In this document: piece by piece, positions 1-64,000 of the stretch | Layout of the letters: each line of letters opens with the position of its first letter | Position numbering within the stretch: the first letter of the stretch is position 1 | Translations under genes and position numbers: made by a program | NCBI GenBank assembly: GCA_041694815.1 | Contig: JBGFSC010000047.1 | Span: forward strand, 23,362 to 87,361 | Source of the DNA: Elusimicrobiota bacterium | Lineage (GTDB): Bacteria; Elusimicrobiota; Elusimicrobia; UBA1565; JACRDR01 | Length of the DNA: 64,000 nt | Direction: 5' to 3' | The notes under the pieces: generated by a model | Seen by the model: the letters and a program-made list of their open reading frames with translations, nothing else | Databases searched by the model: none | Told to the model about the DNA's origin: nothing

Positions 1-75
1 GCCGCCGGACGCGCCTTTCTACCAGGCCACGCTTCACTCTCCGATTATACTAATTGTGCCACGAGCCCTAAACGC

Positions 76-3000
76 ATGAGCGGCAAGCCCGAATTCGTCC
101 ACCTGCACAACCATTCGGAGTATTCGCTGCTCGACGGGATCACCCGCTTCACGGACCATGACGGCGGCCCCTCCGAGCTGCTCAAATCCCTCGCGCACGA
201 GGGCGCGCGCGGCCTGGCCTTGACCGACCATGGCAACCTCTACGGGGCCGTCGAGTTCTACACGCAGTGCAACAAGGTAGGGCTCAACCCCATCATCGGC
301 TGCGAGATGTACATGGCCAAGGGCTCCCGGCTCGACCGCGGCGGCTCGCAGAAGGAGAACTGTCACCTCACGGTGCTCGCGCGTAACCTCGAGGGATACG
401 AGAACCTCATGCTGCTGAGCTCCAAGGGCTTCCTCGAGGGCTTCTACTACGACGCGCGCATCGACCGGGAGCTGCTGGCCAAGCATTCCAAGGGTCTCAT
501 CGTGCTCTCGGGCTGCCTCAAGAGCGAAATCTGCCAGGCCATCGCCTCGGGCGACCTGCAGGGGGCCTTGAAGCTGGTCGGGCAGTACCAGGAGATCCTC
601 GAGCCCGGCTCTTTCTACTTGGAGATCATGGACCATGGTTTAGAAAAGCAGCGCCAAGCTCTCAAGGCCCTGCTCGAGATCCACGAACGCACCAAGATCC
701 CGCTGGTGGCGACTAACGACTGCCATTACGCCAAGAAGTCCGACTTCGACGCCCAGGACGCGCGGGTCTGCATCGCGACGGGACGCAAGCTCGCCGACCT
801 CAACCGGCTCAAGTTCGAAAGCCACGAATTCTACTTCAAGACCCCCGCCGAGATGGCCAAGATCTTCGACTTCGCGCCGCAGGCCCTCTCGAACACGCTC
901 AAGATCGCCGAGATGTGCCATCTGAGGATACCGATGGACCAGCTCCTGCTACCGCATTACGCGGTGCCCGAGGGCCAAACCCAGGACAGCTACTTGGAGA
1001 AGCTCTGCCACGAGGGCCTGGCTCGGCTCGGGAAATCCGGCAAGCGGGAATACGAATCGCGCCTGCAATTCGAGTTGGGCACGATTAAAAAGATGGGCTT
1101 TTCGGGCTACTTCCTCATCGTCTGGGACTTCATCCGCTACGCCAAGATCCACGGGGTCCCCGTCGGCCCGGGACGCGGGTCGGGGGCGGGATCGCTGGTT
1201 TCCTACGCGCTCGACATCACCACGGTCGATCCCATCGAGCACGCCCTGCTCTTCGAGCGCTTCCTCAACCCGGACCGCCGTTCCATGCCTGACCTCGACA
1301 TCGACTTCTCCGACGAGGGCCGCGAGACCGTTATCGAATACGTCCGCCGGAAGTACGGCGACGAGAACGTGGCCCGCATCATCACCTTCTCCTCCATGGC
1401 CGCGCGCGCGGCCATCCGCGACGTGGGCCGCGTGCTCGGTACGCCGCTGGCCGAGGTCGACGCGCTGGCCAAGCTGATCCCCTTCGGGCAGACCATCCAC
1501 AAGACCCTCGAGACCTCGCCGGAGCTGGGCGAGGCCGCCAAGCGCCCCGATATCCGGCAGCTGCTGGAGCTAGCACAGAAGCTTGAGGGTCTCAAGCGCA
1601 ACACGAGCGTGCACGCCGCCGGCATCGTGATCACCAAGGAAGCCGTCGTCAAGTATACGCCGCTGTCGCAGGCCAACAACGGCGTGGTGACCACCCAATA
1701 CGACGGGGACATGCTGCCCAAGCTCGGGCTGCTCAAGATGGATTTCCTCGGCCTGCGCACGCTCTCGATCATCGAGCACACCGTCGAGAACATCCGCTCG
1801 CGCTCGCGAGGGGAGTTCGACATCACGCGCGTGCCGATGGACGACGCCAAGACCTTCGAGCTGCTTAAGTCCGGCAAGACGCTCGGGGTGTTCCAGCTCG
1901 ACTCCGAGGGGATCCGCGACCTCGTCCGGAAGCTCAAGCCGACCGAGTTCTCGGACGTCGTGGCCTTGGTCGCCCTCTACCGGCCCGGCCCCATGAAAAG
2001 CGGCATGGTGGACGACTTCGTGGCGCGCAAGCACGGCGCTAAAAAGATCGTCTACGAGCACCCGCGCCTGGAGCCCATTCTCAAGGACACCTACGGCTGC
2101 ATCGTCTATCAGGAGCAGGTGATGGAGATCTCCAAGTCCCTGGCCGGGTTCACGCCGGGACAGGCCGACGGCCTGCGCAAGGCCATGGGCAAGAAGATCC
2201 CCGCCGAGCTCGAGAAGCTGCGCGGCGATTTCCTGGCGGGCTGCAAGAACAATAAGATCGCCGACAGGCTGGCCAACAAGATCTACGACCAGATGGCGGA
2301 GTTCGGGGGCTACGGCTTCAACAAGAGCCACTCCTGCGCCTACGGGCTCATCGCCTACCAAACGGCCTACCTCAAGGCGAATTACCCCTTGGAATTCATG
2401 ACCGCCCTGCTCACCTCCGAAATCGGGCATAGCGCCATGGTCGAAGGCAAGGAAAACAAGCTCGTCACCTACCTCGACGACGCCAAGTCGATGGGCCTGG
2501 AGGTGCTGCCTCCCGACGTAGGCCGCTCGGAGCTGCTCTTCTCCATGGAGGGGCCTGCGATCCGCTTCGGACTCGTCGCTATCAAGAACGTGGGCTCCGG
2601 AGCCGCCGAGTCCATCCTGGCGGCCCGCAAGCTCGGCCCCTTCGCCTCCTTGGACGATTTCTGCAGGCGGGTGGACCTGCACGCGGTCAACCGGAAGGTG
2701 CTCGAGTCCTTAGTCAAGGCCGGCGCGATGGATTCGATGAATCCGGAGCGGCCGGTCGCCCAGGCGCGCGCCGATCTCTTGGCGGCGCTGGAATCCTCCA
2801 TGGACCGCCAAGCCAAGGTCAAGGAGGATTTGAGCCGAGGACAGGGGCTGCTCTTCGGTGCCGAGAACAGCGCGCCGGCGGCCCCCGAGGCCGCCGCGGA
2901 GCCGCTCAAGGAGCACGATCTCCTCAAGGCGGAAAAGGAAGTGCTCGGCTTCTACCTGTCAGGGCATCCCCTGCTGCGCTACCGCGACCGCCTCCATTGC

Positions 3001-3564
3001 GTGCGCACGCACGCCATCGACGCCTTAAAGCCCGAGGCGGCCGGGCCGGCGCGCCTGGCCGGGCTGATCAGCCAGATCAAGCGGCTGGTCACCAAGGAGA
3101 AGGGCGAGCAATACGCCCGGGCCGTGCTCGAGGACATGACGGGCGAAATTCCCCTCCTCGTCTTCCCCCGGGCCTACGCCTCGGGCCTCGGCAAGCAGCT
3201 CGCGCTCAACGCGATCGTCACGGTGTCCGGCCGGATCAATTTCCGCGGCGAGAGCGACCCGCCCATGCCGGAGATGATCGTCGAGGAGATACTCCCCATC
3301 GACATGGCCCTCTCCCGCTGGGCCCGCGGGCTGACCATCCCCTTTTCCACGGCGGCCCTCGAGAAGCCCTTGCTCGAGCAGCTGCGCGGCGTGCTCGAAC
3401 GCCACCCCGGCCGCTGCCCGGTCACGCTGCAGCTCGAGTCGCCCGCGCATGGGAGCTCGGTCATCGAGACCGACACCTCGGTCCGGCTAGAGGAATCCCT
3501 GTTCGAGGACTTAGAGAAGGTGCTGGGCGAACGGGCTTGGCGGATTGAAAGCGCCGTAAAATAA
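76..3564 (+). CDS. dnaE: DNA polymerase III alpha subunit
   Basis: 1162-aa ORF; N-terminal PHP motif FVHLHNHSEYSLLDG; collinear DnaE architecture over full length. Confidence 0.9.
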   Translation: MSGKPEFVHLHNHSEYSLLDGITRFTDHDGGPSELLKSLAHEGARGLALTDHGNLYGAVEFYTQCNKVGLNPIIGCEMYMAKGSRLDRGGSQKENCHLTVLARNLEGYENLMLLSSKGFLEGFYYDARIDRELLAKHSKGLIVLSGCLKSEICQAIASGDLQGALKLVGQYQEILEPGSFYLEIMDHGLEKQRQALKALLEIHERTKIPLVATNDCHYAKKSDFDAQDARVCIATGRKLADLNRLKFESHEFYFKTPAEMAKIFDFAPQALSNTLKIAEMCHLRIPMDQLLLPHYAVPEGQTQDSYLEKLCHEGLARLGKSGKREYESRLQFELGTIKKMGFSGYFLIVWDFIRYAKIHGVPVGPGRGSGAGSLVSYALDITTVDPIEHALLFERFLNPDRRSMPDLDIDFSDEGRETVIEYVRRKYGDENVARIITFSSMAARAAIRDVGRVLGTPLAEVDALAKLIPFGQTIHKTLETSPELGEAAKRPDIRQLLELAQKLEGLKRNTSVHAAGIVITKEAVVKYTPLSQANNGVVTTQYDGDMLPKLGLLKMDFLGLRTLSIIEHTVENIRSRSRGEFDITRVPMDDAKTFELLKSGKTLGVFQLDSEGIRDLVRKLKPTEFSDVVALVALYRPGPMKSGMVDDFVARKHGAKKIVYEHPRLEPILKDTYGCIVYQEQVMEISKSLAGFTPGQADGLRKAMGKKIPAELEKLRGDFLAGCKNNKIADRLANKIYDQMAEFGGYGFNKSHSCAYGLIAYQTAYLKANYPLEFMTALLTSEIGHSAMVEGKENKLVTYLDDAKSMGLEVLPPDVGRSELLFSMEGPAIRFGLVAIKNVGSGAAESILAARKLGPFASLDDFCRRVDLHAVNRKVLESLVKAGAMDSMNPERPVAQARADLLAALESSMDRQAKVKEDLSRGQGLLFGAENSAPAAPEAAAEPLKEHDLLKAEKEVLGFYLSGHPLLRYRDRLHCVRTHAIDALKPEAAGPARLAGLISQIKRLVTKEKGEQYARAVLEDMTGEIPLLVFPRAYASGLGKQLALNAIVTVSGRINFRGESDPPMPEMIVEEILPIDMALSRWARGLTIPFSTAALEKPLLEQLRGVLERHPGRCPVTLQLESPAHGSSVIETDTSVRLEESLFEDLEKVLGERAWRIESAVK

Positions 3565-3583
3565 AAGCTAAAATCGCCTTCTC

Positions 3584-4627
3584 ATGAGACATTTTTTATT
3601 ACTTGCTTGCTGCCTTACACTCGCTCAGGCGGCTCTTTGCGCGGATCGGCCATCCAAGACGCATCCCAAGGACGCCCAGAAGGCCGAGGAGCTCTATGAC
3701 GGCAACTTCGCCCTGATCGCCTCGACCAGCGAAGTCTTAAAGCCGATGTCCCCGGTCGATTCCGCCATCTCCCGCCTGTCTCATAAGGACCCCATGGTGC
3801 GCCGCCACGCCATCGACGAACTGGGACGCATCCGGGACATGAAGGCCGTGGAAGCCATCTTGCCGGCGCTCTCCGATGACAACCCCTTCGTGCGGGCCGC
3901 CGCGGCCGACGTGCTGGGGCTCTTGCGCGCCCCGCAATCGGCGCCCAAGATCGCGAAGCTCCTCGTCAAGGACCCGGACGCGCAGGTGCGCCAGAGCGCG
4001 GCGATCGCGCTCAATTACCTGGCGGATCCCTCCACCGACGAGGCCCTAATCGCGGCCCTCAAGGATTCCTCAGACGGGGTGCGTTTCGCGGCCGCGCGCA
4101 CGCTCGGCGCGCTGCGCTCGCCTAAGGGCGCAGCCCCACTGGCCGCGGCCCTCAAGGATCCCAATCCCAACATGCGGCGCGCCGCCGCCACGGCCCTCGG
4201 CCTGCTCGGCTCCGCCAGCGCGGCAGCCGCGCTCAAGGAGGCGGCCCAGGATCCGGACGCCGGTGTGCGCCAAGAAGCGGTCAAAAGCCTGGGCGCCACG
4301 AGCGACCCATCCATCGTCGAATTCCTCAAGGCGCGCTTGAGCGACCCGGACGCGCAGGTCAAGGTCCAGGCGGCCCTCGCCCTCGGGCGGATGAACGACG
4401 ACTCGGGGCTCGGCCTGGGGCTCGAGCTGCTGGCCAGCCCAGAAGCGGCCCTCCGGCGGCAGGGTGCCAGCATCGTGGCCCTGGCGGGAGACAAGGAGAA
4501 GGCCCTGCCCGCCCTGGAGAAGGCTCTTGCGGCCGAGAAGGACCCGCCCACCCGGCATATCCTTGGCTACTGCCTCGCCCAACTCAAGGGTCGATTGGGA
4601 ATCCGGGAAAAGAAAGGCAAACCTTAA
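3584..4627 (+). CDS. HEAT-repeat (PBS-lyase-like) protein with signal peptide
   Basis: N-terminal hydrophobic leader MRHFLLLACCLTLAQAALCA; tandem repeats of the DPDAQVRQ-AA-ALG type. Confidence 0.6.
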   Translation: MRHFLLLACCLTLAQAALCADRPSKTHPKDAQKAEELYDGNFALIASTSEVLKPMSPVDSAISRLSHKDPMVRRHAIDELGRIRDMKAVEAILPALSDDNPFVRAAAADVLGLLRAPQSAPKIAKLLVKDPDAQVRQSAAIALNYLADPSTDEALIAALKDSSDGVRFAAARTLGALRSPKGAAPLAAALKDPNPNMRRAAATALGLLGSASAAAALKEAAQDPDAGVRQEAVKSLGATSDPSIVEFLKARLSDPDAQVKVQAALALGRMNDDSGLGLGLELLASPEAALRRQGASIVALAGDKEKALPALEKALAAEKDPPTRHILGYCLAQLKGRLGIREKKGKP

Positions 4628-5415
4628 TGCAACGCGCCGGCGCCGTCCTGCTGCTCGCGCTTTACGCGCTGCCCGCCACGGCGAAGGAGCGCAAGCCCTT
4701 CTTCAGCTTCAAGCCGAAGGCGGAGGCCCAGGCGCGCAAAGGGGGCCATGACGCCCTCACGCAGCCGGACACCGAGCTCATCGACACCCCGACGGCGGCC
4801 GTGCTCGACTACGGGGGCTACTCCAGCCGGACTCGCTTCTTCTCCCAGGGCGGCCTGCTCGAATGGCTGAGCTTCGGCGTCTTCCAGCGGCTCAATATCG
4901 GCGCCTCGCTCAACGTGGACCGGCTCATCGGCACCGGCAGCCCCACGCAACTGACCCGCCCCGACCTGCAGATCAAATACCGCTTTTTCGACGGCGACCC
5001 GATCATCCCGGCGCTAGCCGTCGGCTTCGATGGGCAGGGCTACCTCTACAATCGCGTCGAGCAGCGATGGAACCATCGCCAGCGCGGCTTCTACCTCGTC
5101 GGCTCGCAGGAGATCGGACTGCCCGGCCTCCAGTTGCACGGCGGCGCGAACATATCGGATTTCAACAGCAACGCCATCTTCGGCACGGTATCCGCCAGCT
5201 ACGGCGTCTCCGACAAGGCCCTGCTCATGGCGGAGTGGGACAACATCAACAAGATCCTCAACAGCCGCTGCAATCTTGGCTTGCGAATATATATCACGCC
5301 GGCTTTCCACTTGGATTTTGCCGTCCGCAGCGTCGGCCAGGGAGGCGCCTTCACCAACGGCGTCCTCCGCGGCCCGGAGCGCGTCGTCAATCTCAAGTAC
5401 ACCGGCAATTTCTAG
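4627..5415 (+). CDS. outer-membrane beta-barrel protein (hypothetical)
   Basis: signal peptide MQRAGAVLLLALYALPATA; C-terminus ends in aromatic -KYTGNF typical of OM beta-barrels; TAATG overlap with upstream stop. Confidence 0.45.
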   Translation: MQRAGAVLLLALYALPATAKERKPFFSFKPKAEAQARKGGHDALTQPDTELIDTPTAAVLDYGGYSSRTRFFSQGGLLEWLSFGVFQRLNIGASLNVDRLIGTGSPTQLTRPDLQIKYRFFDGDPIIPALAVGFDGQGYLYNRVEQRWNHRQRGFYLVGSQEIGLPGLQLHGGANISDFNSNAIFGTVSASYGVSDKALLMAEWDNINKILNSRCNLGLRIYITPAFHLDFAVRSVGQGGAFTNGVLRGPERVVNLKYTGNF

Positions 5416-5425
5416 GAGGAGAATT

Positions 5426-6499
5426 ATGGCGCATATGAAAGCAAAGGATCATTTCGTCCGTTTGACCCCCGGCAAGTTGATGGGGCTTCGTCAGATCACC
5501 GACTCCAACAACCGCTTCAAGGTCCTCGCCCTGGACCAGTCGAATTCGTTCAAGAAGGCCCTGCGCGCCATGCATGAGAAGGCCGGCAAGCCAGCGGAGC
5601 CCTCCTACGAGGAGATCCGCGACGTGAAGGTCGAGATGGTCCGCGTTCTCGGCGAATACGCCAGCGCCACCCTGCTCGACGTCAATTTTGGGGCCCGCCA
5701 GGCCCTCAACTCCCTGGCCCTGCCCAAATCGGTGGGCCTGATCGTGCGCTCGGAGGCCTCTAAGGACGCGGGCCTACCCTCCGAATATGAGCCGGGCTGG
5801 AGCGTGGAGAAGATTAAGCGCATGGGGGCCGCGGCCGTGAAGCTGCTCGTTTACCTCGACACCGAGGACGCGGCCAACGTCAAGGCACAGATCGCCTTTG
5901 TCGAGAAGGTATCGAAGGCCTGCGCCGAGCAGGATATCCTGCTCATGACCGAGGAGCTCTCCTTCCCCCGCAAGGGCGAGGAAAAGTCCAGCCCCGCTTA
6001 CCAAGCGCGCAAGGTCAAGAATATCCTCGAGGCCACCCGCCTCATCGGCCCGCACACCGACATCCTCAAGCTGGAGTTTCCCGGCAATATCAAGGAGGAC
6101 CCGGCCTCTAAACTGCAGGAGAACCTCGGCAAGCTCGACGAGGCGGCGATCCGCCCATGGGTGCTGCTGTCGGCAGGCGAGAAATTCGACCTGTTCGTCA
6201 AGCAGGTGGAGCTGGCGATGAAGGCCGGCTGTTCGGGATACATGGCCGGGCGCGCCATCTTCAACGAATATTTCGAGCAACCGAACGCATCGGCGCGCGG
6301 CCAATTCCTCAACGGGACGGGGGTCGAGCGCATGCGCACCCTCAACAAGATCATCGACGCCCACGCCCAAAGCTGGCTGGACCGCTACGGGATCAAGCCG
6401 GCCGAGCTCGCCGCCGCGGTAGCGTCCGACTGGTATCTCGATGGACGCTCGCCCGCAGCCTCCCGCCAGCCCGCCGCGGCCGTCCACGGGGATTATTGA
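5426..6499 (+). CDS. class I aldolase of the tagatose-1,6-bisphosphate aldolase (LacD) family
   Basis: GGAGGA RBS 6 nt upstream of ATG 5426. Blocks VLALDQSNSFKKAL, AAAVKLLVYLDTEDA, LKLEFPGN, WVLLSAGEKFDLF align with LacD as recalled from memory. ORF-track start at 5030 is an upstream extension. Confidence 0.6.
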   Translation: MAHMKAKDHFVRLTPGKLMGLRQITDSNNRFKVLALDQSNSFKKALRAMHEKAGKPAEPSYEEIRDVKVEMVRVLGEYASATLLDVNFGARQALNSLALPKSVGLIVRSEASKDAGLPSEYEPGWSVEKIKRMGAAAVKLLVYLDTEDAANVKAQIAFVEKVSKACAEQDILLMTEELSFPRKGEEKSSPAYQARKVKNILEATRLIGPHTDILKLEFPGNIKEDPASKLQENLGKLDEAAIRPWVLLSAGEKFDLFVKQVELAMKAGCSGYMAGRAIFNEYFEQPNASARGQFLNGTGVERMRTLNKIIDAHAQSWLDRYGIKPAELAAAVASDWYLDGRSPAASRQPAAAVHGDY

Positions 6500-6501
6500 C
6501 C

Positions 6502-7563
6502 GTGCCAAAGCCCAAGCGCATCGGCATCCTCACCGGCGGTGGTGATTGCCCGGGGCTCAATCCGGCCATCCGCGGCGTCGTGCTCCAGGCACGGCAATTG
6601 GGTTTCGAATGCGTCGGCCTGCTCGACGGCTGGAAAGGGATGATTGAGGCGCGCTCGCGCCCCCTCTCGGCCCGCGACGTGGAGGAGATCGTCGGCAAGG
6701 GAGGGACGATACTGGGAACCTCCAGGACCAACCCCTACAAAAAGGACGGCGGCCCGGCCAAGTGCCTCGAGACGCTCCGCAATCTCGACCTCGCGGCCCT
6801 GGTGGCGATGGGTGGCGAGGATACCCTCGGGGTGGCGGCCAAGCTGCACAAGGAGCACCGCTTTCCGGTGATCGGGGTCCCCAAGACGATGGACAATGAT
6901 CTCTCCGCCACCGATTACACCTTCGGCTTCGACACCTCCGTGACCATCGCCGTCGACGCGGCTGAGCGCCTGCGCGATACCGGGCGCAGCCACAAGCGCA
7001 TCATGGTACTCGAGGTCATGGGACGCCACGCCGGGTGGGTGGCGCTGTTTACCGGCATCGCCGCGGGCGCCGACTACGTATGCCTGCCCGAGCGGCCCGT
7101 TGACGTCGAGGACATGACGGCCAAGCTCAAGGCGGCGCACGCCAGGAAGGGAGTGGCCCTGGTCGTCGCCAGCGAGGCGATCGAGCTGCCCGGTGACAAG
7201 AAGGAGGAAAAGCTCGACGAGTTCGGGCATATGATCCTCAAGGAGCGCGGCGTGGCGGAGCGCCTGACCTCCCTCATCGGCGAGAAGACGGGCATCGAGA
7301 CGCGCTCGGCCGTCATCGGCCACATCCAGCGCGGCGGCCCCCCCACCCTCTTCGACCGCATCCTGGGCACCCGGGTGGGCGTGAAGGCGGCGGAGCTCGT
7401 TTCCGCCGGAGATTTCGGCAAGATGGTGGCCCTCCAAGGCGACTCCGTCGTCGCCGTGCCGCTCGAGAAGGCCACCGGCGAGCTTAAGACCGTGCCTCCC
7501 CGGTGGCTGGCCCTGCTCGACGGCCTCACCGCCGCCGAGGCGCCCATGGGGGCCGGGGTCTAG
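6502..7563 (+). CDS. pfkA: 6-phosphofructokinase (PfkA family, possibly PPi-dependent)
   Basis: RIGILTGGGDCPGLN, MGGEDTLGVAAKL, GHIQRGGPPT motifs; GTG start at 6502 immediately after the aldolase stop. Confidence 0.8.
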   Translation: MPKPKRIGILTGGGDCPGLNPAIRGVVLQARQLGFECVGLLDGWKGMIEARSRPLSARDVEEIVGKGGTILGTSRTNPYKKDGGPAKCLETLRNLDLAALVAMGGEDTLGVAAKLHKEHRFPVIGVPKTMDNDLSATDYTFGFDTSVTIAVDAAERLRDTGRSHKRIMVLEVMGRHAGWVALFTGIAAGADYVCLPERPVDVEDMTAKLKAAHARKGVALVVASEAIELPGDKKEEKLDEFGHMILKERGVAERLTSLIGEKTGIETRSAVIGHIQRGGPPTLFDRILGTRVGVKAAELVSAGDFGKMVALQGDSVVAVPLEKATGELKTVPPRWLALLDGLTAAEAPMGAGV

Positions 7564-7569
7564 CCGAAC

Positions 7570-8145
7570 GTGGCCGAGAACCAAAAATTCCAGCGCCGCA
7601 CCATCCTGGTCAAGAAGTCGCTGCAGCTTAAGTACATCGCGGTGATCTTCGCCAGCGTGGTGGTCGCGGCACTGCTCATCGGAGGGGACATCTACTACAC
7701 CATGACGCGGCTGCTGCTCTCCGAAAACCCCGCGCTCAACTCGATGATCGCGGAGGTCAACCGCGTGATCTTGCTCAAGCTCGCCTTGTACCTGGGCATC
7801 ATCTTCCTCGTTTCCCTGTTCGTCTCGCACCGCTTCGCCGGGCCGATCTACCGGTTCGAGAAGTCGGCCCAGTCGGTCGCCGCGGGAGACCTCACGCACC
7901 GCGTCAGCCTGCGCACGGGCGACGAACTCCTCGAGCTGCAGGAGGAGTTCAACGCGATGGTCGCCGGGCTCCAGGGCCAGATACAGAAGGACCGCACCCT
8001 CATCGCCCACCTAGGCTCGCGGATCGAGGAGGCGATCAAGAAGTTGCCCGACGGGGACGCCCTGCCCGCCGCCGTCTTCCTGCGCGAGGAGCTGCGCTCG
8101 CTCAAGACGGAGCTGCAACACATCACCAGCAGCTTCAAGGTTTAA
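7570..8145 (+). CDS. small membrane protein with HAMP domain
   Basis: one TM segment (IAVIFASVVVAALLIGG) followed by a HAMP-like amphipathic region and coiled coil; GTG start. Confidence 0.5.
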   Translation: MAENQKFQRRTILVKKSLQLKYIAVIFASVVVAALLIGGDIYYTMTRLLLSENPALNSMIAEVNRVILLKLALYLGIIFLVSLFVSHRFAGPIYRFEKSAQSVAAGDLTHRVSLRTGDELLELQEEFNAMVAGLQGQIQKDRTLIAHLGSRIEEAIKKLPDGDALPAAVFLREELRSLKTELQHITSSFKV

Positions 8146-8224
8146 GGGCTTGTGACACAATGCTCCTTGGCTCGCTCCAAAATCGCCTCGGCCAGATCGT
8201 CCATATTATTGTGTCACAAGCCCT
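8145..8224. repeat. 17-bp perfect inverted repeat (AGGGCTTGTGACACAAT / ATTGTGTCACAAGCCCT) with 46-nt spacer
   Basis: arms at 8145-8161 and 8208-8224 read directly; sits exactly in the gap between the HAMP gene stop and the TolC-like gene ATG at 8226. Confidence 0.8.
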
Positions 8225-8225
8225 A

Positions 8226-9479
8226 ATGGCCGCGGCATTCGCCCTTTTCTGGATCGCCGCGGCGGCGGCCCAGGGCCCCTCCCCACTGGAGCGCGGCTAC
8301 ACCCTTGAGGAAGCGCAGCGCTTAGCGCAGCTCAACAACGCGGCCCTGCTCTCCTCGGAGCAGGACATCGTGGTAGCCCAGCAGCGCGTCCAGGAGGCTC
8401 GCTTCCAGTTCCTTCCCGAGCTGGGCCTGCAGGCCAGCGGCACCCGGTACAATGCCCGCTACCCGTTCGCCCTCGCCCCGGAGTTCCGTTCCATCCTGCT
8501 ATTCCCCTCGGACATAGATAATATCTATTCGGGCCGCACCTACCTGCGCCAGTCGCTCTACGAAGGAGGGCGCGTGGTCAATCTCCTGCGCCTGGCCCAA
8601 ACGGCTCTCAAGCAGGCCCAGACGCAATACGACACCGTCAAGCTCGACATCGCCTTCAACACAAAGACGGTCTTCTACCGCCTCGTGCTCGCGCAGGATA
8701 TGCACGCCGCGTTGACCGAGCGCCTGCGCGACGCCGAGCGGCTGCTGCAGCAGCCGGGCTTCTCGGATTTCGAGCGCATCGAGGCCGAGGGGATGCTCGC
8801 CGAGCTCCGCGTGCGCGAGGCGGCGGCCGGCCGCGCCGTCGAGGCGGCGCGCCTCGACTTCCGCAGGGGCCTCAACCTCGAGCTCGACACGCCCGTGCGC
8901 GTGCTCGGCAGCCTCGAGACCAAGCCCGCCGCCGTGGACTTAGACAAGGCCGTCGTCTGGGCCACCGAGCTTCGCCCCGAGCTCCAAGCGGAAACCTACA
9001 AGGCCCAGATGGACGCGATCGCCGTCAACCTGGCCATGGGGCGGCGCAACCCCACCCTGGTGCTGGCCGGGGACTACGAGGTGACGGGGCAGCGCTTCCC
9101 CCTGAGGCAGAACAATTGGGACCTGACCCTGGGGCTGCGCATCCCGTTCTCCTACGACTTCTGGACCCAATTGCGGCAGAAGAAGGCCGAGCAGCGCCAG
9201 GGCGAGGTCAAGCGCGCCGAGCTGCACGACCGCGTGCGCATGGAGGTGCGCCAGGCCTACGACGATCTCCAATTCTGGCAGAACGAGTGGCCCCTGCGCG
9301 AACGCGAGTACAAGCGGATCGCGGGATTGTTTAAGGCCGCGCGCGGCAAGGGAGGGATGTCCCTGCTGCGGGCGCAGAACGCGGTGCTCGGCGTTCAAGA
9401 GCGCTATTTCATCGCCGTCGGCGAGCATCTGCTGGCCCGCGCCAGGCTCGAGCGCGCCATTGGCCGCCCCCTTCCCTAA
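8226..9479 (+). CDS. TolC-like outer membrane efflux protein (OEP family)
   Basis: signal peptide MAAAFALFWIAAAAAQG; OEP-type repeats. Start moved from the ORF-track 8160 to ATG 8226 because 8160-8225 lies inside the hairpin element. Confidence 0.65.
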   Translation: MAAAFALFWIAAAAAQGPSPLERGYTLEEAQRLAQLNNAALLSSEQDIVVAQQRVQEARFQFLPELGLQASGTRYNARYPFALAPEFRSILLFPSDIDNIYSGRTYLRQSLYEGGRVVNLLRLAQTALKQAQTQYDTVKLDIAFNTKTVFYRLVLAQDMHAALTERLRDAERLLQQPGFSDFERIEAEGMLAELRVREAAAGRAVEAARLDFRRGLNLELDTPVRVLGSLETKPAAVDLDKAVVWATELRPELQAETYKAQMDAIAVNLAMGRRNPTLVLAGDYEVTGQRFPLRQNNWDLTLGLRIPFSYDFWTQLRQKKAEQRQGEVKRAELHDRVRMEVRQAYDDLQFWQNEWPLREREYKRIAGLFKAARGKGGMSLLRAQNAVLGVQERYFIAVGEHLLARARLERAIGRPLP

Positions 9480-10435
9480 TGGCACCAGGCAGCATTCTTT
9501 TATTTTTATTTCTCGCGGGCAACGCGGGCGCCCTGCCCGAAACCTCGCCGGATGATCTGCTGCGCGAGCACCTTTGGAGCGAACTGACGGCCCTGCCGGC
9601 GGGAGAGCGCCCCGTCGTAGGGCTGGCCCTCTCGGCCGGAGCCTTGCGCGGGCTGGGCCACGTCGGAGTGCTGCGCGTGCTCGAGGACAACGGCTTCCCG
9701 ATCGACGTCGTCGCGGGAACCTCGATGGGGGCGGTGATCGGCTCCTTCTACGCGGCTGGAGTGCCGGTCTCCAAGCTCTGGGAAATGCGCCACACCATGC
9801 GTTTGGATTTCGGCTCGAACTTCAATTGGGTGCGTCTGGTCTCGCTGATGCTGCGCGACCGTCTGCTCTCAACGAGGCCCCTGGAACGGCTACTCCGGGA
9901 AGAGCTGGGCGACCTCTACTTCCACCAGCTCCAGAAGCCCTTTGGATGCGTCGCCATGGACTTGAAGACCGGAGAGAAGATCGTCTTCCGACAAGGGCCC
10001 TTGGCGCCCGCCGTGCGGGCCAGCGCCAACCTCCCCGGGGTCTTCGCGCCGGTTGAATACCGCCACCGCTACCTGGTCGACGGGGGCGTGGTCGATTACG
10101 TGCCCGCCGACGTCGCGCGCCTGCTGGGAGCCGACTGGGTCATCGCCAGCGTCACCGAAGGGGACTTCACCTCGTTCGCGCCGACCAACGTGCTCGCGGC
10201 CCTCTCGCAGGTCATCGACATCCGGGGCTCGCTGCTCTCGCGGCAGCAGCGGCGCCTGGCCGACGCCCTGGTGGAACCGGCCGTCGGCGACATCGGCTTC
10301 TACGAGGTGGAGCGCGCGGCGGAGGCAATGGATAAGGGCGTCGTCGCAGCCCACAATAAAGTACGCCCGATACAACAGGATTATATCCTCCACTCGCTGC
10401 CGCGTCTTGTCCCGCGATGGAGAGGCAAGCTTTGA
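9479..10435 (+). CDS. patatin-like phospholipase
   Basis: GxSxG nucleophile elbow GTSMG, oxyanion GLALSAGALRG, catalytic DGG in LVDGGVVDY. Confidence 0.8.
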   Translation: MAPGSILLFLFLAGNAGALPETSPDDLLREHLWSELTALPAGERPVVGLALSAGALRGLGHVGVLRVLEDNGFPIDVVAGTSMGAVIGSFYAAGVPVSKLWEMRHTMRLDFGSNFNWVRLVSLMLRDRLLSTRPLERLLREELGDLYFHQLQKPFGCVAMDLKTGEKIVFRQGPLAPAVRASANLPGVFAPVEYRHRYLVDGGVVDYVPADVARLLGADWVIASVTEGDFTSFAPTNVLAALSQVIDIRGSLLSRQQRRLADALVEPAVGDIGFYEVERAAEAMDKGVVAAHNKVRPIQQDYILHSLPRLVPRWRGKL

Positions 10436-11367
10436 TGCGGCGCGGGTGGCTGGCGCTGCTGATGCTTCCATGCTGTTGCGGGGCCGCCGCGGCGGCCCCG
10501 CAACAAGGCCTGGCCGCGGCCCAGCAATCCTTCGCCGCGGGGCGCTACGCCGAGGTCGAGCGCCTCCTCGGGGGGCTCGAGCGGCACCGGCTCGGCTCCA
10601 AGGACCTGCGCGCGGCCTACGACCTGCTGGGCATGAGCCAGGAGCGCCTCAACGACCTAGACAAGGCGCTGGGCACCTATCAGCTGGGCGTCGCACTTTT
10701 CCCCAAGGACTTGAACCTCCTTACGCATCTGGCCGACCTCCTCCACCGCGTTGGCCTCGACGACCGGGCGCGCCCGTTTTACGAGCGCGTCTTGAATATC
10801 CATCCGAATAACGCGGCGGCCCACCAAGGATTGGCCGAAATCGACCGGGCCAGCGGGTTGCTCGAGCCCGCGCAAGCGCACTACGAGAAGGCGCTGGAGG
10901 AGCGCGCCGAGAACCCCTCGCTATGGCGCGACCTCAGCGAGATCCGCGCGCGCCGCGGAGACAACCAAGGAGCCGTCGCGGCCGCCGAGAAATCCCTCGC
11001 GCTAGCCTTCAGCGTCGACACCTTGCTCGTCCTGGCCCGCACCCATTACGCCGCCGGGCGGCGGCCCGAGGCCTATGCCTCCCTCCTGCGCGCGCAAGGG
11101 GCGGCGCCGGAGAGGCTCGAGCTCGGGCTGCAGCACGCGCTCTGGCTGCTCGACTCCAACGACCTTGAGGGAGCCCGCAAGGTCGCCGAGGGCCTGCTCC
11201 GCGCCCAGCCCGAGCATCCCCTCGCGCTCTGGATCCGCGGGAGGGCGGCCTTAGGCGAGGGCGAACTCTCCAAGGCCATAGCCGACTTCGAGAAGGCCGC
11301 CGAACAGACGGAGCATCCCTTCGTCGCTGCGGTGGCGCGCTCGATGATCCGGACGCTCAGGCCGTGA
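10417..11367 (+). CDS. TPR-repeat protein with signal peptide
   Basis: hydrophobic leader WLALLMLPCCCGAAAAAP; repeated TPR-like helical pairs (AYDLLGMSQERLNDLDKALGTYQ...). Confidence 0.6.
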   Translation: MERQALMRRGWLALLMLPCCCGAAAAAPQQGLAAAQQSFAAGRYAEVERLLGGLERHRLGSKDLRAAYDLLGMSQERLNDLDKALGTYQLGVALFPKDLNLLTHLADLLHRVGLDDRARPFYERVLNIHPNNAAAHQGLAEIDRASGLLEPAQAHYEKALEERAENPSLWRDLSEIRARRGDNQGAVAAAEKSLALAFSVDTLLVLARTHYAAGRRPEAYASLLRAQGAAPERLELGLQHALWLLDSNDLEGARKVAEGLLRAQPEHPLALWIRGRAALGEGELSKAIADFEKAAEQTEHPFVAAVARSMIRTLRP

Positions 11368-12155
11368 GGGCACGCCGCCTGCCTTTCGCGAAGATGTCGG
11401 GTGCCGGCAACGACTTTGTCCTGGTGGAGGAATCCAGCCTGCGCGGGCGCCCGCGCGCGCCCTTGGCGCGGCGGCTCTGCCTGCGCCGAGGCGGCGTGGG
11501 CGCCGACGGGCTATTGATCGTCGGCCGGAAGGATTCTTCCCCGACGGTGGACTACTACAACGCGGACGGCTCGCGGGCCTTCTGCGCCAACGGCGCGCGC
11601 TGCGCCGCGTGGTGGGCGCGCCGTCGCGGCTGGGTCGGTAAGCGCTTCACCCTGCGCTCCTCGCGCGGCGACATCGAGGCCGAGGTTCCCCGTCCCGGTC
11701 GCGCGCGCCTGCGCATGCCCGCGGCCCGTAGGGCCCGCTTCGGCCTGTCTCTGCGCGCCCTCGGCCGCCGCTGGAAGGCGCACTCAATCGATACGGGGGT
11801 CCCGCACGCCGTCGTGGAGGTCGAGGGTCTCGACCGCTTCCCGGTCGCGTCCGTGGGACGCGCCTTGCGCCGCCACCCCGCCTTCGGAAGGGCCGGGGCC
11901 AACGTGAATTTCATCTCGCGCCGGGGAAGGCTACTGCTCATCCGCACCTACGAGCGCGGCGTCGAAGACGAGACCCTGGCCTGCGGGACGGGCGCGGTGG
12001 CCGCCGCCCTATGCGCGCACCGACTCTACGGCCTCTCCTCTCCCATCCGGGTCCAGGCAGCCGGAGGGGAGCTCGCGGTCCGCTTCGATTCCTTCGAGCG
12101 GATCTGGCTGGAAGGCCCCGCCGAGGTCCTATTCGAGGGGGAGGCGCCGCTATGA
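11364..12155 (+). CDS. dapF: diaminopimelate epimerase
   Basis: MSGAGNDFVLVEE N-terminal motif and C-terminal active-site LACGTGAVAAA. Confidence 0.8.
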   Translation: MRARRLPFAKMSGAGNDFVLVEESSLRGRPRAPLARRLCLRRGGVGADGLLIVGRKDSSPTVDYYNADGSRAFCANGARCAAWWARRRGWVGKRFTLRSSRGDIEAEVPRPGRARLRMPAARRARFGLSLRALGRRWKAHSIDTGVPHAVVEVEGLDRFPVASVGRALRRHPAFGRAGANVNFISRRGRLLLIRTYERGVEDETLACGTGAVAAALCAHRLYGLSSPIRVQAAGGELAVRFDSFERIWLEGPAEVLFEGEAPL

Positions 12156-13048
12156 GGCTTCAAGGATCCTTTCCGGCGCTGATCACGCCGTTTAAGAACG
12201 GAGCGCTCGACGACCGGGCCCTGCGCCGCCTGGCCCGGTGGCTGCTGACGCAAGGATCGGCGGGCCTGGTACCCTGCGGCTCCACCGGCGAGGCGGCCAC
12301 CCTGAGCCCCGACGAGTACAAGCGCGTCGTCTCGCTCTGCGTCGAGGAGGCGCGGGCCCACGGGCGCCCCGTCATAGCCGGGGTGGGCACCAACGCCACC
12401 TCCAAGGCCGCGGAGACCGCCCAGGCGGCCGCGGGGCTGGGCGCCGACGCCTTGCTCGTGCTCTGCCCCTACTACAACAAGCCGACGCAGGAAGGCTTGT
12501 TCCTCCATTTCCGCGAGGTCGCCCGCTCCGTCAAGCTGCCCATCGTCGTCTACAACATTCCCGGCAGGACGGCCGTCAACCTGCTGCCTAAGACCCTGGC
12601 CAAGATCGCGCGGGAGTGCCGCAACGTCGTCGCCGTCAAGGAGGCCTCGGGCTCGCTCGATCAAGTCTCGGAAATCCTGAGCGTCTGCCCCGACGGCTTC
12701 ACCGTGCTCTCGGGAGATGATTCCCTGACCCTGCCGATGATCTCCATCGGCGCCAAGGGGGTCGTCAGCGTGATCGCCAATATATTGCCGCGCGAGACCT
12801 CAAGGCTCTGCGAGGCCGCGCTAGCCGGCCGGCGCGCCGAGGCCGAACGGCTGCACGCGCGCCTGTTCCCGCTGACCAAATCCCTCTTTATCGAGACGAA
12901 CCCGATCCCCATCAAGGCCGCGGCCGCCCAGCTGGGGCTCTGCTTGAACGAATTGCGCCTGCCTCTGACTCCGATGACGCGGCGCAATAAGTCCCTGCTG
13001 CTTCGCGAGCTTCGCCGCATCGGCGTCCGGAGGCCCCGGATCGCTTAG
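12152..13048 (+). CDS. dapA: 4-hydroxy-tetrahydrodipicolinate synthase
   Basis: ATG 12152 overlaps the dapF stop (ATGA). ALITPF, GSTGEAATLS and active-site K region VVAVKEASG present. ORF-track start 12011 is an extension. Confidence 0.85.
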   Translation: MRLQGSFPALITPFKNGALDDRALRRLARWLLTQGSAGLVPCGSTGEAATLSPDEYKRVVSLCVEEARAHGRPVIAGVGTNATSKAAETAQAAAGLGADALLVLCPYYNKPTQEGLFLHFREVARSVKLPIVVYNIPGRTAVNLLPKTLAKIARECRNVVAVKEASGSLDQVSEILSVCPDGFTVLSGDDSLTLPMISIGAKGVVSVIANILPRETSRLCEAALAGRRAEAERLHARLFPLTKSLFIETNPIPIKAAAAQLGLCLNELRLPLTPMTRRNKSLLLRELRRIGVRRPRIA

Positions 13049-13052
13049 AGCC

Positions 13053-13334
13053 TCACCGATAAAAGCGCCTCTCGCGCCGCCGTTCGGCTTCTTCTAAAAG
13101 AAGGTCGGCGACCTCTTCGGAGAGCTCCATGACGTCTAGCTGCAACTCATAACCCAGGCCTTCGAAAAGTTTATCCCAGGTCGATAAACGACAATCGCAC
13201 CCGCGCTCGGCACGGTTGACCACCGATGGGTTGACGTCCGCTTCGTCGGCGAGCTGAAATTGCGAAATTCCCCGTTCTTCACGCATCTGCTTGAGCAGCG
13301 CTGCCATGCGGGACACGGCGCTTTCGGAACCCAT
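13053..13334 (-). CDS. XRE-family helix-turn-helix transcriptional regulator
   Basis: 93 aa; HTH_XRE signature GISQFQLADEADVNPSVVNRAERG. Confidence 0.7.
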   Translation of the reverse strand: MGSESAVSRMAALLKQMREERGISQFQLADEADVNPSVVNRAERGCDCRLSTWDKLFEGLGYELQLDVMELSEEVADLLLEEAERRRERRFYR

Positions 13335-13414
13335 GCCATATATACGATTAGCTCCAGAAAAAGTTCCGTAATTCGGGCTACTTTGACGCCGGGACGCGGA
13401 TTAGTCCCATTCTT

Positions 13415-13498
13415 GTTCTTTGCTTTTGAGCAATCGGGAACGGAATAGATGCCTTTATTCGCAGTTTTCTTGGCCCATTTTGCTCAAAAGCAAAGAAC
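13415..13498. repeat. 19-bp perfect inverted repeat (GTTCTTTGCTTTTGAGCAA / TTGCTCAAAAGCAAAGAAC) with 46-nt spacer
   Basis: arms 13415-13433 and 13480-13498 read directly; lies 80-165 bp upstream of the XRE regulator start in an AT-rich gap. Confidence 0.8.
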
Positions 13499-13583
13499 GA
13501 ATACATCAACAATCACCCACCCGTCTTTCCCAGCTACGTAAATGGTATACTTCGGGCCGCGCGAATTAAAGAATCAAAAGACA

Positions 13584-13673
13584 ATGACAGAAGCCCTGAT
13601 AAATTTAGCCGTGGGAATAATCTTGATTTTGGGTCTTGCCAAGTTTTCCGCTAAATTCCGAAAAAACAGATAA
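13584..13673 (+). CDS. small hydrophobic peptide (29 aa) MTEALINLAVGIILILGLAKFSAKFRKNR
   Basis: ATG..TAA ORF below the 60-aa cutoff of the ORF track; single predicted TM helix with basic C-terminus; TATACT -10-like box about 35 nt upstream; followed 27 nt downstream by an intrinsic terminator. Confidence 0.4.
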   Translation: MTEALINLAVGIILILGLAKFSAKFRKNR

Positions 13674-13699
13674 TTGACGGAGGGACGTTAAGCTGCCCA

Positions 13700-13730
13700 G
13701 GTCCCGGGAAACGGGGCCTCTTATTTTTGG
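13700..13730 (+). terminator. rho-independent terminator (GGUCCCG-GGAAA-CGGGGCC + UCUUAUUUUUGG)
   Basis: 7-bp GC stem (one G.U) with 5-nt loop followed by a U-run on the plus strand. On the minus strand there is no U-run, so it serves the plus-strand small ORF. Confidence 0.6.
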
Positions 13731-13733
13731 CTC

Positions 13734-15098
13734 CTATTTAAGCGGCTGAAGCTCTTTTGAGGAGCGCGCTTCGGGCTTGGAGGCACGACCCAGCAGCCGC
13801 TCGGCGCAGCGCTTGCCGTCCAAAATGGTCTCTTCCATGAAGGAATACTTCCAGGCGCCGTATCTGCCGATGGATTCTATCTCGCGCTTGTTCAAGAAAT
13901 TAAAGATGGCGCGCACCGCCGGAGTGCGGTCGAAGTCGTAGACGACGTAGGCGCAGGGGATTGGGAGCCACAGAGCGGTCAGCAGCTTGTCGGAGGACTT
14001 GAGCAGCCCGCAGGATCGCAGCCCGGCCAATATCTGGTTCTCGAGGCGCTTGAGCTCGACCTTCTCGCCGGGCCTGCGCGAGACCTCGATGTACATCGAA
14101 CTGCTGCCCCGCGGGGCCACTTTTGGGGAGAAATTGCTGCAGAACCCGGCCCGGTAGAACGGGAAACGGTTTTCCGGGAAGTAAATCCAATGCTTATCCG
14201 ACATGCCGGGCCGGGCAACGCCGATATTCCAATTGTAAACGGAAACGTAGCGCAGCCGGCCCCGTGCACGACGAACGGCTTCGGGCAAAGGCGAAGCAAG
14301 GTCCAAAAAATGTGCCAACGGCAGGGTGTTGACCAGGCGCTCGTAACGGACCTCGCCGATGCCATCGATCTCGGCGACCCGCTCGGCCAGATGCACCCGC
14401 CGGACGGCGCAGCCGACCCGGACATGGCCCAGGCCGGAGGCCAGGGCGTCGGCGAGCGACTGGCTGCCCCCGCGGATCGGGTAGCGGAAGGTGGCGTTAT
14501 AGCCGAAGTATTTCTTTTGGTCGAACAACGCGCCGTAGAGCACCTCCTCGACCGACGGTTTGGGGACGAAGCGTCCCTGCCATTCCGTCGTCAGCCGGGA
14601 TAAGGGCGCGCGCCAGAGCTTCTCGTTATAGGGGAACATGAAATGCCGCGAGATCCCTTCCCCGAAGGTCCGTAAGCTCCATTCGCGGAAGGAAAGTCCG
14701 GGCACCGCGGGCTGCGGCCGGTGCACGGTTTTGAGAAATCCGACCACGCAGTCCTCGACCGTCTTGGGAGGCAACCCGCAGGTGTTGGCCTGGAAGGGAT
14801 AGCGCGTGAACACTCCTTTGGAATAGATCCAGGAATTGCGCCGGATCACCGAAAGGTTGCCGCGCAAGAGCCCGGTGATCAATTCTTTTCCGTAGGGGTC
14901 GTGCAGGTGCAGCAGGTGCCCCGTATGGTCGAAGGTGAAGCCGTCCTGCGTGACCGACCCGGCCAGACCGCCGACGCGGGCCTTCTTCTCCGCGATCAAC
15001 CAGGAAGGCCGCCGCCCTCCTCCGAGCCGCTCAAGATGGTAGGCCGTCGAGAGGCCGGCCAGGCCGCCGCCCAGGATCAATACGTCCGTGGCGACCAT
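13734..15098 (-). CDS. FAD-dependent oxidoreductase, UDP-galactopyranose-mutase (Glf)/amine-oxidase-like
   Basis: Rossmann LILGGGLAGLSTAYHL; Glf-like GHLLHLHDP and C-terminal GRYGAWKYSFMEETI. Confidence 0.55.
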   Translation of the reverse strand: MVATDVLILGGGLAGLSTAYHLERLGGGRRPSWLIAEKKARVGGLAGSVTQDGFTFDHTGHLLHLHDPYGKELITGLLRGNLSVIRRNSWIYSKGVFTRYPFQANTCGLPPKTVEDCVVGFLKTVHRPQPAVPGLSFREWSLRTFGEGISRHFMFPYNEKLWRAPLSRLTTEWQGRFVPKPSVEEVLYGALFDQKKYFGYNATFRYPIRGGSQSLADALASGLGHVRVGCAVRRVHLAERVAEIDGIGEVRYERLVNTLPLAHFLDLASPLPEAVRRARGRLRYVSVYNWNIGVARPGMSDKHWIYFPENRFPFYRAGFCSNFSPKVAPRGSSSMYIEVSRRPGEKVELKRLENQILAGLRSCGLLKSSDKLLTALWLPIPCAYVVYDFDRTPAVRAIFNFLNKREIESIGRYGAWKYSFMEETILDGKRCAERLLGRASKPEARSSKELQPLK

Positions 15099-15099
15099 G

Positions 15100-16140
15100 T
15101 CAGTGCATGCGCACGACGCCCATGCGCCGGCTCAGCAGCGCGATCTCGGCTATCAAGAAAGCGTAGATCCAAAGCGCCCACATGGAAGTGACGCGGGTGA
15201 CGATGAAGCCGCAGACCGACAGCAGGGCGGCCGCCACGGCCGCCAAGACCACGATCTGCTGGCGAGTGAAGCCCATCGCTTCCAAGCGTAGGGCGAAATG
15301 GTCCCGGGATCCCATGAAGGGCGACTGACCCTTGAGCATGCGCAGCACCATGACGAAGAACGTGTCGTACATCGGGACCATCAGTATGAAGAGCGGGGCG
15401 TACACGCCGAAGGGGTTGACCTTGGTGTAATCGGTGCCCAGCGAGATCGCGGCCAGGAGGAAGCCGAGCGGCATGCTGCCCGAATCGCCCATGAATATCT
15501 TGCGCTTTTCCGATAAGTTCCACGGGAGAAAGCCCAGGGCCGACCCGGCCACCGCCGCTGAGGCGAAATTGACGTAGATATGCTCGGAGGGCATGGCGAT
15601 GAGCAAAAATCCCAAGGCGGCGATCGCCGCCTGGCTGGAGCAAAGCCCGTCCATGATATCGATGATATTGAAGGCGTTGGTGATGCCGACTACCCAGAGT
15701 ACCGTCAAGGCGATCGCCAGGTAATCCGGTGTGATGAAGTGTATCCGGATCCCGTAGGACACGAGAACGATCGCGGCGAGCAATTGCCCCGCGAACTTGG
15801 TGCCCACGTGGAGACCCTCGGGCTTTTTCCAGTCGTCGATGAGGCCGAGCAGGAAGACGATCGCCGAGCCGATGACGAGCGCGCGCAGGCTGTAGAGGGT
15901 GCCCGTGGGAAAGGCGGTATAACGCCGCAACAGAAGAAGGCTCAAGGCGAAGCCGAGCCAGATGGCGACGCCGCCCATCATGGGTGTGGCGATCTTGTGC
16001 GTCTTGACGGAGCTCGAGGGGGCGTCCAGCCAGCCGAAGCGCAGGGCCGCCTGGCGCATCACGGGCGTGGCCAGCATCGACAAAAGCCCCGAGGCGGCGA
16101 TGGTCCCGATGTAGAGTTGAATCGTTCCCGTTTCTTTCAA
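15100..16140 (-). CDS. polyprenyl-phosphate N-acetylhexosamine-1-phosphate transferase (WecA/MraY family, GT4-type initiating enzyme)
   Basis: NAFNIIDIMDGL and MGDSGSMPLGF motifs; about 10 TM segments. Confidence 0.8.
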   Translation of the reverse strand: MKETGTIQLYIGTIAASGLLSMLATPVMRQAALRFGWLDAPSSSVKTHKIATPMMGGVAIWLGFALSLLLLRRYTAFPTGTLYSLRALVIGSAIVFLLGLIDDWKKPEGLHVGTKFAGQLLAAIVLVSYGIRIHFITPDYLAIALTVLWVVGITNAFNIIDIMDGLCSSQAAIAALGFLLIAMPSEHIYVNFASAAVAGSALGFLPWNLSEKRKIFMGDSGSMPLGFLLAAISLGTDYTKVNPFGVYAPLFILMVPMYDTFFVMVLRMLKGQSPFMGSRDHFALRLEAMGFTRQQIVVLAAVAAALLSVCGFIVTRVTSMWALWIYAFLIAEIALLSRRMGVVRMH

Positions 16141-18137
16141 TCCTTGATCGCCATTAGGGCGCAGGAATCGGACGCGTAAACGGGCTCCAGGAGCCCGGCG
16201 CGCTCAAGGCCCTCCCAATTCCTGATCCCCGCCGGGGAAAACGAGAAGATGCCGTAGCCAGAGAGGCGCCTCCCCTCCCGCGGGACGAGCAGCAGGTGGG
16301 TGAATTTTCCCTCGCTTTTGAGCAGCCCCGCGAGCTCCACGGGGCTCGATGAGCGGTCGGCCCATTCCACGAAGCGGTTGGGGGCCATGACGGTGGTGGC
16401 GACGTGATCCTGCTGGACGTAGTAACCCCGCTGCTCGCCCACGATGAGGATTCTATCATTTTTGCCCAAACGCTCCCTCGCCCGCAGCGCGCAAGGATAA
16501 TAGTCCAGGCGTCGCGAGAGGTACTCGTTGCGGCTCTCGGCGCCGGAGAGCAGCCGCCAGCTCGAGAGCACGGTGTGCACGTAGAAGAAAAAGCCCAGGT
16601 TGCAGAGGATAAACAAGGCGAGGGCCGCCGCCAGGAGGGTCTTGCCTCCGCGCTCAAAGGAGCGCCAGAGCCGGTGGAAGCCAGCCGCCGCCGGCAGGCT
16701 CAGCAGCGGCACCAGCACGGTCAAGAAGCGCAGCACCACGCCGGTCGAGAACCACACGGCGGCGTGGAAGGCGCAGTAGCCGAGCATGCGGCGCAGGCTG
16801 CGGTTGGCGAAGGCGGCCCATGCCGCCAGCGGCGTCAGCGCGAGGAGCAGCCCCCAGCCGAGATTGCCCAGCACATCGGCTCCACCGCCGAAACGCAGGT
16901 TTCCGGTGAAGGCCAGGAAGGGGAACGCGAGCAGGTCCGAGAAAAACTGGCCATGCCCGTGCCCGTAATCGGTCAGGGCCGAGAAATACCGCTTCGCGTT
17001 CTCGGGACCCCAACCGGTCCCACGATAAGGGAAATGCTGGTAGAGAAACGGAAAGAAGGGGTTGCCGAGGCTCAGCCAATTGCGGATGAGCCAGGGGCTG
17101 CCAACCACGGCGGCGCAAAGGCCGAAGCGCAGCGCCGGGCGCCAGGCGCGGCGGATCACAAGATATAGCCCAATGGCCGCTGGGCATATGCCGACGTAAT
17201 ACTTCGTCCCCACCCCGAGCCCGGCGAAAAGCGCCGAAAGCAGCAGCCAACCGTCGCGCGAACCCTCGATCTCCCTCCAGCGGCAAAAGCATAGGACGGA
17301 GGCCGTAACCCAGAGCATCGCCAGGGTCTCGACGTAGGTGATCGAAGACAGCAGCATTACCGCCGTGTGGGAGGCGGCGAGCACGCAGGCGAGCAAGGCG
17401 GCGTTGATCGGCATCTCGCGTTTGCCCATCTCGAACATCCACCATAAGGAAAGGGCGGTCGCCAGCCAGCTGAACATCTGCGCCAGGAGGTCGGAGCCGA
17501 GCATCAGGGCGAACATGAAGAGCATCTCGCCGTTCTGCGGGAAATGCCCGAAGAGCACCGGGGGTTGCGCCGTAAGCCCCCCATGGCGCAGGTAATAGGC
17601 CGGGAGCTCGAGATGGTAGACCAGCGAGTCGTACTGGTGCGGCGGCACCCAAGCCGTCCAAAAGGTCAGGCAGAGCAGGGCTGCCAAGAACGCCGTCCAC
17701 CCCGAGCGCCCTCGCAGCAGGCTGCGGTTGGCGGCCAAGGACAGCACGACGTCGCGCATCTCGGTGAAGCTCAATACCCAGAGTACGGAGAATAGGAGCA
17801 CGACGGCCACGGGCTTGAGCGCCCCGGTGGCGGCCAGCAGCAGCATGCCCTGGCTCAGTATGCCCAGGCCCAACGTGCAGCCGATGAGGGTCCTCTCGGA
17901 CTCGCTCATATGCGTCGCGACGTACATCTTCAGCGCCAGGCGCCCCATGCCGGTGCAGGTGAGCACGGTCAGCGCGAGCAGGACGGCGGCCGTCAGCCCC
18001 GCGGCGAGAGGCTGGGCGAAATGGCTCCAGCAGAGGTAGAGGGCCAGCCCCAGCAGCCCCAGCAGGTACGCCCACGCGGCCAGCGAGGGGCTGCCCCCCT
18101 CGCGTTCGACGCGCGCGCCTTCGCGGTGCTCAGCCAC
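16137..18137 (-). CDS. polytopic membrane protein, putative GT-C family glycosyltransferase (ArnT/PMT-like)
   Basis: 666 aa, >12 predicted TM helices, periplasmic-loop acidic/aromatic motif (YDSLVYHLE); ATGA-type overlap with neighbours. Confidence 0.4.
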
Positions 18138-18891
18138 CGTTCTTGGGGATGAACAGGGGGCTACGGATGAGCCCCATGCGATGGAGCCGGTACTGCAGCA
18201 TCACGCCCAGCGAGGAGAGCCCGTAGACCATGCTGCGCCGGAAATTGATCGAGGAGGCCTCGGGAAAATAGCGCGCGGCGACGGGGATGTCCCCGATGCG
18301 GAACTGCAGCGCCGCCGCCTGGTAGAGGAACTGCTGGTCGAAGACGAAATCGTCGGAATTTAGCTCCCAAGGGATGGTCTCGAGGACCTCGCGGGAATAG
18401 GCGCGCAAGCCGGAATGCCATTCTCCAAGGTTCTGCCCGGTCCAGGAATTCTCGAGCATCGTGAGCCCGCGGTTGGCCAGGTATTTCCACCACGGCATCC
18501 CGCCCATGAGCGCCTCGCGACGCGTGCGGATGCGGTTGCCCAGCACTACGTCGCAGACGTCGTTGGCGATGAGCCCCGTCATATGCGGTGTCAGGCGCGC
18601 GTCATATTGGTAGTCCGGATGGATCATCACGACAATGTCGGCGCCCCGGCGCAAGGCCTCCCGGTAGCAGGTCTTCTGGTTGCCGCCGTAGCCCTTGTTG
18701 CTCTCGTGCCGGATGGCCGTCAGCCCCAGGCGGCGCGCCAGCTCGAAAGTGCCATCCTTGGAGCAGTCGTCGACGAGGATGATCTCGGACACCGAGTCCT
18801 TGGGGATGTCGCGGACGGTCTTTTCGAGCGTCTGCTCCGCGTTGTAGGCGGGCATCACGACGATGGTGTTCACGAGTGCTGCGACCGACAT
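18130..18891 (-). CDS. GT2 glycosyltransferase (DPM1/ArnC-like polyprenyl-phosphate sugar synthase)
   Basis: [26 protein letters not shown] motifs. Start placed at MSVAALV (ATG 18891) rather than the ORF-track 18948. Confidence 0.7.
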
Positions 18892-19142
18892 ATAATGCCC
18901 GCTTTGGACGGGCGATTTTGAGGCGAGGCAAGGAGCGAGGAGCGCCACGTACCTGGAAGGTACGCAAGCGACGAGCGACGCAGCCGCAGCCCAAAAGCGA
19001 CCGAATACCGGCCTGAGCCCATCTTTGGCCGGCCGCGTCGTTGCGCCTCGCTCACAGGCCTACAGGCCTGCTCGCTCGGCGCGCCTAGCGGCCGTCTCAA
19101 AGCTAGGCTCCCAAAGCGAGCATTATATGTCGGTCGCAGCAC
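18876..19142. repeat. 32-bp inverted repeats (1 mismatch) flanking a 203-bp segment; invertible-promoter-like element or MITE
   Basis: left arm 18876-18907 (GTGCTGCGACCGACATATAATGCCCGCTTTGG) and right arm 19111-19142 are reverse complements except one C/T. Each arm carries a TATAAT box and an ATGTCGGTCGCAGC start segment. Confidence 0.75.
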
Positions 19143-19185
19143 AGTGCGAGTGTACATTATTTTATAGAATCAGGCGGCCCCCTCC

Positions 19186-20088
19186 ATGCCCCGAGACCTC
19201 GAATTCGTGCCCCCTGATAATTTGCTCGAGCATTTCCGCTCCTTCGGCAGGGGATTGGCCGTCACCCGCGGGGTCTACGAGCTGCGCAACCGGCACCAGG
19301 CCCAGGACCTGGCCTGGAACCACATGGACCAGATGCATCGCCCGCTGGTGCACAACACCTATCTGGAGGCCTCGCGCATCGCCCGCGGCAGGAATTTCGC
19401 CCTGTCATTGACGAAAATGACCCCCTTTTCTTTGCTCGTGCCGGTAATGGACGTGCAATTGGGCCCCGACTTATTCTACCAGTCCTTCACGCTGTTTAGC
19501 CTCGTGCACGTGCTCTGCCTCAACCGGATGGTTCCCGAGCCGGATGGGCGCTGCCTGCAGCGCACCGAGTGGTACATCACCTCGCATTGGCTGTTTAAGT
19601 TCCTGCACCCCCTCGTCCATCGCCGCTTCAGGAGGCTCGTCGAGTTCCAGAACGCCCAGGACATCCCGATCCGCGACCGGCGCCAGCAGCTGCGCGAGCG
19701 CGGCTATCGCTTCGGCAGCGACGACCCGGATTATCTGAGCTCCAACAGCCTGGAGCTGGCCGTGCGGCCGCCGCGGCTGGAGGGGACGCACCGCATCGAC
19801 GTGAGCGCGGTCGGCGCGGCGCTGGAGCAGAAAATGGCGGGGCCGATCGAGCTCCTGATCCGGCGCTCGGGCGGGACCGTCGAGGTCTGGCCCGGGGTCT
19901 GCCCGCATGAGGGAGGGCCGCTGCTCTGCGGCAAGCTGGAGGCCGGCCGGATCGAATGCCCTTGGCATGGATTGAATTTTTCCGGGGTTTCGCTTACCCC
20001 CTCCAAGCCCGACGGCCGGCTCGGCGAGCTGGCACTGACGCTCGAAGGCGAGTCGCTGCGCGTGCAGGCGGCATCATCAGCCGGGTGA
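19186..20088 (+). CDS. Rieske [2Fe-2S] domain protein with uncharacterised ~230-aa N-terminal domain
   Basis: C-terminal CPHEGGPLLCGKLEAGRIECPWHG (CxH-x16-CxxH); in-frame TAG at 19165 fixes the start at 19186; N-terminal domain contains an H-x4-H (NHMDQMH) patch. Confidence 0.6.
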   Translation: MPRDLEFVPPDNLLEHFRSFGRGLAVTRGVYELRNRHQAQDLAWNHMDQMHRPLVHNTYLEASRIARGRNFALSLTKMTPFSLLVPVMDVQLGPDLFYQSFTLFSLVHVLCLNRMVPEPDGRCLQRTEWYITSHWLFKFLHPLVHRRFRRLVEFQNAQDIPIRDRRQQLRERGYRFGSDDPDYLSSNSLELAVRPPRLEGTHRIDVSAVGAALEQKMAGPIELLIRRSGGTVEVWPGVCPHEGGPLLCGKLEAGRIECPWHGLNFSGVSLTPSKPDGRLGELALTLEGESLRVQAASSAG

Positions 20089-20121
20089 CGCCGGCCAAAG
20101 GCATTTGCTAACATTTTAGTA

Positions 20122-21012
20122 GTGAGCGCGCTGGAAATTAGCGCCATCGTCCCGGCCTACAATGAGCAGGGCGCTGTCGGCCCGGTCGTCTCCGGCCTCT
20201 CGGAGCTGTTGCGCAAGCATGCCGCGCGCTTCGAGATCATCGCCGTCGACGACGGCTCCACCGACTCCACCGCCGAGGCCGCCGAGAAGGCCGGGGCCGT
20301 CGTCCTCCGCCATCCCGTCAACCGCGGCTACGGCCGATCGCTTCTGACCGGCATCGAAAAAGCCCGCTATGAGTGGATACTCATCATCGACGGGGACGGC
20401 AGCTACCCCCCCGAGGAGGCCGAGCGCCTGCTCCCCAAGGCCCCGGCCTGCGACCTTATCATCGGCAAGCGGGAAGGAAAGTTCTTTTGGGGGAACCCCC
20501 TTCAGGCCTTCATGCGCTGGTGCTACCTCGCGATGGCGGGCTTCGTCACGGGCGAGAGCATCCCGGACGCCAATTCGGGGATGCGGCTCTTTCGAAAAAG
20601 CTCCTTGGACCGTTCCATGCCCTTCGTCTGCCTCGGCTACTCCTTTACCACCACCATGACGCTCTCCTTCATCGCCGCCGGACGCTTCGTCGCCTATGTT
20701 CCCATCCGCTTCGTCGAGCGCCGCGGCCACTCGAAGGTCAAGCCCCCGCGCGACATCCTACGCACGCTGCAGATCATGACGCAGATGCTGCTCTACTACA
20801 ACCCACTGAAGCTGGCCGTCAGCCTGTCGGCCGGCTCGGCGGTGGCTGCGCTCGCCATCTTCCTCTTCCTCAGCCCGCGCTGGGGCATCCATTCCGCCTT
20901 CTTTGCCGCCTGCGTGCCGGCCTCCCTCGCCGTGCTGATCTTTTTGGCCGGCTGCCTGATGGATGCCGTGCGCATGCATTTTCAGGCGCGCAACGGCGGC
21001 TACAAGATTTGA
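20122..21012 (+). CDS. GT2 glycosyltransferase, DPM1/ArnC-like with C-terminal TM anchor
   Basis: IVPAYNEQ, IIAVDDGSTDST, DGDGSYPP motifs; two C-terminal TM helices typical of ArnC/GtrB; GTG start. Confidence 0.75.
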   Translation: MSALEISAIVPAYNEQGAVGPVVSGLSELLRKHAARFEIIAVDDGSTDSTAEAAEKAGAVVLRHPVNRGYGRSLLTGIEKARYEWILIIDGDGSYPPEEAERLLPKAPACDLIIGKREGKFFWGNPLQAFMRWCYLAMAGFVTGESIPDANSGMRLFRKSSLDRSMPFVCLGYSFTTTMTLSFIAAGRFVAYVPIRFVERRGHSKVKPPRDILRTLQIMTQMLLYYNPLKLAVSLSAGSAVAALAIFLFLSPRWGIHSAFFAACVPASLAVLIFLAGCLMDAVRMHFQARNGGYKI

Positions 21013-22784
21013 TGCACTGGCCGTTCTACTTACTTGCCTTGGCGATAGCGGCCTTCTCCCTTTTCCTTTCGCCGGAAACGCTGGCCCGACAGTTCAGCCA
21101 GGACTCAAGCCTCGCCGGCTATGTCGTCTTCCGGCTGGGTGTCGCCCGCGCGCTCGGGGGACTGCTCGCCGTCTTACTGGCCGCTTGGGGATCGCTCGAC
21201 GCGCAGCGTCGGGTTCTCTGGCGGGCCCGCTGGGCGAGCTGGAGCCGGCACCCCGCGCTGGCCGCGCCGATACTCGCGGCCGCCGCGGCGCTGCTTTGGA
21301 CCGAAAACCATATTTTCGAGTCGGAAAGCTGCGCGGAGGGATTTCTGACCGTCGGGGCGTGGCGCATGGCCGCCGGAGATTTTCCCTACCGCGACTTCTT
21401 CGTGTTCATCCCGCCGGCCGGGCTCGCCTATCTCGGGGCCGCCTTCAAGCTGTTCGGGCCGTCGCTGGAGGTGGGCCGCCTCTTCGTCAACCTGATCCCC
21501 AAGCTCCTGATCGTGATCGTGCTCTGGCGGCTGGCCAAGCCGTATTTCTCGCCCTTGACGGCCCTGCTCCTGGGCTGCTTCAGCCTGATGTACACCAGCG
21601 GCAACGGCGACAACGCCCAGATCTACAACGGAGCCCTCTCGATGCTCCCCGCCTTCGCGACGCTGCCCCTGCTCGACCGGTTCGCCCGAAGCGGGAACGC
21701 GGCGCTCCTGCGCTGGGCCGGCGCGGCGGCGGCGGCAGCCGCGCTCGTGCGACAGGATTTCGGGGCCTTGGCCCTCGGCGCGAACCTCTCCTTCCTGCTG
21801 TGGCTTCCCGACGGCCGCAAGATCCGGCCACTGGCGAATTACCTGCTCCCGTGGGCCGGGGTCCTGGCCGCGGCCGGCCTGATCCTGCTCCTCACGGTTC
21901 CCTTCGACCGGCTCTACGAATGCTTCGTCCGCGCGCCGTACGAGTACATGCATTACAGCGGGATCGGGCGCCCCGCCTCCTTCCACGGGATTTATCTCAT
22001 CCCTTTCGCCGGCGTGGATCTCAAGGCCATCTCCTGGAAGGCGCTCGCCGCCAACGCCTGGATCTACCAGTCGAAGCTGCTGCTCTGCTACATCGCGATA
22101 CTAGGCGGATCGTGGTTTTTGCTCCGCCGGAAGGACGAGGCGCGGCGGCCCTCGGTGGCCCTGCTGGCGCTTTGGTGCATCTTCTTCATGGGCATCGTCT
22201 ATAAGCAGAGCTCCAATATCTACATCGGGGTGGCCCCCGCCGCCGTCATTCTGGCGGCGCTGCTCATCCGCCGCCCCTTGCCGGCCCTGCTTTTGGCCGC
22301 CCACGGCCTGACCCTTCTCTTCTTCCGGCCCTTCTCGGCGCCGGAGGGCTCGGTCTGGGCCGAGCTGGCCGTGGGTCGCTTCCGCTTCCCCGACCCGCTG
22401 GAGGGCCGAGAGATGATACGGCTCATCACACATGCCCAATCCATCGTACAGCCCTCCGAGCCCGTCTACATCCACAACAAGGAGCGCATGTGCAGCGACA
22501 CGCTGCTCTACTTCCTCGTTTCCCGCCGCCCGGCCACCCGCTACCACGAGTTCCTTAACGCCTACGCCCGCAAGCCCGAGATCCGCTCGCAGATCGAGGC
22601 CGAGCTCGAGAGCCGGCGTGCGCCGGCGGTCATCGAGCGGCTGCTCCCGCCGGACCTGTCGGAGACGCCGGGGGTAAGCATCGCGCAGGCGAAACAGCGC
22701 GACTCCTTGGACCAATACATCCTAGACCATTACCGCAGCGTCGGACGCTATGGCTCCTATATCCTATGGCAAAGACGGCGCTGA
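21012..22784 (+). CDS. polytopic membrane protein, putative GT-C glycosyltransferase
   Basis: 590 aa from ATG 21012 (TGATG overlap with the upstream stop). The ORF-track 20373 start is an out-of-context extension. Many TM helices. Confidence 0.4.
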   Translation: MHWPFYLLALAIAAFSLFLSPETLARQFSQDSSLAGYVVFRLGVARALGGLLAVLLAAWGSLDAQRRVLWRARWASWSRHPALAAPILAAAAALLWTENHIFESESCAEGFLTVGAWRMAAGDFPYRDFFVFIPPAGLAYLGAAFKLFGPSLEVGRLFVNLIPKLLIVIVLWRLAKPYFSPLTALLLGCFSLMYTSGNGDNAQIYNGALSMLPAFATLPLLDRFARSGNAALLRWAGAAAAAAALVRQDFGALALGANLSFLLWLPDGRKIRPLANYLLPWAGVLAAAGLILLLTVPFDRLYECFVRAPYEYMHYSGIGRPASFHGIYLIPFAGVDLKAISWKALAANAWIYQSKLLLCYIAILGGSWFLLRRKDEARRPSVALLALWCIFFMGIVYKQSSNIYIGVAPAAVILAALLIRRPLPALLLAAHGLTLLFFRPFSAPEGSVWAELAVGRFRFPDPLEGREMIRLITHAQSIVQPSEPVYIHNKERMCSDTLLYFLVSRRPATRYHEFLNAYARKPEIRSQIEAELESRRAPAVIERLLPPDLSETPGVSIAQAKQRDSLDQYILDHYRSVGRYGSYILWQRRR

Positions 22785-23788
22785 AGCTCCGCTCGTATTT
22801 CTCCGGAAAACGCACGCTCGTTACCGGCGGCACCGGCATGATCGGCCGCGCCCTCGTGGCACGGCTCGTCGATGCCGGCGCCAAGGTGCGCATCGCCTCG
22901 CTCGACGATCCCTCGCGGGCGCATCCCAAGGCCGAATTCCTCAAGGCGGACCTGACCCGCTTCGAGGAGTGCCGCCGGGCCTGCAAAGGTATCGAGCTGG
23001 TCTTCCATCTGGCCGGCGTCAAAGGCTCGCCCTTAATGACCTCTAAGAAACCGGCGAGCTTCTTCGTGCCCACCATCTCCTTCAACACGAACATGATGGA
23101 GGCAGCGCGGCAATGCGGCGCCGCTAAATACCTCTACACGAGCTCGATCGGGGTCTACGCGCCCGCGCCCGTCTTTCGGGAAGACGACGTCTGGAAGACC
23201 TTTCCCTCCGACAACGACAAGTTCGCCGGCTGGGCCAAGCGCATGGGCGAGCTTCAGGCTGATGCCTACCGGATCGAATATGGCTGGCAGGGGGTCGAGA
23301 TCGTCCGGCCCGCCAATGTCTACGGCCCCTACGACAATTTCGACCCGGACAACGCGATGGTGATTCCGTCCTTGATCCGCCGCGCGCTCGATGGCGAGGA
23401 TCCCCTAACGGTCTGGGGGGACGGCTCGACGGTGCGCGACTTCATCCATGCCGAGGACGTCGCCCGCGGCATGATGCTGGTGATGGAGAAAGGGCTAGGC
23501 AAACCCGTCAATCTCGGCAGCGGCGAGGGCGTGAGCATCCGGCGCCTGGTGGAGATCATCGTCTCGCGGCTCAAGCGGAAGCCGCGCGTGGTCTGGGACA
23601 GCTCCCGGCCCGCCGGCGACCGCACGCGGCTCATGGACATCTCGCGCGCCAAGGCCCTGGGGTTTGAGCCGCGCGTGCCCATAGAGGAGGGCGTCGCGCA
23701 GGTCATGGACTGGTACGCCGGCAACCGCAAGGCGGCGCTCAAGCGCTATAACGTCTTCACGGAGAAGTCGCCCATCCCCGAACATTGA
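22766..23788 (+). CDS. GDP-L-fucose synthase-like SDR (nucleotide-sugar 3,5-epimerase/4-reductase)
   Basis: VTGGTGMIG Rossmann; NVYGPYDNFDPDNAMVIPSLIRR and VWGDGSTVRDFIHAEDVA blocks match Fcl/WcaG as recalled. Confidence 0.65.
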   Translation: MAKTALKLRSYFSGKRTLVTGGTGMIGRALVARLVDAGAKVRIASLDDPSRAHPKAEFLKADLTRFEECRRACKGIELVFHLAGVKGSPLMTSKKPASFFVPTISFNTNMMEAARQCGAAKYLYTSSIGVYAPAPVFREDDVWKTFPSDNDKFAGWAKRMGELQADAYRIEYGWQGVEIVRPANVYGPYDNFDPDNAMVIPSLIRRALDGEDPLTVWGDGSTVRDFIHAEDVARGMMLVMEKGLGKPVNLGSGEGVSIRRLVEIIVSRLKRKPRVVWDSSRPAGDRTRLMDISRAKALGFEPRVPIEEGVAQVMDWYAGNRKAALKRYNVFTEKSPIPEH

Positions 23789-24546
23789 TGCGACTGCTCG
23801 TGACCGGCGCCGGCGGCGGGCTGGGCCGTTTTCTATTCGAGCGCCTGGGCGGCCTGGGGCTGACCCGGCAAAACGCCGCCTCCCTGCTGCCGCGGCTTAG
23901 GCGTTCGGGGGTCGGCACCATCCTCCACTGCGCGGCAAGCCCCGCGCGGCAGGCTCGGGCCAAGCCCTTGCGCGAGTTCTTGGATGACAACCTTTTCCTG
24001 ACCCGGCGCCTGCTCGAGCTGCCTCATCGCAAATTCGTCTATATCTCGACGGTGGACGTCTACCCCAAGAGCGGCTCCAGGCACGCGGAGTCGGATCCGA
24101 TACGCCCCGACAAGGTCGAGGGGCTCTATGCCATGACGAAATGGCTTTCGGAACGGCTGGTCCAAGACCGCGGCCGCGGCCCGCTCATCCTGCGCCCAAG
24201 CTCGCTGTTAGGCGAGCACGCGCGGCCGAACAGCCTTTCGCGCCTGCTCGATGGCGGGCTCGTCCGCCTAAGCGCCTCTGGCGATTCGCGCTTCAACTGC
24301 GTTCGACACGAGGACCTGCTCGAATTCCTGCGCATCGCGCTGCGCCGGGACCTCAGGGGGATATACAATCTGGCCTCCTCCTCGGATATTACGCTTCTCC
24401 GGACGGCTCGAAGCCTCGGCGCCAAGGCCATTTTCGGACGCCATCGTTATCGGGTCCCCCGAGTCGACAACCGCAAGGCCGCCGCGCTATGGCCGGCCTT
24501 CCAACTCGGCTCGCTCGAGACCCTGCGCCGGAGCAAAAAAGTATAA
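23785..24546 (+). CDS. short SDR-family NAD(P)-binding reductase
   Basis: VTGAGGGLG and YAMTKWLSE (YxxxK); shorter than typical epimerases. Confidence 0.45.
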   Translation: MMRLLVTGAGGGLGRFLFERLGGLGLTRQNAASLLPRLRRSGVGTILHCAASPARQARAKPLREFLDDNLFLTRRLLELPHRKFVYISTVDVYPKSGSRHAESDPIRPDKVEGLYAMTKWLSERLVQDRGRGPLILRPSSLLGEHARPNSLSRLLDGGLVRLSASGDSRFNCVRHEDLLEFLRIALRRDLRGIYNLASSSDITLLRTARSLGAKAIFGRHRYRVPRVDNRKAAALWPAFQLGSLETLRRSKKV

Positions 24547-24556
24547 TGAAAACGTC

Positions 24557-25222
24557 ATGAAAACGACATTGCTCATGCCGATTTTAAACGAGATCCACGG
24601 CATGAGGGCGGTGATGCCGCGCGTGCGCCGGGAATGGGTCGACGAGATGCTCGTCATCGACGGCGGCTCCACCGACGGCAGCCTCGAATACGCCCAAGAG
24701 CTCGGCTGCCGCGTGCTGCGCCAGAAGACCCCGGGCATCACCTACGCCTACCAGGAGGGTGTGGCCGCGGCGTCGGGGGAGGTGATCGTGGCCTTCTCCC
24801 CGGACGGAAACTCGGTTCCCGAGCGTATCCCGGAGCTGCTCGCCAAGATGCGCGAGGGCTACGACATGGTGATCGTCTCGCGCTACTTGGACGGCGCCAA
24901 GAGCGAGGACGATGACTGTGTCACCGCCATTGGCAACCGGATATTCACGGCCGCCATCAATTGGACCTTCGGAGGCCGCTACACCGATTGCTTGGTGATG
25001 TTCCGCGCCTTCCGCAAGGACGCGGTGGGCGATTTCCCCTCCGGCATTCCCCGGGCGGGACTAGAGCCATTGCTGGCGATCCGCTGCGCTAAGGCCAAGA
25101 GGCGGGTCGCCGAAATACCAGGCGACGAACCCAAGCGCATCGGCGGGCAGCGGAAGATGAGCCCCGTGCTCAACGGCATCGACATCATCCGCCTCATCGC
25201 GCGGGAGTATTTTTCGAGATGA
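24557..25222 (+). CDS. GT2 glycosyltransferase (soluble, DPM/GtrB-like catalytic domain)
   Basis: LMPILNE, LVIDGGSTDGS, SPDGNSVPE motifs. Confidence 0.6.
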   Translation: MKTTLLMPILNEIHGMRAVMPRVRREWVDEMLVIDGGSTDGSLEYAQELGCRVLRQKTPGITYAYQEGVAAASGEVIVAFSPDGNSVPERIPELLAKMREGYDMVIVSRYLDGAKSEDDDCVTAIGNRIFTAAINWTFGGRYTDCLVMFRAFRKDAVGDFPSGIPRAGLEPLLAIRCAKAKRRVAEIPGDEPKRIGGQRKMSPVLNGIDIIRLIAREYFSR

Positions 25223-26187
25223 GCTCTAAACCCTGGCTGCTCATCACGGGCGCCGCCGGCTTCATCGGCAGGAATCTCCTGGAGCGCTTCGCCAAGAACC
25301 CAGCCTACTCGGTCGCGGCCGTCTGGCATCAGTCGCCGCGGCCCCGGGAGCTCATCGGCGACCCCCGAATACGCTGGATACGCGCCGACCTGACGCAGCC
25401 GGCGCAGGTACGCGATGCCGTCTCGGGCGCGGACATCGTGCTGCACGCCGCCGCCACTACCTCGGGCTCCAAGGATATCGTCGAGCGGCCCAGCCGGCAC
25501 GTCACCGACAACGCCGTGATGAACTCCCTGTTGTTTCGGGCTTGCCACGAGCAGAAGGTCAAGCACGCGGTGTTCTTTAGCTGCAGCGTCATGTACTCCC
25601 CGCAGGACAAGCCGGTACGCGAGAGCGATTTCCGCTACGAGATCACCGCGCCTTATTTCGGCGTCGGCTGGACGAAGGTGTACTCGGAGAAGATGTGCGA
25701 GTTCTATTCCAGGCTCGGCACGACGCGCTTTACGGCGATCCGGCATTCGAATATCTACGGCCCTCACGATAAATACGACTTGGAGAAGTCCCATGTCTTC
25801 GGCGCCACGCTCGCCAAGGTGATGTCGGCCGAGCGCGAAATCGTCGTGTGGGGAGAAGGGACGGAGGAGCGCGACCTGCTGCATGTCGACGACCTGGCCG
25901 ACTTCGTTGAGAAACTCGTCACCCTCCAGAAGGAGCCCTTCGAGCTCATCAATGTGGGTTCGGGCCGCTCTGTCGCCGTTCGCGACCTAGCCGCCAAGAT
26001 CATCGAGCTCTCGGGACGCAAGCTCGAGATGCGCTTCGACCGCTCCAAGCCGAGCATTCCCTTCAAGCTGGCCTTGGATTCGGGGCGCGCCAAGAAGGTC
26101 TACGGCTGGTCACCGTCGGTGTCCCTAGAGGAGGGCATTCGCCGCAGCCTCCAGTGGTACCGGGAGCATGTGGGGGCCGCCGCATGA
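25219..26187 (+). CDS. GDP-fucose-synthase-like SDR epimerase/reductase (second copy)
   Basis: ITGAAGFIG; NIYGPHDKYDLEKSHVFGATLAKV; VWGEGTEERDLLHVDDLADF. Confidence 0.6.
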   Translation: MSSKPWLLITGAAGFIGRNLLERFAKNPAYSVAAVWHQSPRPRELIGDPRIRWIRADLTQPAQVRDAVSGADIVLHAAATTSGSKDIVERPSRHVTDNAVMNSLLFRACHEQKVKHAVFFSCSVMYSPQDKPVRESDFRYEITAPYFGVGWTKVYSEKMCEFYSRLGTTRFTAIRHSNIYGPHDKYDLEKSHVFGATLAKVMSAEREIVVWGEGTEERDLLHVDDLADFVEKLVTLQKEPFELINVGSGRSVAVRDLAAKIIELSGRKLEMRFDRSKPSIPFKLALDSGRAKKVYGWSPSVSLEEGIRRSLQWYREHVGAAA

Positions 26188-27161
26188 GCGCCAAGGCCGA
26201 CCGCGAGCTGCTCGGCAAGCTCTACCGGCTCATGCTCGGCATACGGCTCGCCGAGGAAAAGATCGTCGAGCTCTACCCCACCGACAAGATCCAGAGCCCG
26301 ATACACCTGTCCATCGGCCAGGAGGCGGTCTCGGCAGGCCTCGCCTTGGCGATGGGCGAGGCGGACAGGCTCTACGGGACCTACCGGGGCCACGGCCCCT
26401 ATATCGCGCTCGGGGGCGATCTCAAGAAGCTGTTCGCGGAGCTCTACGGCAAGGACACGGGCTGCGCCCGCGGCAAGGGAGGCTCCATGCACCTGGTAGC
26501 TCCCGAGGCTGGGCTCATGGGCTGCTCGGCCATCGTCGCGAGCACCATCCCCATCGCCACCGGCCACGCCCTGGCCTCCCAGATGCGCGGCCGGCGCTAC
26601 GCGGTGCTCTCCCTCTTCGGCGACGGCGGCGTCGACGAAGGCGTATTCTTCGAGAGCGTCAACTTCGCCGTGCTCAAGAACCTCCCCATTGTCTACGTGC
26701 TCGAGAACAACCGCTACGCGATCCATTCGACGGTTCCGGACCGGCACAAGCAGACCGAGCTTTTCCGCATCGCCGAGGGGCTGGGGCTTCGGGGAGAGCG
26801 CTTCGACGGCAACGACGCCTCGAATGTCTACGCCACGGCCAAGCGGGCGATCGACGCGGTGCGCGCGGGCTCGGTCCCGGCGCTGCTCGAGTACACGACC
26901 TACCGCTGGAGGGAGCATGTGGGCTCGCAGGAGGACTATGCGGCCGCCTACCGCGCCCCCGGCGAACGCGAGGAGGCGCTGGCCCACGACCCGCTCCAGA
27001 TAACCCGGAAGGCCTTGATCGAGGCGGGCGCCAGCCCGGTAGAGCTCGACGGGTGGCGCTCGCAGGTTCTCCAAGAAGTCGAGGAGGCCGTGCGCTTCGC
27101 CGAGCAAAGCCCCAGCCCCGCGCCCGGCCGACTTCTGGCCGACGTGTACGCCTCCCGATGA
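26184..27161 (+). CDS. ThDP-dependent dehydrogenase E1 component, alpha subunit (pyruvate/acetoin dehydrogenase type)
   Basis: GDGGVDEGVFFESVNFA ThDP-binding motif; YRGHG, GKGGSMHL. Confidence 0.8.
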   Translation: MSAKADRELLGKLYRLMLGIRLAEEKIVELYPTDKIQSPIHLSIGQEAVSAGLALAMGEADRLYGTYRGHGPYIALGGDLKKLFAELYGKDTGCARGKGGSMHLVAPEAGLMGCSAIVASTIPIATGHALASQMRGRRYAVLSLFGDGGVDEGVFFESVNFAVLKNLPIVYVLENNRYAIHSTVPDRHKQTELFRIAEGLGLRGERFDGNDASNVYATAKRAIDAVRAGSVPALLEYTTYRWREHVGSQEDYAAAYRAPGEREEALAHDPLQITRKALIEAGASPVELDGWRSQVLQEVEEAVRFAEQSPSPAPGRLLADVYASR

Positions 27162-28189
27162 AAACCCTCAACTACGGCCAGGCCATCCACCGCGCGCTTG
27201 AGTTCGCCATGGAGAAGGACCCTTCCGTCTTCGTCATGGGCATCGGCGTCGACGATCACAAGGCCGTCTTCGGCACCACCAAGGGCCTGCTCGAGAAATT
27301 CGGCAGGGAACGCGTATTCGACACGCCGATCTCCGAGGGGGCCATGACCGGCGTCGCCGTCGGGGCGGCCCTAGGCGGCATGCGCCCGGTGCATATCCAC
27401 ATCCGCTCGGATTTCCTATACCTGGCCATGGACCAATTGCTCAATATGGCCGCCAAGTGGCGCTCGATGTTCGGAGGTGCCGCGAGCGTGCCGATCGTCG
27501 TGCGCGCCGTCATCGGGCGGAGCTGGGGCCAGGGGGCGCAGCACTCGCAGAGCCTGCAGTCGCTCATCGCGCATGTGCCAGGGATCAAGGTCGGCATGCC
27601 CACGACGCCGGCCGACGCACAACAGATGCTGCTGGCGGCCATCGCCGACCCCAACCCCGTCGTGCTCTTCGAGCATCGACTGCTCTACGACATCGTCGGC
27701 GAATTGCCCGAGCCGGATTGGGCGGTGGAATTTAAGCGCGCCGTCGTCCGCCGCCCGGGCAAGGACCTCACCATCGTCGCCAACTCCTACATGGCCGTGG
27801 AGGCTCTCAAGGCCGCGGAGTTCCTCCAGGAGCACGGCATCGAGGCCGAAATCGTCGACCCGGTCACCGTGGTGCCGCTGGATGAGGCCGTTATCCTCGG
27901 CTCGATCCGCAAGACGGGGCGGCTCATCGTCATCGACACTAGCTGGACCTTCTGTGGCGTGAGCGCGGAGATTGCCGCCCTAGCCGCCGAAAAAGCCTTC
28001 TCGAGCTTGAAGCAGCCGGTTTTAAGGCTCGGCATGCAGCCAACCCCTTGCCCGGTGAGCAAGCCGCTCGAGAACCTCTTCTACCCCAACGCCGGCACCA
28101 TCGCCGACGCCGCCTTCAAGATGATGGAGCGCCGCTCGCCCGAGCTGCGCGCCCCGGTTCTGACCCACGCCTTCAAGGGGCCGTTCTGA
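27158..28189 (+). CDS. ThDP-dependent dehydrogenase E1 component, beta subunit
   Basis: ATG 27158 overlaps the alpha stop (ATGA); transketolase-like pyrimidine-binding and C-terminal domains. The ORF-track 26168 start is a frame extension through the alpha gene. Confidence 0.8.
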   Translation: MKTLNYGQAIHRALEFAMEKDPSVFVMGIGVDDHKAVFGTTKGLLEKFGRERVFDTPISEGAMTGVAVGAALGGMRPVHIHIRSDFLYLAMDQLLNMAAKWRSMFGGAASVPIVVRAVIGRSWGQGAQHSQSLQSLIAHVPGIKVGMPTTPADAQQMLLAAIADPNPVVLFEHRLLYDIVGELPEPDWAVEFKRAVVRRPGKDLTIVANSYMAVEALKAAEFLQEHGIEAEIVDPVTVVPLDEAVILGSIRKTGRLIVIDTSWTFCGVSAEIAALAAEKAFSSLKQPVLRLGMQPTPCPVSKPLENLFYPNAGTIADAAFKMMERRSPELRAPVLTHAFKGPF

Positions 28190-29355
28190 TGATCCGCTAT
28201 TACCTCGCCGAGGACACGATCGACCGCAAGGACGTCGACCGACTCGTCGACTGGCTCAAGACATACCCGAGGCTCACCCAGGGGCCGCTGGTCCGGCAAT
28301 TCGAGGAGAAATGGAGCCGCTGGCTTGGGGCCCCGCGCTCGGTGTTCTGCAACTCCGGGTCCTCGGCCAACCTGCTGATGTACTATGCCCTGCTGCTCTC
28401 GGGCAGGCTCAAGAACCGCGAGGTGGTCGTGCCCTCCGTCGGCTGGGGCACCTCCATCGCACCGGCGATACAGTTCGGTTTCGAGCCGCTGATCTGCGAG
28501 GCGGACAAGGACACCTTCGGCCTCGACTTGAACCATCTCGAGGCGCTGCTTAAAAAGCACAAGCCCTCCTCCGTCCTGCTGGTTCAGGTGTTGGGCGTCC
28601 CGCACAAGATGAAGGAGCTTATGGCCCTGAAGAAGAAATACAAGTTCTTCCTGATGGAGGACGCCTGTGCCGCGATCGGGGCCGCTTATCAAGGCCGCCA
28701 TGTCGGCACCTTCGGCGACATGGCGAGCTTCTCATTCTATTTCGGGCATCAGATGTCGACGATCGAAGGCGGCATGGTCTCGACCTCGGACAAGAAATTC
28801 GCCGACCTGCTGCGCTTGACTCGCGCCCACGGCTGGAGCAAGGACTTAGACGCCGAGGCTCATCAGGCCTTGGTCAAAAAGCATCGCATCGATGATTTCC
28901 ATACCCCATTCGTCTTCTACGAGCCTGGCTTCAATCTCCGATCGACCGATCTTAATGCCTTCCTGGGCCTGGGCCAGGTCGACAAGCTCGCCTGGATCAT
29001 CGAGACCAGGCAGCGCAACCATGCGATTTACTCCCGGTTGCTGGGCGCGCGCTTCTACACGCAGAAGCCGGAACCGGGGTCTACGGTGTGCAGCATTTCT
29101 TTCGGCATGCTGGCCGACGACGCCAAGCAGCGCCGAGCCATTGTGAGCGCCCTGGTGGAAAATGGGGTGGAGACGCGAATATTTTCCGCGGGCAACCTGG
29201 GCCTGCACCCCTTCTGGGTCAAGCGATTCGGCAAGGCGAGTTTTCCCATGGCCGATCGCATCCATCACACGGGACTATTTTTGCCCAATAATCCGTCGCT
29301 TTCTACGGATACGGTCGAAAGCATCGCCAAGATTGTCCTGGAGGCGGCCCGATGA
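28189..29355 (+). CDS. DegT-fold PMP-dependent nucleotide-sugar 3-dehydratase (ColD/E1-like; His replaces Schiff-base Lys)
   Basis: DegT/DnrJ/EryC1 fold; the PLP-lysine position reads SFSFYFGHQMSTIEGG (His, no Lys) as in ColD/AscC; ATG 28189 overlaps the E1-beta stop. Confidence 0.6.
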   Translation: MIRYYLAEDTIDRKDVDRLVDWLKTYPRLTQGPLVRQFEEKWSRWLGAPRSVFCNSGSSANLLMYYALLLSGRLKNREVVVPSVGWGTSIAPAIQFGFEPLICEADKDTFGLDLNHLEALLKKHKPSSVLLVQVLGVPHKMKELMALKKKYKFFLMEDACAAIGAAYQGRHVGTFGDMASFSFYFGHQMSTIEGGMVSTSDKKFADLLRLTRAHGWSKDLDAEAHQALVKKHRIDDFHTPFVFYEPGFNLRSTDLNAFLGLGQVDKLAWIIETRQRNHAIYSRLLGARFYTQKPEPGSTVCSISFGMLADDAKQRRAIVSALVENGVETRIFSAGNLGLHPFWVKRFGKASFPMADRIHHTGLFLPNNPSLSTDTVESIAKIVLEAAR

Positions 29356-30335
29356 CCCCCACGATCCGGCGGGTGTTGATCACGGGCATCACCGGCTCCG
29401 GCGGCAGTTACCTCGCCGATCACATACTCGAGGAGCATCCAAAGGTGGAGCTGCACGGCATTACGCGCTGGCATACCTCCTCGAGCCATCGCGATCTCTT
29501 CGGCGGCCGGGCGATACTGCATGAATGCGATCTTACCGATCTGCTCTCCGTGCTCAACGCCGTGGAGAAATCCAAGCCGGACGCCATCTTCCATCTGGCG
29601 GCGCACGCCAACGTGCGCGCCTCCTTCGACACCCCGGGCGCGGTTCTCACGAACAACATACTCGGGACCAGCAATCTCTTCGAGGCCGTGCGCCGGTGCA
29701 AGCTGAACCCGCTGATCCAGCTCTGCAGCACCTCCGAGGTCTACGGGCAGGTGGATCCCACGGACCTGCCCATTAAAGAAGACGCGCCTCTGCGACCCAT
29801 TAGCCCCTATGCGGTTTCGAAGACCGCCCAGGACCTTTTGGGCTGGGGCTATTTCAAGAGCTACGGCATGCGCATCATCCGCACGCGGATGTTCACCTAT
29901 TTCAATCCCCGGCGCACCGATCTGTTCGCCACCGCCTTCGCGCGGCAGATCGCCTGGATCGAGCAGGGGCTAGCCAAGGAATTGCGCCACGGGAACCTGA
30001 ACTCGGTGAGGACCTTCATCGACGTACGCGACGCGGTGCGCGCCTATTGGGAAGCGACCCTGCATTGCGTCCCCGGCGAGGCCTACAATATCGGCGGCCG
30101 CACGACGATGACGGTGGGCGACTGCCTCGAACGCCTCAAGGCCCTAGCCAAGGTGAAGATCCCGACTCGGCAGGACCCGGCGCTGATGCGCCCGGCCGAC
30201 GTGACCCTGCAGATCCCCTGCGTGGACAAATTCGTCAAGGCCACCGGCTGGCAGCCCCGATACGATTTTGACGACAGCCTGCGGCATCTCTTGGAGCACT
30301 GGCGCGCCGAGGCGAGGAGGGAGAAAGCGGCATGA
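29352..30335 (+). CDS. GDP-mannose 4,6-dehydratase-like enzyme (Gmd/DmhA family)
   Basis: VLITGITGSGGSYLADHILE matches the Gmd N-terminus ITGITGQDGSYLAE; YAVSKTAQD catalytic YxxxK. Confidence 0.7.
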   Translation: MTPTIRRVLITGITGSGGSYLADHILEEHPKVELHGITRWHTSSSHRDLFGGRAILHECDLTDLLSVLNAVEKSKPDAIFHLAAHANVRASFDTPGAVLTNNILGTSNLFEAVRRCKLNPLIQLCSTSEVYGQVDPTDLPIKEDAPLRPISPYAVSKTAQDLLGWGYFKSYGMRIIRTRMFTYFNPRRTDLFATAFARQIAWIEQGLAKELRHGNLNSVRTFIDVRDAVRAYWEATLHCVPGEAYNIGGRTTMTVGDCLERLKALAKVKIPTRQDPALMRPADVTLQIPCVDKFVKATGWQPRYDFDDSLRHLLEHWRAEARREKAA

Positions 30336-31273
30336 TCCAACGGGTGCTGGTCACGGGAGGCGCGGGCTATATCGGCTCGGTGCTGGTCCCGCTGCTTTTG
30401 GAGCGGGGCTTTAAGGTCACGGTGCTCGATAATTTCCTCTACGGGCAAAACAGCCTGCTCGACTGCTGCGGGCGCGAGGGATTCGAGATCGTGCGCGGCG
30501 ATTGCCGCGACGAGCGCCTTCTCTCCGAGCAGCTCAGGAACGCGGATATACTCATTCCCCTGGCCGCGCTGGTGGGCGTCCCGGCCTGCGACCGGGACCC
30601 CGTCGCCGCCGAGACCACCAACCTGGGGGCCGTGCGCTCACTCTGCAAGCTCGCCTCCAAATCGCAGCGGATGCTGTTCCCGGTAACCAACAGCGGCTAT
30701 GGGATCGGCGTGAAGGGCAAGGCCTGCACCGAAGAAAGCCCTCTCAAGCCGCTCTCGCTCTACGGCCGCACCAAGGTGCAGGCCGAGGAGGCGGTGCTCT
30801 CTCGCGGCAATTCCATCGCCTTCCGCCTGGCCACCGCCTTCGGCGCCTCGCCGCGCATGCGCATGGACCTGCTCGTCAACGATTTCGTCCACCGCGCCGT
30901 CAGCGACCGCGCCGTCGTGGTGTTCGAGGGGCATTTTCAGCGCAATTACATCCATGTCCGCGACATTGCCCGAGTCTTTTTGCACGGCATCGAGCGCTTC
31001 GACTCGATGCAGGGCAGGCCCTACAATGTCGGCCTCGAGGACGCCAATCTCTCCAAGCTCGAGCTCTGCGCCATGATCCAAAAAATCGTGCCGCAATTCG
31101 TGTTCGTCGAGGCCCCGGTGGGCGAGGACCCGGACAAGCGCGATTACATCGTCTCCAACGCGCGGCTTTTGTCGACGGGGTTTAAACCCGAGTGGAGCTT
31201 GGAGCGGGGGATACGGGAACTGGTTAAGGCGTATAAGATACTCAAGGGTTTTAATCCTTATGCCAACGCATAA
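30332..31273 (+). CDS. SDR nucleotide-sugar 4-ketoreductase/epimerase (RfbJ/ColC-like)
   Basis: VTGGAGYIGS; YGRTKVQAEE. Confidence 0.5.
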   Translation: MIQRVLVTGGAGYIGSVLVPLLLERGFKVTVLDNFLYGQNSLLDCCGREGFEIVRGDCRDERLLSEQLRNADILIPLAALVGVPACDRDPVAAETTNLGAVRSLCKLASKSQRMLFPVTNSGYGIGVKGKACTEESPLKPLSLYGRTKVQAEEAVLSRGNSIAFRLATAFGASPRMRMDLLVNDFVHRAVSDRAVVVFEGHFQRNYIHVRDIARVFLHGIERFDSMQGRPYNVGLEDANLSKLELCAMIQKIVPQFVFVEAPVGEDPDKRDYIVSNARLLSTGFKPEWSLERGIRELVKAYKILKGFNPYANA

Positions 31274-31282
31274 ACGGCGGCC

Positions 31283-32293
31283 ATGATCATCAGCCGAACC
31301 CCCTTCCGCATGTCCTTCTTCGGCGGCGGGACCGATTACCCCGCCTGGTTCCGCGAGAACGGCGGCTGCGTGCTGTCGACGACGATCAACAAGTACTGCT
31401 ACATTACCTGTCGCTACCTGCCCCCCTTCTTCGACTACCGCAGCCGCATCCTCTACTCCAAGGTCGAGACGGTGCAGGACAACGGAGACATCGAGCACCC
31501 GGCGGTGCGCGCCATCCTCAAGCATTTAGACATTAGCCAGGGAGTCGAAATCCATCATGACGGAGATCTTCCCGCCCGCACGGGACTGGGCTCCTCCTCT
31601 TCCTTCGCGGTCGGCCTGCTGCACGCCCTGCGCGCCATGCGGCATCAGCCCCGCGATAAGATGCAATTGGCGCAGGAGGCCATACACATCGAGCAGGAGA
31701 TCCTCCAGGAAAACGTCGGCTGCCAGGACCAGGTGATCGCCGCCGTAGGAGGCCTCAATCGCATCGATTTCCATCCCAACGGAAAGATCGATGTCGACCC
31801 CGTCACCATCAGCCCCGCGCGGCTCTGCGAACTACAGGAGCACCTCCTGCTCTATTTCACCGGCTTTTCCCGCATCGCCTCCCTGATCGTGAAGGAGCAG
31901 CTCAACCGCATACAGGACACGAAGGCCCAGCTCAAGCGCATGCAGGCCATGGTGCGCGAGTCGATCGACATACTCAGCGGCGGCGACCTCGCGGATTTCG
32001 GCCGGCTGCTCGATGAGGGTTGGTCACTCAAGCGCACGCTGAGCTCGAAGGTCTCCTCGCCCTTCATTGACGAGATTTACGAGAACGCCAAGGCCTGCGG
32101 CGCCCTGGGCGGAAAGCTGCTTGGAGCCGGGGGAGGTGGCTTCATGCTGATCTTCGCCCGCCCTCAGGACCAGCCGAAGATCAAGGAGCGCCTCAAGAAG
32201 CTCATGCGCATCCCTTTCCAGATCGAAGACGACGGAAGCCGCATCATCCTCTACCAACCGGACGCGCAAGACGGCGCACTTCCTGAATCTTGA
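31283..32293 (+). CDS. hddA: D-glycero-D-manno-heptose 7-phosphate kinase-like GHMP kinase
   Basis: MIISRTPFRMSFFGGGTDYP N-terminus and GLGSSSSFAVGLLHAL GHMP motif. Confidence 0.7.
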   Translation: MIISRTPFRMSFFGGGTDYPAWFRENGGCVLSTTINKYCYITCRYLPPFFDYRSRILYSKVETVQDNGDIEHPAVRAILKHLDISQGVEIHHDGDLPARTGLGSSSSFAVGLLHALRAMRHQPRDKMQLAQEAIHIEQEILQENVGCQDQVIAAVGGLNRIDFHPNGKIDVDPVTISPARLCELQEHLLLYFTGFSRIASLIVKEQLNRIQDTKAQLKRMQAMVRESIDILSGGDLADFGRLLDEGWSLKRTLSSKVSSPFIDEIYENAKACGALGGKLLGAGGGGFMLIFARPQDQPKIKERLKKLMRIPFQIEDDGSRIILYQPDAQDGALPES

Positions 32294-32976
32294 TGGTGGA
32301 TGCCGTTATCCTCTGCGGCGGGCTCGGCACGCGGCTGCGCGAGGCGGTGCCGGACCGGCCCAAGCCCATGGCCGACGTGGGCGGCAGGCCGTTTTTGGAG
32401 CTGTTGGTCGACTGGGTCGCCGGTCAGGGCTTTAATCGGATCATACTCTGCGTGGGCCATCGAGCGGACATGGTGCGGGCGCATTTTCGCTCGGACTCGC
32501 GCCGCGAGATCCTATTCTCCGAGGAAAGGGAGCCTCTAGGGACCGGAGGGGCCCTGCGCCTGTGCCGTCCGCATGGCGCGAGCGATCCTTTCCTGGTACT
32601 CAACGGCGATTCTTTCTGCGACATAGACCTTCACGCGATGCTTCAGTTCCACGCGGAGAAGAAGGCCGCTGCCACGGTGGCGGCGGTGCGCCCGGACGGG
32701 CGCGAGGATGGGGGCAATATCGCGGCGGGCACGGACATGCGGGTTTCGGCCTTCGCCGAGAAAAAGAAAACCGAAGGCGCCGCTTGGCTCAACGCCGGGG
32801 TCTACGCCTTGGGCTCCCGCGTATGGGACTTCATTCCTCCAGGGCGCAGCTCCTTAGAAACGGACGTGCTGCCCAAGATGCTCCTTGCCGGCGTCTACGT
32901 GTTCGCCACGAGCGCGACCCTCTTCGATATCGGCACTCCCGCGCGGCTGGAGGCCTTCCGCCGCTTGAGGTCATGA
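32290..32976 (+). CDS. hddC: heptose-1-phosphate guanylyltransferase-like nucleotidyltransferase
   Basis: AVILCGGLGTRLRE...PKPM nucleotidyltransferase signature; translationally coupled to hddA. Confidence 0.65.
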   Translation: MMVDAVILCGGLGTRLREAVPDRPKPMADVGGRPFLELLVDWVAGQGFNRIILCVGHRADMVRAHFRSDSRREILFSEEREPLGTGGALRLCRPHGASDPFLVLNGDSFCDIDLHAMLQFHAEKKAAATVAAVRPDGREDGGNIAAGTDMRVSAFAEKKKTEGAAWLNAGVYALGSRVWDFIPPGRSSLETDVLPKMLLAGVYVFATSATLFDIGTPARLEAFRRLRS

Positions 32977-34886
32977 ACCTACTCTTCATCTGCCACGAGC
33001 TTCCACCCATCGGGGGAGGCTCTGGCAACGCGGCCCTGGCCTTGGCCCGCGAGCTTGCCGTGGAGCACTCCGTGGTGCTGCTCACTTCCGGCTATCGCGA
33101 GTTGCCGGCTCAAGAACGGCATGGACAACTCCGCGTGCTGCGCTTGCCATCACCCAGGCGTCGCGTCGACGGAGCCAGCCCCATTGAACTCGTCGCCTTC
33201 GCGGCCCTCGCCGTCCGGGAGGCCTCGCGCCTGCATCGCGAACGACCCTTCGACGCCGCCGTCGCGGTGCACGCCACCGCGGCCGCATGGGCGGCGTGGC
33301 TCTTGCGCAAGCGGCGCGGCATTCCCTACGTGCTCGCTTTGAGGGGTGCCGACGTGCCAGGCTTCTTCCCGGAAATGTACGGCTGGATGCACCGAGCATC
33401 CTCCTGGCTCACTCGGCGATGTTGGGGCAGCGCCGCGGCGCTGGTGGCCAACAGCGAGGGCTTAAAACGGCTGGCCGAACGCACCGCCGCGCCCTTGGGA
33501 CGCGCCGTTAAGCTTATCGAAAACGGCGTCGACGCGGATTTCTTCACGCCCGCGGCTTCCATGCCCCAGGGGCAGGGCCTGTTCGTCGGAAGGCTGAGCC
33601 GGCAGAAGGGCCTCGAGCCGTTCTTCGAAGCGCTGCGCCTCGGCGCGCCGAGGCTGCGCGGCCGGCTGCGCCTTGAGATCGTAGGCGTAGGGGAATTGGC
33701 AAGCACATTAAGTCGCCTGGCCGAGGACGGCTTGGCCGACATCGTCTCTTTTTCCCCATGGATGGACAAGGAAGCGCTGCGTGAAAGATACCGGGCATCC
33801 TCCTTTTTCGTTTTTCCGTCGTTGGAGGAAGGCATGTCCAACGCCCTGCTCGAGGCGATGGCCTGCGGGCTCCCGGTACTGGCCGCCGACGTCTACGGCA
33901 ACAAGGGCTTGGTCGAAAACGGGGTCAACGGCTTCCTCATCCCGCCTGATGATCCGGCCGCCTGGGCCGAAGCCCTCTACCGCATGGCGGCCCTGGAACC
34001 CACCGCCCTTAAGTCCATGGGCCAAAAAAGCCGCCAGAAGGCGCTGGGCAAGAGTTGGGGAGAGGCGGCGCGCCGCTATGAATCACTGCTGCCCCATCCC
34101 GCCGCGTGGACCCCCGAGCGCGTCGCGCGTTTCTTCGACCTGTATCAGGCCCAGGGCGGGCTAGAGGATAACTATTTCGGGAGGCAGAGGGGAGCTGCCC
34201 TGCTGCGTTTCGTGCTCCGCCGAAGCCTCCTGCCGCAGCCGGCGCTCGATGTCGGCTGCGGTCCCGGCTATTTTCTCGAGTATCTGGTCGCCGCGCGGAT
34301 CCGCTGCGCCGGCGCCGACCTGTCGGCGGCCTCCGTCGAGCGGGCGAACCGGCGGCTGGGCGGAAATCCATATTTCCTGGGGGCGCACCGGATGGGCGAT
34401 GGCTTTGCGCTCCCCTTCGAGGACGGGGCCTTCCAAAGCGCCTTCCTGATGGAGACGGCCGAGCATCTGCTGCCGGAGTCGATTGCGGCCGTGTTCGGCG
34501 AGCTCCGCCGGGTATTGGCGCCGGGTGGCCGCCTGGTGGTCACTACGCCTTACCGCGAGGACCTGCGGGATTCCTCTTTGCTATGCCCGCATTGCGGCGC
34601 CACCTTCCACCAGATCCAGCATGTCTCTTCCTTCGACGAACGCAACCTGCCGGAGCTGCTCGAGAGCCACGGCTTTTCCTGCGAGCTGGCCGAGGCACCA
34701 GCGCTTCTTCCAGACTGGCGCATCTGGCTTCGGGCGCAGGGTGGACTCGGGGCATCGGCGGCGGCATGCCCCGAATGCGGGAAGGCCTTCGCGCCGCCCG
34801 CTCCGGGCCTCCTAAAACGGGCGCGGATGCTGCTTCGGGAGCTGCGCCATCTAGTCTGCGTGGCGCACCGGGCGCCTGGCAAGTAG
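32973..34886 (+). CDS. GT4 glycosyltransferase fused to a C-terminal SAM-dependent methyltransferase domain
   Basis: EGMSNALLEAMACGLPVLAADV GT4 signature; later LDVGCGPGYFLEYL SAM motif; ATG 32973 (ATGA overlap with hddC). Confidence 0.7.
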   Translation: MNLLFICHELPPIGGGSGNAALALARELAVEHSVVLLTSGYRELPAQERHGQLRVLRLPSPRRRVDGASPIELVAFAALAVREASRLHRERPFDAAVAVHATAAAWAAWLLRKRRGIPYVLALRGADVPGFFPEMYGWMHRASSWLTRRCWGSAAALVANSEGLKRLAERTAAPLGRAVKLIENGVDADFFTPAASMPQGQGLFVGRLSRQKGLEPFFEALRLGAPRLRGRLRLEIVGVGELASTLSRLAEDGLADIVSFSPWMDKEALRERYRASSFFVFPSLEEGMSNALLEAMACGLPVLAADVYGNKGLVENGVNGFLIPPDDPAAWAEALYRMAALEPTALKSMGQKSRQKALGKSWGEAARRYESLLPHPAAWTPERVARFFDLYQAQGGLEDNYFGRQRGAALLRFVLRRSLLPQPALDVGCGPGYFLEYLVAARIRCAGADLSAASVERANRRLGGNPYFLGAHRMGDGFALPFEDGAFQSAFLMETAEHLLPESIAAVFGELRRVLAPGGRLVVTTPYREDLRDSSLLCPHCGATFHQIQHVSSFDERNLPELLESHGFSCELAEAPALLPDWRIWLRAQGGLGASAAACPECGKAFAPPAPGLLKRARMLLRELRHLVCVAHRAPGK

Positions 34887-35684
34887 GACCGCAGACGTAA
34901 CTTTCAAAGACTCGTCCTTTGGGTTAAAGTCTGTGCTCAAATAGGGCCGAATCCGCTCGAAGGCCTCTTCGTCGCTGGCACGCTCAAGGACTTCCACCAC
35001 GAATCCTTCAGACGACAGCAGGCGCAAGTGATCTGAAAGCCGCCAGCGAGGGAGATCGCCGGGATCGAGCCAACGACCCCAATGTTTCCGGGAGAACTGA
35101 AGAAAATGATAGGGATATTTGAAGAAGTGATCGCGATAGTCGACGATGTGAAGCATGAAGCCGTCTAACTTAAGCACCCGCCGAAGCTCGACGAAGAGGT
35201 CTCGAGGATCCCTCACGTGCTCGAGCACCGAATGAGAGAGCGCGACATCTATGCTTTCGCTGGCAATGGCGCGAATGGAGTCCAGCCGGCGCACTTTAGA
35301 ACCCAACGCCGACTCCGTCAAGCCATGACGCTCACACGCTTTCGAAAGCAGGCTCCGGTCCAGGCGCGCGTCTAATTCGGCCGTGGGCTCTAGCCCCCAT
35401 ACGGCTAGAGCGTCGCGCGCTGCCAATTCGTAGGCGGTGCCATTGGCATGCCCCGCCCCGATTTCCAGCACGCTCAGGCCTCGGAACGACAATCCGGCAG
35501 CAGTCAGGTGCTTCTCGTAGAGCGAAACCACCTCTTCCGGGACGCTCTCACCGAGGCTGGGCTCATAATAAGGCAGAAACGAGGAGAGCCTGCGGACGGC
35601 ATGCTCGCTCAAAAGAAACTTGCGAACCAGTCGGAGAGCGATATACTCGGCATTTTCCACGATTCTCACTTGGAGGCAGCCCAA
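34851..35684 (-). CDS. class I SAM-dependent methyltransferase
   Basis: VLEIGAGHANGTAYELA motif I. Confidence 0.6.
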   Translation of the reverse strand: MGCLQVRIVENAEYIALRLVRKFLLSEHAVRRLSSFLPYYEPSLGESVPEEVVSLYEKHLTAAGLSFRGLSVLEIGAGHANGTAYELAARDALAVWGLEPTAELDARLDRSLLSKACERHGLTESALGSKVRRLDSIRAIASESIDVALSHSVLEHVRDPRDLFVELRRVLKLDGFMLHIVDYRDHFFKYPYHFLQFSRKHWGRWLDPGDLPRWRLSDHLRLLSSEGFVVEVLERASDEEAFERIRPYLSTDFNPKDESLKVTSAVLLARRPVRHAD

Positions 35685-36889
35685 GGAAGGGATTCGGTGG
35701 AACGCCGCTCCGACAACGCCCAGGCGCCCAGGATCCAGAAGAAAGGCAGAGCTGAAAGATGGTAGCGTGGGATCGCCCAGTCGTTGGTGATATGGAGCGA
35801 CGCGTATAGAATGGGGCCCCCCAAGAGGAGTTGCTCACGCCAGCGACGTCGCAGCCGCCAGGCCCCCCATAGGCCGAAGGCCAGGGTCACCGACTGTAGG
35901 ATGAGCAGGGCCCCTTTAAAGGCCAGCGGGAGCCAGCGGTGCGCGGTGAAATACTCTTGGTTAGTGAGATTGATGCGGAATATCCCGCAGTGGCTCGTAA
36001 TCCAGAACTTGGCCAGGCGATAGGGCATCAACGACAGCAGCCTCGGCCAATTCGAGCTCCAATTACGGATCGCGAGCTCGCGGAAATGACGGTCGCCATC
36101 GGCGCTGTTGAAGTCCCCTTGTGGTCGAGCAGCGAGCGTCTCTTGGAAGTCGTAAGGGTAGTGCTCGAGAGAGCCGATCCACCAGGCATGGCCGGCGTCA
36201 CCGCTTACGGAAGTCCAGCTATGAAAGCGCAGGCGGTTGCGGACGGCCCACGGGGCGAGCGTAGACAGAAAACATATGAAGAAAACCGCCCAGAGCGCTG
36301 CACGCCGCCGCCAGGCTCCCCCCAACGATAAGAGGGGCAATAGACCCAGGGCGTAGAATTGATGCGCGGGCCGGCAGAGCACGGCGGCGCCAAGGAGCAG
36401 CCCCGCCATGGCGTAGAGCGACGCCTTCTCGCGCTTGGCGGCGCGGACGATGACAACGGTGAAGAGTAACCAAAGATTGAAGAATAAGGTCTCCGAGAGC
36501 AGATAGGCGCTCATACCCACAAAGAGGGGATGCAAGGCATAGATAAGGCCGCAGGCCAAGGCCGGTCCCCAAGCCATGAAGGCGGCGGCGATCAGCGCGA
36601 CCCAGATCGTGCTCAGGGAGTCGACGACCGCCTGAGCACCCAGGACGGGCTCGATCCGGCCGCCGGCCAGGCGGAAAAAGCAGGAGACGAACAACGGGTA
36701 AAGCGGAGGGCGGCGCAGGGTAGGCGCCGTGCCGTCGATCGTAAATCCCTGCCCTTGGGCCAGATGCACCCCTATGCGGACGTAGTCGTAGCTGTCGGGC
36801 ATGAGCGGGTCGATCGCCCGCGAGCCGATGACGGCGACGCGCACGGAAAAAGCGACCAGAAAGAGAAGGGCGGCGCGTTTAAACGGCAC
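35666..36889 (-). CDS. GT-C family membrane glycosyltransferase (ArnT/GT39-like)
   Basis: N-terminal TM then periplasmic DSYDYVRIG loop motif; about 10 TM helices. Confidence 0.5.
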   Translation of the reverse strand: MPFKRAALLFLVAFSVRVAVIGSRAIDPLMPDSYDYVRIGVHLAQGQGFTIDGTAPTLRRPPLYPLFVSCFFRLAGGRIEPVLGAQAVVDSLSTIWVALIAAAFMAWGPALACGLIYALHPLFVGMSAYLLSETLFFNLWLLFTVVIVRAAKREKASLYAMAGLLLGAAVLCRPAHQFYALGLLPLLSLGGAWRRRAALWAVFFICFLSTLAPWAVRNRLRFHSWTSVSGDAGHAWWIGSLEHYPYDFQETLAARPQGDFNSADGDRHFRELAIRNWSSNWPRLLSLMPYRLAKFWITSHCGIFRINLTNQEYFTAHRWLPLAFKGALLILQSVTLAFGLWGAWRLRRRWREQLLLGGPILYASLHITNDWAIPRYHLSALPFFWILGAWALSERRSTESLPWAASK

Positions 36890-38645
36890 GGGAGACGCTC
36901 CTGGCGGGGCGGGGCTTGGGCTGCGCGGACGGATTGACGGCGATGAAATCGCCGAGGGCCAACACGTCGAGATGGCCCTGCGAGAAGGCGCGCAACGCGT
37001 CGGAGGGCGAGCATACGATGGGCTCCTCGTGCATGTTGAAGCTGGTGTTGATGAGCACGGACAGCCCGGAACGTTTCTTGTACTCTTGGAGCACCTTAGC
37101 CATCGACGGGTTGATCCGCTCCTCGACCACTTGGGGACGCGCCGTCCCGTCGATATGCACCGTCGCCGGCGCCTCCTTTCTGCAGCGCTCCGTCGTATCG
37201 TAGGTGATCGTCATGAACTCGGCGGGATAGGCCGTCTTCTCGCCGTAACCCTTGAGGTATTTGCCGGCATCCTCCCGCAGCAGTATCGGAGCAAAGGGCA
37301 TGAACTCGGAGCGCTTGAGCCGGTCGTTGAGCCAGTCATTGATGGAGGGATCTGTGCCGTGGCAAAGGATGGAACGGTTGGCCAGCGCCCGAGGACCGTA
37401 CTCCATCCTTCCAGCCACCCGCGCCACCACCTTCCCGGAGGCGAGCTGCTCGGCGATCTCCCGCTCCACCTCTGGGGATTTGTGGAACGGAAATGGGTTG
37501 CGCCGCAGCTCTTCCTCGATCGCCTTGTCGGAATACTCCGAACCCAGGTAGACGTCCTTGAGCCGAAAGGGCCTGGCCTTCGCGCCCGCCTTGTTCATCA
37601 GCTCTGCGTTATGCCCCAGCGCGGCGCCCAACGGGATCCCACCGTCGCCCATGTTGGGGTGTATGAAAACGCTCTCTACCCCGTCTATTTCCGCGACCCG
37701 CTGGTTGAGCCGCACATTGGCGAAGACGCCTCCCGCCAGGACCAGATCGTGGATACCCGCGTCGGCGATCATCGTCTTGAGGTAGGCGGTGACCAATTCC
37801 TCGAGATGGGCCTGTATCCCCGCGGCGATATCCTCGCGGCTGAACCCCTTGAGCAGCTTTTTGAGCCTCTCGGTCTCGTGGCGGAAGAATCGACCTTGAT
37901 TAAAAAACGAGCGCCGACTAGGGTCGTAGCGGATCTCCGCCTCGAAAATCTTCTTGGTGGCCGCAGGGTCGCCGGCGGCGGCCAAGCCCGTGATCTTGCC
38001 CTCGTGCCGGCCGGGGATGAAGCCGCAGAGATAGGTAACGTACAGGTAGTAAAAGCCGATCGAATGGAACTCCGGGATCTGGAAGAACGGGGTCATGGCG
38101 CCATCCTGGCCCAGGAAGACGCGCGAACAGTAGCCGTCCCCGGCCCCGTCTACCGTCACGACGAGCGCGCGGTCCTTAGCCCCCGTGTAATAGGCCGAAT
38201 AGGCGTGCGCCGTGTGATGGTCATGGAAGGAGATCGGCGCCGAGATGCCGAAGCCGCGACGGATGAGCTCCTCGAAGCCCTCCCAGCGCTTGTTGGGCGC
38301 GGCGCGGTAGAGCGCGTTGCATACCTCGATGCCCCACACCGTGCCGAACATGTACTTGAGCAGCCCGAGCCGCTCGAAGAAATCGACCGCCTGAAAGCCC
38401 TTGGTCTTAAAATCGCCGAGGATGAAATCTTCCCAGGCCTGATTCTTGCCGGCGATGACCACGTGCTCGACCTCGGACGGCTTGATCCCGGTGTGGCGGA
38501 AGGCCTCGGCCAGGCACTTCTCTGGGAAGCCCGCGTAGCCCTTGACGCGGTTGTAGCGCTCCTCGTTGGCCGCGAAGAGTATGCCCATGCCGTCGACTAA
38601 CGCGACCCCAGCCTCGTGGCCGAAATGCAGGCCGAGCGTGATCAT
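36879..38645 (-). CDS. carbamoyltransferase (NodU/CmcH family)
   Basis: MITLGLHFGHEAGVALV N-terminus, Kae1/YgjD-like fold blocks; start moved to ATG 38645 (ATGA overlap) because the ORF-track extension overlaps the upstream gene. Confidence 0.7.
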   Translation of the reverse strand: MITLGLHFGHEAGVALVDGMGILFAANEERYNRVKGYAGFPEKCLAEAFRHTGIKPSEVEHVVIAGKNQAWEDFILGDFKTKGFQAVDFFERLGLLKYMFGTVWGIEVCNALYRAAPNKRWEGFEELIRRGFGISAPISFHDHHTAHAYSAYYTGAKDRALVVTVDGAGDGYCSRVFLGQDGAMTPFFQIPEFHSIGFYYLYVTYLCGFIPGRHEGKITGLAAAGDPAATKKIFEAEIRYDPSRRSFFNQGRFFRHETERLKKLLKGFSREDIAAGIQAHLEELVTAYLKTMIADAGIHDLVLAGGVFANVRLNQRVAEIDGVESVFIHPNMGDGGIPLGAALGHNAELMNKAGAKARPFRLKDVYLGSEYSDKAIEEELRRNPFPFHKSPEVEREIAEQLASGKVVARVAGRMEYGPRALANRSILCHGTDPSINDWLNDRLKRSEFMPFAPILLREDAGKYLKGYGEKTAYPAEFMTITYDTTERCRKEAPATVHIDGTARPQVVEERINPSMAKVLQEYKKRSGLSVLINTSFNMHEEPIVCSPSDALRAFSQGHLDVLALGDFIAVNPSAQPKPRPARSVSRAV

Positions 38646-39727
38646 TTGTAGTTGGGGCAGCCGACGCACTCCGGTGGCTGCTTGTCGTAGAAGTCCGCCC
38701 GGAAGCGTCGGAAGGCCTCCGAATTCCATATCTCCGAGAACGGGGTCTCGAAGATGTTGCCCATATTGAGCACCGAGGGGTTGTAGATCGTGCAGCAGGG
38801 GGTCACGTAGCCCTCGGCGGTCACCAGAGGGCTGAACCAGGGAAGCTGGCATTGGCCGAGATCGTTGGAGGACTCGCCGAAGGCCTCGGTGATGATCTCG
38901 ATGCGACGCCCGACCCTCCACCCGCGCAATTTATCGAGGAAGGCCTCGACCTCCGGCCGGCTTAGGCAGGACTCGCCGACCACGGCGTCTCCCAGCGTGT
39001 TGTTGAGCAGCTGGACGTAGAGCACGTCGACGCCGATCTGCTCAGAGCGAGCCACGAGATCCTCCATGGCCGGGGCCGTCTCCTTCATGAGTATCGCACG
39101 AAAGGAAAGCAGTGGCCTACGCGCGCCGGCCGCGCGGCGCAACTCCACGAAGCGCGCGACGTTCTCGGCGATCTTCTTGATCGAGGCACCGGCGCGGGTG
39201 TAGGCGAATATCTCCTCGTCGAAGCTATTGACCGAGACGGAGAGGTTCGTCAAGCCGGCCTCGATCATCTCCCGGGACTTGTTCTCGGTCAGGGCGGTGC
39301 CGTTGCTGTTGAAATAGGTCGATATGCCGCGCTCAGTGCAGTAACGGATGATGCGGGCTGTGTCCTTGTTGAGCAGCGGCTCGCCGATACCCTGCACGAC
39401 CACGTAGACGAGGTTGGGAAATTGATCGAGGACATGCCTGGCCTGCTCGAAGCTCATGTCCGCCTTCTGGTAGCCGTTGTAGGCCAGGCTGGGGGTCCCG
39501 AGAGGGCAGGTATTGCAGGTGAGGTTGCAGCGGTTGGTGACCTCCAGAAATAGGCATGGGGGCGAATACCCGACGCTGGGCGGGTGGCGCCGCCGCGCCA
39601 CCTGCGCCGAAACGCGGGCCAGATTGAGCAGTCCCGACACTCCCTGATGCGCGACGACGCGAGTCAGAAGACCCGGACCGACCTGCCGGTCGAGCTTCTC
39701 CTTGAGCCGCAGCAGATAGCCGATCAT
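38642..39727 (-). CDS. radical SAM protein with SPASM/twitch C-terminal domain
   Basis: CNLTCNTC (CxxxCxxC) cluster motif; C-terminal Cys-rich TPCCTIY...ECVGCPNY. Confidence 0.75.
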   Translation of the reverse strand: MIGYLLRLKEKLDRQVGPGLLTRVVAHQGVSGLLNLARVSAQVARRRHPPSVGYSPPCLFLEVTNRCNLTCNTCPLGTPSLAYNGYQKADMSFEQARHVLDQFPNLVYVVVQGIGEPLLNKDTARIIRYCTERGISTYFNSNGTALTENKSREMIEAGLTNLSVSVNSFDEEIFAYTRAGASIKKIAENVARFVELRRAAGARRPLLSFRAILMKETAPAMEDLVARSEQIGVDVLYVQLLNNTLGDAVVGESCLSRPEVEAFLDKLRGWRVGRRIEIITEAFGESSNDLGQCQLPWFSPLVTAEGYVTPCCTIYNPSVLNMGNIFETPFSEIWNSEAFRRFRADFYDKQPPECVGCPNYK

Positions 39728-39753
39728 CGACTAATCGGTATAGTACCAAATCG

Positions 39754-41397
39754 CTAACGGCGGGGCAGGGCGTAGAGGCGTATCGCGGGGCCGGTGCGCC
39801 GCCCACGCTCCGGGAAGAACTCGGCCAGAAGCCGTCCCTGGCGCTCGAGCCCCCCGACGAAAGCGAAGAATTCCGATAGGCCCCAAGCCCCGAAGCCCGT
39901 AAGCGCCACGTACTCGACTCCAGCCTTTTTGGCCGCCGCGAGGCCGCCACGCACGTCGAGCACCGGCTGCGCCGCCGCCGAGAAGGCGGCGTGGCCGGGA
40001 TAGGAACGCAGGTCCCGGTAATCACGCGCGACGCGGTATATGTCGTAACCCCCACCCGGATGCCCCGCCAGCATCATCTCGTAAAGCTTCTTCTTCGGAT
40101 GGCCCGCGCGCGCGGTCTGCTCGAGCAGGCGCTCGAGCATCGCACGGCTGAGGGGCAGGCGGGGCGAGGCGTGCTCCTGGTCGAGCAGTAGCACCGACGG
40201 CTGGGGGATATGCTCGAGCATCCAGGCGGCCGAGAGCGTTCTCGTGTCGGGGAGAAGCAACACCCGGTCGAAGGCCGCGCTGGCCCAAAACCCAGGCAGG
40301 GACGCGGCGAGCGCGACGGCTGCCGGCCACAGGCGATGCCGGGTCCAGGAAGGGCCGCGCGCCGCCCAGGACAGGACGGCGTCGACGCCCGCGGAGGCGG
40401 CGAAAGCGAGCCCGCCGAAGCAGGCGATGAGATACCGGAGCCAGGAACCGTCCGGCGAGCCAGAAAGCGCCAGCACGAAGGCGCCGATCGGCAGCAGCAC
40501 GAGCAAGGCCCATTCGCGGCGCGCGCGCAGCATGGTCAGGACGCCGAGCAATAAAAGCGCTCCGCCCGTCGGCCAAGGCCCGGAAAAGAGCCATATATTG
40601 CGCAGCACCGTCTTGGCCCCCACCGGCTCTCCGACGCGGCCTAACGCCATCATATCCTCCACGGCGAGGCGGAAGGCCGGGAAATCAAGGAACAGGTAGG
40701 GAGAACCGATGAAAAGCGCCGCCGCGAGAAAACCATAGGCCGCGGCCAGGTCACGGAATTTGGCGGCCCCGGCGCGCAGCCGCCGCGACAGGAATGCCGC
40801 CAGGGGCAGCGCCCCCAACGGCAGGGCGGTGTATTGCGTCGCGAAGCAGAAGCCGACGAAAGCCCCGCATAGCCACAGGTCCCGCCGCTTTCCGTCGAGG
40901 ACGAAGCGCAGCGCGAAGGCCCAAGCGCAGGCCGACAGGAAAAAGAGCATCGACTCCGGCTTGCTCGCGTGCGCCGCCTCCACCAGCACCGGCGCGGCGG
41001 CCAGGAGCGCTGCCGCCGTCCACGCCGCGGTCCGGCCCCAGGCGCGGCGGCAGCTTGAATAGACGACGGCGATGGCCGCCACGGAAAACGAGGCGGCGAG
41101 CACACGCCCGATCAGCACGAAGGAACCCGGATCCCAGGCGAACAGGACGCCGAAATCCCGCACGCTCCTGAGGAGACCAAGGCCGGACCAGATTAGGTAG
41201 TAGATGCCGTAGGCGGCGAATAGCACGTACATCCACAACGTCGGATACTTGAAGAGATGGGGATGGAGGTTGCCGCCGCCGAAGGATACCGCGATGCTGA
41301 CGAAATGGGGCTCGTCGGCGTTAAAAATCGCGGGAAGGCCGTAATGGATCGCCGTCAGGCGCAGCGCTGCCGCGACGGCGAGGATCGCCCAAAACAT
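39754..41397 (-). CDS. GT-C family membrane glycosyltransferase (ArnT-like)
   Basis: FNADEPHF periplasmic-loop motif, >10 TM helices; start either 41397 (MFWAIL) or 41454. Confidence 0.5.
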   Translation of the reverse strand: MFWAILAVAAALRLTAIHYGLPAIFNADEPHFVSIAVSFGGGNLHPHLFKYPTLWMYVLFAAYGIYYLIWSGLGLLRSVRDFGVLFAWDPGSFVLIGRVLAASFSVAAIAVVYSSCRRAWGRTAAWTAAALLAAAPVLVEAAHASKPESMLFFLSACAWAFALRFVLDGKRRDLWLCGAFVGFCFATQYTALPLGALPLAAFLSRRLRAGAAKFRDLAAAYGFLAAALFIGSPYLFLDFPAFRLAVEDMMALGRVGEPVGAKTVLRNIWLFSGPWPTGGALLLLGVLTMLRARREWALLVLLPIGAFVLALSGSPDGSWLRYLIACFGGLAFAASAGVDAVLSWAARGPSWTRHRLWPAAVALAASLPGFWASAAFDRVLLLPDTRTLSAAWMLEHIPQPSVLLLDQEHASPRLPLSRAMLERLLEQTARAGHPKKKLYEMMLAGHPGGGYDIYRVARDYRDLRSYPGHAAFSAAAQPVLDVRGGLAAAKKAGVEYVALTGFGAWGLSEFFAFVGGLERQGRLLAEFFPERGRRTGPAIRLYALPRR

Positions 41398-42703
41398 GAA
41401 GACGTTATTATACAATTTGCCCGTGCAACGCCTGGCGGCGGCCGCCGCGCGCATCCCCGAGACGGCCTCTTTCGCCCTGGCCCTGATCCTGCGGCTGGCC
41501 TTCGCGGCGGCGTTGGGGCATCGCCTCTATCAGATCGACGAAGGCGCCTTCGACGCGGCCGCGAGAAGCTTGGCGGCCTCGGGAACCCTCGGCCCTACGC
41601 CGACGGTGCTCGCCCCGCTGCCCCCTCTTTTCTTCTCGCTTTTCTATCGGCTCGCCTCGACCCCCCTGGCCCCCCGCCTGGCCCAAGCCGCGCTCGGGGC
41701 GCTGTTCGTGCTCTTGCTGGGCCGGGCGGTCCGGGACATCTCCCGCTCCGAGGCGGCGGGGAGAATCGCCGCGGCGCTCGCCGCTATCTACCCCTTTTAC
41801 GTCTACTATTGCGGGATGCTCATGAGCGAGACCCTTTATCTTTTCTTCTCGGTCGCCGGGCTCTGGGCCTTCTGCCGCCTGCTGCGCGGCGGCGGGAGGA
41901 TGCTCGACGCCTTGGGGGCGGGAGGCGGGCTGGCGGCGGCTGCCCTCTGCCGCACCGAGGCTGCGCCGATCGCGGTACTCGTGTTCGCCGCGGCCGCGGG
42001 ATTCTGCGCGCGGCGCCTGCTTTCCCGCAGGCTTTGGGCCGCGGCGCTTTTCGCCTGGCTGCTGCCGCTGTCCTTATGGTGCGCCCGAAACCGCGCCGAA
42101 ACCGGGAGATTCACGCTCGATACGCACGGAGGCATCACGCTGCTGCACGGCACGCTGCTCTTCGAGCATAATGAGATCGATACCGAGGAAGCCATGCGGA
42201 TTTTTCGCCAAACACCCTTATACCAGGCGACGCGCGGACTGCCCGAGGCTGATCAGGACGCGGCCTTCCGGCGCGCGGCTTTCGAGCATATGCTCGAGAA
42301 CCCGCGCCGCACCCTGGGCCAGTGGGCACGCAAAAGCGTGAGTTTCTGGCGCTTCTACCCGCGCGTGGATAAGGCCTACGCCCAAAGCCCCACCAGCAAA
42401 CCGGACATGGGGCTGGGCCGCTGGGCCTTGGTGGCCGTCAGCCTACTTTTTGAGCCCTGGCTGATATTGCTGGGGGCCTTCGGCTTCTGGGCCCGCGGCC
42501 GGAAGGCGGAGTGGCTGCCTTTGTGGCTGTTCGTGCTGGCCACGATGGGCATACACGTGCTCAGCGTCAGTCAGATGCGTTACCGGCTGGCGGTGACACC
42601 CTGGTTGATGCTCGCCTGCGCTACCATGGCCACCAGCGCTCCCGGCGCGCGGGAGTCGCCAGGGCCGAGTGGAGCGCATCAAGAACGGAAGAGATCTTGG
42701 TGA
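41396..42703 (+). CDS. GT-C family membrane glycosyltransferase (ArnT-like)
   Basis: YQIDEGAFD loop motif; multiple TM helices; divergent from the previous gene with overlapping CATG start codons. Confidence 0.45.
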   Translation: MKTLLYNLPVQRLAAAAARIPETASFALALILRLAFAAALGHRLYQIDEGAFDAAARSLAASGTLGPTPTVLAPLPPLFFSLFYRLASTPLAPRLAQAALGALFVLLLGRAVRDISRSEAAGRIAAALAAIYPFYVYYCGMLMSETLYLFFSVAGLWAFCRLLRGGGRMLDALGAGGGLAAAALCRTEAAPIAVLVFAAAAGFCARRLLSRRLWAAALFAWLLPLSLWCARNRAETGRFTLDTHGGITLLHGTLLFEHNEIDTEEAMRIFRQTPLYQATRGLPEADQDAAFRRAAFEHMLENPRRTLGQWARKSVSFWRFYPRVDKAYAQSPTSKPDMGLGRWALVAVSLLFEPWLILLGAFGFWARGRKAEWLPLWLFVLATMGIHVLSVSQMRYRLAVTPWLMLACATMATSAPGARESPGPSGAHQERKRSW

Positions 42704-43619
42704 CATCCTCTCCCCGACATCCGTCCTGGGGACAGACCTTCGACACCATGCAATCGCTGTTGGCATAGCGGTAATCGGGCTCACCGCGCACAAGGACTCC
42801 TTCGATCTGCAGCGTCCTGGCGTTGAATACGGCGCTGCCTGAGTTGCCGTGATAGGTATCCAGATCGGTGACAAAATATCCCCGCGGGGAGGAGTCCCGC
42901 ACGGAGGCGCCTCCCGATACCTTGGTCGGGATGCCGGAAGGATGGCCGATGACGAGCAGGGGCGTCCCGTTTTCGATATGCCCGGTTTCGTTGACTCCGA
43001 GAGGCGCATGACCCTTCACGGGACGGTCCAAACGAACGAGCGCCCAATCGGACCCGTCCTCATAGATTCCCGTAAGATAATCGTACTCGTCCCTGCCGTA
43101 CTGGGGGAAACGGGTGCTGACCAGCCCGGCGCAGCCGTAGACCTCGCTCAACGGCACGGCCAGAGGGGCGTACCCCCTCTTTTTGATTTCGAAGCCGAAC
43201 ACGAATTTCGTGCGATAGCAGCTGTCTTGCGTCGGCACGCAATGGCCCGCCGTCAGCACCAGGTCCGGCCCGACCAGCGCGCCGGAGCAGAACGCCCCCG
43301 TCGGCTGGTCGAAAAACGGCTCCTCCGAGCATAGCCTGAATTCATGCCCGAAGACGTCCGTCTTAAGGAAAGCCCAAAAATCGCCCGGGATCATGGGACT
43401 CGAGAATCGGCGCGGGCGTCTCTGCGTCACGTTATCGGCGTTGAATAAGGCGACCGTCGAATCCGCCAGCCTTCGGATTTCTGGGTCGTCGATCTCGTAG
43501 AGGTCCTTGCGGTCATCCTGCCCGTAAATGACGGGCGGCGGCCTTTTCGGCTCCGAAAGCTCCTGCGCCGAAGCCCCGAAGTCCATCATAAACGCTAATG
43601 CCGCAAACAAGGTTCTCAT
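42621..43619 (-). CDS. secreted trypsin-like (S1B, V8/glutamyl-endopeptidase-like) serine protease, paralog 1
   Basis: signal peptide MRTLFAALAFMMDFGASA; catalytic LTAGHC (His), DWALVRLD (Asp), GNSGSAV (Ser). Confidence 0.7.
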   Translation of the reverse strand: MRTLFAALAFMMDFGASAQELSEPKRPPPVIYGQDDRKDLYEIDDPEIRRLADSTVALFNADNVTQRRPRRFSSPMIPGDFWAFLKTDVFGHEFRLCSEEPFFDQPTGAFCSGALVGPDLVLTAGHCVPTQDSCYRTKFVFGFEIKKRGYAPLAVPLSEVYGCAGLVSTRFPQYGRDEYDYLTGIYEDGSDWALVRLDRPVKGHAPLGVNETGHIENGTPLLVIGHPSGIPTKVSGGASVRDSSPRGYFVTDLDTYHGNSGSAVFNARTLQIEGVLVRGEPDYRYANSDCMVSKVCPQDGCRGEDVTKISSVLDALHSALATPARRERWWPW

Positions 43620-43620
43620 A

Positions 43621-44643
43621 TCAATCACACATGAGCGCCTGACCCGTCTCGCAATCGTGATGACAGCCATGGGCGAAATAGGTCTTCGAACCCTCCAGGC
43701 ACATACGCGGCAGGCCGAGCGCCTCGATGGCCCCCAGCCGAACCACCCCGATGCCAGTCCCGCCATCCGGGTCGTAGGCCTTGAAGGTCCAGCAGTCCCT
43801 GCCGGCGTCATACGCGTAATCGCCGTCGTAGCTAAACGAGATAATCCCCTCGATTAAACCCGTATTCCGGTTGAACACCCCGCTGCCCGAGTTTCCGTGA
43901 AAAGCATCGATCGCCGCCATGAAATGGTTTACTGGGCTGTCGTCTCGCACCGCTCCATTGTCGGCGATCTTGGTGGGCAGGCCCGAGGGATGGCCGATGA
44001 CGACGAGCGGCGTGCCGACCGGGATATGCGCGCTGACGTTCATGCCGATCGGCTCATGGCCTGCGACGGGCCGATCCAAGCGTATGAGCGCGTAATCCTT
44101 CTTGACGGCCCAGTCCATTTGGCGCTCGACCAGCTCGGCGCAATCGTACACCTCCTCGGTCGGCGCGGTCGAGGGGTATTCCCCTTCGCGCCTGACCGCG
44201 AAGCCGAATACGAATTTGGTGGCTGCGCATTCCTCCTGGTCGCGGACGCAATGGCCCGCGGTCAGGATCCGGTCCGGGGCGATCAAGAAACCCGAGCAGA
44301 ACGGCCCCAGGGGTTGGTCGTAGAAGCGCTCTCCCTGGCAAAGGGGGTGCCCTTCCCACAACGGAAGCTGATCGTCGGCCGGCAGGTCGGGGTTGAAAAC
44401 GGGCATGTAAAGCGTAGCCGCGCTGTAGAGCTCCGTCTTGAGCGCCCACCCACCCTCGATCGGCATCAATTCCTCGGCATCGAAAAGCCCCACCGTGGAG
44501 TCGGCCAAGCGCAGCAGCATGGGGTCACGGACTTCATATAGGTCCTTGCGATCGTCGACCCCGTAAATCACCTTGGGGGGCCTGGCTTGCGCCGAGGCGG
44601 CCAGAATCGCGAGCGCCCCGAGCGCTCCGAAAACCCTCACCAC
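43621..44643 (-). CDS. secreted S1B serine protease, paralog 2
   Basis: TAGHCV, DYALIRLD, GNSGSGV; GTG start at 44643 gives signal peptide MVRVFGALGALAILAASAQA. Confidence 0.65.
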   Translation of the reverse strand: MVRVFGALGALAILAASAQARPPKVIYGVDDRKDLYEVRDPMLLRLADSTVGLFDAEELMPIEGGWALKTELYSAATLYMPVFNPDLPADDQLPLWEGHPLCQGERFYDQPLGPFCSGFLIAPDRILTAGHCVRDQEECAATKFVFGFAVRREGEYPSTAPTEEVYDCAELVERQMDWAVKKDYALIRLDRPVAGHEPIGMNVSAHIPVGTPLVVIGHPSGLPTKIADNGAVRDDSPVNHFMAAIDAFHGNSGSGVFNRNTGLIEGIISFSYDGDYAYDAGRDCWTFKAYDPDGGTGIGVVRLGAIEALGLPRMCLEGSKTYFAHGCHHDCETGQALMCD

Positions 44644-45551
44644 GGCCCCCGATGCGGCCACGGCGGGCTCTGGGGCCATAAGGCGCTGACGGTGGAAGCC
44701 CGATTGACCCCGATACCCGAACCCTCCCCCGGCCCGTACACCTTCGCCGCGTAGCACTCGCGGTATTCGTCGAACTCGTAATCGTTGTCGTAGCTAAACG
44801 AGATGATACCCTCGATCCAACCCGTGTCGCGGTTGATGACGGGGCTGCCGGAATTCCCGTGGAAGGCGTCGACATCCGCCAAAAAATAGCTCGAGATCCC
44901 ATAGCCCGGCCGCGCGACGCGTACCGTCCCGTTCTCGGCCACCTTCGCCGGCAGGCCCGAGGGATGGCCGATGACCACCAGTCGAGCGTCGTCCGGTACC
45001 ACGCCGCCGAGATTAGTCGACAACGACTCACGACCTTGGACGCGCCGGTCCAAGCGCACCAGGGCCCAATCGGCCGATTGCACCTCGCTGAAGGCGTGGT
45101 CGATGAGCTCCGCGCAACGATACACCTCGGAGCTGGGGAACTCGGTGGGATACTCGCCCGCCCGCTTCACGTGGAAGCCGAAGACGAATCTCAGTCCGTC
45201 ACAGACCGTCTGGGAAGGAACACAATGCCCGGCCGTCAAAACCAGGGCGGGACCGACCAGCGCCCCGGAGCAATAGGAAGCCGAGGGTTGCTGGTAGAAA
45301 CGCTCCTTTTGGCATAGGAAGCGCGCGTCTCCGTAGCGAGTGGCGGTGAAGCCCCAAGCCCCGTCCGGCTTCTGGGTCAAGGCGTCCGCTTGGAAAAGGG
45401 CCACGGTCGAGTCCGCCCAGCGCAGGATGCGCGGGTCGCGGACCTGATACAAATCGAGCCGATCATCCTGTCCGTAAATGACAGGCGGCGGCCCCTTGGG
45501 CTCGGCCTCAAGCGGAGCGGCAATAAGGCCCAGCAGCCAAAGGGGGTTCAT
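44637..45551 (-). CDS. secreted S1B serine protease, paralog 3
   Basis: TAGHCV, DWALVRLD, GNSGSPV; start overlaps the paralog-4 stop (ATGA). Confidence 0.7.
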   Translation of the reverse strand: MNPLWLLGLIAAPLEAEPKGPPPVIYGQDDRLDLYQVRDPRILRWADSTVALFQADALTQKPDGAWGFTATRYGDARFLCQKERFYQQPSASYCSGALVGPALVLTAGHCVPSQTVCDGLRFVFGFHVKRAGEYPTEFPSSEVYRCAELIDHAFSEVQSADWALVRLDRRVQGRESLSTNLGGVVPDDARLVVIGHPSGLPAKVAENGTVRVARPGYGISSYFLADVDAFHGNSGSPVINRDTGWIEGIISFSYDNDYEFDEYRECYAAKVYGPGEGSGIGVNRASTVSALWPQSPPWPHRGPW

Positions 45552-46618
45552 CGGGGCCGCCCTCGCTGGAAAATCGGGTCGTCGGGGTCGGGTATATAGG
45601 GTGCGACAGCAGCGATCTTCGTGGCCCCTTCGCCGCTGCAGCCGTTTAGGGCACAGGTCTTGACCCGGGCGCAGCGGTCCTCGCCGTACGGGTAGTCATA
45701 ATCCGACTCACCGTCGACCAAAATTCCCTCCACCTCGAGCGTCCGGGCGTTGAGGACAGGGCTGCCGGAATTGCCGTGGAAGCTGTCGAGGGTGGTCGTG
45801 AAGCGGTTTAGGTCCTGCACGTCCCGTGCGACAGCGTTGCCGGCGATCTTGGTCGGCAGGCCAGCCGGATGGCCGATGATGAGTATGGGGGCTCCGGGTT
45901 CGATGTAACCCGTCCGGTTGATCCTCAGCGGCGCATGGTCCGGGACCGAGCGGTCCAGGCGGATCAGCGCCCAGTCGGGCAGGGATGCCGGCTGGGGCGG
46001 CGTGGGGTCGGGATACGGCTCTATCTTGCGGCGTGTCGGGCTGTAGGTCCCGCCGCCGAAGCCGCCGCCAGTGACCGGGCCTTCCACATAACCGCGCGCG
46101 ACGACGGAGCGGCAGGCGTAGACCTGGTCGCCCGGCGCGCCGCGGGGGTATTCCCCCTCCTTCTTAACGCTGAACCCGAATACGAAACGGATCATCTCGC
46201 AGGCCGCTTCGGAGGCGACGCAATGCCCCGCCGTCAGTACCAGGTCCGGGGCCACGAGAAAGCCGGAGCAGAAGGGACCCACCGGCTGATCGGCAAAGCG
46301 CTCCCCTTCGCAGAGGAAGGCGTAATCCCGATATACGCGCGTATCTAGGTCGAACCAGTCGACGTAACCTGGGTCCAGGCGCGGGGTGCGGTCATCGGCG
46401 GGCGCCTTCCAGCGGCGCACGTTATAGGTCCAAAAAAGCCCGACCGTCGAATCCGCCAGGCGGCGAAGCGCCGGGTCTTCTATTTCGTAAAGGTCTTTAC
46501 GATCGTCTTGCCCGTATATGGTCGGCCCGGGCCGGGACGGCGGGGCCCCGGTCGGGGCGCTATATAAAGGAGAGCCTGCCAATAAAAAGGCTAGCGCGCG
46601 CAGGATAGGGGGGGGCAC
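45548..46618 (-). CDS. secreted S1B serine protease, paralog 4
   Basis: TAGHCV, DWALIRLD, GNSGSPV; signal peptide MPPPILRALAFLLAGSPLYSA. Confidence 0.7.
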   Translation of the reverse strand: MPPPILRALAFLLAGSPLYSAPTGAPPSRPGPTIYGQDDRKDLYEIEDPALRRLADSTVGLFWTYNVRRWKAPADDRTPRLDPGYVDWFDLDTRVYRDYAFLCEGERFADQPVGPFCSGFLVAPDLVLTAGHCVASEAACEMIRFVFGFSVKKEGEYPRGAPGDQVYACRSVVARGYVEGPVTGGGFGGGTYSPTRRKIEPYPDPTPPQPASLPDWALIRLDRSVPDHAPLRINRTGYIEPGAPILIIGHPAGLPTKIAGNAVARDVQDLNRFTTTLDSFHGNSGSPVLNARTLEVEGILVDGESDYDYPYGEDRCARVKTCALNGCSGEGATKIAAVAPYIPDPDDPIFQRGRPR

Positions 46619-46678
46619 CTCCCGAGTATAGACCCGGTTCCGCTATGGCGCAAGGCCCATTCTCGCGAGAAACCTAGA

Positions 46679-46703
46679 ACTCGTCGCGCGAAGCGCGACG
46701 AGT
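46679..46703 (-). terminator. GC-rich hairpin (11-bp stem ACTCGTCGCGC/GCGCGACGAGT, GAA loop), putative terminator after the OMP gene
   Basis: perfect palindrome read directly; on the minus strand followed by a UCUAGGUUUCUC U-rich stretch; a second short hairpin sits at 46706-46721. Confidence 0.35.
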
Positions 46704-46746
46704 CACGCGCCCGAGGCGCGTAAAAGCCGCCGTTCAGACTCGAGGA

Positions 46747-47790
46747 CTACTCGTCCAAGCTGAACGCCTTGATACCGGCCGGGTCGCGCTTTTGCGCGAG
46801 GAAGCGCAGGTTCACGCTGAACCAATGCGTGTTGTAGAGGGAATCGATGCTGTACTGGAAGGCGTAGTCGATCGAGATGCCGGCCGAGCGCGTATCCCAC
46901 GCGTAGCCGAAGCCCGCGGTCGGGTCGTAGGCGTTGGCGCCGGCTCGCAGCCAGAACCCCTTGTAAGCCTTCCACTCCCCGCCCAGGTGCACCTTTAGGT
47001 TCTGGTCCCGCGCCTTGACGAAGTCCAGGGCAAGGCTCCATTTCGGATTCGGCGAATAGGCGGTCCCTAACACGTACTTGGTCGTGACCGGCTCGCTGTA
47101 GCTATACTCCGCGCCGATATTATCGTCGCTCAATTTCCAGTCCAGCGCGCCGCTCAGGTCACGGACCAAGAAACCTAGGTCGAATTTTCCCCACCGCGTC
47201 TGCGGCAGACGGTAAATCGCCCCGACGTCGAAGGAATTGCCGTCGGCGGAGGCGGCGTGCAGTTTCTGCGTCAGGATCTTGCCCGTGAACCCGACTGAAA
47301 AATTCTCGATCGCCTGCAGGCCCAGCGAGAAATAGTAGGCGTGCTCGGAGTTCTCGAAGTTGCTTTGCGGCTGGCCGAACTCGCTGCGTCCCTCGATGTT
47401 CTTGGTGGCGAAGGAGGCGAGGCCCCCTGCCAGCGCGATGTAGATGCTCTGGGAGCCTTGGCGGAAATCCCAACCCTCGTGCCGGATCGTCCAAGGCAGC
47501 AGGTAGCCGACGAAGTACAGCGACCGGTCGATTCCGAGCACGCCGGAATTCGTCGCCAAGGAATGGGCGGGCACGAAGGTCATCAGCCCGGGGTTGGCGA
47601 GCAAAGCCGTCGCGTCCATGGGCTCCAGTGCGGCGCGGGCCTGGCCCATGGCGATGGCCCTCGCCCCGGCGACCAGGTCAAGGTAGGCCGCAGCCCCCTT
47701 GGCGTACCCGGAATCCTCGGCAAGAGCGGTGCCGGCGGACAGCAAAAGAACCGCGGACGCGGCGGCAAGTCCTTTCAACGCCCGACCCAT
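46747..47790 (-). CDS. outer-membrane beta-barrel protein (possibly PorP/SprF- or PorV-like)
   Basis: signal peptide MGRALKGLAAASAVLLLSAGTALA, alternating beta-strand pattern, C-terminal aromatic; directly downstream of a T9SS-CTD cargo gene. Confidence 0.4.
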   Translation of the reverse strand: MGRALKGLAAASAVLLLSAGTALAEDSGYAKGAAAYLDLVAGARAIAMGQARAALEPMDATALLANPGLMTFVPAHSLATNSGVLGIDRSLYFVGYLLPWTIRHEGWDFRQGSQSIYIALAGGLASFATKNIEGRSEFGQPQSNFENSEHAYYFSLGLQAIENFSVGFTGKILTQKLHAASADGNSFDVGAIYRLPQTRWGKFDLGFLVRDLSGALDWKLSDDNIGAEYSYSEPVTTKYVLGTAYSPNPKWSLALDFVKARDQNLKVHLGGEWKAYKGFWLRAGANAYDPTAGFGYAWDTRSAGISIDYAFQYSIDSLYNTHWFSVNLRFLAQKRDPAGIKAFSLDE

Positions 47791-49601
47791 TTGAGCACCG
47801 CGATCTTGCCGGTAGCCGAACGCTCGCCCATGCTGACGCGGTAGAGGTAGACCCCGTTGGCGACGTCCGCGATCGGCCAATTCACTTCCTGCCAGCCGGC
47901 GCCCGGGGCATTGACGCTCAGGGTTCGGATGGCGCGGCCCGCGGTAGTAAAGAGCTGGATCTCGGCGGAGCCGGCGGACTCGGCGTAAAAGGTTATTTTG
48001 GCGCTTCCCTGATGCACGGGATTCGGGTAGGAAAAGCTCTGTAATTGATTGCCGGCCGAGAGGACGGAAGGGTTCGTCGAGGCTCCTGCCTCAGTCGTGT
48101 CCGTCACGATGGCCTGGAAGTAGGAGTCGGCGCGCCCGGCCGCGACGATCCGGACGGTGTAGGTCCCAGCGGGGAGGCTGCCCACCGCGTAGGTCCCGTC
48201 GGTCTGCGTCGTGGCGGCGCCGATCTGCACGCCTCCGTTGAGCACCGTCACCGCGGCGCCGGCGATGGGGACGCCGTAGATGTCTGTCGCCTGGCCGTAG
48301 ACCGCGTTGGGAATATTGGTGAGGAAAACGTTGCGTAGCACGTTCACGGAGCTGGCTCCTACCTGCGTAATCACACTGAAAGTCTGAGTACCCAGGTTGC
48401 GGCCCACGGCCTTCACCCTCCAGTCCACCTCGGCGGTGGCCGAGGACGCCACCACTCCGCTGCCGGCGACTACCTCGATCGGCTTGGTGGCCGTCTCGCC
48501 CGTATCCAAGGAGAAGCCCGGCCTAAGGCGCAGCGTGGCCTGCGCGCCTGAAACGGCCGAAGCGGTGACGTTCGAGAAGAAAGCCGATACGACGAAGGGG
48601 GATGGATGATACACGTACGAATTCCCCTGCACCTCGCCCGTGAGTTCGGCCGGGGCAAACAGCCCTATCTGGAAAGGCGACCAGTTCTGGAAGGTGTAAT
48701 CCCCCAGCCCATAGAGGATGGCGAAGCTGGTGGTGCCCCCCGGCAGGAGATTGATCGCCTTGGCGTCTGGATACCCCCACCAAACGATCACCGAACTGTC
48801 GCTGTCGGGGCTGGATCCGGAGATCTTGCCGTCGTTGTTGTTGTCGAGGAAGGAGCGCGTGGGATCGACCGTATAATCCCAAGCGCCGCTCGAGATGGGC
48901 CAGTAACCGAATACCAGCCGATCCGGAGTCTTGTAGCCGATATTATTAAAGGTAAACAGCCCGATCGCCGTCGGGTTGGCCAGGCTGTCGAAAACGAGGG
49001 TCGTCAATGGGATGCTGCTGACGTTCACGGTGGCCGGGTCGTTGTCGAACTGCCTGTCCTTGGTGATCTCCCCTACGAAAGGGACCCGGAAAGGCGCGCC
49101 GTCGTTGGATCCCAGCATCGTGTCGAGCTGCACGCGCAGGCCGACGTTGTGGGCGACGCTATCGAGATTAGTCAATTGGTAGAAGATCTCCACCGTATCC
49201 TGGTTCCGGGTGCCCCTAGACTTAACGATGCTTAAGCGCTCGGTGACGCGGATATTCGCCGTCGTGATGTTCACCGTGCCGACCATGCCGCTCAAGATCG
49301 CGCCGGTGCTCGAGCCGGTATGGATGGAGTAGGAGGTCGCGTCCACACGGAGCATCGTGTCGCTCGTCGAGGCGCCGGGGTGCCCGAAGAGCAGCTTGCG
49401 CCCCGCCCCGTCGCCGATGGTGAATTTGCCGTCGTCCTTGAGCGTGACCTGAATGAAAGAGTTATTGTTGGTGACTGTGGCGGCCGGGGCGAAGGCGGTC
49501 CGCGCCGATTGCGTCGCGTAGGACGACTTGGATTGGACGGGAGCGTTTTGGGCCCAAAGAGGCGACGCGCAGAGCAGCCAAAGCACGGGAGCCGGTCGCA
49601 T
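47775..49601 (-). CDS. cell-surface protein with T9SS-type C-terminal sorting domain and CarboxypepD_reg-like domain
   Basis: C-terminus SYPNPV...LFTTAGR...GVYLYRV...KIAVLK matches the Por-secretion CTD pattern; signal peptide MRPAPVLWLLCASPLWAQ (start 49601). Confidence 0.6.
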   Translation of the reverse strand: MRPAPVLWLLCASPLWAQNAPVQSKSSYATQSARTAFAPAATVTNNNSFIQVTLKDDGKFTIGDGAGRKLLFGHPGASTSDTMLRVDATSYSIHTGSSTGAILSGMVGTVNITTANIRVTERLSIVKSRGTRNQDTVEIFYQLTNLDSVAHNVGLRVQLDTMLGSNDGAPFRVPFVGEITKDRQFDNDPATVNVSSIPLTTLVFDSLANPTAIGLFTFNNIGYKTPDRLVFGYWPISSGAWDYTVDPTRSFLDNNNDGKISGSSPDSDSSVIVWWGYPDAKAINLLPGGTTSFAILYGLGDYTFQNWSPFQIGLFAPAELTGEVQGNSYVYHPSPFVVSAFFSNVTASAVSGAQATLRLRPGFSLDTGETATKPIEVVAGSGVVASSATAEVDWRVKAVGRNLGTQTFSVITQVGASSVNVLRNVFLTNIPNAVYGQATDIYGVPIAGAAVTVLNGGVQIGAATTQTDGTYAVGSLPAGTYTVRIVAAGRADSYFQAIVTDTTEAGASTNPSVLSAGNQLQSFSYPNPVHQGSAKITFYAESAGSAEIQLFTTAGRAIRTLSVNAPGAGWQEVNWPIADVANGVYLYRVSMGERSATGKIAVLKWVGR

Positions 49602-49689
49602 GCCGCTAATACGTAACAGGAACTTCAAAAAAATGCAATACATTCTTAGGTGCCTGGGCGAAAGTCAATCCCTGGCACCTAGGCCACGC

Positions 49690-50418
49690 TTAATCGAAAA
49701 CGCGGTAGCGGAGTATGGCGATAAGCACCCGGATTCCATCGCGCCAGAAGCGGATCTTCTTGCCCTCAGCCCTTGAGCGGGCCTTATAGGAGACGGGGAC
49801 TTCCTCGATGCGGCAGCCGCTTCTGACCAGTTTGGCCGAGATTTCCCAATCATAGTCGAAGCCGTCGCTCTTAAACGTGATCCGTTTGAGCCGGTCGGCC
49901 TTGAATACCTTGAACATCGTCGCCCCGTCGCTTAAGCGGGTGCCGTAGAGCAGATTAAAAAGCGTGGTGAATAAGACCCCGCCCAGGTTGACGAAGAAGC
50001 CGTAGAAGCGCTCGAGCCCCTTGAATCTCCTGAACTGCCAGTGCTGGGGTGAGGTGAGTACGCGGGAGCCGAAAACCATCTCGCAGCGCTCTTTTAGGAT
50101 CGGCTCGAGCACAGCGGAATAATCGTCGGTCGAGTACTCCAGGTCCCCGTCCTGGACCAGCACCACGTCGCCGGTGACGAGCTCCAGCCCCGAACGCACG
50201 GCCGCCCCCTTGCCACGCGGACGGTCCTCGAAAACGACGCGCACCCCCTGGCGACCCTCGTAGGAGCGGACGATCTCGCGGGTGCCGTCGCTCGAGTGGC
50301 CCTCGACGATGATGATCTCTTTCTCCACCCCGTGGATTTGAGTCGCGAGCACCCGGTCCAAAAGCGCGCCCACCGTCGCTCGCTCGTTGTAAACGGGGAC
50401 GATGATGGAAAACTTCAC
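49690..50418 (-). CDS. GT2 glycosyltransferase (DPM1-like)
   Basis: FSIIVPVYNE, DGDLEY motifs; GTG start at 50418 (GTGA overlap with the gmhA stop). ORF-track N-terminal 170 aa is a low-complexity extension. Confidence 0.65.
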   Translation of the reverse strand: MKFSIIVPVYNERATVGALLDRVLATQIHGVEKEIIIVEGHSSDGTREIVRSYEGRQGVRVVFEDRPRGKGAAVRSGLELVTGDVVLVQDGDLEYSTDDYSAVLEPILKERCEMVFGSRVLTSPQHWQFRRFKGLERFYGFFVNLGGVLFTTLFNLLYGTRLSDGATMFKVFKADRLKRITFKSDGFDYDWEISAKLVRSGCRIEEVPVSYKARSRAEGKKIRFWRDGIRVLIAILRYRVFD

Positions 50419-51044
50419 CGGTGCTGCTTCAGGAAAAAGGTCAGTATGTGGCCGATGCTCAGGTGCAGGTCCTCGATGACGCCGTACTGGTCGGAGGCGA
50501 CGAGTATCGGCAGCTCGACGAGGCGCTTGAGCTTGCCGCCGTCGAATCCCAAGAGGGCAGCGGTCTTGGCGCCCCGCGCCCGGGCCAGGCGGGCGGCGCG
50601 CAGCAGGTTGGGCGAGTTCCCGCTGCCGCTGACGAGGAGCACCACGTCTCCCCGGCCCACGAGATTCTCCATCTGCCGCGAGAATATCTCGTCGAAGGAT
50701 AGATCGTTGCCGATGGCGGTGATGAGAGAGGTATTGTCGGCTAGGGATAGGCAGCGCAGCTGCTCGCGTCCCGGCACGGACGCCGTTTTCGAGAGGTCGG
50801 TGGCGATATGCGAGGCGGTGGCCGCCGAGCCGCCGTTTCCCATGACGAACACCGTGCGCTTCGAGCGTCGCGCGGCGAGCACCCATTCCGCAAGCCTGCC
50901 GACTCCCTCGAAATCGAGCTCCTCCCATTGGGCTAGAGCCTGGTTGCGGTACCAGCGGGCAAAGCCCTCGGGCGAAAGCCCCCCAGGCCCGGTCTTGTGG
51001 ATACGGCCGGGCAGAGTCCCTCGAATCCTGTTATTGGCTGACAT
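50415..51044 (-). CDS. gmhA: sedoheptulose-7-phosphate isomerase (SIS domain)
   Basis: GNGGSAATASH and VLLVSGSGNS SIS motifs; ATG 51044. Confidence 0.75.
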   Translation of the reverse strand: MSANNRIRGTLPGRIHKTGPGGLSPEGFARWYRNQALAQWEELDFEGVGRLAEWVLAARRSKRTVFVMGNGGSAATASHIATDLSKTASVPGREQLRCLSLADNTSLITAIGNDLSFDEIFSRQMENLVGRGDVVLLVSGSGNSPNLLRAARLARARGAKTAALLGFDGGKLKRLVELPILVASDQYGVIEDLHLSIGHILTFFLKQHR

Positions 51045-52002
51045 AGATGATTTTGGAGCCCTCCGGCTCGAAGCGGAACGGGATCTCGCGCCAGCCGCGC
51101 AGCACGCGCACGACCTTGGCCCGCTTGGCCGGCGGGCAGAAGAGCAGGAGGAACCCTCCGCCCCCCGCGCCGAGTATCTTGCCCCCCACGGCCCCGGCGC
51201 GCCGGGCCGCCTGGTAGGCCGCGTCGATGTGCGGCGTGCTGATGCCTCCGGCGAGGCTTTTCTTGAGTTCCCAGCCCTCGCGCAGCGTCTCGCCGACGGC
51301 CTCGACGCGCCCTGCCTGCAGCTCGCGACGCAGGGACTCCGCCTGGCGGCGCATGGCCTCGAGCGTCTCCTCATGCGCCTTGTACTGCGCCCGCGCGCGG
51401 CGCAACAACGGTGCCGCCCGTCGGGTGACGCCGGAGTACAGCAGCGCGAGGTGCTCGCCCAGGCGCTGGAAGGTACGCACCGGGCAGATTAGGGGATCGA
51501 CGCGCACGCTCTCGTCCGGCATGAACTCCATGAATTGGAAGCCGCCGTAGGCGGCGATGTACTGGTCCTGCTTGCCGATGGGCTCCTTGAGCCGCTCGAT
51601 TTCAACTTCGCAGGCCTCGCGGGCCAGTTGCTCGGCCGTCCTAAACTCTCCCTTGAAGGCGTGCAGGGCGTGGAGCACGCCCACCGTAAAGCTCGAGGAG
51701 GATCCCAGCCCCGTCCCGCCGACCACGTCGGCCATCGAGGTGATCTCCACGCCCTTTTCGATGCCCGCTTTGCGCAGGCATTCCCGCAGCAGGGGGTGCT
51801 GCACCTCGTCGACCTTCGACACGAGCTCGGTGCGCGAATACTTCAGGATGATATGGTCGTCGAAATAGCGGTTGACCGTTACGTACATGTACTTGTCGAT
51901 AGCGGTCGACACCACCGCCCCGGCCGAGCTGCGGTAGAATTCGGCCAGATCCGTGCCGCCGCCGGCGAAGCTCACCCGAAACGGCGTCCTCGAAATAATC
52001 AT
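51031..52002 (-). CDS. hddA: heptose 7-phosphate kinase-like GHMP kinase (second copy)
   Basis: MIISRTPFRVSFAGGGTDL and GLGSSSSFTVGVLHAL; ATGA overlap with the upstream gene. Confidence 0.7.
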   Translation of the reverse strand: MIISRTPFRVSFAGGGTDLAEFYRSSAGAVVSTAIDKYMYVTVNRYFDDHIILKYSRTELVSKVDEVQHPLLRECLRKAGIEKGVEITSMADVVGGTGLGSSSSFTVGVLHALHAFKGEFRTAEQLAREACEVEIERLKEPIGKQDQYIAAYGGFQFMEFMPDESVRVDPLICPVRTFQRLGEHLALLYSGVTRRAAPLLRRARAQYKAHEETLEAMRRQAESLRRELQAGRVEAVGETLREGWELKKSLAGGISTPHIDAAYQAARRAGAVGGKILGAGGGGFLLLFCPPAKRAKVVRVLRGWREIPFRFEPEGSKIIYVSQ

Positions 52003-53279
52003 GCCCGCGCCGTCCGTCGACTGTCTTCGATCACCCATTCGGCGGCACGCAGCACGTCATCGCAGATGCTGTCGGGCTTGGCCGGGAAGCGGCCGTCCTT
52101 GCCGGCGTTTCCCGTGCGCACAAGGACGGCGCGGCAGCCCGCGTTGCGGGCGGTTTGGATGTCGCGGGTCGAGTCGCCGATGAAATAGGACCGGGAGATG
52201 TCGATGCCCAGCCGCCGCGCCGCCGCGCCGAGCATTCCCGTCTTGGGCTTGCGGCAATCACAGTCGCGCCGGTAGCGGGGGTCGCTGGCCTCCGGGTGAT
52301 GCGTCTCGGGGTGGTGCGGGCAGTAGTAAAGGGCGTCTAGCTCGGCCCCGCCTTCCTTGAGCAGGGCCTTGAGCCGCTCATGGATGCGGCCGAGCCCTTC
52401 CTCGTCGACGAGCCCCCGGGCGACCACCGGCTGATTGGTCGCGAGCACGACCAGCGCCCCAGCCTCGCGCAACCGGCGCACCGCCTCGGCGGCGCCGGGG
52501 AGCAGGCGCAGGTCCTCCGGCCGTGACACTAGCCCGAGATCGTCGGTGAGCACGCCGTCGCGGTCGAGGAAGGCGGCCCATTTGCGGCTGCGCGCGAAGG
52601 ATTCGGCGCGCTCCGGAGTGCCGATGTCGACGATCTCCTCGCCGCAGCGGTAGGCCATTAGCTCCAGCCCCTGCGCGAGCGCCGCGGGAAAAATGTCGCG
52701 CCCGAAATCGCTGGGGGCATCCTTGGGGACCAGCTCGAGCAGACTCGGACGAAGCACCCAAACAGCGGCGCAGGCCAAGTTCTCGAAGGCCTCGCCGGGG
52801 GCGGCCCGAAAGAAAGCGGTGATTCGGTCACCCTCGGTCCGGACCAGGTCGGAATCGAGTGGGTGCCCGCTGGGATGGACAACGAGGGTGGCGGCGGCGG
52901 CGTGGCTTTCATGGAAGCGCAGCAGCTTGGCGCAGTCGAGGGCGACATAGAGGTCTCCATAGACGACAAGTACGTCGCTCGAGAGCCCCAAATCGCGCAC
53001 CGCGCCGGCCGTCCCCCGCGGCTCCTTTTCGACCTGGTAGCGAAGCTTGAGCCCCCAGCGTGAGCCGTCGCCGCAGTGCGAACGGATCATCTCGGCCTTG
53101 TAACCGAGGCACAGGCATACGTCCCGCACGCCAGAGCTCTGGAGCCACTCCAATTGATGCTCGAGCAACGGCTTGCCGGCGAGCGGCAGCATGGGCTTGG
53201 GAACCTGGTCGGTCGCCGGGCGCATGCGAACGCCGCGGCCGCCGGCTACGATGGCCGCTGGCAGCATTCCGGAACCCAT
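51999..53279 (-). CDS. bifunctional nucleotidyltransferase (HddC-like) / HAD heptose-bisphosphate phosphatase (GmhB-like) fusion
   Basis: N-terminus AAIVAGGRGVRMRP...PKPM nucleotidyltransferase; C-terminal HAD motifs FLDRDGVL...DD and IGDSTRD. Confidence 0.65.
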   Translation of the reverse strand: MGSGMLPAAIVAGGRGVRMRPATDQVPKPMLPLAGKPLLEHQLEWLQSSGVRDVCLCLGYKAEMIRSHCGDGSRWGLKLRYQVEKEPRGTAGAVRDLGLSSDVLVVYGDLYVALDCAKLLRFHESHAAAATLVVHPSGHPLDSDLVRTEGDRITAFFRAAPGEAFENLACAAVWVLRPSLLELVPKDAPSDFGRDIFPAALAQGLELMAYRCGEEIVDIGTPERAESFARSRKWAAFLDRDGVLTDDLGLVSRPEDLRLLPGAAEAVRRLREAGALVVLATNQPVVARGLVDEEGLGRIHERLKALLKEGGAELDALYYCPHHPETHHPEASDPRYRRDCDCRKPKTGMLGAAARRLGIDISRSYFIGDSTRDIQTARNAGCRAVLVRTGNAGKDGRFPAKPDSICDDVLRAAEWVIEDSRRTARA

Positions 53280-53287
53280 CTTAGCAA

Positions 53288-54940
53288 TTAAGGAGTGGGC
53301 GGGGGCAGAACCATCGGCCTTTCTGGTTTTAACTCCGAGCGCTGCAGCTCCACTTCCTGGAGCAGCAGGCTGGGGTTCACCGTGGAGGTCGGCAAGGATC
53401 CCGACGCATGTTCCGAGAGGGAGTCAGTAACTTCGAAATCGTCGCCGGCCGCGAGTATGCGGCCCGCCAGATCGAGCGGAGTGCCGACCAAGTCGAGATC
53501 GCGGACGAGAGTCTGCCGCCCGCTGTCGGTCTCGACGAGGTAAACGCGCGTCGGGACCAAGCGCAGGGCTTGCTGCTGCCCAGTCTTATCCTGCTGCCTC
53601 CAGCTGCGCACTCCCTGGATGTAGACCCCGTACGGCTTGCCGCGGCGGCGGCATTCCTCACGCAAGAGTTCCAGCAGGTGGGGCTTGGAAAGAGGCCGAT
53701 TCGAACGGAGAAATAGATTACCCGCCCGGCCCGTCGGCATCAGGCCGGGCGCCGCGCGCCCATGCCCGTTGGAGCGGCCGAATCCAATGACAGGGTGCCG
53801 CGAGAGCAGAAAGCCGCGCAATACCCCATTCTCCACTAATACGGTTCTGCGCGGCTCCACGCCTTCCTCGTCGACGTGATAATGCCCGAGCAGGGCGCGT
53901 CCTCGGAATTCACGCAGGGTCGGATCGTCCTCGAGACTGAGGAATGGCGGCATCACCGCCTTGCCCAATTTGTCGCGGAATGTCTGGGCCCCATCCGGAT
54001 CGCGCTGCTGCTCGCCCGAAAGCCGCAGGGCGAAGGCCTGCAGGACGGCGGCCCCCACGGACGGGTCGAGCAGGGCGGGGGCGTTGAAGGGAGACGTGGA
54101 AGAAGCCTCCGTGAGGGCGGCCATGTCTTCGGCCATGGCCTGGATCTCGGCGGAAAGTCGTTCTCCCTGGGGCAGGCCCGAGGCGTCACGGGCCATGTAG
54201 GAACGCGCTAGTTTCGTACGCATGCCCTCGGGGCTCAGGCCTTCCGCCTCCAGCTGCAAACGGAACCAAGAATCCCCATAGCGCACACGGCTTCCCTCGG
54301 AATCGATGTGCAGGTTGCCCAACGCCTGCCAGCTGAGCTCGGCCTGGGAATCGAGCACGTGTGTCCTGCCGGCCAAACCTCGCGACGCCTCCAGGCACGC
54401 CTGCCGGCCCGCCCCCTCGAAGGCCTCCCGCTCGCGCTCGAGATCCGGCCTTGGGAAATCACGGCGCAGCGGCGTCTGGCGGCTGCGGTCATCGGTGTCG
54501 TATTCCGTCGGCCCACGGCGCACGCGCAACGCCTGCTTGCGCAGCAGGGCCGCCGCGGCCTTCTTGTATTCCGCGTCCAGGTGGAACCACGTGAAGTGCC
54601 TTACGGAAAGTTCGTCCGCCCCGTCGGGCATCTCGCGTCCCTTGAAACCCTCCGAGGCGCCTAAGGGATGGTTATCGAGCTCGTAGCCGCCAACCCGCAG
54701 CTCGGGCGTCAACAGGCGCTGGCGGCTGGCGGCGGAGCTTTTCAATCCTCCCGCCGAGCAGCGATGCTCGCCCGAGAGCACGTCGGACACTCGAAGCCCG
54801 ATGTAATACGGAAGTGGGTATCCCTCCTGCCGCAGCGAGCTCGTCGAGCGGGCGATCTCGCGCGCGAGGGCTTCCTCCAGATCCGCGGAGGCAGGAGCGG
54901 CCAGCACGCAGCAGAGCAAGAAGGAGAGGCTACTTCTCAT
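53288..54940 (-). CDS. TldE/PmbA-like (peptidase U62 family, no HExxxH) protein with signal peptide
   Basis: signal peptide MRSSLSFLLCCVLAAPASA; TldD/PmbA-fold C-terminal blocks (GHYHVDEEGV, GVLRGFL, GRSNGHGR) but no HExxxH. Confidence 0.55.
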   Translation of the reverse strand: MRSSLSFLLCCVLAAPASADLEEALAREIARSTSSLRQEGYPLPYYIGLRVSDVLSGEHRCSAGGLKSSAASRQRLLTPELRVGGYELDNHPLGASEGFKGREMPDGADELSVRHFTWFHLDAEYKKAAAALLRKQALRVRRGPTEYDTDDRSRQTPLRRDFPRPDLEREREAFEGAGRQACLEASRGLAGRTHVLDSQAELSWQALGNLHIDSEGSRVRYGDSWFRLQLEAEGLSPEGMRTKLARSYMARDASGLPQGERLSAEIQAMAEDMAALTEASSTSPFNAPALLDPSVGAAVLQAFALRLSGEQQRDPDGAQTFRDKLGKAVMPPFLSLEDDPTLREFRGRALLGHYHVDEEGVEPRRTVLVENGVLRGFLLSRHPVIGFGRSNGHGRAAPGLMPTGRAGNLFLRSNRPLSKPHLLELLREECRRRGKPYGVYIQGVRSWRQQDKTGQQQALRLVPTRVYLVETDSGRQTLVRDLDLVGTPLDLAGRILAAGDDFEVTDSLSEHASGSLPTSTVNPSLLLQEVELQRSELKPERPMVLPPPTP

Positions 54941-56588
54941 GGAACGGAGAGGGAAGGAGGGGTGGGCGCGAGCGCTCCTCGGGCAGGCGCTGCAGCTCCA
55001 CCTCCGACAACAGCAGGCTCGGGGCGATCTGGTTGACGGCGACCGAGCCCGATTCGGCGCCGCAATTGAACGGATTGGAGAGCTTGCTGTCGTCTCCGGC
55101 GGAAAGTATCCGGCTGAGCACCACGAGGGGGGTGCCCACCATCTTAACGCCGCGCACGGGCGTCTCCTCGCCCGTCTTAGCGTCTACGCGGAACACCAGC
55201 CGCGGGCGAACCTCCAAGGTTTGCGCCGCGCGACGGTTGTTAGGGTTCTCGCCGCCGGAGGAGCCAACCAGCCGCAGGCCGTATGGTTTTCCCCGCGCAC
55301 GGCAGAGGGCCATCAGGCGGCGCTTGAGCTCCGCGGGGCTGACGGGCTCATGCGGGATCACCATCAAGTTCCCCATCCGCCCGCTCGCATGATGCACCGC
55401 GTCGGCACGCCCGTGCCCGTTGGAGCGCGCAAAGCCACGGATCGGCCAGCGGGACATGAGGAAATTCCTCAGAACGCCGCGCTCTACGAGCGTCACGCGC
55501 TGTGCGGGCACTCCCTCGTCGTCGTAGGTGTAATGCCCGTGCAGGGCCTGTCCGTGGAACTCCTCGAGAGTGGGGTCGTCGACCACACTCAAGAACGGGG
55601 GCAGGATGGTCGAGCCCACCTGATCGCGGAATACCTGGCTCTCGTTCGGATCCCTCTGCCTCTGGCCCTCGAGCTTATGCCCGAGGGCCTCGTGGAAAAA
55701 TACCCCGGCGAACTCGGGGTCCATGATGGCGGGAGCCGAGAACGGGGCTTGGACCGGGGCCTGCCTCGCGGCAGAGAGCTCCGCGGCCAAGGTGTCGACT
55801 TCCCGCTCCAAAGCCGCCGTCGCGGGAAGCTCGGAAGCCTCGCGCACCGTCCACGCGCGGCGATTATCTAGGCGCATGCCATCGGCCGCGCGCGTCCAAG
55901 CGCTGAGCACGAACAATAACGGCGTATGCTCGCTCGGTGCCGCGATGCGGGTCCCCTCGCTGGTAAGCAGGTAGCGCCGCGAACGGCTCAGCGAAGCGAA
56001 GGCGTAGCTGCCGTAGACGAACGGGTAGCGTTTGAAGCGCGCACTGGCGGCCTCCAAGGCAGGCCGTAGCGAGTCGATATCGGCCTCGGGAGCCTGCGGC
56101 AGGAAGGCCTCGCTCGGGGGCTCCGCGGAAAAATCGTCCAAGCGCTCGCGGTCGAGCTCCGTGGCCTTGCGGGCCTTCTTGTCGAGATAATCGGCCACGG
56201 CTGATTTATAGGATTCGTCGGTAAGTTGCCAGAGCTGGTGGCGCAGCACGCCGGCATCTATCGAGGCGGGACCCGATCGCCCATGGTAGCTGAGGTCGGT
56301 GTTATCGAAAGCGGGAGAGCCAAAGCGCGTCTCCACGTAGAGCGTGCGGTCGCGTTCTACGCCGCCGCGCAGCTGGGCCCCGAGCGCGTAGACCAGGCGT
56401 TGGGAACTCTCATCGCTTAAGCGGTAAGCGATGAAATAAGGAGGGCCGAAGGAGTCCAAGCGCAGGCGCTCGATCGATCGATCCATCTCCGCGCGCATCG
56501 CTGAGAAGATCGCGAGGTCGGCGGCCGTCGGCGTGGAAGCGGCCGAGGCCGGGCAGGCCAGGACCGCGATGAGGAACGCGAGGCGCAT
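54930..56588 (-). CDS. TldD-like zinc metalloprotease (U62) with signal peptide
   Basis: signal peptide MRLAFLIAVLACPASA; HEALGH (HExxxH) motif; GHYTYDDEGV, GFARSNGHGR blocks. Confidence 0.6.
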   Translation of the reverse strand: MRLAFLIAVLACPASAASTPTAADLAIFSAMRAEMDRSIERLRLDSFGPPYFIAYRLSDESSQRLVYALGAQLRGGVERDRTLYVETRFGSPAFDNTDLSYHGRSGPASIDAGVLRHQLWQLTDESYKSAVADYLDKKARKATELDRERLDDFSAEPPSEAFLPQAPEADIDSLRPALEAASARFKRYPFVYGSYAFASLSRSRRYLLTSEGTRIAAPSEHTPLLFVLSAWTRAADGMRLDNRRAWTVREASELPATAALEREVDTLAAELSAARQAPVQAPFSAPAIMDPEFAGVFFHEALGHKLEGQRQRDPNESQVFRDQVGSTILPPFLSVVDDPTLEEFHGQALHGHYTYDDEGVPAQRVTLVERGVLRNFLMSRWPIRGFARSNGHGRADAVHHASGRMGNLMVIPHEPVSPAELKRRLMALCRARGKPYGLRLVGSSGGENPNNRRAAQTLEVRPRLVFRVDAKTGEETPVRGVKMVGTPLVVLSRILSAGDDSKLSNPFNCGAESGSVAVNQIAPSLLLSEVELQRLPEERSRPPLLPSPFHEK

Positions 56589-56591
56589 GAC

Positions 56592-58022
56592 TTACTCTAC
56601 CAAATAAAGCGTTCTGCCCTCGGCGACGGCCCTCGGAGCCATGCGCAGCGGCAGAGAGAAGGGGCGCCAATCGGGAGGTAGGCGTTCGGGCACCACGGCC
56701 ACCGGCTCGCCCGAGCGACGCAGGGCATCGATACGCTTGGCCAGCGAGGCCCGGTCGTGGTAGCGCAGGCTGAGCGTCTTGCGGTGGGCGAAATAGGGGA
56801 CGTAGACGCGGTCGACCCCTTCGGCTAGAATCCAAGTATCCTCACTAGTCTCGCGCCCGACCCAAAGACTGTATTGCAGATCGGCGTTGAGCGCAGGATC
56901 CGCGCCCGGACGTATCACACGGGCCCAGTTCCATAAGCCCAAGGCCGCCGCGGCTAGGCACGCGAGTAGCGGGGCCCGGTCGAAGGGGAGGCCGGAGAGG
57001 CCCAACGCGATCAAAAGCCACAACGGCGCCAGGTCGCTGTAGCGGTAGACAACGGTTCCCGACTCCCAGGAAAGATAGAGCAAGGCGTAGCCTGCCAGCC
57101 AGGCCACGGCGAGTCGGACGGGCTTAGATCCCAGCCCCCCCTTGATCGCTCCCCATGCCGCCAGGCACCAACCGAGCGCGCCCGCCCAGACGCCGGCGCC
57201 GAAAAGCTGCAGCGAGCGCGTTAGCCAAGTGAGTAGGTTGGGCATCGAATAGCCGCCATGCCAGTCGAATTGGCGGTCGACCGTGAGCGCCGCGCTGCCC
57301 AAAAGCCATACCCGAAGCTCCTCCCACGAGCCTGGCCGCATGATGAACGCGCCCGCCGCGAGATACGCCGCGCCTACGGTGGAACCGAGGGCCAGGAGGT
57401 ATCGCCGCCGGGCGCAGGTATCCTTAAGCAGCCAAATCGCCGCCGGAGCGAGCATCAAATGCCCCACATGCCCCAGGACGGCGCCAGCCTGGAGCAGCCC
57501 GATTATGATGGGCCTCTGGCTTGGCCGCAACAGCTCTACCGCGGCGCAGAACGCGAAAAAGGCGCCCAGGGGATAGACCTGCGCCTCCAGCGACCAGCGC
57601 CAGTAGACATCCGACACCGCCAGACACGCGGCGACGCACGCTGAGAATCGCCGGTCAAAGCCAGAGCGGCGCATCATGAGGAAAAAAGCTCCCACCCCCG
57701 CCGCTCCCAGAAGGGAGCTCAATGCCTGCAGCGAGAGGAGCGCCGGCCCCGAGTACCCCAAGATCTTCCAGAATTCGAAGAAGAGCCAGCCTAAGAATCC
57801 GTAGGCGAGATGGTTGCCGTGCACGAGATGCTTGAGATCCCCCAACTCCACGGCGATGGCGCAGGCCACCCCGTCGTAATTGTAACGGGCGGCCGGGAAA
57901 CTCAAGTACAGTCCCGCCACTAGCACGAAGAGGAGCGCGGCCCAACGGACGGGCCGGTCTAGCGGAGACACCGTCGAATTTCGCGACCTGGATGAATCGC
58001 GACCCCGTCGATCATGTAGCAA
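56592..58022 (-). CDS. polytopic membrane protein, putative GT-C/GT87-like glycosyltransferase
   Basis: about 12 TM helices; first ~25 residues of the ORF are low-complexity, so the true start is probably internal. Confidence 0.35.
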   Translation of the reverse strand: MLHDRRGRDSSRSRNSTVSPLDRPVRWAALLFVLVAGLYLSFPAARYNYDGVACAIAVELGDLKHLVHGNHLAYGFLGWLFFEFWKILGYSGPALLSLQALSSLLGAAGVGAFFLMMRRSGFDRRFSACVAACLAVSDVYWRWSLEAQVYPLGAFFAFCAAVELLRPSQRPIIIGLLQAGAVLGHVGHLMLAPAAIWLLKDTCARRRYLLALGSTVGAAYLAAGAFIMRPGSWEELRVWLLGSAALTVDRQFDWHGGYSMPNLLTWLTRSLQLFGAGVWAGALGWCLAAWGAIKGGLGSKPVRLAVAWLAGYALLYLSWESGTVVYRYSDLAPLWLLIALGLSGLPFDRAPLLACLAAAALGLWNWARVIRPGADPALNADLQYSLWVGRETSEDTWILAEGVDRVYVPYFAHRKTLSLRYHDRASLAKRIDALRRSGEPVAVVPERLPPDWRPFSLPLRMAPRAVAEGRTLYLVE

Positions 58023-58119
58023 GCGCGCGGCGATACCAGGCGATGGTCGCGCGCAGGACGCGGTCGGTCATCTCGGAGAGGCGGGTGCCCATGCCCCCCG
58101 CCAGGATGGCGACTTTCAT
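58012..58119 (-). pseudogene. 35-codon remnant of a sugar-1-phosphate nucleotidyltransferase (RfbF/RmlA-like) N-terminus
   Basis: MKVAILAGGMGTRLSEMT matches the G-x-G-T-R-L nucleotidyltransferase N-terminus, then diverges and stops; ATG overlaps the upstream gene stop (ATGA), i.e. positioned like a former full-length gene. Confidence 0.45.
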
Positions 58120-59339
58120 CGAAGGGAGATTTTAGCAATTCTCACCGCGGCGCGCTCCGCGGCGAGGGCGGCGAAAAGGATGATCCAGGTCATGACGGGA
58201 ATGCGGTAGCGCAACATGGTAAATATCAAAGAAAAAGTGAAGGCGACCGAAGCCACGAAGAGAAGCGGGACGATGCTCTCTTTTTTGCGGCGCAAGCCCA
58301 AAACCGCACCCAGCAGCCCCAATGGGATGATCCAGCCGTCCGACAGCATGCCTACCAGGCGCACCTGCCCGTATGAATGGCCGGAGCCGTACGACCGCGG
58401 CCTGGGCCAAAGCCGCCAGAAGTCCACGAAAAACCGCCACGCCCAGATGCGCAGGTAGCCGAGCGGGTGCTCGCCCACCCAGTTGAGCCCCGCCTTCCAG
58501 AAGTACTTCTCCCGTTCGATGGGATCGAGTCCCCCGCTGTTCTGGAACACGGAATCGTTTTTGATGATCTCTTGGTGCTCGGCAAGCCCTCCCAATTCCT
58601 GAGGGACAACGAGGTATTCGTAAAAGTTTCCGCCCGCACCGCAGGTGTTGCCAAAAACGAAGCGTTGGAAATGGATGTAATTGCGAATGGGCCAGAGCGC
58701 GTACAGCGGAATCAACGCCGACAAGAACAGCCCAGCCCTCCGCCATTGCCATCCGCACTTGAAGTCCCACGCCAAGAGCAGGAGCGGCGCGAGGATCAAG
58801 CCGAAGGGCAAGAGCGTCGTATCCGTCAGCGCGCCCAAGGCATTGATGATCCCGGAGAGCCAAACCCAACGGGGCCGCTCGAGCGATTCCAATAAACTCC
58901 AAACTCCCGCCACACCGAAGAACACAAGCAGGGATTGGCGCATCGCCTGGGCGTTGTAAAAAATGAAGGGAGGGTACAGTGCCGCTATCGCCATCGCCAG
59001 GGTAGCGGCGCGCTCGCCGAACAGCCGGCGGCCGCAGAGGAACAAAAGCCCGATGCCCAAGGCCTGCGCCAGCGTGTTGACGACGAGCACCGCCGCGTAA
59101 TTCTTTCCAAGCAGTTTGAAGCCCAAGCCCAGGTATACCGGATATCCGGGTTCGCGCCAGGCCGTCACCTTGCCGTCGGACCCCTTTAAGGTCCAGGAAT
59201 CGGCGAAGGCGGAGGCGATGGTCGCGTAATCGTCCGGGTGGGCCAAAGGGGCGCCATGCGGCTGCGGCGGGCGCGCCCATCCGTAAAAGAGGCGTGCGGC
59301 GACGGCCAGGCCGAGCAGGGCCCAATGCAGCCGGCTCAC
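58116..59339 (-). CDS. GT-C family glycosyltransferase (ArnT-like)
   Basis: GYPVYLGLGF...YPPFIFYNAQAMRQS ArnT-like periplasmic loop; GTG start 59339 (GTGA overlap with the aminotransferase stop) preferred over ORF-track 59573, which would overlap by 238 nt. Confidence 0.55.
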   Translation of the reverse strand: MSRLHWALLGLAVAARLFYGWARPPQPHGAPLAHPDDYATIASAFADSWTLKGSDGKVTAWREPGYPVYLGLGFKLLGKNYAAVLVVNTLAQALGIGLLFLCGRRLFGERAATLAMAIAALYPPFIFYNAQAMRQSLLVFFGVAGVWSLLESLERPRWVWLSGIINALGALTDTTLLPFGLILAPLLLLAWDFKCGWQWRRAGLFLSALIPLYALWPIRNYIHFQRFVFGNTCGAGGNFYEYLVVPQELGGLAEHQEIIKNDSVFQNSGGLDPIEREKYFWKAGLNWVGEHPLGYLRIWAWRFFVDFWRLWPRPRSYGSGHSYGQVRLVGMLSDGWIIPLGLLGAVLGLRRKKESIVPLLFVASVAFTFSLIFTMLRYRIPVMTWIILFAALAAERAAVRIAKISLR

Positions 59340-60439
59340 GCCTTGAATTTCCTCAAAGAGGATAGGATTTTCTCTACGTCGGCGTCGGAGAGGCCCGGGT
59401 GCAGGGGAATGCTCAGGGCTTCTTCGTTCAAACGCTCGCAGACCGGCAATTTTGCTTTGGAGCCGTAAATGGGATTTAAGTGCAGCGGATGATAGCGCAG
59501 CGTGGTATAGATGCCCTCTTGATAGAGGAATTTGGCCAGCATGTCCCGACGACCGCCCGGCACCCGGATGCAATAGGTGAAATAGGAATGCCTGTCTCCG
59601 GCCGGGACATCCTTAGGGAGCTTGAGCCAGGAAAGCCCCGCGAGCTCTTTTTGATACAGCTCCCATATCCAGCGACGCCGGGATTGCATCGCGTCGAGCT
59701 TGCGCAATTGGGCCAGGCCTATGGACGCGGCGATGTCGTTGGGCAGCATCTTGGGGAAGAAATCGGTAACGCTGTATTCCCACCAGCGGTCTTTGTTGGC
59801 GGAGGCTTCGAATCCCGATTTGCCGATCCCGCAATAGCGCAACTGCCTCGCCCGAACGAGCCGGGCCGGGTCCTTGGCCGTCAGCCCGCCTCCCTCTCCC
59901 ATAGCCAGGTTCTTGATCGCGTCGAAGCTGTAAATGCCGATGTCGCCCAAGGAGCCGCAAGCCTTGCCCGCCCTGCGGGAGTCCACGGCGTGCGCGGAGT
60001 CCTCGATGATGGGCAACCCCAAATCCGCGATGGGCTCGAACTCGACCGGAAGCCCGCCGTAATGGACCACCATCACCGCCCTGGTCTTGGGGGTCCGCGC
60101 CTTCTCGATGCATTCGCGTGTCACATTCTGGGTTTCGTAATCGACGTCGCAGAACACGGGCGCGCAGCCGCAGAGCACCACCGCGTGCGCGCAGGAGATC
60201 CAGGTGAAGGAAGGAACGATCACCTCGGAGCCCTGAGGCAGGTCCAGGAGCTTCACGGCCAGGTGCAGGCTGTTGGAGCCGGAATCCAGCAGCACGAAGC
60301 CCGGCAGGCCCAGCCGGGCCGCGAACTGCCTCTCGAAAGAGGCTGTCTTGGGACCAATGCCCATCCACTGCGCCTCGAGGCTGCTGCGCACCTCCTCGAG
60401 CTCCTCCTTTCCGACCAAGGATCCGAATACGTTGATCAC
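59336..60439 (-). CDS. DegT/ArnB-family PLP-dependent sugar aminotransferase
   Basis: SFDAIKNLAMGEGG with the conserved PLP lysine; GTG start 60439 (GTGA overlap). Confidence 0.7.
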   Translation of the reverse strand: MINVFGSLVGKEELEEVRSSLEAQWMGIGPKTASFERQFAARLGLPGFVLLDSGSNSLHLAVKLLDLPQGSEVIVPSFTWISCAHAVVLCGCAPVFCDVDYETQNVTRECIEKARTPKTRAVMVVHYGGLPVEFEPIADLGLPIIEDSAHAVDSRRAGKACGSLGDIGIYSFDAIKNLAMGEGGGLTAKDPARLVRARQLRYCGIGKSGFEASANKDRWWEYSVTDFFPKMLPNDIAASIGLAQLRKLDAMQSRRRWIWELYQKELAGLSWLKLPKDVPAGDRHSYFTYCIRVPGGRRDMLAKFLYQEGIYTTLRYHPLHLNPIYGSKAKLPVCERLNEEALSIPLHPGLSDADVEKILSSLRKFKA

Positions 60440-60948
60440 GCCCCCCCCTTCGCATAGGCGCACGGGGAGAATACGTACCAGTCAAGACGCATCTGGTAGT
60501 AGTCCCCCTTGTCCTCGGCGATGCTGAAACCGCATTTCTGATACCAGCCGACGGCGGGATTGCCACAAAGCACCTTGCAGCCGATCTCCCGGGTATGCTC
60601 GGCGGCGATGAAGCTGCACATCAGGGTCATGGCGCGGCGCAGCACGCCGCGCCCAGTCGCCTGGGGCGTGCCAATGATATTGTAGCAGTCGGCCGCACCG
60701 CCCAAGAGCCTAAAGCCCATGCATCCCGCCTTGAGGTTTTCCCACTCGACGACGAACATGTGATCGTCCGGGCGCGCCAGAAAGCCCTCGTACCAGCGCC
60801 GCTGCATCTCGGGCGTAATCTCGTCCTTGAAGAAAAAGGCCCGGCGGTTGGCGTTCTTCCAGACTCGAAGATCTTCCAAGTCGGACTCGTCGATGGAGCG
60901 CAGCGATACGTCCAAGGAGGGTCCCTCGAGGACCAGGCGGGCTTTCAC
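60436..60948 (-). CDS. GNAT-family N-acetyltransferase
   Basis: GNAT-like core (FVVEWENLKAGCMGF...GRGVLRRAM); GTG start 60948 overlapping the upstream stop. Confidence 0.45.
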   Translation of the reverse strand: MKARLVLEGPSLDVSLRSIDESDLEDLRVWKNANRRAFFFKDEITPEMQRRWYEGFLARPDDHMFVVEWENLKAGCMGFRLLGGAADCYNIIGTPQATGRGVLRRAMTLMCSFIAAEHTREIGCKVLCGNPAVGWYQKCGFSIAEDKGDYYQMRLDWYVFSPCAYAKGGA

Positions 60949-62648
60949 GAGCCCGGGCCTCCGCGCTCGTAAATCGTGAACGCCATATTCGCGAAGACGG
61001 AATTGTCCCTTGCCTTGGCCCAGCCCGGCTCCCAAGGCCTGAACTCGGCCGCCTTACGGTAGCCCGCCTTCGAGGGGTCCCCCAAGGCCTCGCGTCCACT
61101 TTCGCCAAGAACAAGGAAACGAGGAGACTGTCCGGGCTTGAGGGACTCCAGCCGGTCCGTGATCACCCAATGGTAGCGGTCGAAACGCAGCGGCGGCGTA
61201 TGCGCCGGCTCGGGGTAGCGGGAAAGCCCGACCCTGCTGCCGGCGGGCACATGCGCCTCGATCCAAGCGGCCGCCCGAGCCCGAGTCGATGACGGCCCGG
61301 AGTCCAGCCGCATATTTTCCAGGGCGGCGACGCCGCGCAGGCCGGTATCGGCTAAGAGCAGCGCCGCGGCCAGCGCGCGCCAGCGCGGCTTAAGGCGCCA
61401 GAGCAGATCGACGCCTAAGAGCACGGCCACGGCGACGAGGGGATAGTAGAGCCGCAAGAACCCGGGAGCGGTGAAAAAACCGAACCGCACGAAGATCGGT
61501 ACGGCGCAGCCCAGCACCGTCGCCGCAAGCAGGCGGCGGCCGCCCACGCCGGAGGCGAGCGAGCCAAGCACCCCGGCGGCGGCCACTATCGCCAAAAACG
61601 GACCCATGCCGATCCAGAACGCCGGCAGGAATGCCAAGAGATGCTCGGGTCTGCCGCGCATGTCGACTCCTCGGGTCTCCCAGATGAAATCCTCGAAGGC
61701 GAAAACCAGGTACGGGTTAAATAGCAAGGCGACGGCCGCGGCGGCCAAGCATCCCGCGGCAGCCGGCCGCCATTCGCCGGGCTCGGCCTCGCCCGACGCC
61801 TTGCGGCCGGCCAATAGGAGCAACGGAAGTGCGAGCAAAAACACCAGCGAAAAGTTCGCGCCGACAGCCATCCCAGCGCAGGCTCCGCAGAGCCAATAGC
61901 CGCGGCGCCGCCGGAAGGATACGAGGAACCAGCAGGCCGACAGCGTCCAGAACGCGGCGAATGGATGCGGCTTGACCACATGCGAATTGTCGACGATGTT
62001 CGGGCACAGCGCGAAGAGCAGCGCGGCCAGGACTCCCGCGGCCGGCGAGGCCAGGCGCCGGCCCATGGAGTAGATCACCCAGAGACAACCGATCTGAAAC
62101 AGGAGAACGAAGAGGCGTCCGCAGAGGTAGAGCAGGCCCATTTCCTCGGGCCGAAGCAGATAATATTCCACCTCCGGCACCAGTCGGCAGGCGCCGAGCC
62201 AGGAGACTGCCTTCAAGAAAGCGCCCAGCGGGTAGATGAAGGCGCCGCCGTACTGCACGTACAGCGGCTTGAATTCCAGTTTCCAAGGGCGCATATGCGC
62301 CAGGATAATGAACGATTTCTTCTCGTCCGGGTGCTCCGACTGCAGGAGCATCGCCCGGCAGGAGTTGAGCAGGTTTCCGGGAGGGAAGCGCCATCCCGCG
62401 CGGAATTCTTCGACGCCGCGGCTGTAGGTGATCGGCTCCTCGGCGCGTAATTCGCGGTGGGCCTGCGCGATGCCTTCATAGAGCCGCCTCCAGCTCTCCG
62501 AAAATTCGCGCATCGCCTCCGGAGAGCGGCGGAGATGCTCGGGTAGGACATGCCAGCGCGCGGGTCCCGGCAGACCCCAACGCAGGCCCCAGAGCCCGAT
62601 GCAAAGGCCCGACAGCAGGACGCAGGAAGCGGCTAGTTTATCGCGCAT
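60945..62648 (-). CDS. GT-C family membrane glycosyltransferase (ArnT/PMT-like)
   Basis: 567 aa, >12 TM helices, periplasmic-loop EHPDEKKSF / FIYPLGAFLK region. Confidence 0.45.
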   Translation of the reverse strand: MRDKLAASCVLLSGLCIGLWGLRWGLPGPARWHVLPEHLRRSPEAMREFSESWRRLYEGIAQAHRELRAEEPITYSRGVEEFRAGWRFPPGNLLNSCRAMLLQSEHPDEKKSFIILAHMRPWKLEFKPLYVQYGGAFIYPLGAFLKAVSWLGACRLVPEVEYYLLRPEEMGLLYLCGRLFVLLFQIGCLWVIYSMGRRLASPAAGVLAALLFALCPNIVDNSHVVKPHPFAAFWTLSACWFLVSFRRRRGYWLCGACAGMAVGANFSLVFLLALPLLLLAGRKASGEAEPGEWRPAAAGCLAAAAVALLFNPYLVFAFEDFIWETRGVDMRGRPEHLLAFLPAFWIGMGPFLAIVAAAGVLGSLASGVGGRRLLAATVLGCAVPIFVRFGFFTAPGFLRLYYPLVAVAVLLGVDLLWRLKPRWRALAAALLLADTGLRGVAALENMRLDSGPSSTRARAAAWIEAHVPAGSRVGLSRYPEPAHTPPLRFDRYHWVITDRLESLKPGQSPRFLVLGESGREALGDPSKAGYRKAAEFRPWEPGWAKARDNSVFANMAFTIYERGGPGS

Positions 62649-64000
62649 CCGCCAGCTTCCGAGCGAGCCTCTCGGCTGCCTCGTAGCCCATCTTCATGGC
62701 GACATGGGTGTTGACGTACTGGAAGCGCCCCTGCCGGCCCGCCGTTTCCAGGTTCGCGATCCGGCCAAAAGCCTCCAACAACCTCCCTAAAGCCTCTTCA
62801 TAACCCAACGTGTATATCGGGTGGGCGTGACGCGCCCGGAAAACGTTCATCGCCACGACTTCATCGCGCGCGACGATTCCCTCGCGGAGCAGGTCGCCCA
62901 GCACGGCCTCCTTGACGAAGGCCTCGTCAGTCCATAGCCGCTCGCCCGGGTCGCAGGTCACCTCGGCGACGAGCAGCGTGCTGCCCGCCGGCTCTATCTT
63001 GAAGCGGAACTGGGCTAGGTCTGTGATGCGGTTGAAGGAATGCTCCCGGAAATACATGAAGGAGGCGGGCAGGACCCTCGGACGCCGGACCTTGATCCCA
63101 ACGAAGACGATGGCGCGAAAGCGCAGGGCGCCGGCGGCGCGCTCGGCCTCCACGCCGAGACCCGGCTCGAACATGCGCGCGGCCTCGTTGATGGGCAATG
63201 TGTTGACTATGGCCGAGCAGGGGATCCTTTTTTCGATACCCTCCACGCGCGCGGAGACCGAAATGGCGCGCCCGCCTTCCCGCGCGATCTCGAACACCTC
63301 GGCGCGGTAGAGGATCTCGCCGCCCCGCAACGCGAGCCGCTCGGCCATGCGGCGGGTGATCAGCGAGAAGCCCTGACGGGTCGTATAGAGCTCGCCTTCG
63401 ACCTTCTCGACGTATCCTTCGGTGCGCAGCTCCCTTTTGCCGAAAAAGGAGCTGCGCAGCACCTCCTTGAGCTTGTCCAAAAAATCCAGCAGGCTCAGAC
63501 GGGGGATGCGCTCGCGCGCGAAGGCCGGCGAGAATCCGGACGGAGGGATGCCCCAAACCCGCTCAATATAATCCTTGAAAAAAATCTTGTAGAGGACATC
63601 GCCGTAGTAGCGCACGAGCACCGTCTCGGAGTTTTCCACCGGGGGCTTGTAAAAGAAACCGTGGAGGAAACAGTACGCGAAGCTTGCCGCCGCCCGACAC
63701 ACGGTCGTGAAGGGCAGCTTGAAGAGCACGTCCGCCACCGAGAGCGGGAACTTAAAGTAATTGCCGAGGAAGCGGATCTGGATCGTGCGCTTGTAGGGAA
63801 GCAATTCGGAACCCATGAGCTCCTTGACATCGGCCAGTATCTGCGGGTCGGTGGTATGGAACACATGCGGGCCGTATTCGTAGACGTCGCCGCCCAACGT
63901 CACGCCCCCGGCCAGGCCGCCAGGATGATCCTCCTTTTCCAGCACCAGCACGGAGTGGCCGAGCTTCTGTAGTCGAAAGGCCGCGGACAGCCCGGCGCAG
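62638..64000 (-). CDS. UDP-galactopyranose mutase (Glf)-like FAD-dependent nucleotide-sugar pyranose/furanose mutase (5' end beyond window)
   Basis: YGPHVFHTTDP and C-terminal GRQGRFQYVNTHVAMKMGYEAAERL match Glf blocks; upstream in-frame sequence GAGLSAAFRLQKLGHSVLVLEK (Rossmann) continues past position 64000. Confidence 0.6.
   Translation of the reverse strand, partial: CAGLSAAFRLQKLGHSVLVLEKEDHPGGLAGGVTLGGDVYEYGPHVFHTTDPQILADVKELMGSELLPYKRTIQIRFLGNYFKFPLSVADVLFKLPFTTVCRAAASFAYCFLHGFFYKPPVENSETVLVRYYGDVLYKIFFKDYIERVWGIPPSGFSPAFARERIPRLSLLDFLDKLKEVLRSSFFGKRELRTEGYVEKVEGELYTTRQGFSLITRRMAERLALRGGEILYRAEVFEIAREGGRAISVSARVEGIEKRIPCSAIVNTLPINEAARMFEPGLGVEAERAAGALRFRAIVFVGIKVRRPRVLPASFMYFREHSFNRITDLAQFRFKIEPAGSTLLVAEVTCDPGERLWTDEAFVKEAVLGDLLREGIVARDEVVAMNVFRARHAHPIYTLGYEEALGRLLEAFGRIANLETAGRQGRFQYVNTHVAMKMGYEAAERLARKLADAR

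Follow-up and report, generated by a model that had tools for sequence, protein, structure and literature searches.

A stand-alone E1 alpha/beta pair in an Elusimicrobiota sugar operon: a candidate carboligase for branching a GDP-keto-heptose

We examined why an Elusimicrobiota bacterium encodes a pair of dehydrogenase-type E1 alpha and beta subunits inside a deoxysugar operon. The analysis covered a window of 64 kb (the whole stretch of DNA under study). An earlier sequence-only reading of this window had proposed that the pair adds a two-carbon branch to a 4-keto sugar. Our results suggest that the pair is probably a ThDP carboligase that belongs to the sugar-branching aKADH2 enzymes and works on its own, outside a 2-oxoacid dehydrogenase complex, to 4-C-acetylate a GDP-keto-heptose.

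The E1 alpha/beta genes and the surrounding operon

The E1 alpha-like ThDP subunit, the proposed alpha chain of the carboligase (26184–27161, + strand; 325 aa; Pfam E1_dh, 3e-61), precedes an E1 beta-like subunit (27158–28189, + strand; 343 aa; Transket_pyr, 3e-33, and Transketolase_C, 9e-32). The ThDP motif GDGGVDEG...ENN is intact (GDG...NN) at residues 146–176 of E1 alpha, and with the Pfam domains it confirms the pair as the sequence-only reading had called it. The best PDB matches of the pair are human PDH E1 alpha (1e-48) and BCKDH, and E1 alpha has weak Pfam similarity to DXP_synthase_N. Neither subunit reaches the relevant NCBIfam equivalog cut-off: E1 alpha scores 295 bits against TIGR03182, the model of true PDH E1 (cut-off 393.85), and E1 beta scores 306.5 bits against NF006667/PRK09212 (cut-off 321). 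The conserved residues alpha H245 and beta H129, which we take as counterparts of the catalytic histidines of complex-bound E1s, are kept, so that the sequence taken alone is compatible with lipoyl chemistry.

A single 673-aa ORF (26168–28189) was considered as an alpha-beta fusion and rejected as the beta frame extended upstream over the alpha gene. Because the N-terminal half of this ORF is Arg/Pro-rich nonsense, E1 alpha and E1 beta are two genes, both real and coupled to their neighbors through stop/start overlaps. The overlap is a 4-nt ATGA at the junctions of the upstream SDR (SDR2) with E1 alpha, of E1 alpha with E1 beta, of the downstream DegT gene with the GMD-like gene and of the latter with SDR3. 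The ATGA coupling claimed earlier for the two dehydratase genes holds between DegT and the GMD-like gene but not between E1 beta and DegT, which overlap by 1 nt (TGATG).

Upstream on the + strand lie a GT2 of the polyprenyl-phosphate glycosyltransferase type (20122–21012), a GT-C membrane glycosyltransferase that is a candidate user of a lipid-linked sugar (21009–22784; Pfam PMT_2), a GDP-fucose-synthase-like SDR (22766–23788; PDB 8du0 and 1bsv, 1e-32 to 1e-37) and a short SDR-like protein of 253 aa (23785–24546; Pfam Epimerase, 2e-14) that is co-conserved in related loci L005, L018, L059 and L065. These are followed by a small GT2, also of the polyprenyl-phosphate type (24557–25222; Pfam Glycos_transf_2; NCBIfam AglJ, dolichyl-P hexose transferase and ArnC-like), and by SDR2, a GDP-fucose-synthase-like epimerase/reductase (25219–26187; PDB 1bws, 7ll6 and others, ~1e-29) co-conserved in L005, L006 and L018.

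Downstream, again on the + strand, the first gene encodes a PMP-dependent sugar 3-dehydratase of the DegT family (28189–29355). Its best PDB matches are the ColD structures 2gms and 3gr9 (1e-47), and His187, in the column of ColD His188, replaces the PLP lysine; together these confirm the 3-dehydratase assigned by the sequence-only reading. The next gene encodes a GMD-family SDR (29352–30335; GDP_Man_Dehyd), previously called a 4,6-dehydratase. It scores 189 bits against 2pk3, an Rmd reductase, and about the same, 182 bits, against 7us5, the Campylobacter jejuni GDP-heptose 4,6-dehydratase. Its motifs STSEVYG and TRM.T...PRR.D.F match the dehydratases, whereas both Rmd reductases have PGQ at the PRR site. 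Since it follows the dehydratases at the motif level, the enzyme is probably, but not certainly, a dehydratase, presumably acting on GDP-heptose, and may instead be an Rmd-like reductase.

SDR3 (30332–31273, + strand) is a C4-dehydrogenase homologue whose best PDB matches are 6vo6 and 6vo8 (6.6e-115), with 55% identity to the 6VO6 chain end to end over 311 aligned residues. We take 6VO6 to be Cj1427 (reported by Huddleston et al. 2020; the depositor name matches). The remaining + strand genes encode an HddA-like GHMP sugar kinase (31283–32293), a sugar-1-phosphate nucleotidyltransferase, HddC/ManC-like and probably a guanylyltransferase (32290–32976), and a GT4 glycosyltransferase fused to a SAM methyltransferase, which ends the operon (32973–34886). 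The kinase is closest in the PDB to 3k85, 4usk (presumably WcbL) and 4n3o, a putative C. jejuni heptose 7-phosphate kinase (1e-36 to 1e-42), and scores 146 bits against NCBIfam HddA (cut-off 600 bits); the nucleotidyltransferase scores 135 bits as a mannose-1-P guanylyltransferase and 114 bits as HddC, both below cut-off.

A full GmhA/HddA/GmhB-HddC set lies 18 kb from this cassette on the − strand. It consists of a GmhA-like sedoheptulose-7-P isomerase (50415–51041, approximate start codon; NCBIfam gmhA, 1e-32, below cut-off), a second HddA-like kinase (51031–52038) and an HddC-like nucleotidyltransferase fused to a GmhB-like heptose-bisphosphate phosphatase (51999–53279; Pfam NTP_transferase and HAD; NCBIfam GmhB, 3e-48). 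Homologues for all four activation activities are thus present in the window (31283–32976 and 50415–53279), each scoring below the NCBIfam equivalog cut-offs. The earlier suggestion that the sugar is possibly a branched heptose is strengthened by this set, by the Cj1427-type dehydrogenase and by the HddA/HddC-like enzymes.

E2/E3 search, phylogeny and distribution

The sequence-only reading had named a cognate E2/E3 adjacent to the window, together with a grouping with acetoin/pyruvate dehydrogenases, as signs of ordinary central metabolism. Pfam scans of 50 large ORFs of the 64-kb window gave no 2-oxoacid_dh, lipoyl or Pyr_redox_dim domain, and none of the window ORFs of at least 80 aa was matched in phmmer searches with three probes for E2 and one for E3. 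The claimed absence of E2/E3 is thus borne out over the 64 kb searched, out of a 148.5-kb contig. The same holds in approximately 85 related loci from many phyla, where the pair never adjoins E2/E3: phmmer probes found neither in the 10 kb on each side of the homologous pair across loci L001–L085, the one weak E3-probe match (L074, E 4e-5) resembling a generic nucleotide-binding match. By contrast, E2 lies directly downstream in 10 of 11 reference pairs, and in the eleventh, Thermus acoA, the pair adjoins a lipoyl-domain ORF instead.

A neighbor-joining tree was built from concatenated alpha and beta sequences, including the 11 reference pairs (10 E2-linked plus Thermus acoA). The reference pairs separated from every sugar-context pair in 50/50 and in 60/60 bootstraps. 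The sole actinomycete member, an uncharacterised Streptomyces pair (L088) from a glycosylated-antibiotic cluster, where it adjoins an EryCIII-like glycosyltransferase, a P450 and DrrAB, falls with the window pair on the sugar side. In the trimmed concatenated alignment the window pair is ~46% identical to the Streptomyces pair and 38–43% identical to genuine acetoin/PDH E1 pairs. Pro39 of E1 alpha is a signature of the clade, being Pro in 87/87 sugar-context pairs and Phe in 7/8 reference pairs. The tree comparison proposed by the sequence-only reading therefore sets the pair apart from PDH/acetoin E1s with full bootstrap support and places it with sugar-cluster pairs, while AlmDI/DII and AviB1/B2, which that reading had named, are not part of this tree, nor are Pau11/12 and KbDH.

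AcoA/AcoB (acetoin:DCPIP oxidoreductase, or acetoin dehydrogenase E1) have the same fold and size as the window pair (~39–43% identity), but the Aco pairs belong to the other clade, and their neighbors are catabolic genes and a gene for a lipoyl E2 or a lipoyl-domain protein. Enzymes of this type carry out aldehyde-ketone carboligation in vitro, giving tertiary alcohols (PMC12247030).

Independent genomes that carry the cassette (E1 alpha, E1 beta, ColD-type DegT, SDR, Cj1427-like SDR, HddA-like GHMP kinase, HddC-like NTP transferase) come from Elusimicrobiota, Omnitrophota, Nitrospirota, Binatia, Planctomycetota, Acidobacteriota and Burkholderiales (the last including MAGs). Cultured carriers are Solidesulfovibrio magneticus RS-1 (on plasmid pDMC1), Azospirillum thermophilum and Azospirillum oryzae; in A. 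oryzae an HldE-like kinase and GmhA flank the E1 pair, and HldE and GmhA also sit with the pair in more distant clades. The partners found most consistently with the pair are the kinase, the nucleotidyltransferase and one SDR. The Cj1427-like SDR is strongly conserved in the clade of the window (20/23 loci), where the GMD-family gene is present in only 8/23. Among the DegT homologues in the fetched loci and the window, most of which adjoin the E1 pair, 37/42 are of the His type.

Proposed carboligation and its alternatives

Pairs of the aKADH2 class from the aldgamycin, avilamycin, paulomycin, kibdelomycin and other pathways attach a two-carbon unit from pyruvate to C3 or C4 of a keto-sugar, according to knock-out and feeding experiments and, for KbDH-alpha/beta, in vitro assays on ketone sugar analogues (PMC12247030, PMC4753412). 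This literature bears out the precedent on which the sequence-only reading relied, that E1-like pairs lacking E2/E3 attach C2 branches. AlmDI/DII (aldgarose), AviB1/B2 (eurekanate), Pau11/12 (paulomycose) and KbDH-alpha/beta (kibdelomycin) are, like the window pair, two-gene E1-type ThDP enzymes set amid nucleotide-sugar genes without E2/E3. They are proposed, and in the case of KbDH shown on sugar analogues, to add the C2 unit of pyruvate to a sugar ketone, giving a tertiary alcohol (PMC12247030, PMC4753412). Genes for a nucleotide-linked keto-sugar surround the window pair as well, with the ColD-type, GMD-family and Cj1427-like genes directly downstream and coupled. The window differs from the aKADH2 systems in its uncultured Elusimicrobiota host, in an envelope-glycan operon (with polyprenyl-P GT2 and GT-C) in place of an antibiotic cluster, in a predicted GDP-heptose in place of a dTDP-/UDP-hexose or pentose, and in a keto-sugar that would come from a Cj1427-type dehydrogenase and a ColD-type 3-dehydratase.

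The capsular GDP-heptose pathways of C. jejuni provide a guide to the acceptor: Cj1427, the 4,6-dehydratase DdahA, the HS:5 C3-dehydratase and the GFS-like C4-reductases all have homologues in the window, where the GMD-family enzyme resembles 7us5 and the 3-dehydratase is ColD-like (PMC10680097), and HddA/HddC-like activation enzymes are common to both. In vitro, GDP-3-deoxy-4-keto-heptose is formed by Cj1427 acting with the C. jejuni C3-dehydratase, and the corresponding 3,6-dideoxy-4-keto compound arises by way of the 4,6-dehydratase (PMC10680097). In certain C. jejuni serotypes a C4-dehydrogenase and a 4,6-dehydratase occur together, and 6-OH and 6-deoxy products are both made; the window resembles them in combining a Cj1427-like gene with that of a probable 4,6-dehydratase. 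The C. jejuni pathways described in PMC10680097 contain no ThDP enzyme and only epimerise and reduce their 4-keto intermediates, whereas the window has the E1 pair directly upstream of the 3-dehydratase.

By homology, the Cj1427-like dehydrogenase (SDR3) would oxidise C4, and alternatively or additionally the GMD-family enzyme would yield a 6-deoxy-4-keto form. The ColD-type enzyme would then strip the 3-hydroxyl to give GDP-3-deoxy- or 3,6-dideoxy-4-keto-heptose. With genes for both a C4-dehydrogenase and a probable 4,6-dehydratase in the operon, the acceptor may be the 6-OH or the 6-deoxy form. Most likely the E1 pair decarboxylates pyruvate and adds the resulting hydroxyethyl(idene)-ThDP to the C4 ketone of this acceptor, which would give a tertiary alcohol bearing a 4-C-acetyl branch, a 4-C-acetyl heptose. 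The branch would be reduced to 1-hydroxyethyl, probably by one of the four remaining SDRs; the small GT2 would move the sugar onto polyprenyl phosphate, and the GT-C (PMT_2) enzyme would place it on an envelope acceptor. The two-carbon branching proposed by the sequence-only reading is thus supported by the E2/E3 search, the sub-cut-off scores, the tree and the aKADH2 literature, and the predicted sugar may be 3-deoxy instead of, or besides, 3,6-dideoxy.

YerE and ErwE (yersiniose, erwiniose, caryophyllose) share this logic and probably the acceptor type: a C4 acyl branch from a 2-oxo acid is added to a 3-deoxygenated 4-keto nucleotide sugar of a surface polysaccharide and reduced afterwards (PMC9306805, PMC4753412). 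YerE, however, consists of one chain, contains FAD, has the acetolactate-synthase/decarboxylase fold and acts on CDP-hexoses, in contrast to the heteromeric E1 fold and the predicted GDP-heptose of the window. TPP_enzyme_N and TPP_enzyme_M domains were absent from E1 alpha in Pfam scans, with only a sub-threshold partial match to TPP_enzyme_C. Membership of the window pair in the YerE family was rejected given its two-chain E1 fold and the lack of TPP_enzyme_N/M.

An enzyme of the same class that differs in detail, branching another carbon (C3, as for aldgarose and kibdelomycin) or using another donor (hydroxypyruvate, 2-oxobutyrate or a longer functionalised 2-oxo acid), is unlikely. The aKADH2 enzymes branch C3 or C4 depending on the natural product (PMC12247030), but the Cj1427-like, GMD-like and ColD-like enzymes all create or keep a C4 ketone (PMC10680097). 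Another donor would accord with the C4–C8 keto acids taken by YerE-family enzymes in erwiniose- and caryophyllose-type pathways (PMC9306805), and the radical SAM genes (B12-dependent or other) that recur by the cassette hint at more elaborate side chains. According to a review (PMC12247030), however, the known aKADH2 enzymes take only C2 donors, KbDH accepting pyruvate alone, and Pfam scans found no aldolase or keto-acid-forming gene in the operon.

Another reading places the pair ahead of the nucleotide-activation steps: like DXP synthase, it would be an acyloin synthase joining pyruvate to a free or phosphorylated aldehyde, and the GHMP kinase and nucleotidyltransferase would then activate the resulting unusual deoxy-ketose or diol. 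The constant partners, the dispensability of the 4,6-dehydratase-like gene and the DXP_synthase_N similarity would fit such a route. We regard it as very unlikely, because the constant SDR is a full-length homologue of Cj1427, an enzyme of GDP-heptose (PMC10680097), because 37 of 42 cases have the His-type 3-dehydratase, whose substrate must be a 4-keto sugar linked to a nucleotide, and because the heptose kinases closest to the GHMP kinase in structure, as well as HldE and GmhA in the more distant clades, point to heptose. An ordinary role for the pair as E1 of a pyruvate, acetoin or branched-chain 2-oxoacid dehydrogenase, with E2/E3 encoded elsewhere and an incidental operon position, is extremely improbable: the PDB matches, the identity to genuine E1 pairs and the retained histidines speak for it, but the overlapping junctions couple the pair to sugar genes upstream and downstream alike, and the synteny across phyla without E2/E3, the separate clades and the sub-cut-off scores all speak against it.

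The aKADH2 class is already known from actinomycete antibiotics. The proposed tie of such a pair to a GDP-heptose envelope pathway is the new part, and our literature search found no description linking aKADH2-type enzymes to GDP-heptose envelope pathways. If correct, it would reveal a so far undescribed cell-surface sugar whose gene set is common to many uncultured and a few cultured microbes.

A possible relation to carbocyclic nonoses

A bolder and decidedly doubtful reading is that the cassette supplies the route, so far lacking, to C9 higher sugars derived from heptose, whether carbocyclic or elaborated in some other way. The skeleton of caryose (4,8-cyclo-3,9-dideoxy-nonose) corresponds to a 3-deoxy-4-keto-heptose plus a C4 acetyl group, apart from C7-C8 ring closure; the shared features are the 3-deoxy position, the quaternary C4-OH, the C8-C4 bond and the C9 methyl. 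C7-C8 ring closure is the kind of step that radical SAM enzymes perform. The biosynthesis of caryose was called unknown in a 2022 review (PMC9092360). Were this reading right, the E1 alpha/beta-heptose cassettes of bacteria and archaea would point to an extensive, still unexplored group of envelope nonoses that are branched or carbocyclic.

Radical SAM genes, B12-dependent or other, recur adjoining the cassette. They lie beside the E1 pair in 8/23 and 10/22 loci of the two nearest clades and, among more distant loci, in over half, and the window itself contains a radical SAM/SPASM gene at 38642–39727.

An E1α/E1β pair within a 15-gene sugar operon

Adjacent genes encode the α and β subunits of a ThDP enzyme resembling pyruvate dehydrogenase (PDH) E1. 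E1α (26184–27161, + strand; 325 aa) matches Pfam E1_dh (3e-61) and carries the full ThDP motif, GDGGVDEGVFFESVNFAVLKNLPIVYVLENN, at residues 146–176, while E1β (27158–28189, + strand; 343 aa) contains Transket_pyr and Transketolase_C, in agreement with the sequence-only reading of an E1 pair inside a sugar operon. The NCBIfam scores of both subunits fall below the PDH cut-offs. A fused α-β protein (673-aa ORF, 26168–28189) was rejected because the first half of that ORF is the β frame read across the α gene; both the Pfam matches and the profile of GC by codon position (GC3/GC2 filter) favor two separate genes.

The pair lies in the middle of an operon of 15 + strand genes (about 19.2–34.9 kb), most junctions of which are 4-nt overlaps (ATGA or TTGA). 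ATGA overlaps connect SDR2 (25219–26187) to E1α, E1α to E1β, the DegT gene (28189–29355) to the GMD-like gene (29352–30335), and the latter to SDR3 (30332–31273). The ATGA coupling described earlier thus holds for E1α/E1β and DegT/GMD-like, but E1β and DegT overlap by a single nucleotide (TGATG). The operon opens with a gene (19186–20088, + strand) whose 300-aa product has a C-terminal Rieske [2Fe-2S] domain as its sole domain and no NCBIfam match.

Pfam analysis of 50 large window ORFs detected no lipoyl, 2-oxoacid_dh or dihydrolipoamide-dehydrogenase domain. We also used three E2 and one E3 sequences from annotated acetoin or 2-oxoacid dehydrogenase operons (C. difficile, Rhizobium, Paracoccus) as phmmer probes. 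Their targets were all ORFs of 80 aa or more from the window and from homologous or reference loci of other genomes (L001–L093). The probes matched nothing in the window; matches were confined to the reference loci, one Streptomyces locus with its own E2, and L074, where the match was weak and generic (E = 4e-5). Both searches bear out the earlier statement that the window encodes no E2 or E3.

Neighboring genes and a predicted GDP-heptose pathway

Judged by sequence similarity, the neighbors of the E1 pair define a putative GDP-heptose pathway. The DegT protein (28189–29355, + strand) had been called a 3-dehydratase, an assignment upheld by ColD as the best match (PDB 2gms/3gr9, 1e-47) and by His187 in place of the Schiff-base Lys. 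Replacement of this Lys by His is the hallmark of PMP-dependent 3-dehydratases. An RfbH/E1-type (Fe-S, E3-dependent) 3-dehydratase with the Rieske protein (19186–20088) as its partner was rejected, as ColD scores higher (166 vs 128 bits) and the protein has the length of ColD (~390 aa).

SDR3 (30332–31273, + strand) matches PDB 6vo6/6vo8 over its full length (6.6e-115, 55% identity). We take 6vo6 to be Cj1427 of Huddleston et al. 2020, with which the depositor name agrees. In a database look-up this 313-aa SDR was clustered with 54-aa cbb3 oxidase subunit 3 proteins, apparently an indexing artefact. The GMD-family protein (29352–30335, + strand), previously read as a 4,6-dehydratase, shares the motifs STSEVYG and TRM.T...PRR.D.F with dehydratases, whereas both Rmd reductases have PGQ there; the Rmd reductase 2pk3 nevertheless scores much like the C. 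jejuni GDP-heptose 4,6-dehydratase 7us5 (189 vs 182 bits). On these motifs we lean towards a dehydratase rather than an Rmd-like reductase.

The operon further encodes an HddA-like kinase (31283–32293, + strand; matching heptose-phosphate kinases 3k85, 4usk and 4n3o), a ManC/HddC-like nucleotidyltransferase (32290–32976, + strand; NCBIfam), and two SDRs that are GDP-fucose-synthase-like by best match (22766–23788 and 25219–26187, both + strand). A second heptose set lies 18 kb downstream (50415–53279, − strand) and comprises a GmhA-like isomerase, an HddA-like kinase, and an HddC-like nucleotidyltransferase/GmhB-like phosphatase fusion; the window therefore contains two HddA/HddC pairs. Together the genes of this second set would cover every step between sedoheptulose-7-P and GDP-heptose. 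The operon's kinase and nucleotidyltransferase and the GmhA-like protein all score below the NCBIfam equivalog cut-offs. Two tandem PmbA/TldD-like metallopeptidase genes (53288–56588, − strand) are located directly upstream of the second set, and a GT2 gene (about 49690–50400) follows it.

The chemistry of Cj1427 has been described: in vitro, Cj1427 and the C. jejuni C3-dehydratase yield GDP-3-deoxy-4-keto-heptose, the 4,6-dehydratase route leads to the 3,6-dideoxy-4-keto form, and both initiating enzymes are present in some C. jejuni serotypes (PMC10680097).

A clade of E1 pairs in sugar loci

We constructed a neighbor-joining tree of concatenated E1α and E1β (638 columns, 90 taxa) with reference pairs taken, in place of AviB1/B2 and AlmDI/DII, from plasmid and chromid records of PLSDB (S. 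meliloti PDH, three Streptomyces/Embleya, Rhodococcus, C. difficile, Enterococcus, Rhizobium, Paracoccus aco and Thermus acoA). All pairs found amid sugar genes (sugar-context pairs), including the window pair, split from the 11 reference pairs in 50/50 bootstraps, and in 60/60 with eight references. Ten of the 11 reference pairs have an adjacent E2; the eleventh, Thermus acoA, has a lipoyl-domain ORF. All replicates place a Streptomyces albogriseolus pair, located on pSALBX2, on the sugar side, and its neighbors (an EryCIII-like glycosyltransferase, a P450, a DrrAB exporter and an adenylating enzyme) mark its surroundings as an antibiotic cluster.

Only two substitutions, αF39P and βG210S, tell the clades apart. 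At E1α residue 39 (26298–26300), 87/87 sugar-context pairs have Pro, while 7/8 references have Phe; at E1β residue 210, Ser occurs in 86/87 of the former and Gly in 7/8 of the latter. We found no loss of the presumed catalytic histidines in the sugar clade, as both conserved histidines are invariant in the two clades. Residue 39 precedes the invariant His41 by two positions, and its substitution may widen the acceptor pocket.

The E1α family is large: the best 120 clusters at 90% identity, nearly all from metagenomes or MAGs, all have at least 57% identity. Gene tables for three of these clusters contain the cassette E1α, E1β, DegT, SDR, SDR, GHMP kinase and NTP transferase. One cassette variant has a B12-radical SAM gene and an aldo-keto reductase gene inserted; the acetyl branch of paulomycose is reduced by an enzyme of the aldo-keto reductase type (PMC4753412).

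We mapped the window proteins onto 80 loci obtained by scanning species-representative genomes. The window's clade (57–66% E1α identity; 23 loci, five of them short contigs) spans Elusimicrobiota, Omnitrophota, Nitrospirota, Binatia and Planctomycetia, with Cj1427-like proteins in 20 loci, HddA-like in 17, DegT homologues in 16 and radical SAM (B12 type) in 8. For the next clade (about 42–48% identity; 22 loci from Burkholderiales, Bryobacterales, Gemmataceae, Binatia and Azospirillum) the corresponding numbers are 13, 16, 18 and 10. The 42 more distant sugar-context loci include at least 22 with radical SAM; an HldE-like kinase occurs in 17 and GmhA in 8, so heptose is again indicated, via an ADP-type route. 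Of the 42 DegT homologues in the whole set of loci, 37 carry His where ColD has His188. Cultured carriers are Solidesulfovibrio magneticus RS-1, whose plasmid pDMC1 has the order GT2, GT2, rSAM, NUDIX, kinase, E1α, E1β, GFS, DegT, SDR, NTP transferase, GT-C, and Azospirillum thermophilum and Azospirillum oryzae, the latter with the pair on a plasmid of strain KACC 14407.

The window and about 85 related loci indicate a distinct clade of E1α/E1β pairs wired into nucleotide-heptose pathways of cell-envelope loci, ranging over Elusimicrobiota, Omnitrophota, Nitrospirota, Planctomycetota, Acidobacteriota, Burkholderiales, Desulfovibrionales, Azospirillum, cyanobacteria and archaea. This clade predicts branched heptoses (nonose skeletons), a class structural chemists have yet to see, which could be sought in the cultured strains S. 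magneticus RS-1 and Azospirillum spp.

B12-binding radical SAM genes adjoin the E1 pair in 18/45 loci of the two nearest clades (for example, L001 16970–18472 and L003 13143–15158); the window's operon has none. Possible roles are C-methylation of the branch or ring formation.

A candidate sugar carboligase and its surroundings

The best-supported reading of the sequence data is that the E1 pair is a free-standing carboligase. The data establish the gene identities, their coupling and synteny, the separation of the clades and the His-type dehydratase; we infer the donor, branch position, order of steps, reductase and acceptor as follows. The pair would decarboxylate pyruvate to hydroxyethylidene-ThDP and add this to the C4 ketone of GDP-3-deoxy- or 3,6-dideoxy-4-keto-heptose, giving a 4-C-acetyl tertiary alcohol that one of the SDRs would then reduce. 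Small GT2 genes resembling polyprenyl-phosphate glycosyltransferases, together with six GT-C genes, suggest delivery of the sugar in lipid-linked form to an envelope acceptor. C-branched sugars bearing acyl side chains are uncommon and distinctive in immunological terms, and their biosynthetic enzymes are prized as biocatalysts for chiral tertiary alcohols.

The predicted intermediate lacks one C7–C8 bond but otherwise shares the carbon skeleton of caryose (4,8-cyclo-3,9-dideoxy-nonose). Because this skeleton fits and radical SAM genes often adjoin the E1 pair, the cassette could be read as a caryose-type route, which we consider improbable; the reading does give a concrete hypothesis, open to test, on how orphan sugars such as caryose arise, the biosynthesis of caryose being described as unknown (PMC9092360). 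A role of the E1 pair in recycling the 2-oxoglutarate that Cj1427 uses or ColD releases was dismissed, 2-oxoglutarate E1s being single-chain SucA-type enzymes.

Carboligases of the E1α/E1β type are already an established class, named aKADH2 in a 2025 review that lists aldgamycin (knock-out and feeding), avilamycin, paulomycin, trioxacarcin, kosinostatin, everninomicin, pillaromycin and kibdelomycin and cites an in-vitro KbDH-α/β study as well as in-silico detection of about 120 clusters (PMC12247030). In the reachable literature these branching enzymes belong to actinomycete antibiotics, whereas the window pair lies in a predicted cell-envelope nucleotide-heptose locus. The branching enzymes named for Gram-negative surface polysaccharides, including YerE of LPS, form the YerE family (PMC4753412, PMC9306805), to which the E1α/E1β-type window pair is unrelated. 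Our literature search found no description of E1α/E1β pairs tied to GDP- or ADP-heptose pathways, although a 2024 survey may list such pairs.

The window's six PMT_2/GT-C genes (16137–18137, 35666–36889, 39754–41454, 58116–59573 and 60945–62648, − strand; 21009–22784, + strand) and several small polyprenyl-phosphate-type GT2 genes make up an island of genes for lipid-linked, extracytoplasmic glycosylation that is unusually dense. Just downstream of the operon, a carbamoyltransferase (NodU/CmcH type) gene lies beside a radical SAM/SPASM gene (36879–39727, − strand). In L005, an Elusimicrobia locus, a radical SAM/SPASM gene likewise follows the cassette, and in a Thermodesulfobacteriota clade one sits immediately upstream of E1α. 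A Lys-type DegT aminotransferase and two amine-oxidase-like flavoproteins are encoded at 59336–60463, 62638–63951 and 13734–15098 (all − strand); the order DegT, amine oxidase, unknown protein also opens L005, which suggests a second conserved sugar-modification module. The − strand also carries four tandem paralogous trypsin-like (Trypsin_2) peptidase genes (42621–46618) and a gene for a 622-aa secreted protein (47775–49643) with CarboxypepD_reg and Por_Secre_tail (type IX secretion C-terminal sorting) domains.

What the first reader, a model, noticed from the sequence alone, without database searches (positions are those of the whole stretch)
28189..31273. Gmd-like 4,6-dehydratase + ColD/E1-like His-type 3-dehydratase + reductases next to GDP-heptose genes: predicted 3,6-dideoxy (hepto)sugar pathway
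The DegT-fold protein (28189-29355) has His at the Schiff-base position (SFSFYFGHQMSTIEGG, no Lys). That substitution is the hallmark of the PMP-dependent 3-dehydratases ColD and AscC/E1, not of aminotransferases. It is translationally coupled to a Gmd-type 4,6-dehydratase (ITGITGSGGSYLADHILE) and an SDR reductase, and sits next to hddA/hddC GDP-heptose activation genes. This combination predicts a GDP-linked 3,6-dideoxy-hexose or -heptose (colitose-like logic applied to GDP-manno-heptose), a rare sugar class.
Basis: partly seen in the sequence, partly recalled or inferred. Interest (0 to 1): 0.7.

Follow-up and report, generated by a model that had tools for sequence, protein, structure and literature searches.

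The report
Branched deoxy-heptose sugar operon
A ten-gene operon in an uncultured bacterium most likely converts GDP-heptose into a 3-deoxy or 3,6-dideoxy sugar, probably with an added two-carbon branch, for the cell surface; its key lysine-less enzyme is real but belongs to a very widespread branch of the family that nobody has studied.

Summary
The 388-aa DegT-fold protein (28189-29355) has His187 exactly where ColD has His188 and E1 has His220. That His is invariant in 120/120 close homologs, and no lysine occurs there in 150 more distant ones. The protein lacks E1's Fe-S cysteines, so it is a ColD-type, PMP-dependent 3-dehydratase.

1. The protein is not a ColD ortholog (30% identity). It sits in a large uncharacterised clade found in Elusimicrobiota, Patescibacteria, Deltaproteobacteria, KSB1 and Nanoarchaeota MAGs.
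2. The "SDR reductase" (30332-31273) is 55% identical to Cj1427, the GDP-heptose C4-dehydrogenase. Its ortholog flanks the His enzyme in 25/25 informative loci. The Gmd-like 4,6-dehydratase is present in only 9.
4. GDP-3,6-dideoxy-heptose synthesis by colitose logic was already shown in C. jejuni in 2023.

Best model: GDP-heptose is converted to the 4-keto form (with or without 6-deoxygenation). It then becomes a 3-deoxy-4-keto intermediate, gains a thiamine-dependent two-carbon branch at C4, is reduced, and is passed to a polyprenyl-phosphate carrier and GT-C transferases. This is a new variant of known chemistry, of moderate to good interest.

The parts
24557..25222 (+). Small GT2 glycosyltransferase (221 aa), polyprenyl-phosphate sugar synthase type; first gene of the tightly coupled block
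   Evidence: PF00535. Best NCBIfam matches are AglJ, dolichyl-phosphate hexose transferase and ArnC, all below cut-off. Orthologs at 47-67% identity occur in 7 related loci.
25219..26187 (+). Extended SDR (322 aa), GDP-fucose-synthase-like; candidate epimerase/ketoreductase
   Evidence: NCBIfam GDP-L-fucose synthase at 144 bits, below the 500-bit cut-off. Best PDB relatives are GDP-fucose synthase (GMER) and GDP-mannose 3,5-epimerase. Orthologs at 57-70% identity lie in L006, L008, L011 and L025, beside the His enzyme in L006 and L008. ATGA overlap with the next gene.
26184..27161 (+). Thiamine-diphosphate enzyme, pyruvate-dehydrogenase E1 alpha-like subunit (325 aa)
   Evidence: PF00676 at 207 bits. 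TIGR03182 at 295 bits, below the 394-bit cut-off. Best PDB relatives are PDH E1 alpha, ahead of BCKDH. The GDG...NN ThDP motif is readable in the translation. No E2 or E3 gene was found among the window ORFs scanned.
27158..28189 (+). Pyruvate-dehydrogenase E1 beta-like subunit (343 aa)
   Evidence: PF02779 plus PF02780. PRK09212 at 303 bits against a 321-bit cut-off. PDH E1 beta of Geobacillus is the best PDB hit at 229 bits. ATGA overlap with the alpha gene and a 1-nt overlap with the His enzyme. An E1 alpha/beta pair lies in 10 related loci, directly beside the His enzyme in 8.
28189..29355 (+). His-type, Fe-S-free, DegT-fold PMP-dependent sugar 3-dehydratase of an uncharacterised clade (388 aa); catalytic His187
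   Evidence: AlphaFold model pLDDT 97.9; TM-score 0.88-0.90 to ColD.
29352..30335 (+). Gmd-family SDR (327 aa), most likely a GDP-heptose 4,6-dehydratase
   Evidence: PF16363 at 216 bits. It is 36.5% identical to C. jejuni GDP-heptose 4,6-dehydratase (7us5) and 36.4% to Rmd (2pk3). Motifs 'CSTSEVYG', 'NPRRTDLF' and 'TGITGSGGS' match the dehydratases. Both Rmd reductases have 'GPGQ' in place of the RR loop.
30332..31273 (+). [quoted passage not shown]
   Evidence: PDB 6vo6/6vo8 at 387 bits, 55% identity over 310 residues. 6vo6 is identified as Cj1427 through primer Cj1427cF918, whose reverse complement encodes RAFKMMKV, the C-terminal stretch of the chain. An ortholog lies in 25/25 informative loci, adjacent to the His enzyme in most and at most a few genes away in the others.
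31283..32293 (+). GHMP kinase, HddA-like (heptose-7-phosphate 1-kinase)
   Evidence: Best PDB relatives are heptose kinases 3k85, WcbL (4usk) and 4n3o. NCBIfam HddA at 146 bits against a 600-bit cut-off. Orthologs at 50-73% identity occur in 15 loci.
32293..32976 (+). Sugar-1-phosphate nucleotidyltransferase, HddC/ManC-like (start more likely the ATG at 32293 than the TTG at 32290)
   Evidence: Best PDB relative is Yersinia HddC (6jq8/5xhw) at 128 bits. NCBIfam HddC at 114 bits against a 300-bit cut-off. Junction read.
32973..34886 (+). GT4-type glycosyltransferase fused to a SAM methyltransferase; last gene of the block
   Evidence: PF13692/PF00534 plus PF08241. ATGA overlap with the preceding gene.
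19186..24546 (+). Upstream genes on the same strand: Rieske-domain protein (19186-20088), GT2 (20122-21012), GT-C/PMT_2 membrane transferase (about 21003-22784), Fcl-like SDR (22766-23788), short SDR (23788-24546)
   Evidence: SDR340 orthologs (50-70%) recur in 7 related loci. Whether these genes belong to the same transcript was not shown; the promoter and terminator scan was at chance level.
50415..53279 (-). Second, canonical heptose-activation set that supplies the steps missing from the operon: GmhA-like isomerase (50415-51020), HddA-like kinase (51031-52038), nucleotidyltransferase fused to a GmhB-like phosphatase (51999-53279)
   Evidence: gmhA 113 bits, HddA 153 bits, GmhB PRK08942 164 bits against a 178-bit cut-off.

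Best explanation
The gene at 28189-29355 encodes a genuine lysine-less, PMP-dependent nucleotide-sugar 3-dehydratase that works like ColD. The 4-keto sugar forms a ketimine with PMP. His187 abstracts the PMP C4' proton. The 3-OH is expelled, hydrolysis releases the 3-deoxy-4-keto sugar plus ammonia, and glutamate regenerates PMP. No Fe-S cluster or reductase partner is involved. The enzyme belongs to a large uncharacterised clade, not to the ColD or E1 orthologous groups.

It sits in a ten-gene, translationally coupled operon (24557-34886) that I read as follows.
1. [quoted passage not shown] The isomerase and phosphatase come from the second gene set at 50.4-53.3 kb.
2. C4 is oxidised in one of two ways. 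The Cj1427-like dehydrogenase (30332-31273) keeps the 6-OH. The DdahA/Gmd-like 4,6-dehydratase (29352-30335) removes it.
3. The His enzyme removes the 3-OH, giving GDP-3-deoxy- or GDP-3,6-dideoxy-4-keto-heptose. The alpha-ketoglutarate it releases is the co-substrate that a Cj1427-type enzyme needs, so the two reactions are chemically coupled.
4. The PDH-E1-like alpha/beta pair decarboxylates pyruvate and adds the two-carbon unit to the C4 carbonyl, as AviB1/B2, Plm8/9 and YerE do on 4-keto-deoxyhexoses.
5. An Fcl-like SDR (25219-26187) reduces the product.
6. The small GT2 loads the sugar onto polyprenyl phosphate for one of the window's GT-C transferases.

Shown here: steps 1-3 are supported at the level of homology, motifs and conserved synteny. 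Inferred only from context and precedent: steps 4-6 and the alpha-ketoglutarate coupling.

My probabilities: His enzyme is a 3-dehydratase acting on a GDP-4-keto-heptose, about 0.75. The E1 pair adds a C2 branch to that product, about 0.5. The whole scheme as written, about 0.4-0.45.
For: His enzyme:
- His187 aligns with ColD His188 and E1 His220. It is invariant in 120/120 homologs, and no Lys occurs in 150 further representatives.
- 44 family-invariant residues are shared with both ColD and E1, including SGSxANLL, E157-D158, S182 and EGG.
- Of E1's Fe-S cysteines C193/C251/C253/C261, only the C193 equivalent is kept, and ColD has that one too.
- The model has pLDDT 97.9 and TM-score 0.88-0.90 to ColD.
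- The published rule is that His in place of the catalytic Lys defines the sugar 3-dehydratases (PMC8987622).

GDP-heptose as substrate:
- The SDR at 30332-31273 is 55% identical to Cj1427.
- The Gmd-family protein is closest to GDP-sugar enzymes, including the GDP-heptose 4,6-dehydratase, and carries dehydratase-type motifs.
- The kinase and transferase are closest to the heptose kinases and HddC.
- A complete GmhA/HddA/HddC-GmhB set lies in the same window.

Pairing:
- A Cj1427-like ortholog is present in 25/25 informative loci across at least five phyla, and adjacent to the His enzyme in most of them.
- Cj1427 plus a ColD-type C3-dehydratase makes GDP-3-deoxy-4-keto-heptose in vitro. The C3-dehydratase releases alpha-ketoglutarate and Cj1427 needs it (PMC10680097).

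E1 pair:
- 1-4-nt overlaps on both sides, and no E2 or E3 gene nearby.
- It lies in 10/25 loci, directly beside the His enzyme in 8, in two different gene orders. A split transketolase takes its place in L003-L005.
- L006 is fully syntenic with the window at 64-75% identity.
- PDH-E1-like pairs attach pyruvate-derived C2 branches to 4-keto sugars (PMC4802897; PMC4753412). YerE does the same with CDP-4-keto-3,6-dideoxyglucose (PMC9306805).

Carrier route:
- GT2 matches to AglJ, dolichyl-P hexose transferase and ArnC, and six PMT_2 genes in the window.
Against: - No enzyme of this clade has been assayed. At 30% identity to ColD, substrate and even reaction outcome are inferred.
- Fold alone does not separate dehydratases from aminotransferases. 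Foldseek ranks a transaminase (7b0m) first, and true aminotransferases reach TM-scores of 0.85-0.87.
- The HddA, HddC, gmd and PDH-E1 NCBIfam scores are all below the curated cut-offs.
- The operon kinase is only 43% identical to the second, canonical kinase in the window, so it could act on a different sugar phosphate.
- 15 of 25 loci lack the E1 pair, so branching is not an obligatory part of the module. Many of those loci carry B12-radical-SAM enzymes instead.
- I could not compare the E1 pair with AviB1/B2 or Plm8/9 sequences.
- If the Fcl-like SDR is a C4-reductase of the ColC type, it would compete with C4 branching.
- Why the operon holds both a C4-dehydrogenase and a 4,6-dehydratase is unresolved. 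C. jejuni HS:3, HS:4 and HS:23/36 have both and make two products.
Confidence: 0.45

Rival explanations
1. This is a plain colitose-type route on GDP-heptose: 4,6-dehydratase, then 3-dehydratase, then epimerase/reductase. It yields an unbranched GDP-3,6-dideoxy-heptose, and the thiamine enzymes play no part in the sugar.
For: - The Gmd-family enzyme has dehydratase-type motifs.
- Two Fcl/ColC-like SDRs are present.
- This exact route is proven in C. jejuni HS:5 and HS:11.
- 15/25 related loci have no E1 pair.
Against: - The E1 alpha/beta genes overlap their sugar-gene neighbours by 1-4 nt and recur in 10 loci of several phyla, directly beside the His enzyme in 8.
- The 4,6-dehydratase ortholog is present in only 9/25 loci, whereas the Cj1427-like dehydrogenase is present in all 25.
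- The model gives no role to the Cj1427-like enzyme.
Confidence: 0.25
2. The operon makes only 6-hydroxy-3-deoxy-heptose. The Gmd-family protein is an Rmd-like C4-reductase that finishes the pathway, not a 4,6-dehydratase.
For: - The best PDB hit by score is the Rmd reductase 2pk3 (189 bits, against 182 for the heptose dehydratase). Identity to the two is equal at 36.4% and 36.5%.
- The Cj1427-like enzyme already supplies a 4-keto substrate.
Against: - The query has the 'PRR' loop, the 'TGxTGxxGS' motif and 'STSE', as the dehydratases do.
- Both solved Rmd reductases have 'GPGQ', and 'TGVAGFVG' is seen in 2pk3, the only Rmd aligned over that region.
Confidence: 0.1
3. The E1 alpha/beta pair is a housekeeping or acetoin-type 2-oxoacid dehydrogenase component that merely landed in the operon. 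Alternatively, it supplies an acyl donor rather than forming a C-C bond with the sugar.
For: - Its closest solved relatives are ordinary PDH E1 subunits.
- The beta subunit scores 303 bits against a 321-bit PDH cut-off.
Against: - No E2 or E3 genes are nearby.
- Synteny with the His enzyme is conserved across phyla in two gene orders, and a split transketolase substitutes in other loci.
- The genes are translationally coupled to sugar genes on both sides.
Confidence: 0.12
4. The His-type protein is not a dehydratase. It is an aminotransferase using another residue, an epimerase, or a catalytically dead paralog.
For: - E1 and SpnQ show side activities, including transamination under forcing conditions.
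- No member of this clade has been assayed.
Against: - His is invariant and Lys absent in about 245 homologs.
- 133 of 388 positions are near-invariant in the clade, which indicates strong purifying selection.
- All cofactor-binding motifs are retained.
- A separate Lys-type aminotransferase exists in the window.
Confidence: 0.05

Closest known systems
ColD (GDP-4-keto-6-deoxy-D-mannose 3-dehydratase, E. coli O55; PDB 2gms)
   Same: - DegT/aspartate-aminotransferase fold (TM-score 0.88-0.90).
- His in place of the Schiff-base lysine, in the same column.
- No [2Fe-2S] cysteine motif.
- Same length, about 388 aa.
- Cofactor-binding motifs conserved.
- GDP-sugar context.

   Different: - Only 30% identical, in a separate large clade on the NJ tree.
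- Gly186 precedes the His, where ColD has Ser187.
- The partner is a Cj1427-like C4-dehydrogenase and the substrate a heptose, not GDP-mannose-derived.
- Thiamine enzymes are adjacent.
C. jejuni HS:5/HS:11 GDP-3,6-dideoxy-heptose pathway (4,6-dehydratase, C3-dehydratase, C5-epimerase, C4-reductase; PMC10440746)
   Same:
- A related Gmd-family dehydratase (36.5% identity to 7us5).
   Different: - The C. jejuni C3-dehydratases are 62-67% identical to ColD. This protein is 30% identical.
- C. jejuni uses separate dedicated epimerases, and I saw no candidate for one in the operon.
- The HS:5 cluster lacks both a Cj1427 homolog and thiamine enzymes.
Cj1427 plus HS:5 C3-dehydratase, combined in vitro to make GDP-D-glycero-3-deoxy-4-keto-heptose (PMC10680097)
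   Same: It is the same pair of activities that this clade keeps side by side in 25/25 loci, with alpha-ketoglutarate as the shared metabolite.
   Different: In the paper the combination is artificial, and the products are described as novel rather than natural. Here the pairing is natural, conserved and operonic.
[quoted passage not shown]
   Same: His at the catalytic position and PMP chemistry up to the glucoseen intermediate.
   Different: E1 and SpnQ carry the four-cysteine [2Fe-2S] motif and need a reductase partner. Three of the four cysteines are missing here. A true E1-type enzyme, with the motif, sits separately in loci L003-L005 and L007.
AviB1/AviB2, Plm8/Plm9 (Pau11/Pau12) and YerE/YerF: thiamine-dependent two-carbon branching of 4-keto deoxysugars
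   Same: A PDH-E1-like alpha/beta heterodimer is encoded inside a deoxysugar cluster without E2 or E3. The acceptor would be a 3-deoxy-4-keto sugar, as in yersiniose.
   Different: - The known examples act on dTDP- or CDP-hexoses in actinomycete antibiotics or enterobacterial O-antigens. This would be a GDP-heptose in uncultured phyla.
- Sequence relatedness to AviB1/B2 was not tested.
- YerE is a single-chain acetolactate-synthase-type enzyme.

Membership tests
PMP-dependent nucleotide-sugar 3-dehydratases (ColD/E1/SpnQ group) | Fold type I (DegT/aspartate aminotransferase-like) dimeric PLP/PMP enzyme | tested here: met
   PF01041 at 234 bits. ColD E=1e-47. Model pLDDT 97.9 with TM-score 0.88-0.90 to ColD. 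The fold does not separate these enzymes from aminotransferases.
PMP-dependent nucleotide-sugar 3-dehydratases (ColD/E1/SpnQ group) | Catalytic histidine in place of the Schiff-base lysine | tested here: met
   His187 aligns with ColD His188 and E1 His220. It is invariant in 120/120 homologs, with no Lys among 150 further representatives. A Lys-type paralog in the window serves as a control.
PMP-dependent nucleotide-sugar 3-dehydratases (ColD/E1/SpnQ group) | C3 deoxygenation of an NDP-4-keto sugar | not testable with these tools
   Needs an enzyme assay. The genomic context supplies two candidate 4-keto-forming enzymes.
ColD subtype | No [2Fe-2S] motif; PMP regenerated by L-glutamate without a reductase | tested here: met
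   The absence of the motif was tested and is met: the E1 C251, C253 and C261 equivalents are a gap, Leu and Leu. Use of glutamate cannot be tested here.
ColD subtype | Orthology with ColD (the characterised members, E. coli, Yersinia and C. jejuni, are 62-67% identical to one another) | tested here: not met
   30% identity. On the NJ tree ColD and E1 branch outside the radiation that holds the window protein. More than 150 cluster representatives score higher against the query than ColD does.
E1/AscC subtype | C-X57-C-X1-C-X7-C iron-sulfur motif and an E3-type reductase partner | tested here: not met
   for the motif. No E3-like ferredoxin-NAD reductase was seen. A Rieske-domain protein at 19186-20088 is not part of the conserved neighbourhood.
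GDP-heptose/GDP-mannose 4,6-dehydratases (DdahA/WcbK, DmhA, Gmd) | Catalytic (S/T)-S-E motif, plus the RR loop and TGxTGxxGS nucleotide motif that distinguish dehydratases from Rmd reductases | tested here: met
   'CSTSEVYG', 'NPRRTDLF' and 'TGITGSGGS'. However, NCBIfam gmd scores 133 bits against a 415-bit cut-off, and identity to the dehydratase and to Rmd is equal.
Cj1427-type GDP-heptose C4-dehydrogenases | Full-length close similarity to Cj1427 (PDB 6vo6) | tested here: met
   387 bits and 55% identity over 310 of 313 residues. The identity of 6vo6 was verified through a published primer. Tight NADH binding and alpha-ketoglutarate dependence cannot be tested here.
HddA / HddC (GDP-heptose activation) | Score above NCBIfam's equivalog cut-offs | tested here: not met
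   146 vs 600 bits and 114 vs 300 bits. The best solved relatives are nevertheless heptose kinases and HddC.
PDH-E1-type sugar C-branching enzymes (AviB1/B2, Plm8/9) | E1 alpha/beta heterodimer with a ThDP motif, encoded in a deoxysugar cluster without E2 or E3 | tested here: met
PDH-E1-type sugar C-branching enzymes (AviB1/B2, Plm8/9) | Phylogenetic grouping with AviB1/B2 and Plm8/9, and carboligation activity | not tested
   Reference sequences could not be reached with these tools.

The most novel reading that the evidence does not exclude
Uncultured bacteria of many phyla (Elusimicrobiota, Patescibacteria/CPR, Deltaproteobacteria, KSB1, this high-GC organism, even a Nanoarchaeota MAG) share a mobile, strongly conserved cassette. 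In it, a Cj1427-type oxidase and a new clade of PMP 3-dehydratase form an alpha-ketoglutarate/glutamate-coupled pair that makes GDP-3-deoxy-4-keto-heptose. That compound is so far known only as an in-vitro product.

This hub intermediate would then be diversified. PDH-E1-type carboligases would give C4-acetyl or hydroxyethyl-branched nine-carbon sugars. B12-radical-SAM enzymes, or 6-deoxygenation, would give others. The products would be exported through polyprenyl-phosphate carriers and GT-C transferases onto the cell surface. That would make it a previously unrecognised family of natural branched deoxy-heptoses.
Probability: 0.35. Interest if true: 0.75.

Novelty: new variant of a known kind. 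Interest (0 to 1): 0.55.

Why it matters
If the model holds, three things follow.

1. It gives a natural role to a reaction pair (C4-dehydrogenase plus C3-dehydratase on GDP-heptose) that has only been assembled artificially.
2. It extends thiamine-dependent sugar branching from hexoses in antibiotics and O-antigens to GDP-heptoses.
3. It points to a conserved surface-glycan building block in lineages such as CPR and Elusimicrobia, whose envelope chemistry is almost unknown.

The clade is about 70% identical across phyla. One biochemical characterisation would therefore annotate thousands of database entries now labelled 'DegT family aminotransferase' or 'CDP-6-deoxy-D-xylo-4-hexulose-3-dehydrase'. 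It would also supply new enzymes for making rare GDP-deoxyheptoses.

Tried and rejected
- Heptose origin for erwiniose or caryophyllose. I considered that the cassette (with B12-radical-SAM genes in other loci) might make these 3,6-dideoxy-4-C-hydroxyethyl higher sugars from heptose. I dropped the idea: the literature explains them as CDP-4-keto-3,6-dideoxyglucose plus long alpha-keto acids via YerE-type enzymes (PMC9306805).
- Full-text search for the PDB code 6VO6 found nothing relevant. The Cj1427, ColD and heptose-dehydratase structure papers are not held. I therefore could not check named substrate-contact residues. 6vo6 was identified through a primer sequence instead.
- The window's exact protein (P0001) is not on record in the contig index, so the source organism could not be named.
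- The promoter and terminator scan of 18.8-35.2 kb gave counts close to the shuffled expectation and does not define the transcript.
- The Foldseek search against PDB confirmed the fold but cannot separate dehydratase from aminotransferase. A transaminase ranks first.
- BLAST identity and bit score alone could not decide dehydratase versus Rmd reductase for 29352-30335 (36.5% vs 36.4%). Only the motif comparison discriminated.
- I considered the Rieske protein at 19186-20088 as an E3-like electron donor. I rejected it because the enzyme lacks the Fe-S motif and the Rieske gene is not conserved in related loci.

Full report
**Observation.** The interval 28189-31273 holds three overlapping plus-strand genes.

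The first (28189-29355, 388 aa) is a DegT/DnrJ/EryC1-family protein (PF01041, 234 bits).

In these alignments query His187 falls in the column of the first His of ColD's 'SHH'. Three mutant entries identify that column independently as His188: 3b8x (H188N), 3gr9 (S187N/H188K) and 2r0t, which has Lys in that column. In a 122-sequence MAFFT alignment the same column is E1 His220.

- His187 is invariant in 120/120 close homologs.
- It is present in 71 of 72 diverse homologs; the exception has Asn.
- It was found in 125 of the 150 nearest 50%-identity cluster representatives. None has lysine, and the remainder are fragments or insertion-bearing sequences.
- A second DegT-fold gene in the window (59336-60463, minus strand) carries the canonical lysine, SFDAIKNLAMGEGG.

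The substitution is therefore neither an alignment artefact nor chance.

**What kind of His enzyme.** A review of nucleotide-sugar dehydratases gives two rules. His in place of the catalytic Lys is the key difference between the 3-dehydratases (ColD, E1, SpnQ) and aminotransferases. E1 and SpnQ additionally carry a four-cysteine [2Fe-2S] motif that ColD lacks (PMC8987622).

My numbering of the aligned E1 sequence reproduces C193, C251, C253 and C261. The family keeps only the C193 equivalent, which ColD also has. The other three positions are a gap, Leu and Leu. Forty-four residues that are near-invariant in the clade are shared with both ColD and E1, including SGSxANLL, E157-D158, S182 and EGG. 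An AlphaFold model built on 72 sequences has mean pLDDT 97.9 and superposes on ColD with TM-score 0.88-0.90. True aminotransferases reach 0.85-0.87, so fold does not discriminate.

Mechanistically the protein is thus ColD-like. It is not a ColD ortholog, for four reasons.

- It is 30% identical to ColD and 29% to E1, while ColD and E1 are 33% identical to each other.
- ColD and E1 branch outside the radiation that holds the window protein on a neighbour-joining tree.
- More than 150 cluster representatives score better against the query than ColD does.
- The characterised C. jejuni heptose C3-dehydratases are 62-67% identical to ColD.

The clade is large and strikingly conserved. More than 100 clusters are 69-76% identical to the query. 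They come from MAGs of Elusimicrobiota, Patescibacteria, Deltaproteobacteria, KSB1 and even a Nanoarchaeota bin. Databases name them 'DegT family aminotransferase' or, at JGI, CDP-hexulose 3-dehydrase.

**The neighbours.** The second gene (29352-30335) is in the Gmd family (PF16363, 216 bits). Its best solved relatives are the Rmd reductase 2pk3 (189 bits) and the C. jejuni GDP-heptose 4,6-dehydratase 7us5 (182 bits), at 36.4% and 36.5% identity. Motifs decide between them. The query has CSTSEVYG, the NPRRTDLF 'RR loop' and TGITGSGGS, as 7us5 and the GDP-mannose dehydratases do. Both Rmd structures have GPGQ in place of the RR loop, and TGVAGFVG is seen in 2pk3, the only Rmd aligned over that N-terminal region.

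The third gene (30332-31273) is not a generic reductase. It hits PDB 6vo6/6vo8 at 387 bits and is 55% identical over 310 residues. The chain's C-terminal RAFKMMKV is encoded by the reverse complement of the published primer 'Cj1427cF918' (PMC3546167). [quoted passage not shown]

Downstream lie two further genes. One is a GHMP kinase whose best solved relatives are heptose kinases. The other is a nucleotidyltransferase closest to Yersinia HddC. Both fall far below NCBIfam's equivalog cut-offs.

A complete canonical heptose set sits on the minus strand at 50.4-53.3 kb: a GmhA-like isomerase, a second HddA-like kinase, and a nucleotidyltransferase fused to a GmhB-like phosphatase. Taken together, GDP-heptose as the substrate is well supported.

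Immediately upstream, and overlapping the neighbouring genes by 1-4 nt, are a pyruvate-dehydrogenase-E1-like alpha subunit (26184-27161) and beta subunit (27158-28189). Before them come an Fcl-like SDR (25219-26187) and a small GT2 (24557-25222). From 24557 to 34886 ten genes are joined by overlaps or a 9-nt gap. No E2 or E3 gene was found among the window ORFs scanned.

**Comparative evidence.** I fetched 30 loci encoding relatives of the His enzyme and mapped the window's proteins onto them with tblastn. There are 26 non-redundant loci with a close relative, of which 25 have usable flanks.

| Neighbour of the His enzyme | Identity to window protein | Loci (of 25) |
|---|---|---|
| Cj1427-like SDR | 53-75% | 25 |
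| GHMP kinase | 50-73% | 15 |
| B12-radical-SAM-like genes | not scored | 15 |
| E1 alpha/beta pair | alpha 36-64%, beta 50-71% | 10 |
| Gmd-like dehydratase | 58-73% | 9 |
| Small GT2 | 47-67% | 7 |

- The Cj1427-like SDR is next to the His enzyme, or a few genes away, in every informative locus.
- The E1 pair occurs in two gene orders. It abuts the His enzyme in 8 of the 10 loci; in L025 it lies about 3 kb away and in L028 about 7 kb away. L003-L005 carry a split transketolase instead.
- L006 (Elusimicrobiota) is fully syntenic with the window at 64-75% identity.
- L008, L011 and L013 show a reduced module: His enzyme, E1 alpha, E1 beta and the Cj1427-like SDR, preceded in L008 and L011 by the Fcl-like SDR. 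No Gmd-family dehydratase was detected.
- A Pelagibacteraceae genome (L030) has the same kinase / His-enzyme / Gmd-like / Cj1427-like / transferase order, built around a different His-type clade with the motif 'YYAHHMTTIEGG'.

**Mechanism.** The constant partner is the C4-dehydrogenase, not the 4,6-dehydratase. The conserved core reaction is therefore most simply GDP-heptose to GDP-4-keto-heptose to GDP-3-deoxy-4-keto-heptose.

Exactly this two-enzyme conversion was achieved in vitro by mixing Cj1427 with the C. jejuni HS:5 C3-dehydratase. The authors described the products as novel. In the held literature, '3-deoxy-heptose' occurs only in that paper. The C3-dehydratase consumes glutamate and releases alpha-ketoglutarate and ammonia, and Cj1427 requires alpha-ketoglutarate. 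The adjacency could therefore reflect metabolic coupling. This is my inference.

In the window, the added Gmd-like dehydratase would also allow the 3,6-dideoxy series. C. jejuni serotypes that carry both enzymes make both 6-hydroxy and 6-deoxy heptoses.

For the E1 pair the best precedent is the attachment of a pyruvate-derived two-carbon branch to the C4 carbonyl of deoxy-keto sugars. PDH-E1-like pairs do this (Plm8/9 = Pau11/12, AviB1/B2, kosinostatin), as does YerE in yersiniose. The E1 subunits here resemble pyruvate-specific E1s more than branched-chain ones.

A subsequent reduction by the Fcl-like SDR, whose relatives are all GDP-sugar enzymes, is a plausible next step but is not shown. 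The same holds for transfer to polyprenyl phosphate by the AglJ/ArnC-like GT2, for use by one of six GT-C/PMT_2 transferases in the window.

**Comparison with the known, and novelty.**

It is not a new sugar class.
- What is not described is a distinct and very widespread His-type clade. It is naturally paired with a Cj1427-type oxidase and frequently with thiamine-dependent or B12-radical-SAM enzymes, in uncultured phyla.
- I file the enzyme as working like ColD, but not as a member of the ColD or E1 orthologous groups.
- I file the locus as a new variant of known deoxy- and branched-sugar chemistry.

**Confidence.**

| Claim | Probability |
|---|---|
| His-type 3-dehydratase acting on a GDP-4-keto-heptose | about 0.75 |
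| Two-carbon branching by the E1 pair | about 0.5 |
| Full scheme as written | about 0.4-0.45 |

Nothing here has been assayed. All NCBIfam equivalog cut-offs are missed. I could not compare the E1 pair with AviB1/B2 sequences.

Noticed in passing
window 50415-53279 (-): A complete second heptose-activation set: GmhA-like isomerase, HddA-like kinase (43% identical to the operon's kinase) and a nucleotidyltransferase fused to a GmhB-like phosphatase. A small GT2 (about 49690-50418) lies next to it.
   Followed up: partly
window 16137-18137(-), 21003-22784(+), 35666-36889(-), 39754-41454(-), 58116-59573(-), 60945-62648(-): Six GT-C/PMT_2-type membrane glycosyltransferases and four small polyprenyl-phosphate-type GT2 genes lie in one 64-kb window. 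That is an unusually dense set for lipid-carrier-dependent, extracytoplasmic glycosylation.
   Followed up: partly
window 59336-60463 (-): A Lys-type DegT aminotransferase ('SFDAIKNLAMGEGG'; WecE, ArnB and PseC are its best NCBIfam matches) sits between two GT-C genes. It probably belongs to a separate amino-sugar pathway.
   Followed up: partly
window 42621-46618 (-): Four tandem paralogous trypsin-like (Trypsin_2) serine peptidase genes.
   Followed up: no
window 47775-49643 (-): A protein with a CarboxypepD_reg domain and a type IX secretion C-terminal sorting domain (Por_Secre_tail). This hints that the high-GC host (about 64% GC) belongs to, or is near, the FCB group.
   Followed up: no
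window 34851-39727 (-) and 32973-34886 (+): Sugar-decorating genes flank the operon: a methyltransferase (34851-35684), a carbamoyltransferase (36879-38921), a radical-SAM/SPASM enzyme (38642-39727) and a GT4::methyltransferase fusion.
   Followed up: no
window 53288-56588 (-): Two tandem PmbA/TldD-like metallopeptidase genes.
   Followed up: no
homologs P0131, P0150, P0169, P0263 (838-888 aa): Some relatives of the His enzyme are split into two matched stretches by a roughly 450-aa insertion placed exactly in the catalytic motif ('...C LHN|STIEGG'). It looks like an intein inserted just after the catalytic His.
   Followed up: no
L003-L005 about 13990-18090; L007 about 13650-17700: About 3-6 kb downstream of the new-clade enzyme, these Elusimicrobia loci carry a classical E1/RfbH-type His enzyme (458 aa, with the Cys motif 'RDCWCKTGVSNTC'), a nucleotidyltransferase and a 4,6-dehydratase-like SDR. 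One locus thus holds two different 3-deoxygenation systems.
   Followed up: partly
L001, L012 (Deltaproteobacteria); L003, L017, L019-L021 and others: Many related loci carry one or two B12-binding radical-SAM enzymes, and L001 and L012 also carry a SIS isomerase plus a transaldolase/FSA-like gene and an aldo-keto reductase beside the module. This suggests C-methylation or other radical chemistry as an alternative decoration of the same intermediate.
   Followed up: no
L030 8980-13758 (Pelagibacteraceae SAG): The same gene order (kinase, His-type enzyme, Gmd-like, Cj1427-like, nucleotidyltransferase) is built around a His-type enzyme of a different clade (31% identical to the window protein, 33% to ColD).
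   Followed up: partly
window 19186-20088 (+): A 300-aa protein with a C-terminal Rieske [2Fe-2S] domain and no NCBIfam match heads the long plus-strand gene run. Its role is unknown, and it is not conserved in related loci.
   Followed up: no

Follow-up and report, generated by a model that had tools for sequence, protein, structure and literature searches.

A Twitch-type radical SAM enzyme and a class III carbamoyltransferase in one operon of an Elusimicrobiota envelope-glycan island

The operon and its surroundings

We analysed a 64,000-nucleotide stretch of DNA from an Elusimicrobiota bacterium (the window), in which the genes for a radical SAM enzyme (rSAM) and a carbamoyltransferase (CT) lie side by side in a five-gene operon. 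The gene order is PMT_2 GT-C, rSAM, CT, PMT_2 GT-C and methyltransferase, with successive junctions of +26, -4, -11 and -19 bp, such that the 566-aa GT-C gene ends 26 bp upstream of the rSAM gene and the 407-aa GT-C-like gene overlaps the 3' end of the CT gene by 11 bp (Table 1). No terminator-like signal above chance was observed in the operon.

Table 1. Features of the operon and of the two enzymes, in window coordinates
Feature	Position	Strand	Basis or assignment
Radical SAM (rSAM) gene, 361 aa	38642-39727	(-)	uncharacterised BtrN-like Twitch/partial-SPASM clade
Carbamoyltransferase (CT) gene, 588 aa	36879-38645	(-)	class III TobZ/NovN/GdmN/NodU-type, Pfam and PDB matches
ATGA start/stop overlap, rSAM/CT	38642..38645	(-)	read from sequence
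Predicted PMT_2-type GT-C membrane glycosyltransferase, 566 aa	39754..41454	(-)	operon gene 1; Pfam PMT_2
Short PMT_2-type GT-C-like membrane protein, 407 aa	35666..36889	(-)	Pfam PMT_2 E=5e-10
Class I SAM methyltransferase, 277 aa	34851..35684	(-)	final operon gene; Pfam Methyltransf_11/23/12
Agl23-like/GT-C-like membrane protein, 435 aa	41396..42703	(+), divergent	NCBIfam TIGR03663 (Agl23) E=5e-9, below cutoff
CNLTCNTC, CxxxCxxC motif (C67, C71, C74), aa 67-74	39506-39529	(-)	translation
Twitch-like auxiliary-cluster region, C293-x12-G306-x4-C311(C312)...C354-x2-C357	38657..38851	(-)	translation

The junction between the rSAM and CT genes reads TACAAATGATCACG, in which the ATG of the CT (38645-38643) overlaps the TGA of the rSAM (38644-38642), and both start codons are backed by homologue alignments. 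The identities of the two enzymes and their operonic linkage, as given in an earlier note, were borne out by the open reading frames, the Pfam and PDB matches and the ATGA overlap. The same note described the genes as a translationally coupled pair. The overlap is real, but a dedicated pairing was not supported, with adjacency in none of the sampled relatives. The same 4-bp ATGA overlap also occurs in this window at 29352, 30332 and 45548, with TTGA at 32290; it is generic here and marks co-transcription, not a particular partnership.

An envelope-glycan island of ~50 kb surrounds the operon, in agreement with the placement of the pair inside a sugar island. It comprises GT2, GT4 and seven PMT_2 GT-C genes, together with sugar-nucleotide and related genes (SDR epimerases/dehydratases, DegT aminotransferases, GHMP kinases and NTP transferases). 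HddA/HddC/GmhB-like genes, all scoring below cutoffs, give a hint of heptose chemistry in the window. Both operon PMT_2 proteins score above the Pfam gathering threshold, if modestly (E=2e-9 and 38 bits for the 566-aa protein, where gathering requires 26), and a PDB sequence search with the two returned no match. A CT-containing Elusimicrobia cluster (L087) encodes, ahead of a methyltransferase, a 401-aa PMT_2 protein with which the 407-aa protein shares 27% identity (E=6e-23). There is no GT2 gene inside the operon. One at 20089-21012, 15 kb away and adjoining another PMT_2 gene, matches ArnC (5e-15), DPMS (2e-10) and GtrB (2e-7) and is assigned to the polyprenyl-phosphate glycosyltransferases of the ArnC/GtrB/DPMS type. 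A phmmer search with three references found no LPG_synthase_TM homologue in the window.

Assignment of the two enzymes

The CT has the class III O-carbamoyltransferase architecture, a Kae1-like N-domain and a YrdC-like C-domain, matched by Pfam Carbam_trans_N (E=4e-38, residues 5-343) and Carbam_trans_C (E=4e-57, residues 398-568). Its PDB alignments to NovN (4e-63), TobZ (3e-58) and GdmN (6e-50) are near full-length. H10, H143-x3-H147, D166 (19 residues past H147) and D334 are invariant in 16 homologues. They were matched to GdmN H27, H133/H137, D156 and D333 on the strength of identical spacing and of their conservation, without superposing structures, and would supply the catalytic His and the metal ligands (two His, two Asp). 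The protein is expected to be an ATP- and carbamoyl-phosphate-dependent O-carbamoyltransferase with a carbamoyl-AMP mechanism. It resembles the characterised TobZ, NovN, GdmN, NodU and CmcH enzymes in its domains, catalytic His and H-x3-H, D, D metal ligands, but is only ~30–40% related to them. Assignment as a NodU equivalog was rejected (129.9 bits on NCBIfam NF041651 against a cutoff of 1000). Its clade is very large, uncharacterised and environmental (4934 matches at E<=1e-30), and its members occur in clusters for glycans, not in those for antibiotics.

The rSAM matches Pfam Radical_SAM (PF04055, E=5e-18) and SPASM (PF13186, E=6.5e-16), both above gathering, and has the CxxxCxxC motif and partial TIM-barrel core of the radical SAM superfamily. 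The motif cysteines C67, C71 and C74 are invariant across 67 homologues and are the predicted ligands of the SAM-binding [4Fe-4S] cluster. Of the earlier description, CxxxCxxC plus a Cys-rich SPASM tail, the motif and the Cys-rich end stand, but the tail is Twitch-like. It has only five cysteines (C293, C311, C312, C354 and C357), the stop falling four residues past C357, and all but C312 are invariant in the 67 homologues, where no other C-terminal cysteine is (numbering in that alignment is the true position minus 1). The seven-Cys SPASM motif reads CX9-15GX4C-gap-CX2CX5CX3C-gap-C (PMC6231123). The second half of this full motif, which serves two auxiliary clusters, is absent from the rSAM C-terminus, and the Pfam SPASM model still matches because it spans the shared first half. 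The first four Cys positions are the arrangement of Twitch enzymes like BtrN, with one auxiliary cluster fully ligated (PMC6231123, PMC9012708). The rSAM has cysteines at these four positions, the first two cysteines in the C-terminal domain of BtrN are aligned with its C293 and C311, and DSSP assigns a short strand and helices to the region in the AF2 model (pLDDT 94). Judged by this pattern, the tail corresponds to a shortened, BtrN-like Twitch domain that is predicted to bind one auxiliary cluster.

A search for the nearest characterised subfamily, with the rSAM family profile against the PDB, placed BtrN first (E=3e-35), with PqqE, CteB, SkfB and SuiB at 1e-20 to 1e-22. BtrN is the butirosin 2-deoxy-scyllo-inosamine dehydrogenase and the founding Twitch-domain radical SAM enzyme. 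The two proteins share the CxxxCxxC core and a truncated four-Cys SPASM domain (CX12GX4C...CX2C) for one fully ligated auxiliary cluster, predicted in the case of the rSAM, and the carbohydrate-like carbinol that BtrN oxidises is comparable to the substrate we propose below. The rSAM is ~110 residues longer than BtrN (~250 aa). Its N-terminus is extended by 55 aa that form two helices, and further residues are inserted ahead of the Twitch domain. Its context is GT-C/GT2 envelope glycosylation, with no aminoglycoside (btr) genes nearby. The protein was rejected as a BtrN orthologue (DOIA dehydrogenase) at 28% identity over 188 aligned residues, with no aminoglycoside genes in the window. A B12-dependent or other radical SAM methylase was likewise rejected; the rSAM has no B12-binding Pfam match and no match to a methylase family in Pfam or NCBIfam, making C-methylation, one of the reactions previously suggested, unlikely.

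No NCBIfam model reaches its cutoff on the rSAM (best 114 bits against 380). The top matches are nevertheless maturase models, namely the tungsten-cofactor oxidoreductase maturase (114 bits) and rSAM_Geo_metal (111 bits), which would fit a peptide or protein maturase (RiPP, anSME-like or metalloenzyme-cofactor) unrelated to sugars, its glycan context being coincidental. These scores are far under the cutoffs of 380–400, however, and the family profile favours BtrN by ~12 orders of magnitude. The RRE is a three-stranded sheet plus a helical bundle (PMC6231123); in the rSAM model, residues 1-55 contain two helices (2-15 and 19-42) and no strand (pLDDT 88–96), so an RRE is absent. There is no intergenic room for a precursor ORF, with gene models tiling 27943-49664 and leaving gaps of 9, 26 and 128 bp. 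Across ~75 related loci we found no peptidase, transporter or precursor signature but GT2, LPG_synthase_TM, GT-C-like, methyltransferase and aminotransferase genes, and the fusions of rSAM relatives to GT2 and GT87 described below also speak against a peptide maturase. Grouping with peptide-maturation SPASM enzymes alongside a nearby RiPP precursor, which the earlier note named as the outcome that would overturn it, was thus not what was found, and we give a maturase very little credence.

Gene neighbourhoods of related enzymes

The rSAM family is recurrently linked to glycosyltransferases. LPG_synthase_TM, which we take to be the Pfam family of the MprF flippase region and of HpnL too, adjoins the rSAM gene in all ten close relatives, whose loci also all contain large DUF2298-like membrane proteins. 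It does so again in L050, which carries a 45%-identical rSAM orthologue and, ~4 kb off, a 44%-identical methyltransferase orthologue. Among 37 mid-distance relatives, a GT2 gene is adjacent in 14 and somewhere in the locus in 21, while aminotransferases or methyltransferases are adjacent in distant relatives. Fusion proteins were observed that join an rSAM to a GT2 (P0474, laid out as GT2, hydrophobic segment and rSAM), to a GT87 GT-C (P0467) and to a GNAT domain (P0349). The neighbourhoods of CT relatives hold mostly GT4, SDR, GT2, methyltransferase, LPG_synthase_TM and PMT_2 genes.

Among the sampled loci, only this window has the two genes side by side. A CT lies 7–9 kb away in two of the ten closest rSAM loci and is found nowhere within 10 kb in the rest, and a SPASM-type rSAM stands next to the CT in none of 80 metagenomic CT loci. 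Together with the generic ATGA overlaps and with conserved rSAM partners that are LPG_synthase_TM, GT2 and methyltransferases, not CT, these counts argue that the two genes may be neighbours through operon shuffling only, sharing an island but serving different sugars or unrelated steps, with no combined radical and carbamoyl residue. Their relatives are also phylogenetically discordant. The nearest rSAM relatives are Melainabacteria (~60% identity), while those of the CT and of DapA are Elusimicrobia, which suggests that the rSAM gene was acquired and inserted, and is a further point in favour of shuffling. Against it, the combination recurs in an independent lineage: in L086, the operon of the closest CT homologue (51% identity) also encodes a Twitch-type rSAM (26% identity), with a single methyltransferase gene between the two. 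L095 and L144-L146 have an rSAM of a different type immediately next to the CT, a CT belongs to the same cluster in 2 of the 10 Melainabacteria loci, and the five operon genes are tightly packed with zero internal regulatory space. Weighing both sides, we consider shuffling alone a real but minority possibility.

Proposed function and comparison with known systems

We start from what was observed: the identities of the genes, their catalytic motifs, the structure of the operon, its glycan context and the recurrent link of the rSAM family to glycosyltransferases. Our main reading, at a probability of roughly 0.6, is that the rSAM and the CT work in the cytoplasm as tailoring enzymes, encoded by an operon of five genes within an island of GT2/GT-C lipid-linked monosaccharide modules. 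A sugar would be activated as an NDP-sugar, and an ArnC/DPMS-like GT2 probably moves it onto polyprenyl phosphate or another membrane lipid. The Twitch-type rSAM would cleave SAM, the 5'-deoxyadenosyl radical abstracting H from a sugar carbinol C-H, and, by analogy with BtrN, the single fully Cys-ligated auxiliary [4Fe-4S] cluster would accept the second electron. The product would be a keto-sugar, which could keep its oxidation state, give an epimer on re-reduction or undergo transamination. The CT would form carbamoyl-AMP from ATP and carbamoyl phosphate and then O-carbamoylate a free hydroxyl, and the methyltransferase may contribute a methyl group. Once flipped, the decorated sugar would be passed to an outer-face acceptor by the flanking PMT_2 GT-C enzymes. 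We infer what reaction takes place, in which order the steps follow, that the substrate is lipid-linked and that one sugar is the target of both enzymes. The predicted pairing of O-carbamoylation with a radical modification of the glycan retains its enzymes and its glycan context but loses C-methylation. Counting against the proposal, the window is without LPG_synthase_TM, the partner invariant in close rSAM relatives; the pair is adjacent in this window only among the sampled loci, and the enzymes may serve different sugars or steps; the operon has no GT2 gene of its own; its two PMT_2 proteins score only modestly in Pfam and have no PDB match; and the helical extension and insertion of the rSAM are missing from BtrN.

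The target could instead be the head group of a membrane glycolipid (compare hopanoid HpnI/J/K/L and archaeal Cds) rather than a polysaccharide or polyprenyl donor; the rSAM would remodel it, perhaps contracting the ring or oxidising it, and the CT would carbamoylate it. The invariant LPG_synthase_TM neighbour of close rSAM relatives, the P0474 fusion with its hydrophobic segment, and the precedents of Cds and HpnJ, rSAMs that act on lipid-linked sugars (PMC13459092), all point in this direction. We nevertheless regard a glycolipid as improbable. The window contains no squalene-hopene cyclase or lipid-synthesis genes and, again, no LPG_synthase_TM was found there; its seven GT-C genes, WecA-like GT4-family gene and sugar-nucleotide genes are typical of glycan assembly; and neither HpnJ nor Cds is among the top NCBIfam or PDB matches of the rSAM. 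HpnJ (hopanoid cyclitol ether) and Cds (calditol synthase) do resemble the tailoring we propose in that a radical enzyme follows a glycosyltransferase on a membrane-bound sugar, and in the LPG_synthase_TM-type membrane proteins that neighbour relatives of the window rSAM. They differ in having no detectable specific sequence relationship to it, and hopanoid/GDGT genes are absent from the window.

For the carbamoyl step, WapO (PA5005) carbamoylates LPS core sugars of Pseudomonas aeruginosa (PMC13552734). As a carbamoyltransferase decorating an envelope glycan, it is a precedent by function, and no rSAM partner is described there. Parallels in layout are the multi-component transmembrane glycosylation systems, GtrA/B/C, ArnC/E/F/T and CsbB/GtcA/YfhO, and the three-component pentofuranose systems with a DprE-like epimerase step. 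A tailoring step by an rSAM and a CT is not known for such systems, and no recognised flippase is present in the window operon. The window pairs ArnC/DPMS-like GT2 genes with PMT_2 genes of putative GT-C type, and by analogy with these systems, a lipid-linked monosaccharide would be modified before GT-C transfer (PMC11127046, PMC8035078).

A broader and more speculative idea, which we think unlikely but worth stating, is that the rSAM clade represents a new step in extracytoplasmic glycosylation, with a membrane-tethered or membrane-associated Twitch rSAM oxidising or epimerising a polyprenyl-P- or lipid-linked monosaccharide at the cytoplasmic face and dedicated GT-C enzymes transferring the donor, in this window also carbamoylated and methylated, to the envelope. 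Such a lipid-linked-sugar system would then have its genomic signature in the fusions of rSAM to GT2 and GT87 and in the invariant LPG_synthase_TM neighbour. If true, this would be a radical counterpart of DprE1/DprE2, which convert decaprenyl-P-ribose to decaprenyl-P-arabinose, and would yield a new lipid-linked donor.

The gene pair and its operon

By translation, the radical SAM protein (rSAM, 361 aa) and the carbamoyltransferase (CT, 588 aa) form the middle of five tightly spaced co-directional genes, preceded by a PMT_2 GT-C gene and followed by genes for a short PMT_2 protein and a class I methyltransferase, with junctions of +26, -4, -11 and -19 bp. Pfam finds Radical_SAM (E=5e-18) and SPASM (E=6.5e-16) in rSAM, and Carbam_trans_N (E=4e-38) and Carbam_trans_C (E=4e-57) in CT, and the gene calls are solid. 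At the rSAM/CT junction, TACAAATGATCACG, the ATG of the downstream CT (38645-38643) overlaps the rSAM TGA (38644-38642). Since both N-termini align with those of homologues, the starts and the overlap are real, and the ATGA link proposed in the earlier note holds. It is ordinary for the window, where the same 4-bp overlap recurs three times (29352, 30332 and 45548) and position 32290 has a TTGA counterpart. Scans of the operon region yielded no promoter or terminator signal above chance and no Rfam match, and a PDB sequence search with the two operon PMT_2 proteins gave no match. The 3' end of the operon methyltransferase gene convergently overlaps, by 36 bp, that of a 774-aa fusion of GT4 with a C-terminal class I methyltransferase domain, leaving no space for terminators.

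Judged by its sequence, CT is a clear class III carbamoyltransferase, with near-full-length PDB alignments to NovN (4e-63), TobZ (3e-58) and GdmN (6e-50). Residues H10, H143-x3-H147, D166 and D334 are invariant across 16 homologues and match in spacing the catalytic His27 and the iron ligands H133, H137, D156 and D333 of GdmN (PMC9633730). By analogy, CT is expected to form carbamoyl-AMP from ATP and carbamoyl phosphate and then transfer the carbamoyl group to a hydroxyl. Assignment as a NodU equivalog was rejected (130 bits, with the cutoff at 1000). The CT clade is very large and environmental (4934 matches at E<=1e-30), and neighbouring genes sampled at 80 metagenomic loci included GT4 (27), SDR (23), GT2 (15), LPG_synthase_TM (7) and PMT_2 (4) genes, along with methyltransferases and two kinds of radical SAM genes. 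CT is thus an ordinary glycan-cluster carbamoyltransferase, adding one more member to an already known family. Its product would be a rare but precedented decoration that alters surface-sugar charge and hydrogen bonding; WapO provides the precedent for carbamoylated envelope sugars, and core carbamoylation in P. aeruginosa influences colistin resistance (PMC13552734).

Class and relatives of the radical SAM protein

The earlier note read rSAM as a CxxxCxxC protein with a Cys-rich SPASM tail. The first motif stands, as CNLTCNTC at aa 67-74, while the tail is better described as Twitch. A full SPASM domain has the motif CX9-15GX4C-gap-CX2CX5CX3C-gap-C and ligates two clusters; Twitch is a truncated SPASM that carries a single cluster, which in BtrN is fully ligated by four Cys (PMC6231123, PMC9012708). 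In rSAM only CX12GX4C...CX2C is present before the protein ends four residues further on, which places it with Twitch and not SPASM. BtrN was also the best solved relative in a single-sequence PDB search (1e-8), with C293 and C311 of rSAM aligning with the first two cysteines of the BtrN C-terminal domain. The family profile again ranked BtrN first (3e-35), ahead of PqqE (1e-22), CteB/SkfB (1e-20), SuiB (4e-20), DesII (2e-19) and BlsE (6e-19), and no NCBIfam model matched rSAM at or above its cutoff. The protein is therefore inside the Twitch subgroup and outside every characterised family, and we know of no characterised member of its clade.

An exhaustive search at E<=1e-30 placed rSAM in a clade of ~250 clusters at 50% identity (cluster representatives), from Melainabacteria, Chloroflexota, Chlorobi, Desulfovibrionales, Omnitrophota and archaea as well as the window's Elusimicrobiota genome. 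The closest relatives (58-62% identity) come from groundwater Melainabacteria/Caenarcanales MAGs; all others are at 45% or less. Among 10 loci of these close relatives, LPG_synthase_TM directly adjoins and 3-5 DUF2298-like proteins of ~750 aa occur in 10/10, a downstream methyltransferase, GMPPB-like NTP transferase and SDR are found in 6/10, and a CT (42-43% identical to that of the window) lies 7-9 kb off in 2/10. One Rhodospirillales MAG locus (rSAM 45%) has LPG_synthase_TM directly upstream, Wzy_C, MBOAT, GT4 and GT2 genes, and a 44%-identical orthologue of the window methyltransferase ~4 kb from the rSAM relative. GT2 adjoins 14 of 37 mid-distance relatives (27-37%) and is within the locus in 21. 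The GT2 beside Chloroflexota relatives is ambiguous in class, as GpgS, DPMS and ArnC all match it. At 26 loci of distant relatives (<=26%), a DegT aminotransferase adjoins in four and a methyltransferase in five. Fusions join rSAM to GT2 plus a hydrophobic segment (P0474, whose GT2 domain received no classification), to a GT87 (GT-C) fragment (P0467) and to a GNAT (Acetyltransf_6) domain (P0349). The clade is consistently tied to GT2, GT-C-like, LPG_synthase_TM, methyltransferase and aminotransferase genes, and rSAM belongs to a glycoconjugate-associated, BtrN-like Twitch family. The family also has several multi-copy tandem rSAM proteins, 800-1900 aa long.

The rival reading, in which rSAM is a RiPP or protein maturase, would group it with peptide-maturation enzymes near a precursor gene. 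BtrN is the closest solved relative, and a structure model, which lacks Met1, shows a pair of helices over the N-terminal 55 residues and no RRE. Between 27943 and 49664 the gene models are separated by gaps of just 9, 26 and 128 bp, which leaves no precursor space, and the glycan context recurs in ~75 related loci. No precursor-peptide or peptide-export signature was found in the related rSAM/CT loci. On the evidence at hand, the maturase reading is effectively excluded.

The rSAM-CT adjacency was not found among relatives at 80 genome and 80 metagenome loci, and is unique to the window among the loci sampled. At locus L086, a single methyltransferase gene separates the closest CT homologue (51%) from a 26%-identical Twitch-type rSAM, and the operon also includes GT2, LPG_synthase_TM, SDR and aminotransferase genes. 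A different rSAM type (~460 aa, PF04055 only, no SPASM) directly adjoins CT homologues at five metagenomic and Elusimicrobia loci (L087, L095, L144, L145 and L146). Pairing of CT with a radical enzyme thus recurs, with rSAM partners that are non-homologous. The nearest named relatives of CT are in Elusimicrobia, as are all named homologues of DapA at 60-72% identity (Elusimicrobia/Elusimicrobiota), whereas those nearest to rSAM are all Melainabacteria/Caenarcanales MAGs; this sequence affinity suggests that rSAM was horizontally acquired. The DapA matches point to a high-GC Elusimicrobiota MAG as the probable source of the window.

The surrounding glycan island

The earlier note's placement of the pair inside a sugar island was borne out by the GT-C, GT2, SDR, DegT and kinase/NTP-transferase genes around it. 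The island spans ~13.7 kb to the window end, and holds seven PMT_2/Agl23-like GT-C membrane protein genes within the 64 kb. Two of its four GT2 genes directly adjoin a PMT_2 gene, and the one searched against the PDB is ArnC/DPMS/GtrB-like. Modules for lipid-linked-monosaccharide glycosylation are thus unusually dense in the window. LPG_synthase_TM, invariant in the close rSAM relatives, was sought in the window by phmmer with three references and none was found. The island also has one WecA-like Glycos_transf_4 gene, one GT4-methyltransferase fusion, five SDR epimerase/dehydratase genes, two DegT aminotransferase genes and two HddA-like GHMP kinase and NTP-transferase sets. The best NCBIfam matches of both sets, all below cutoff, are GDP-D-glycero-D-manno-heptose pathway enzymes. 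Together with the dehydratase and reductase adjoining one of them, these sets may encode a (6-deoxy)heptose-type nucleotide sugar pathway.

Features of the window, by position
Feature	Positions	Strand	Remarks
DapA	12149-13048		
Amino_oxidase/NAD_binding_8 flavoprotein	13734-15131	-	brackets island
PMT_2/Agl23-like GT-C	16137-18200	-	
GT2	18130-19059		adjoins PMT_2
GT2	20089-21012		adjoins PMT_2; PDB-searched
PMT_2/Agl23-like GT-C	20373-22784	+	
E1 alpha-like	25911-27161	+	
GMD-like 4,6-dehydratase and reductase	29352-31273		adjoin next set
GHMP kinase/NTP-transferase set	31283-32976	+	HddA-like
GT4-methyltransferase fusion	32562-34886	+	
Class I methyltransferase	34851-35684	-	operon; Pfam
Short PMT_2 (GT-C)	35666-36889	-	operon; Pfam
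CT	36879-38645	-	operon
rSAM	38642-39727	-	operon
PMT_2 GT-C	39754-41454	-	operon; Pfam
PMT_2/Agl23-like GT-C	41396-42703	+	
Four Trypsin_2 genes	42621-46618	-	tandem paralogues
447-aa ORF	46747-48090	-	no Pfam match
CarboxypepD_reg/Por_Secre_tail protein	47775-49664	-	T9SS sorting domain
446-aa ORF	49693-51030	-	GT2 domain, residues 208-339
ORF	50098-51492	+	high GC3; no Pfam match
GHMP kinase/NTP-transferase set	51031-53423	-	HddA-like; NTP transferase fused to GmhB-like HAD phosphatase
Two PmbA/TldD-like genes	53288-56591		
PMT_2/Agl23-like GT-C	58119-59612	-	
PMT_2/Agl23-like GT-C	60945-62693	-	
Amino_oxidase/NAD_binding_8 flavoprotein	62638-63999	-	brackets island

Sugar epimerase, GT2 and DegT genes surround one that resembles the alpha subunit of TPP-dependent E1 dehydrogenases. 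Its score against the PDH E1 alpha model is 294 bits, below the cutoff of 394, and its presence could hint at a sugar with a branched chain or an acyl modification. The four trypsin-like peptidase genes are followed by the 447-aa ORF and the gene for the CarboxypepD_reg/Por_Secre_tail protein. The gene model at 49693-51492 is ambiguous because opposite-strand ORFs overlap there.

Proposed chemistry and known systems

BtrN and anSME suggest, by analogy, that rSAM would most likely abstract H from a sugar carbinol and then oxidise it by two electrons to a ketone. Reduction of that ketone to an epimer, or its transamination, could follow. The fully ligated auxiliary clusters of those two enzymes are proposed electron acceptors (PMC9012708, PMC6231123). 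The DegT genes adjoining distant rSAM relatives echo the logic of BtrN/BtrS. BtrS is itself a DegT family member. Radical C-methylation, which had been listed among the candidate modifications, was rejected, as rSAM lacks a B12 domain and matches no methylase family in Pfam or NCBIfam.

The cofactors needed, SAM and a reductant for rSAM, ATP and carbamoyl phosphate for CT, are cytoplasmic, so both enzymes must work there, ahead of flipping and GT-C transfer. Given the membrane-protein neighbours and glycosyltransferase fusions, a lipid-linked substrate is an attractive inference. The two enzymes may share one target residue. The functional theme of glycoconjugate tailoring is well supported by context. 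Should this be merely one more tailoring pair, its value would be that of routine annotation; the rSAM clade is a concrete entry to possibly widespread radical tailoring of envelope glycoconjugates in uncultured bacteria.

Sugar-directed radical SAM chemistry is known chiefly from antibiotic pathways (BtrN, DesII, AprD4, BlsE), a context that differs from the GT2, GT-C and LPG_synthase_TM surroundings of rSAM. HpnJ and Cds, radical SAM enzymes that remodel lipid-bound sugars, offer a functional analogy only (PMC13459092), and so do the multi-component GT2/flippase/GT-C systems (PMC11127046, PMC8035078).
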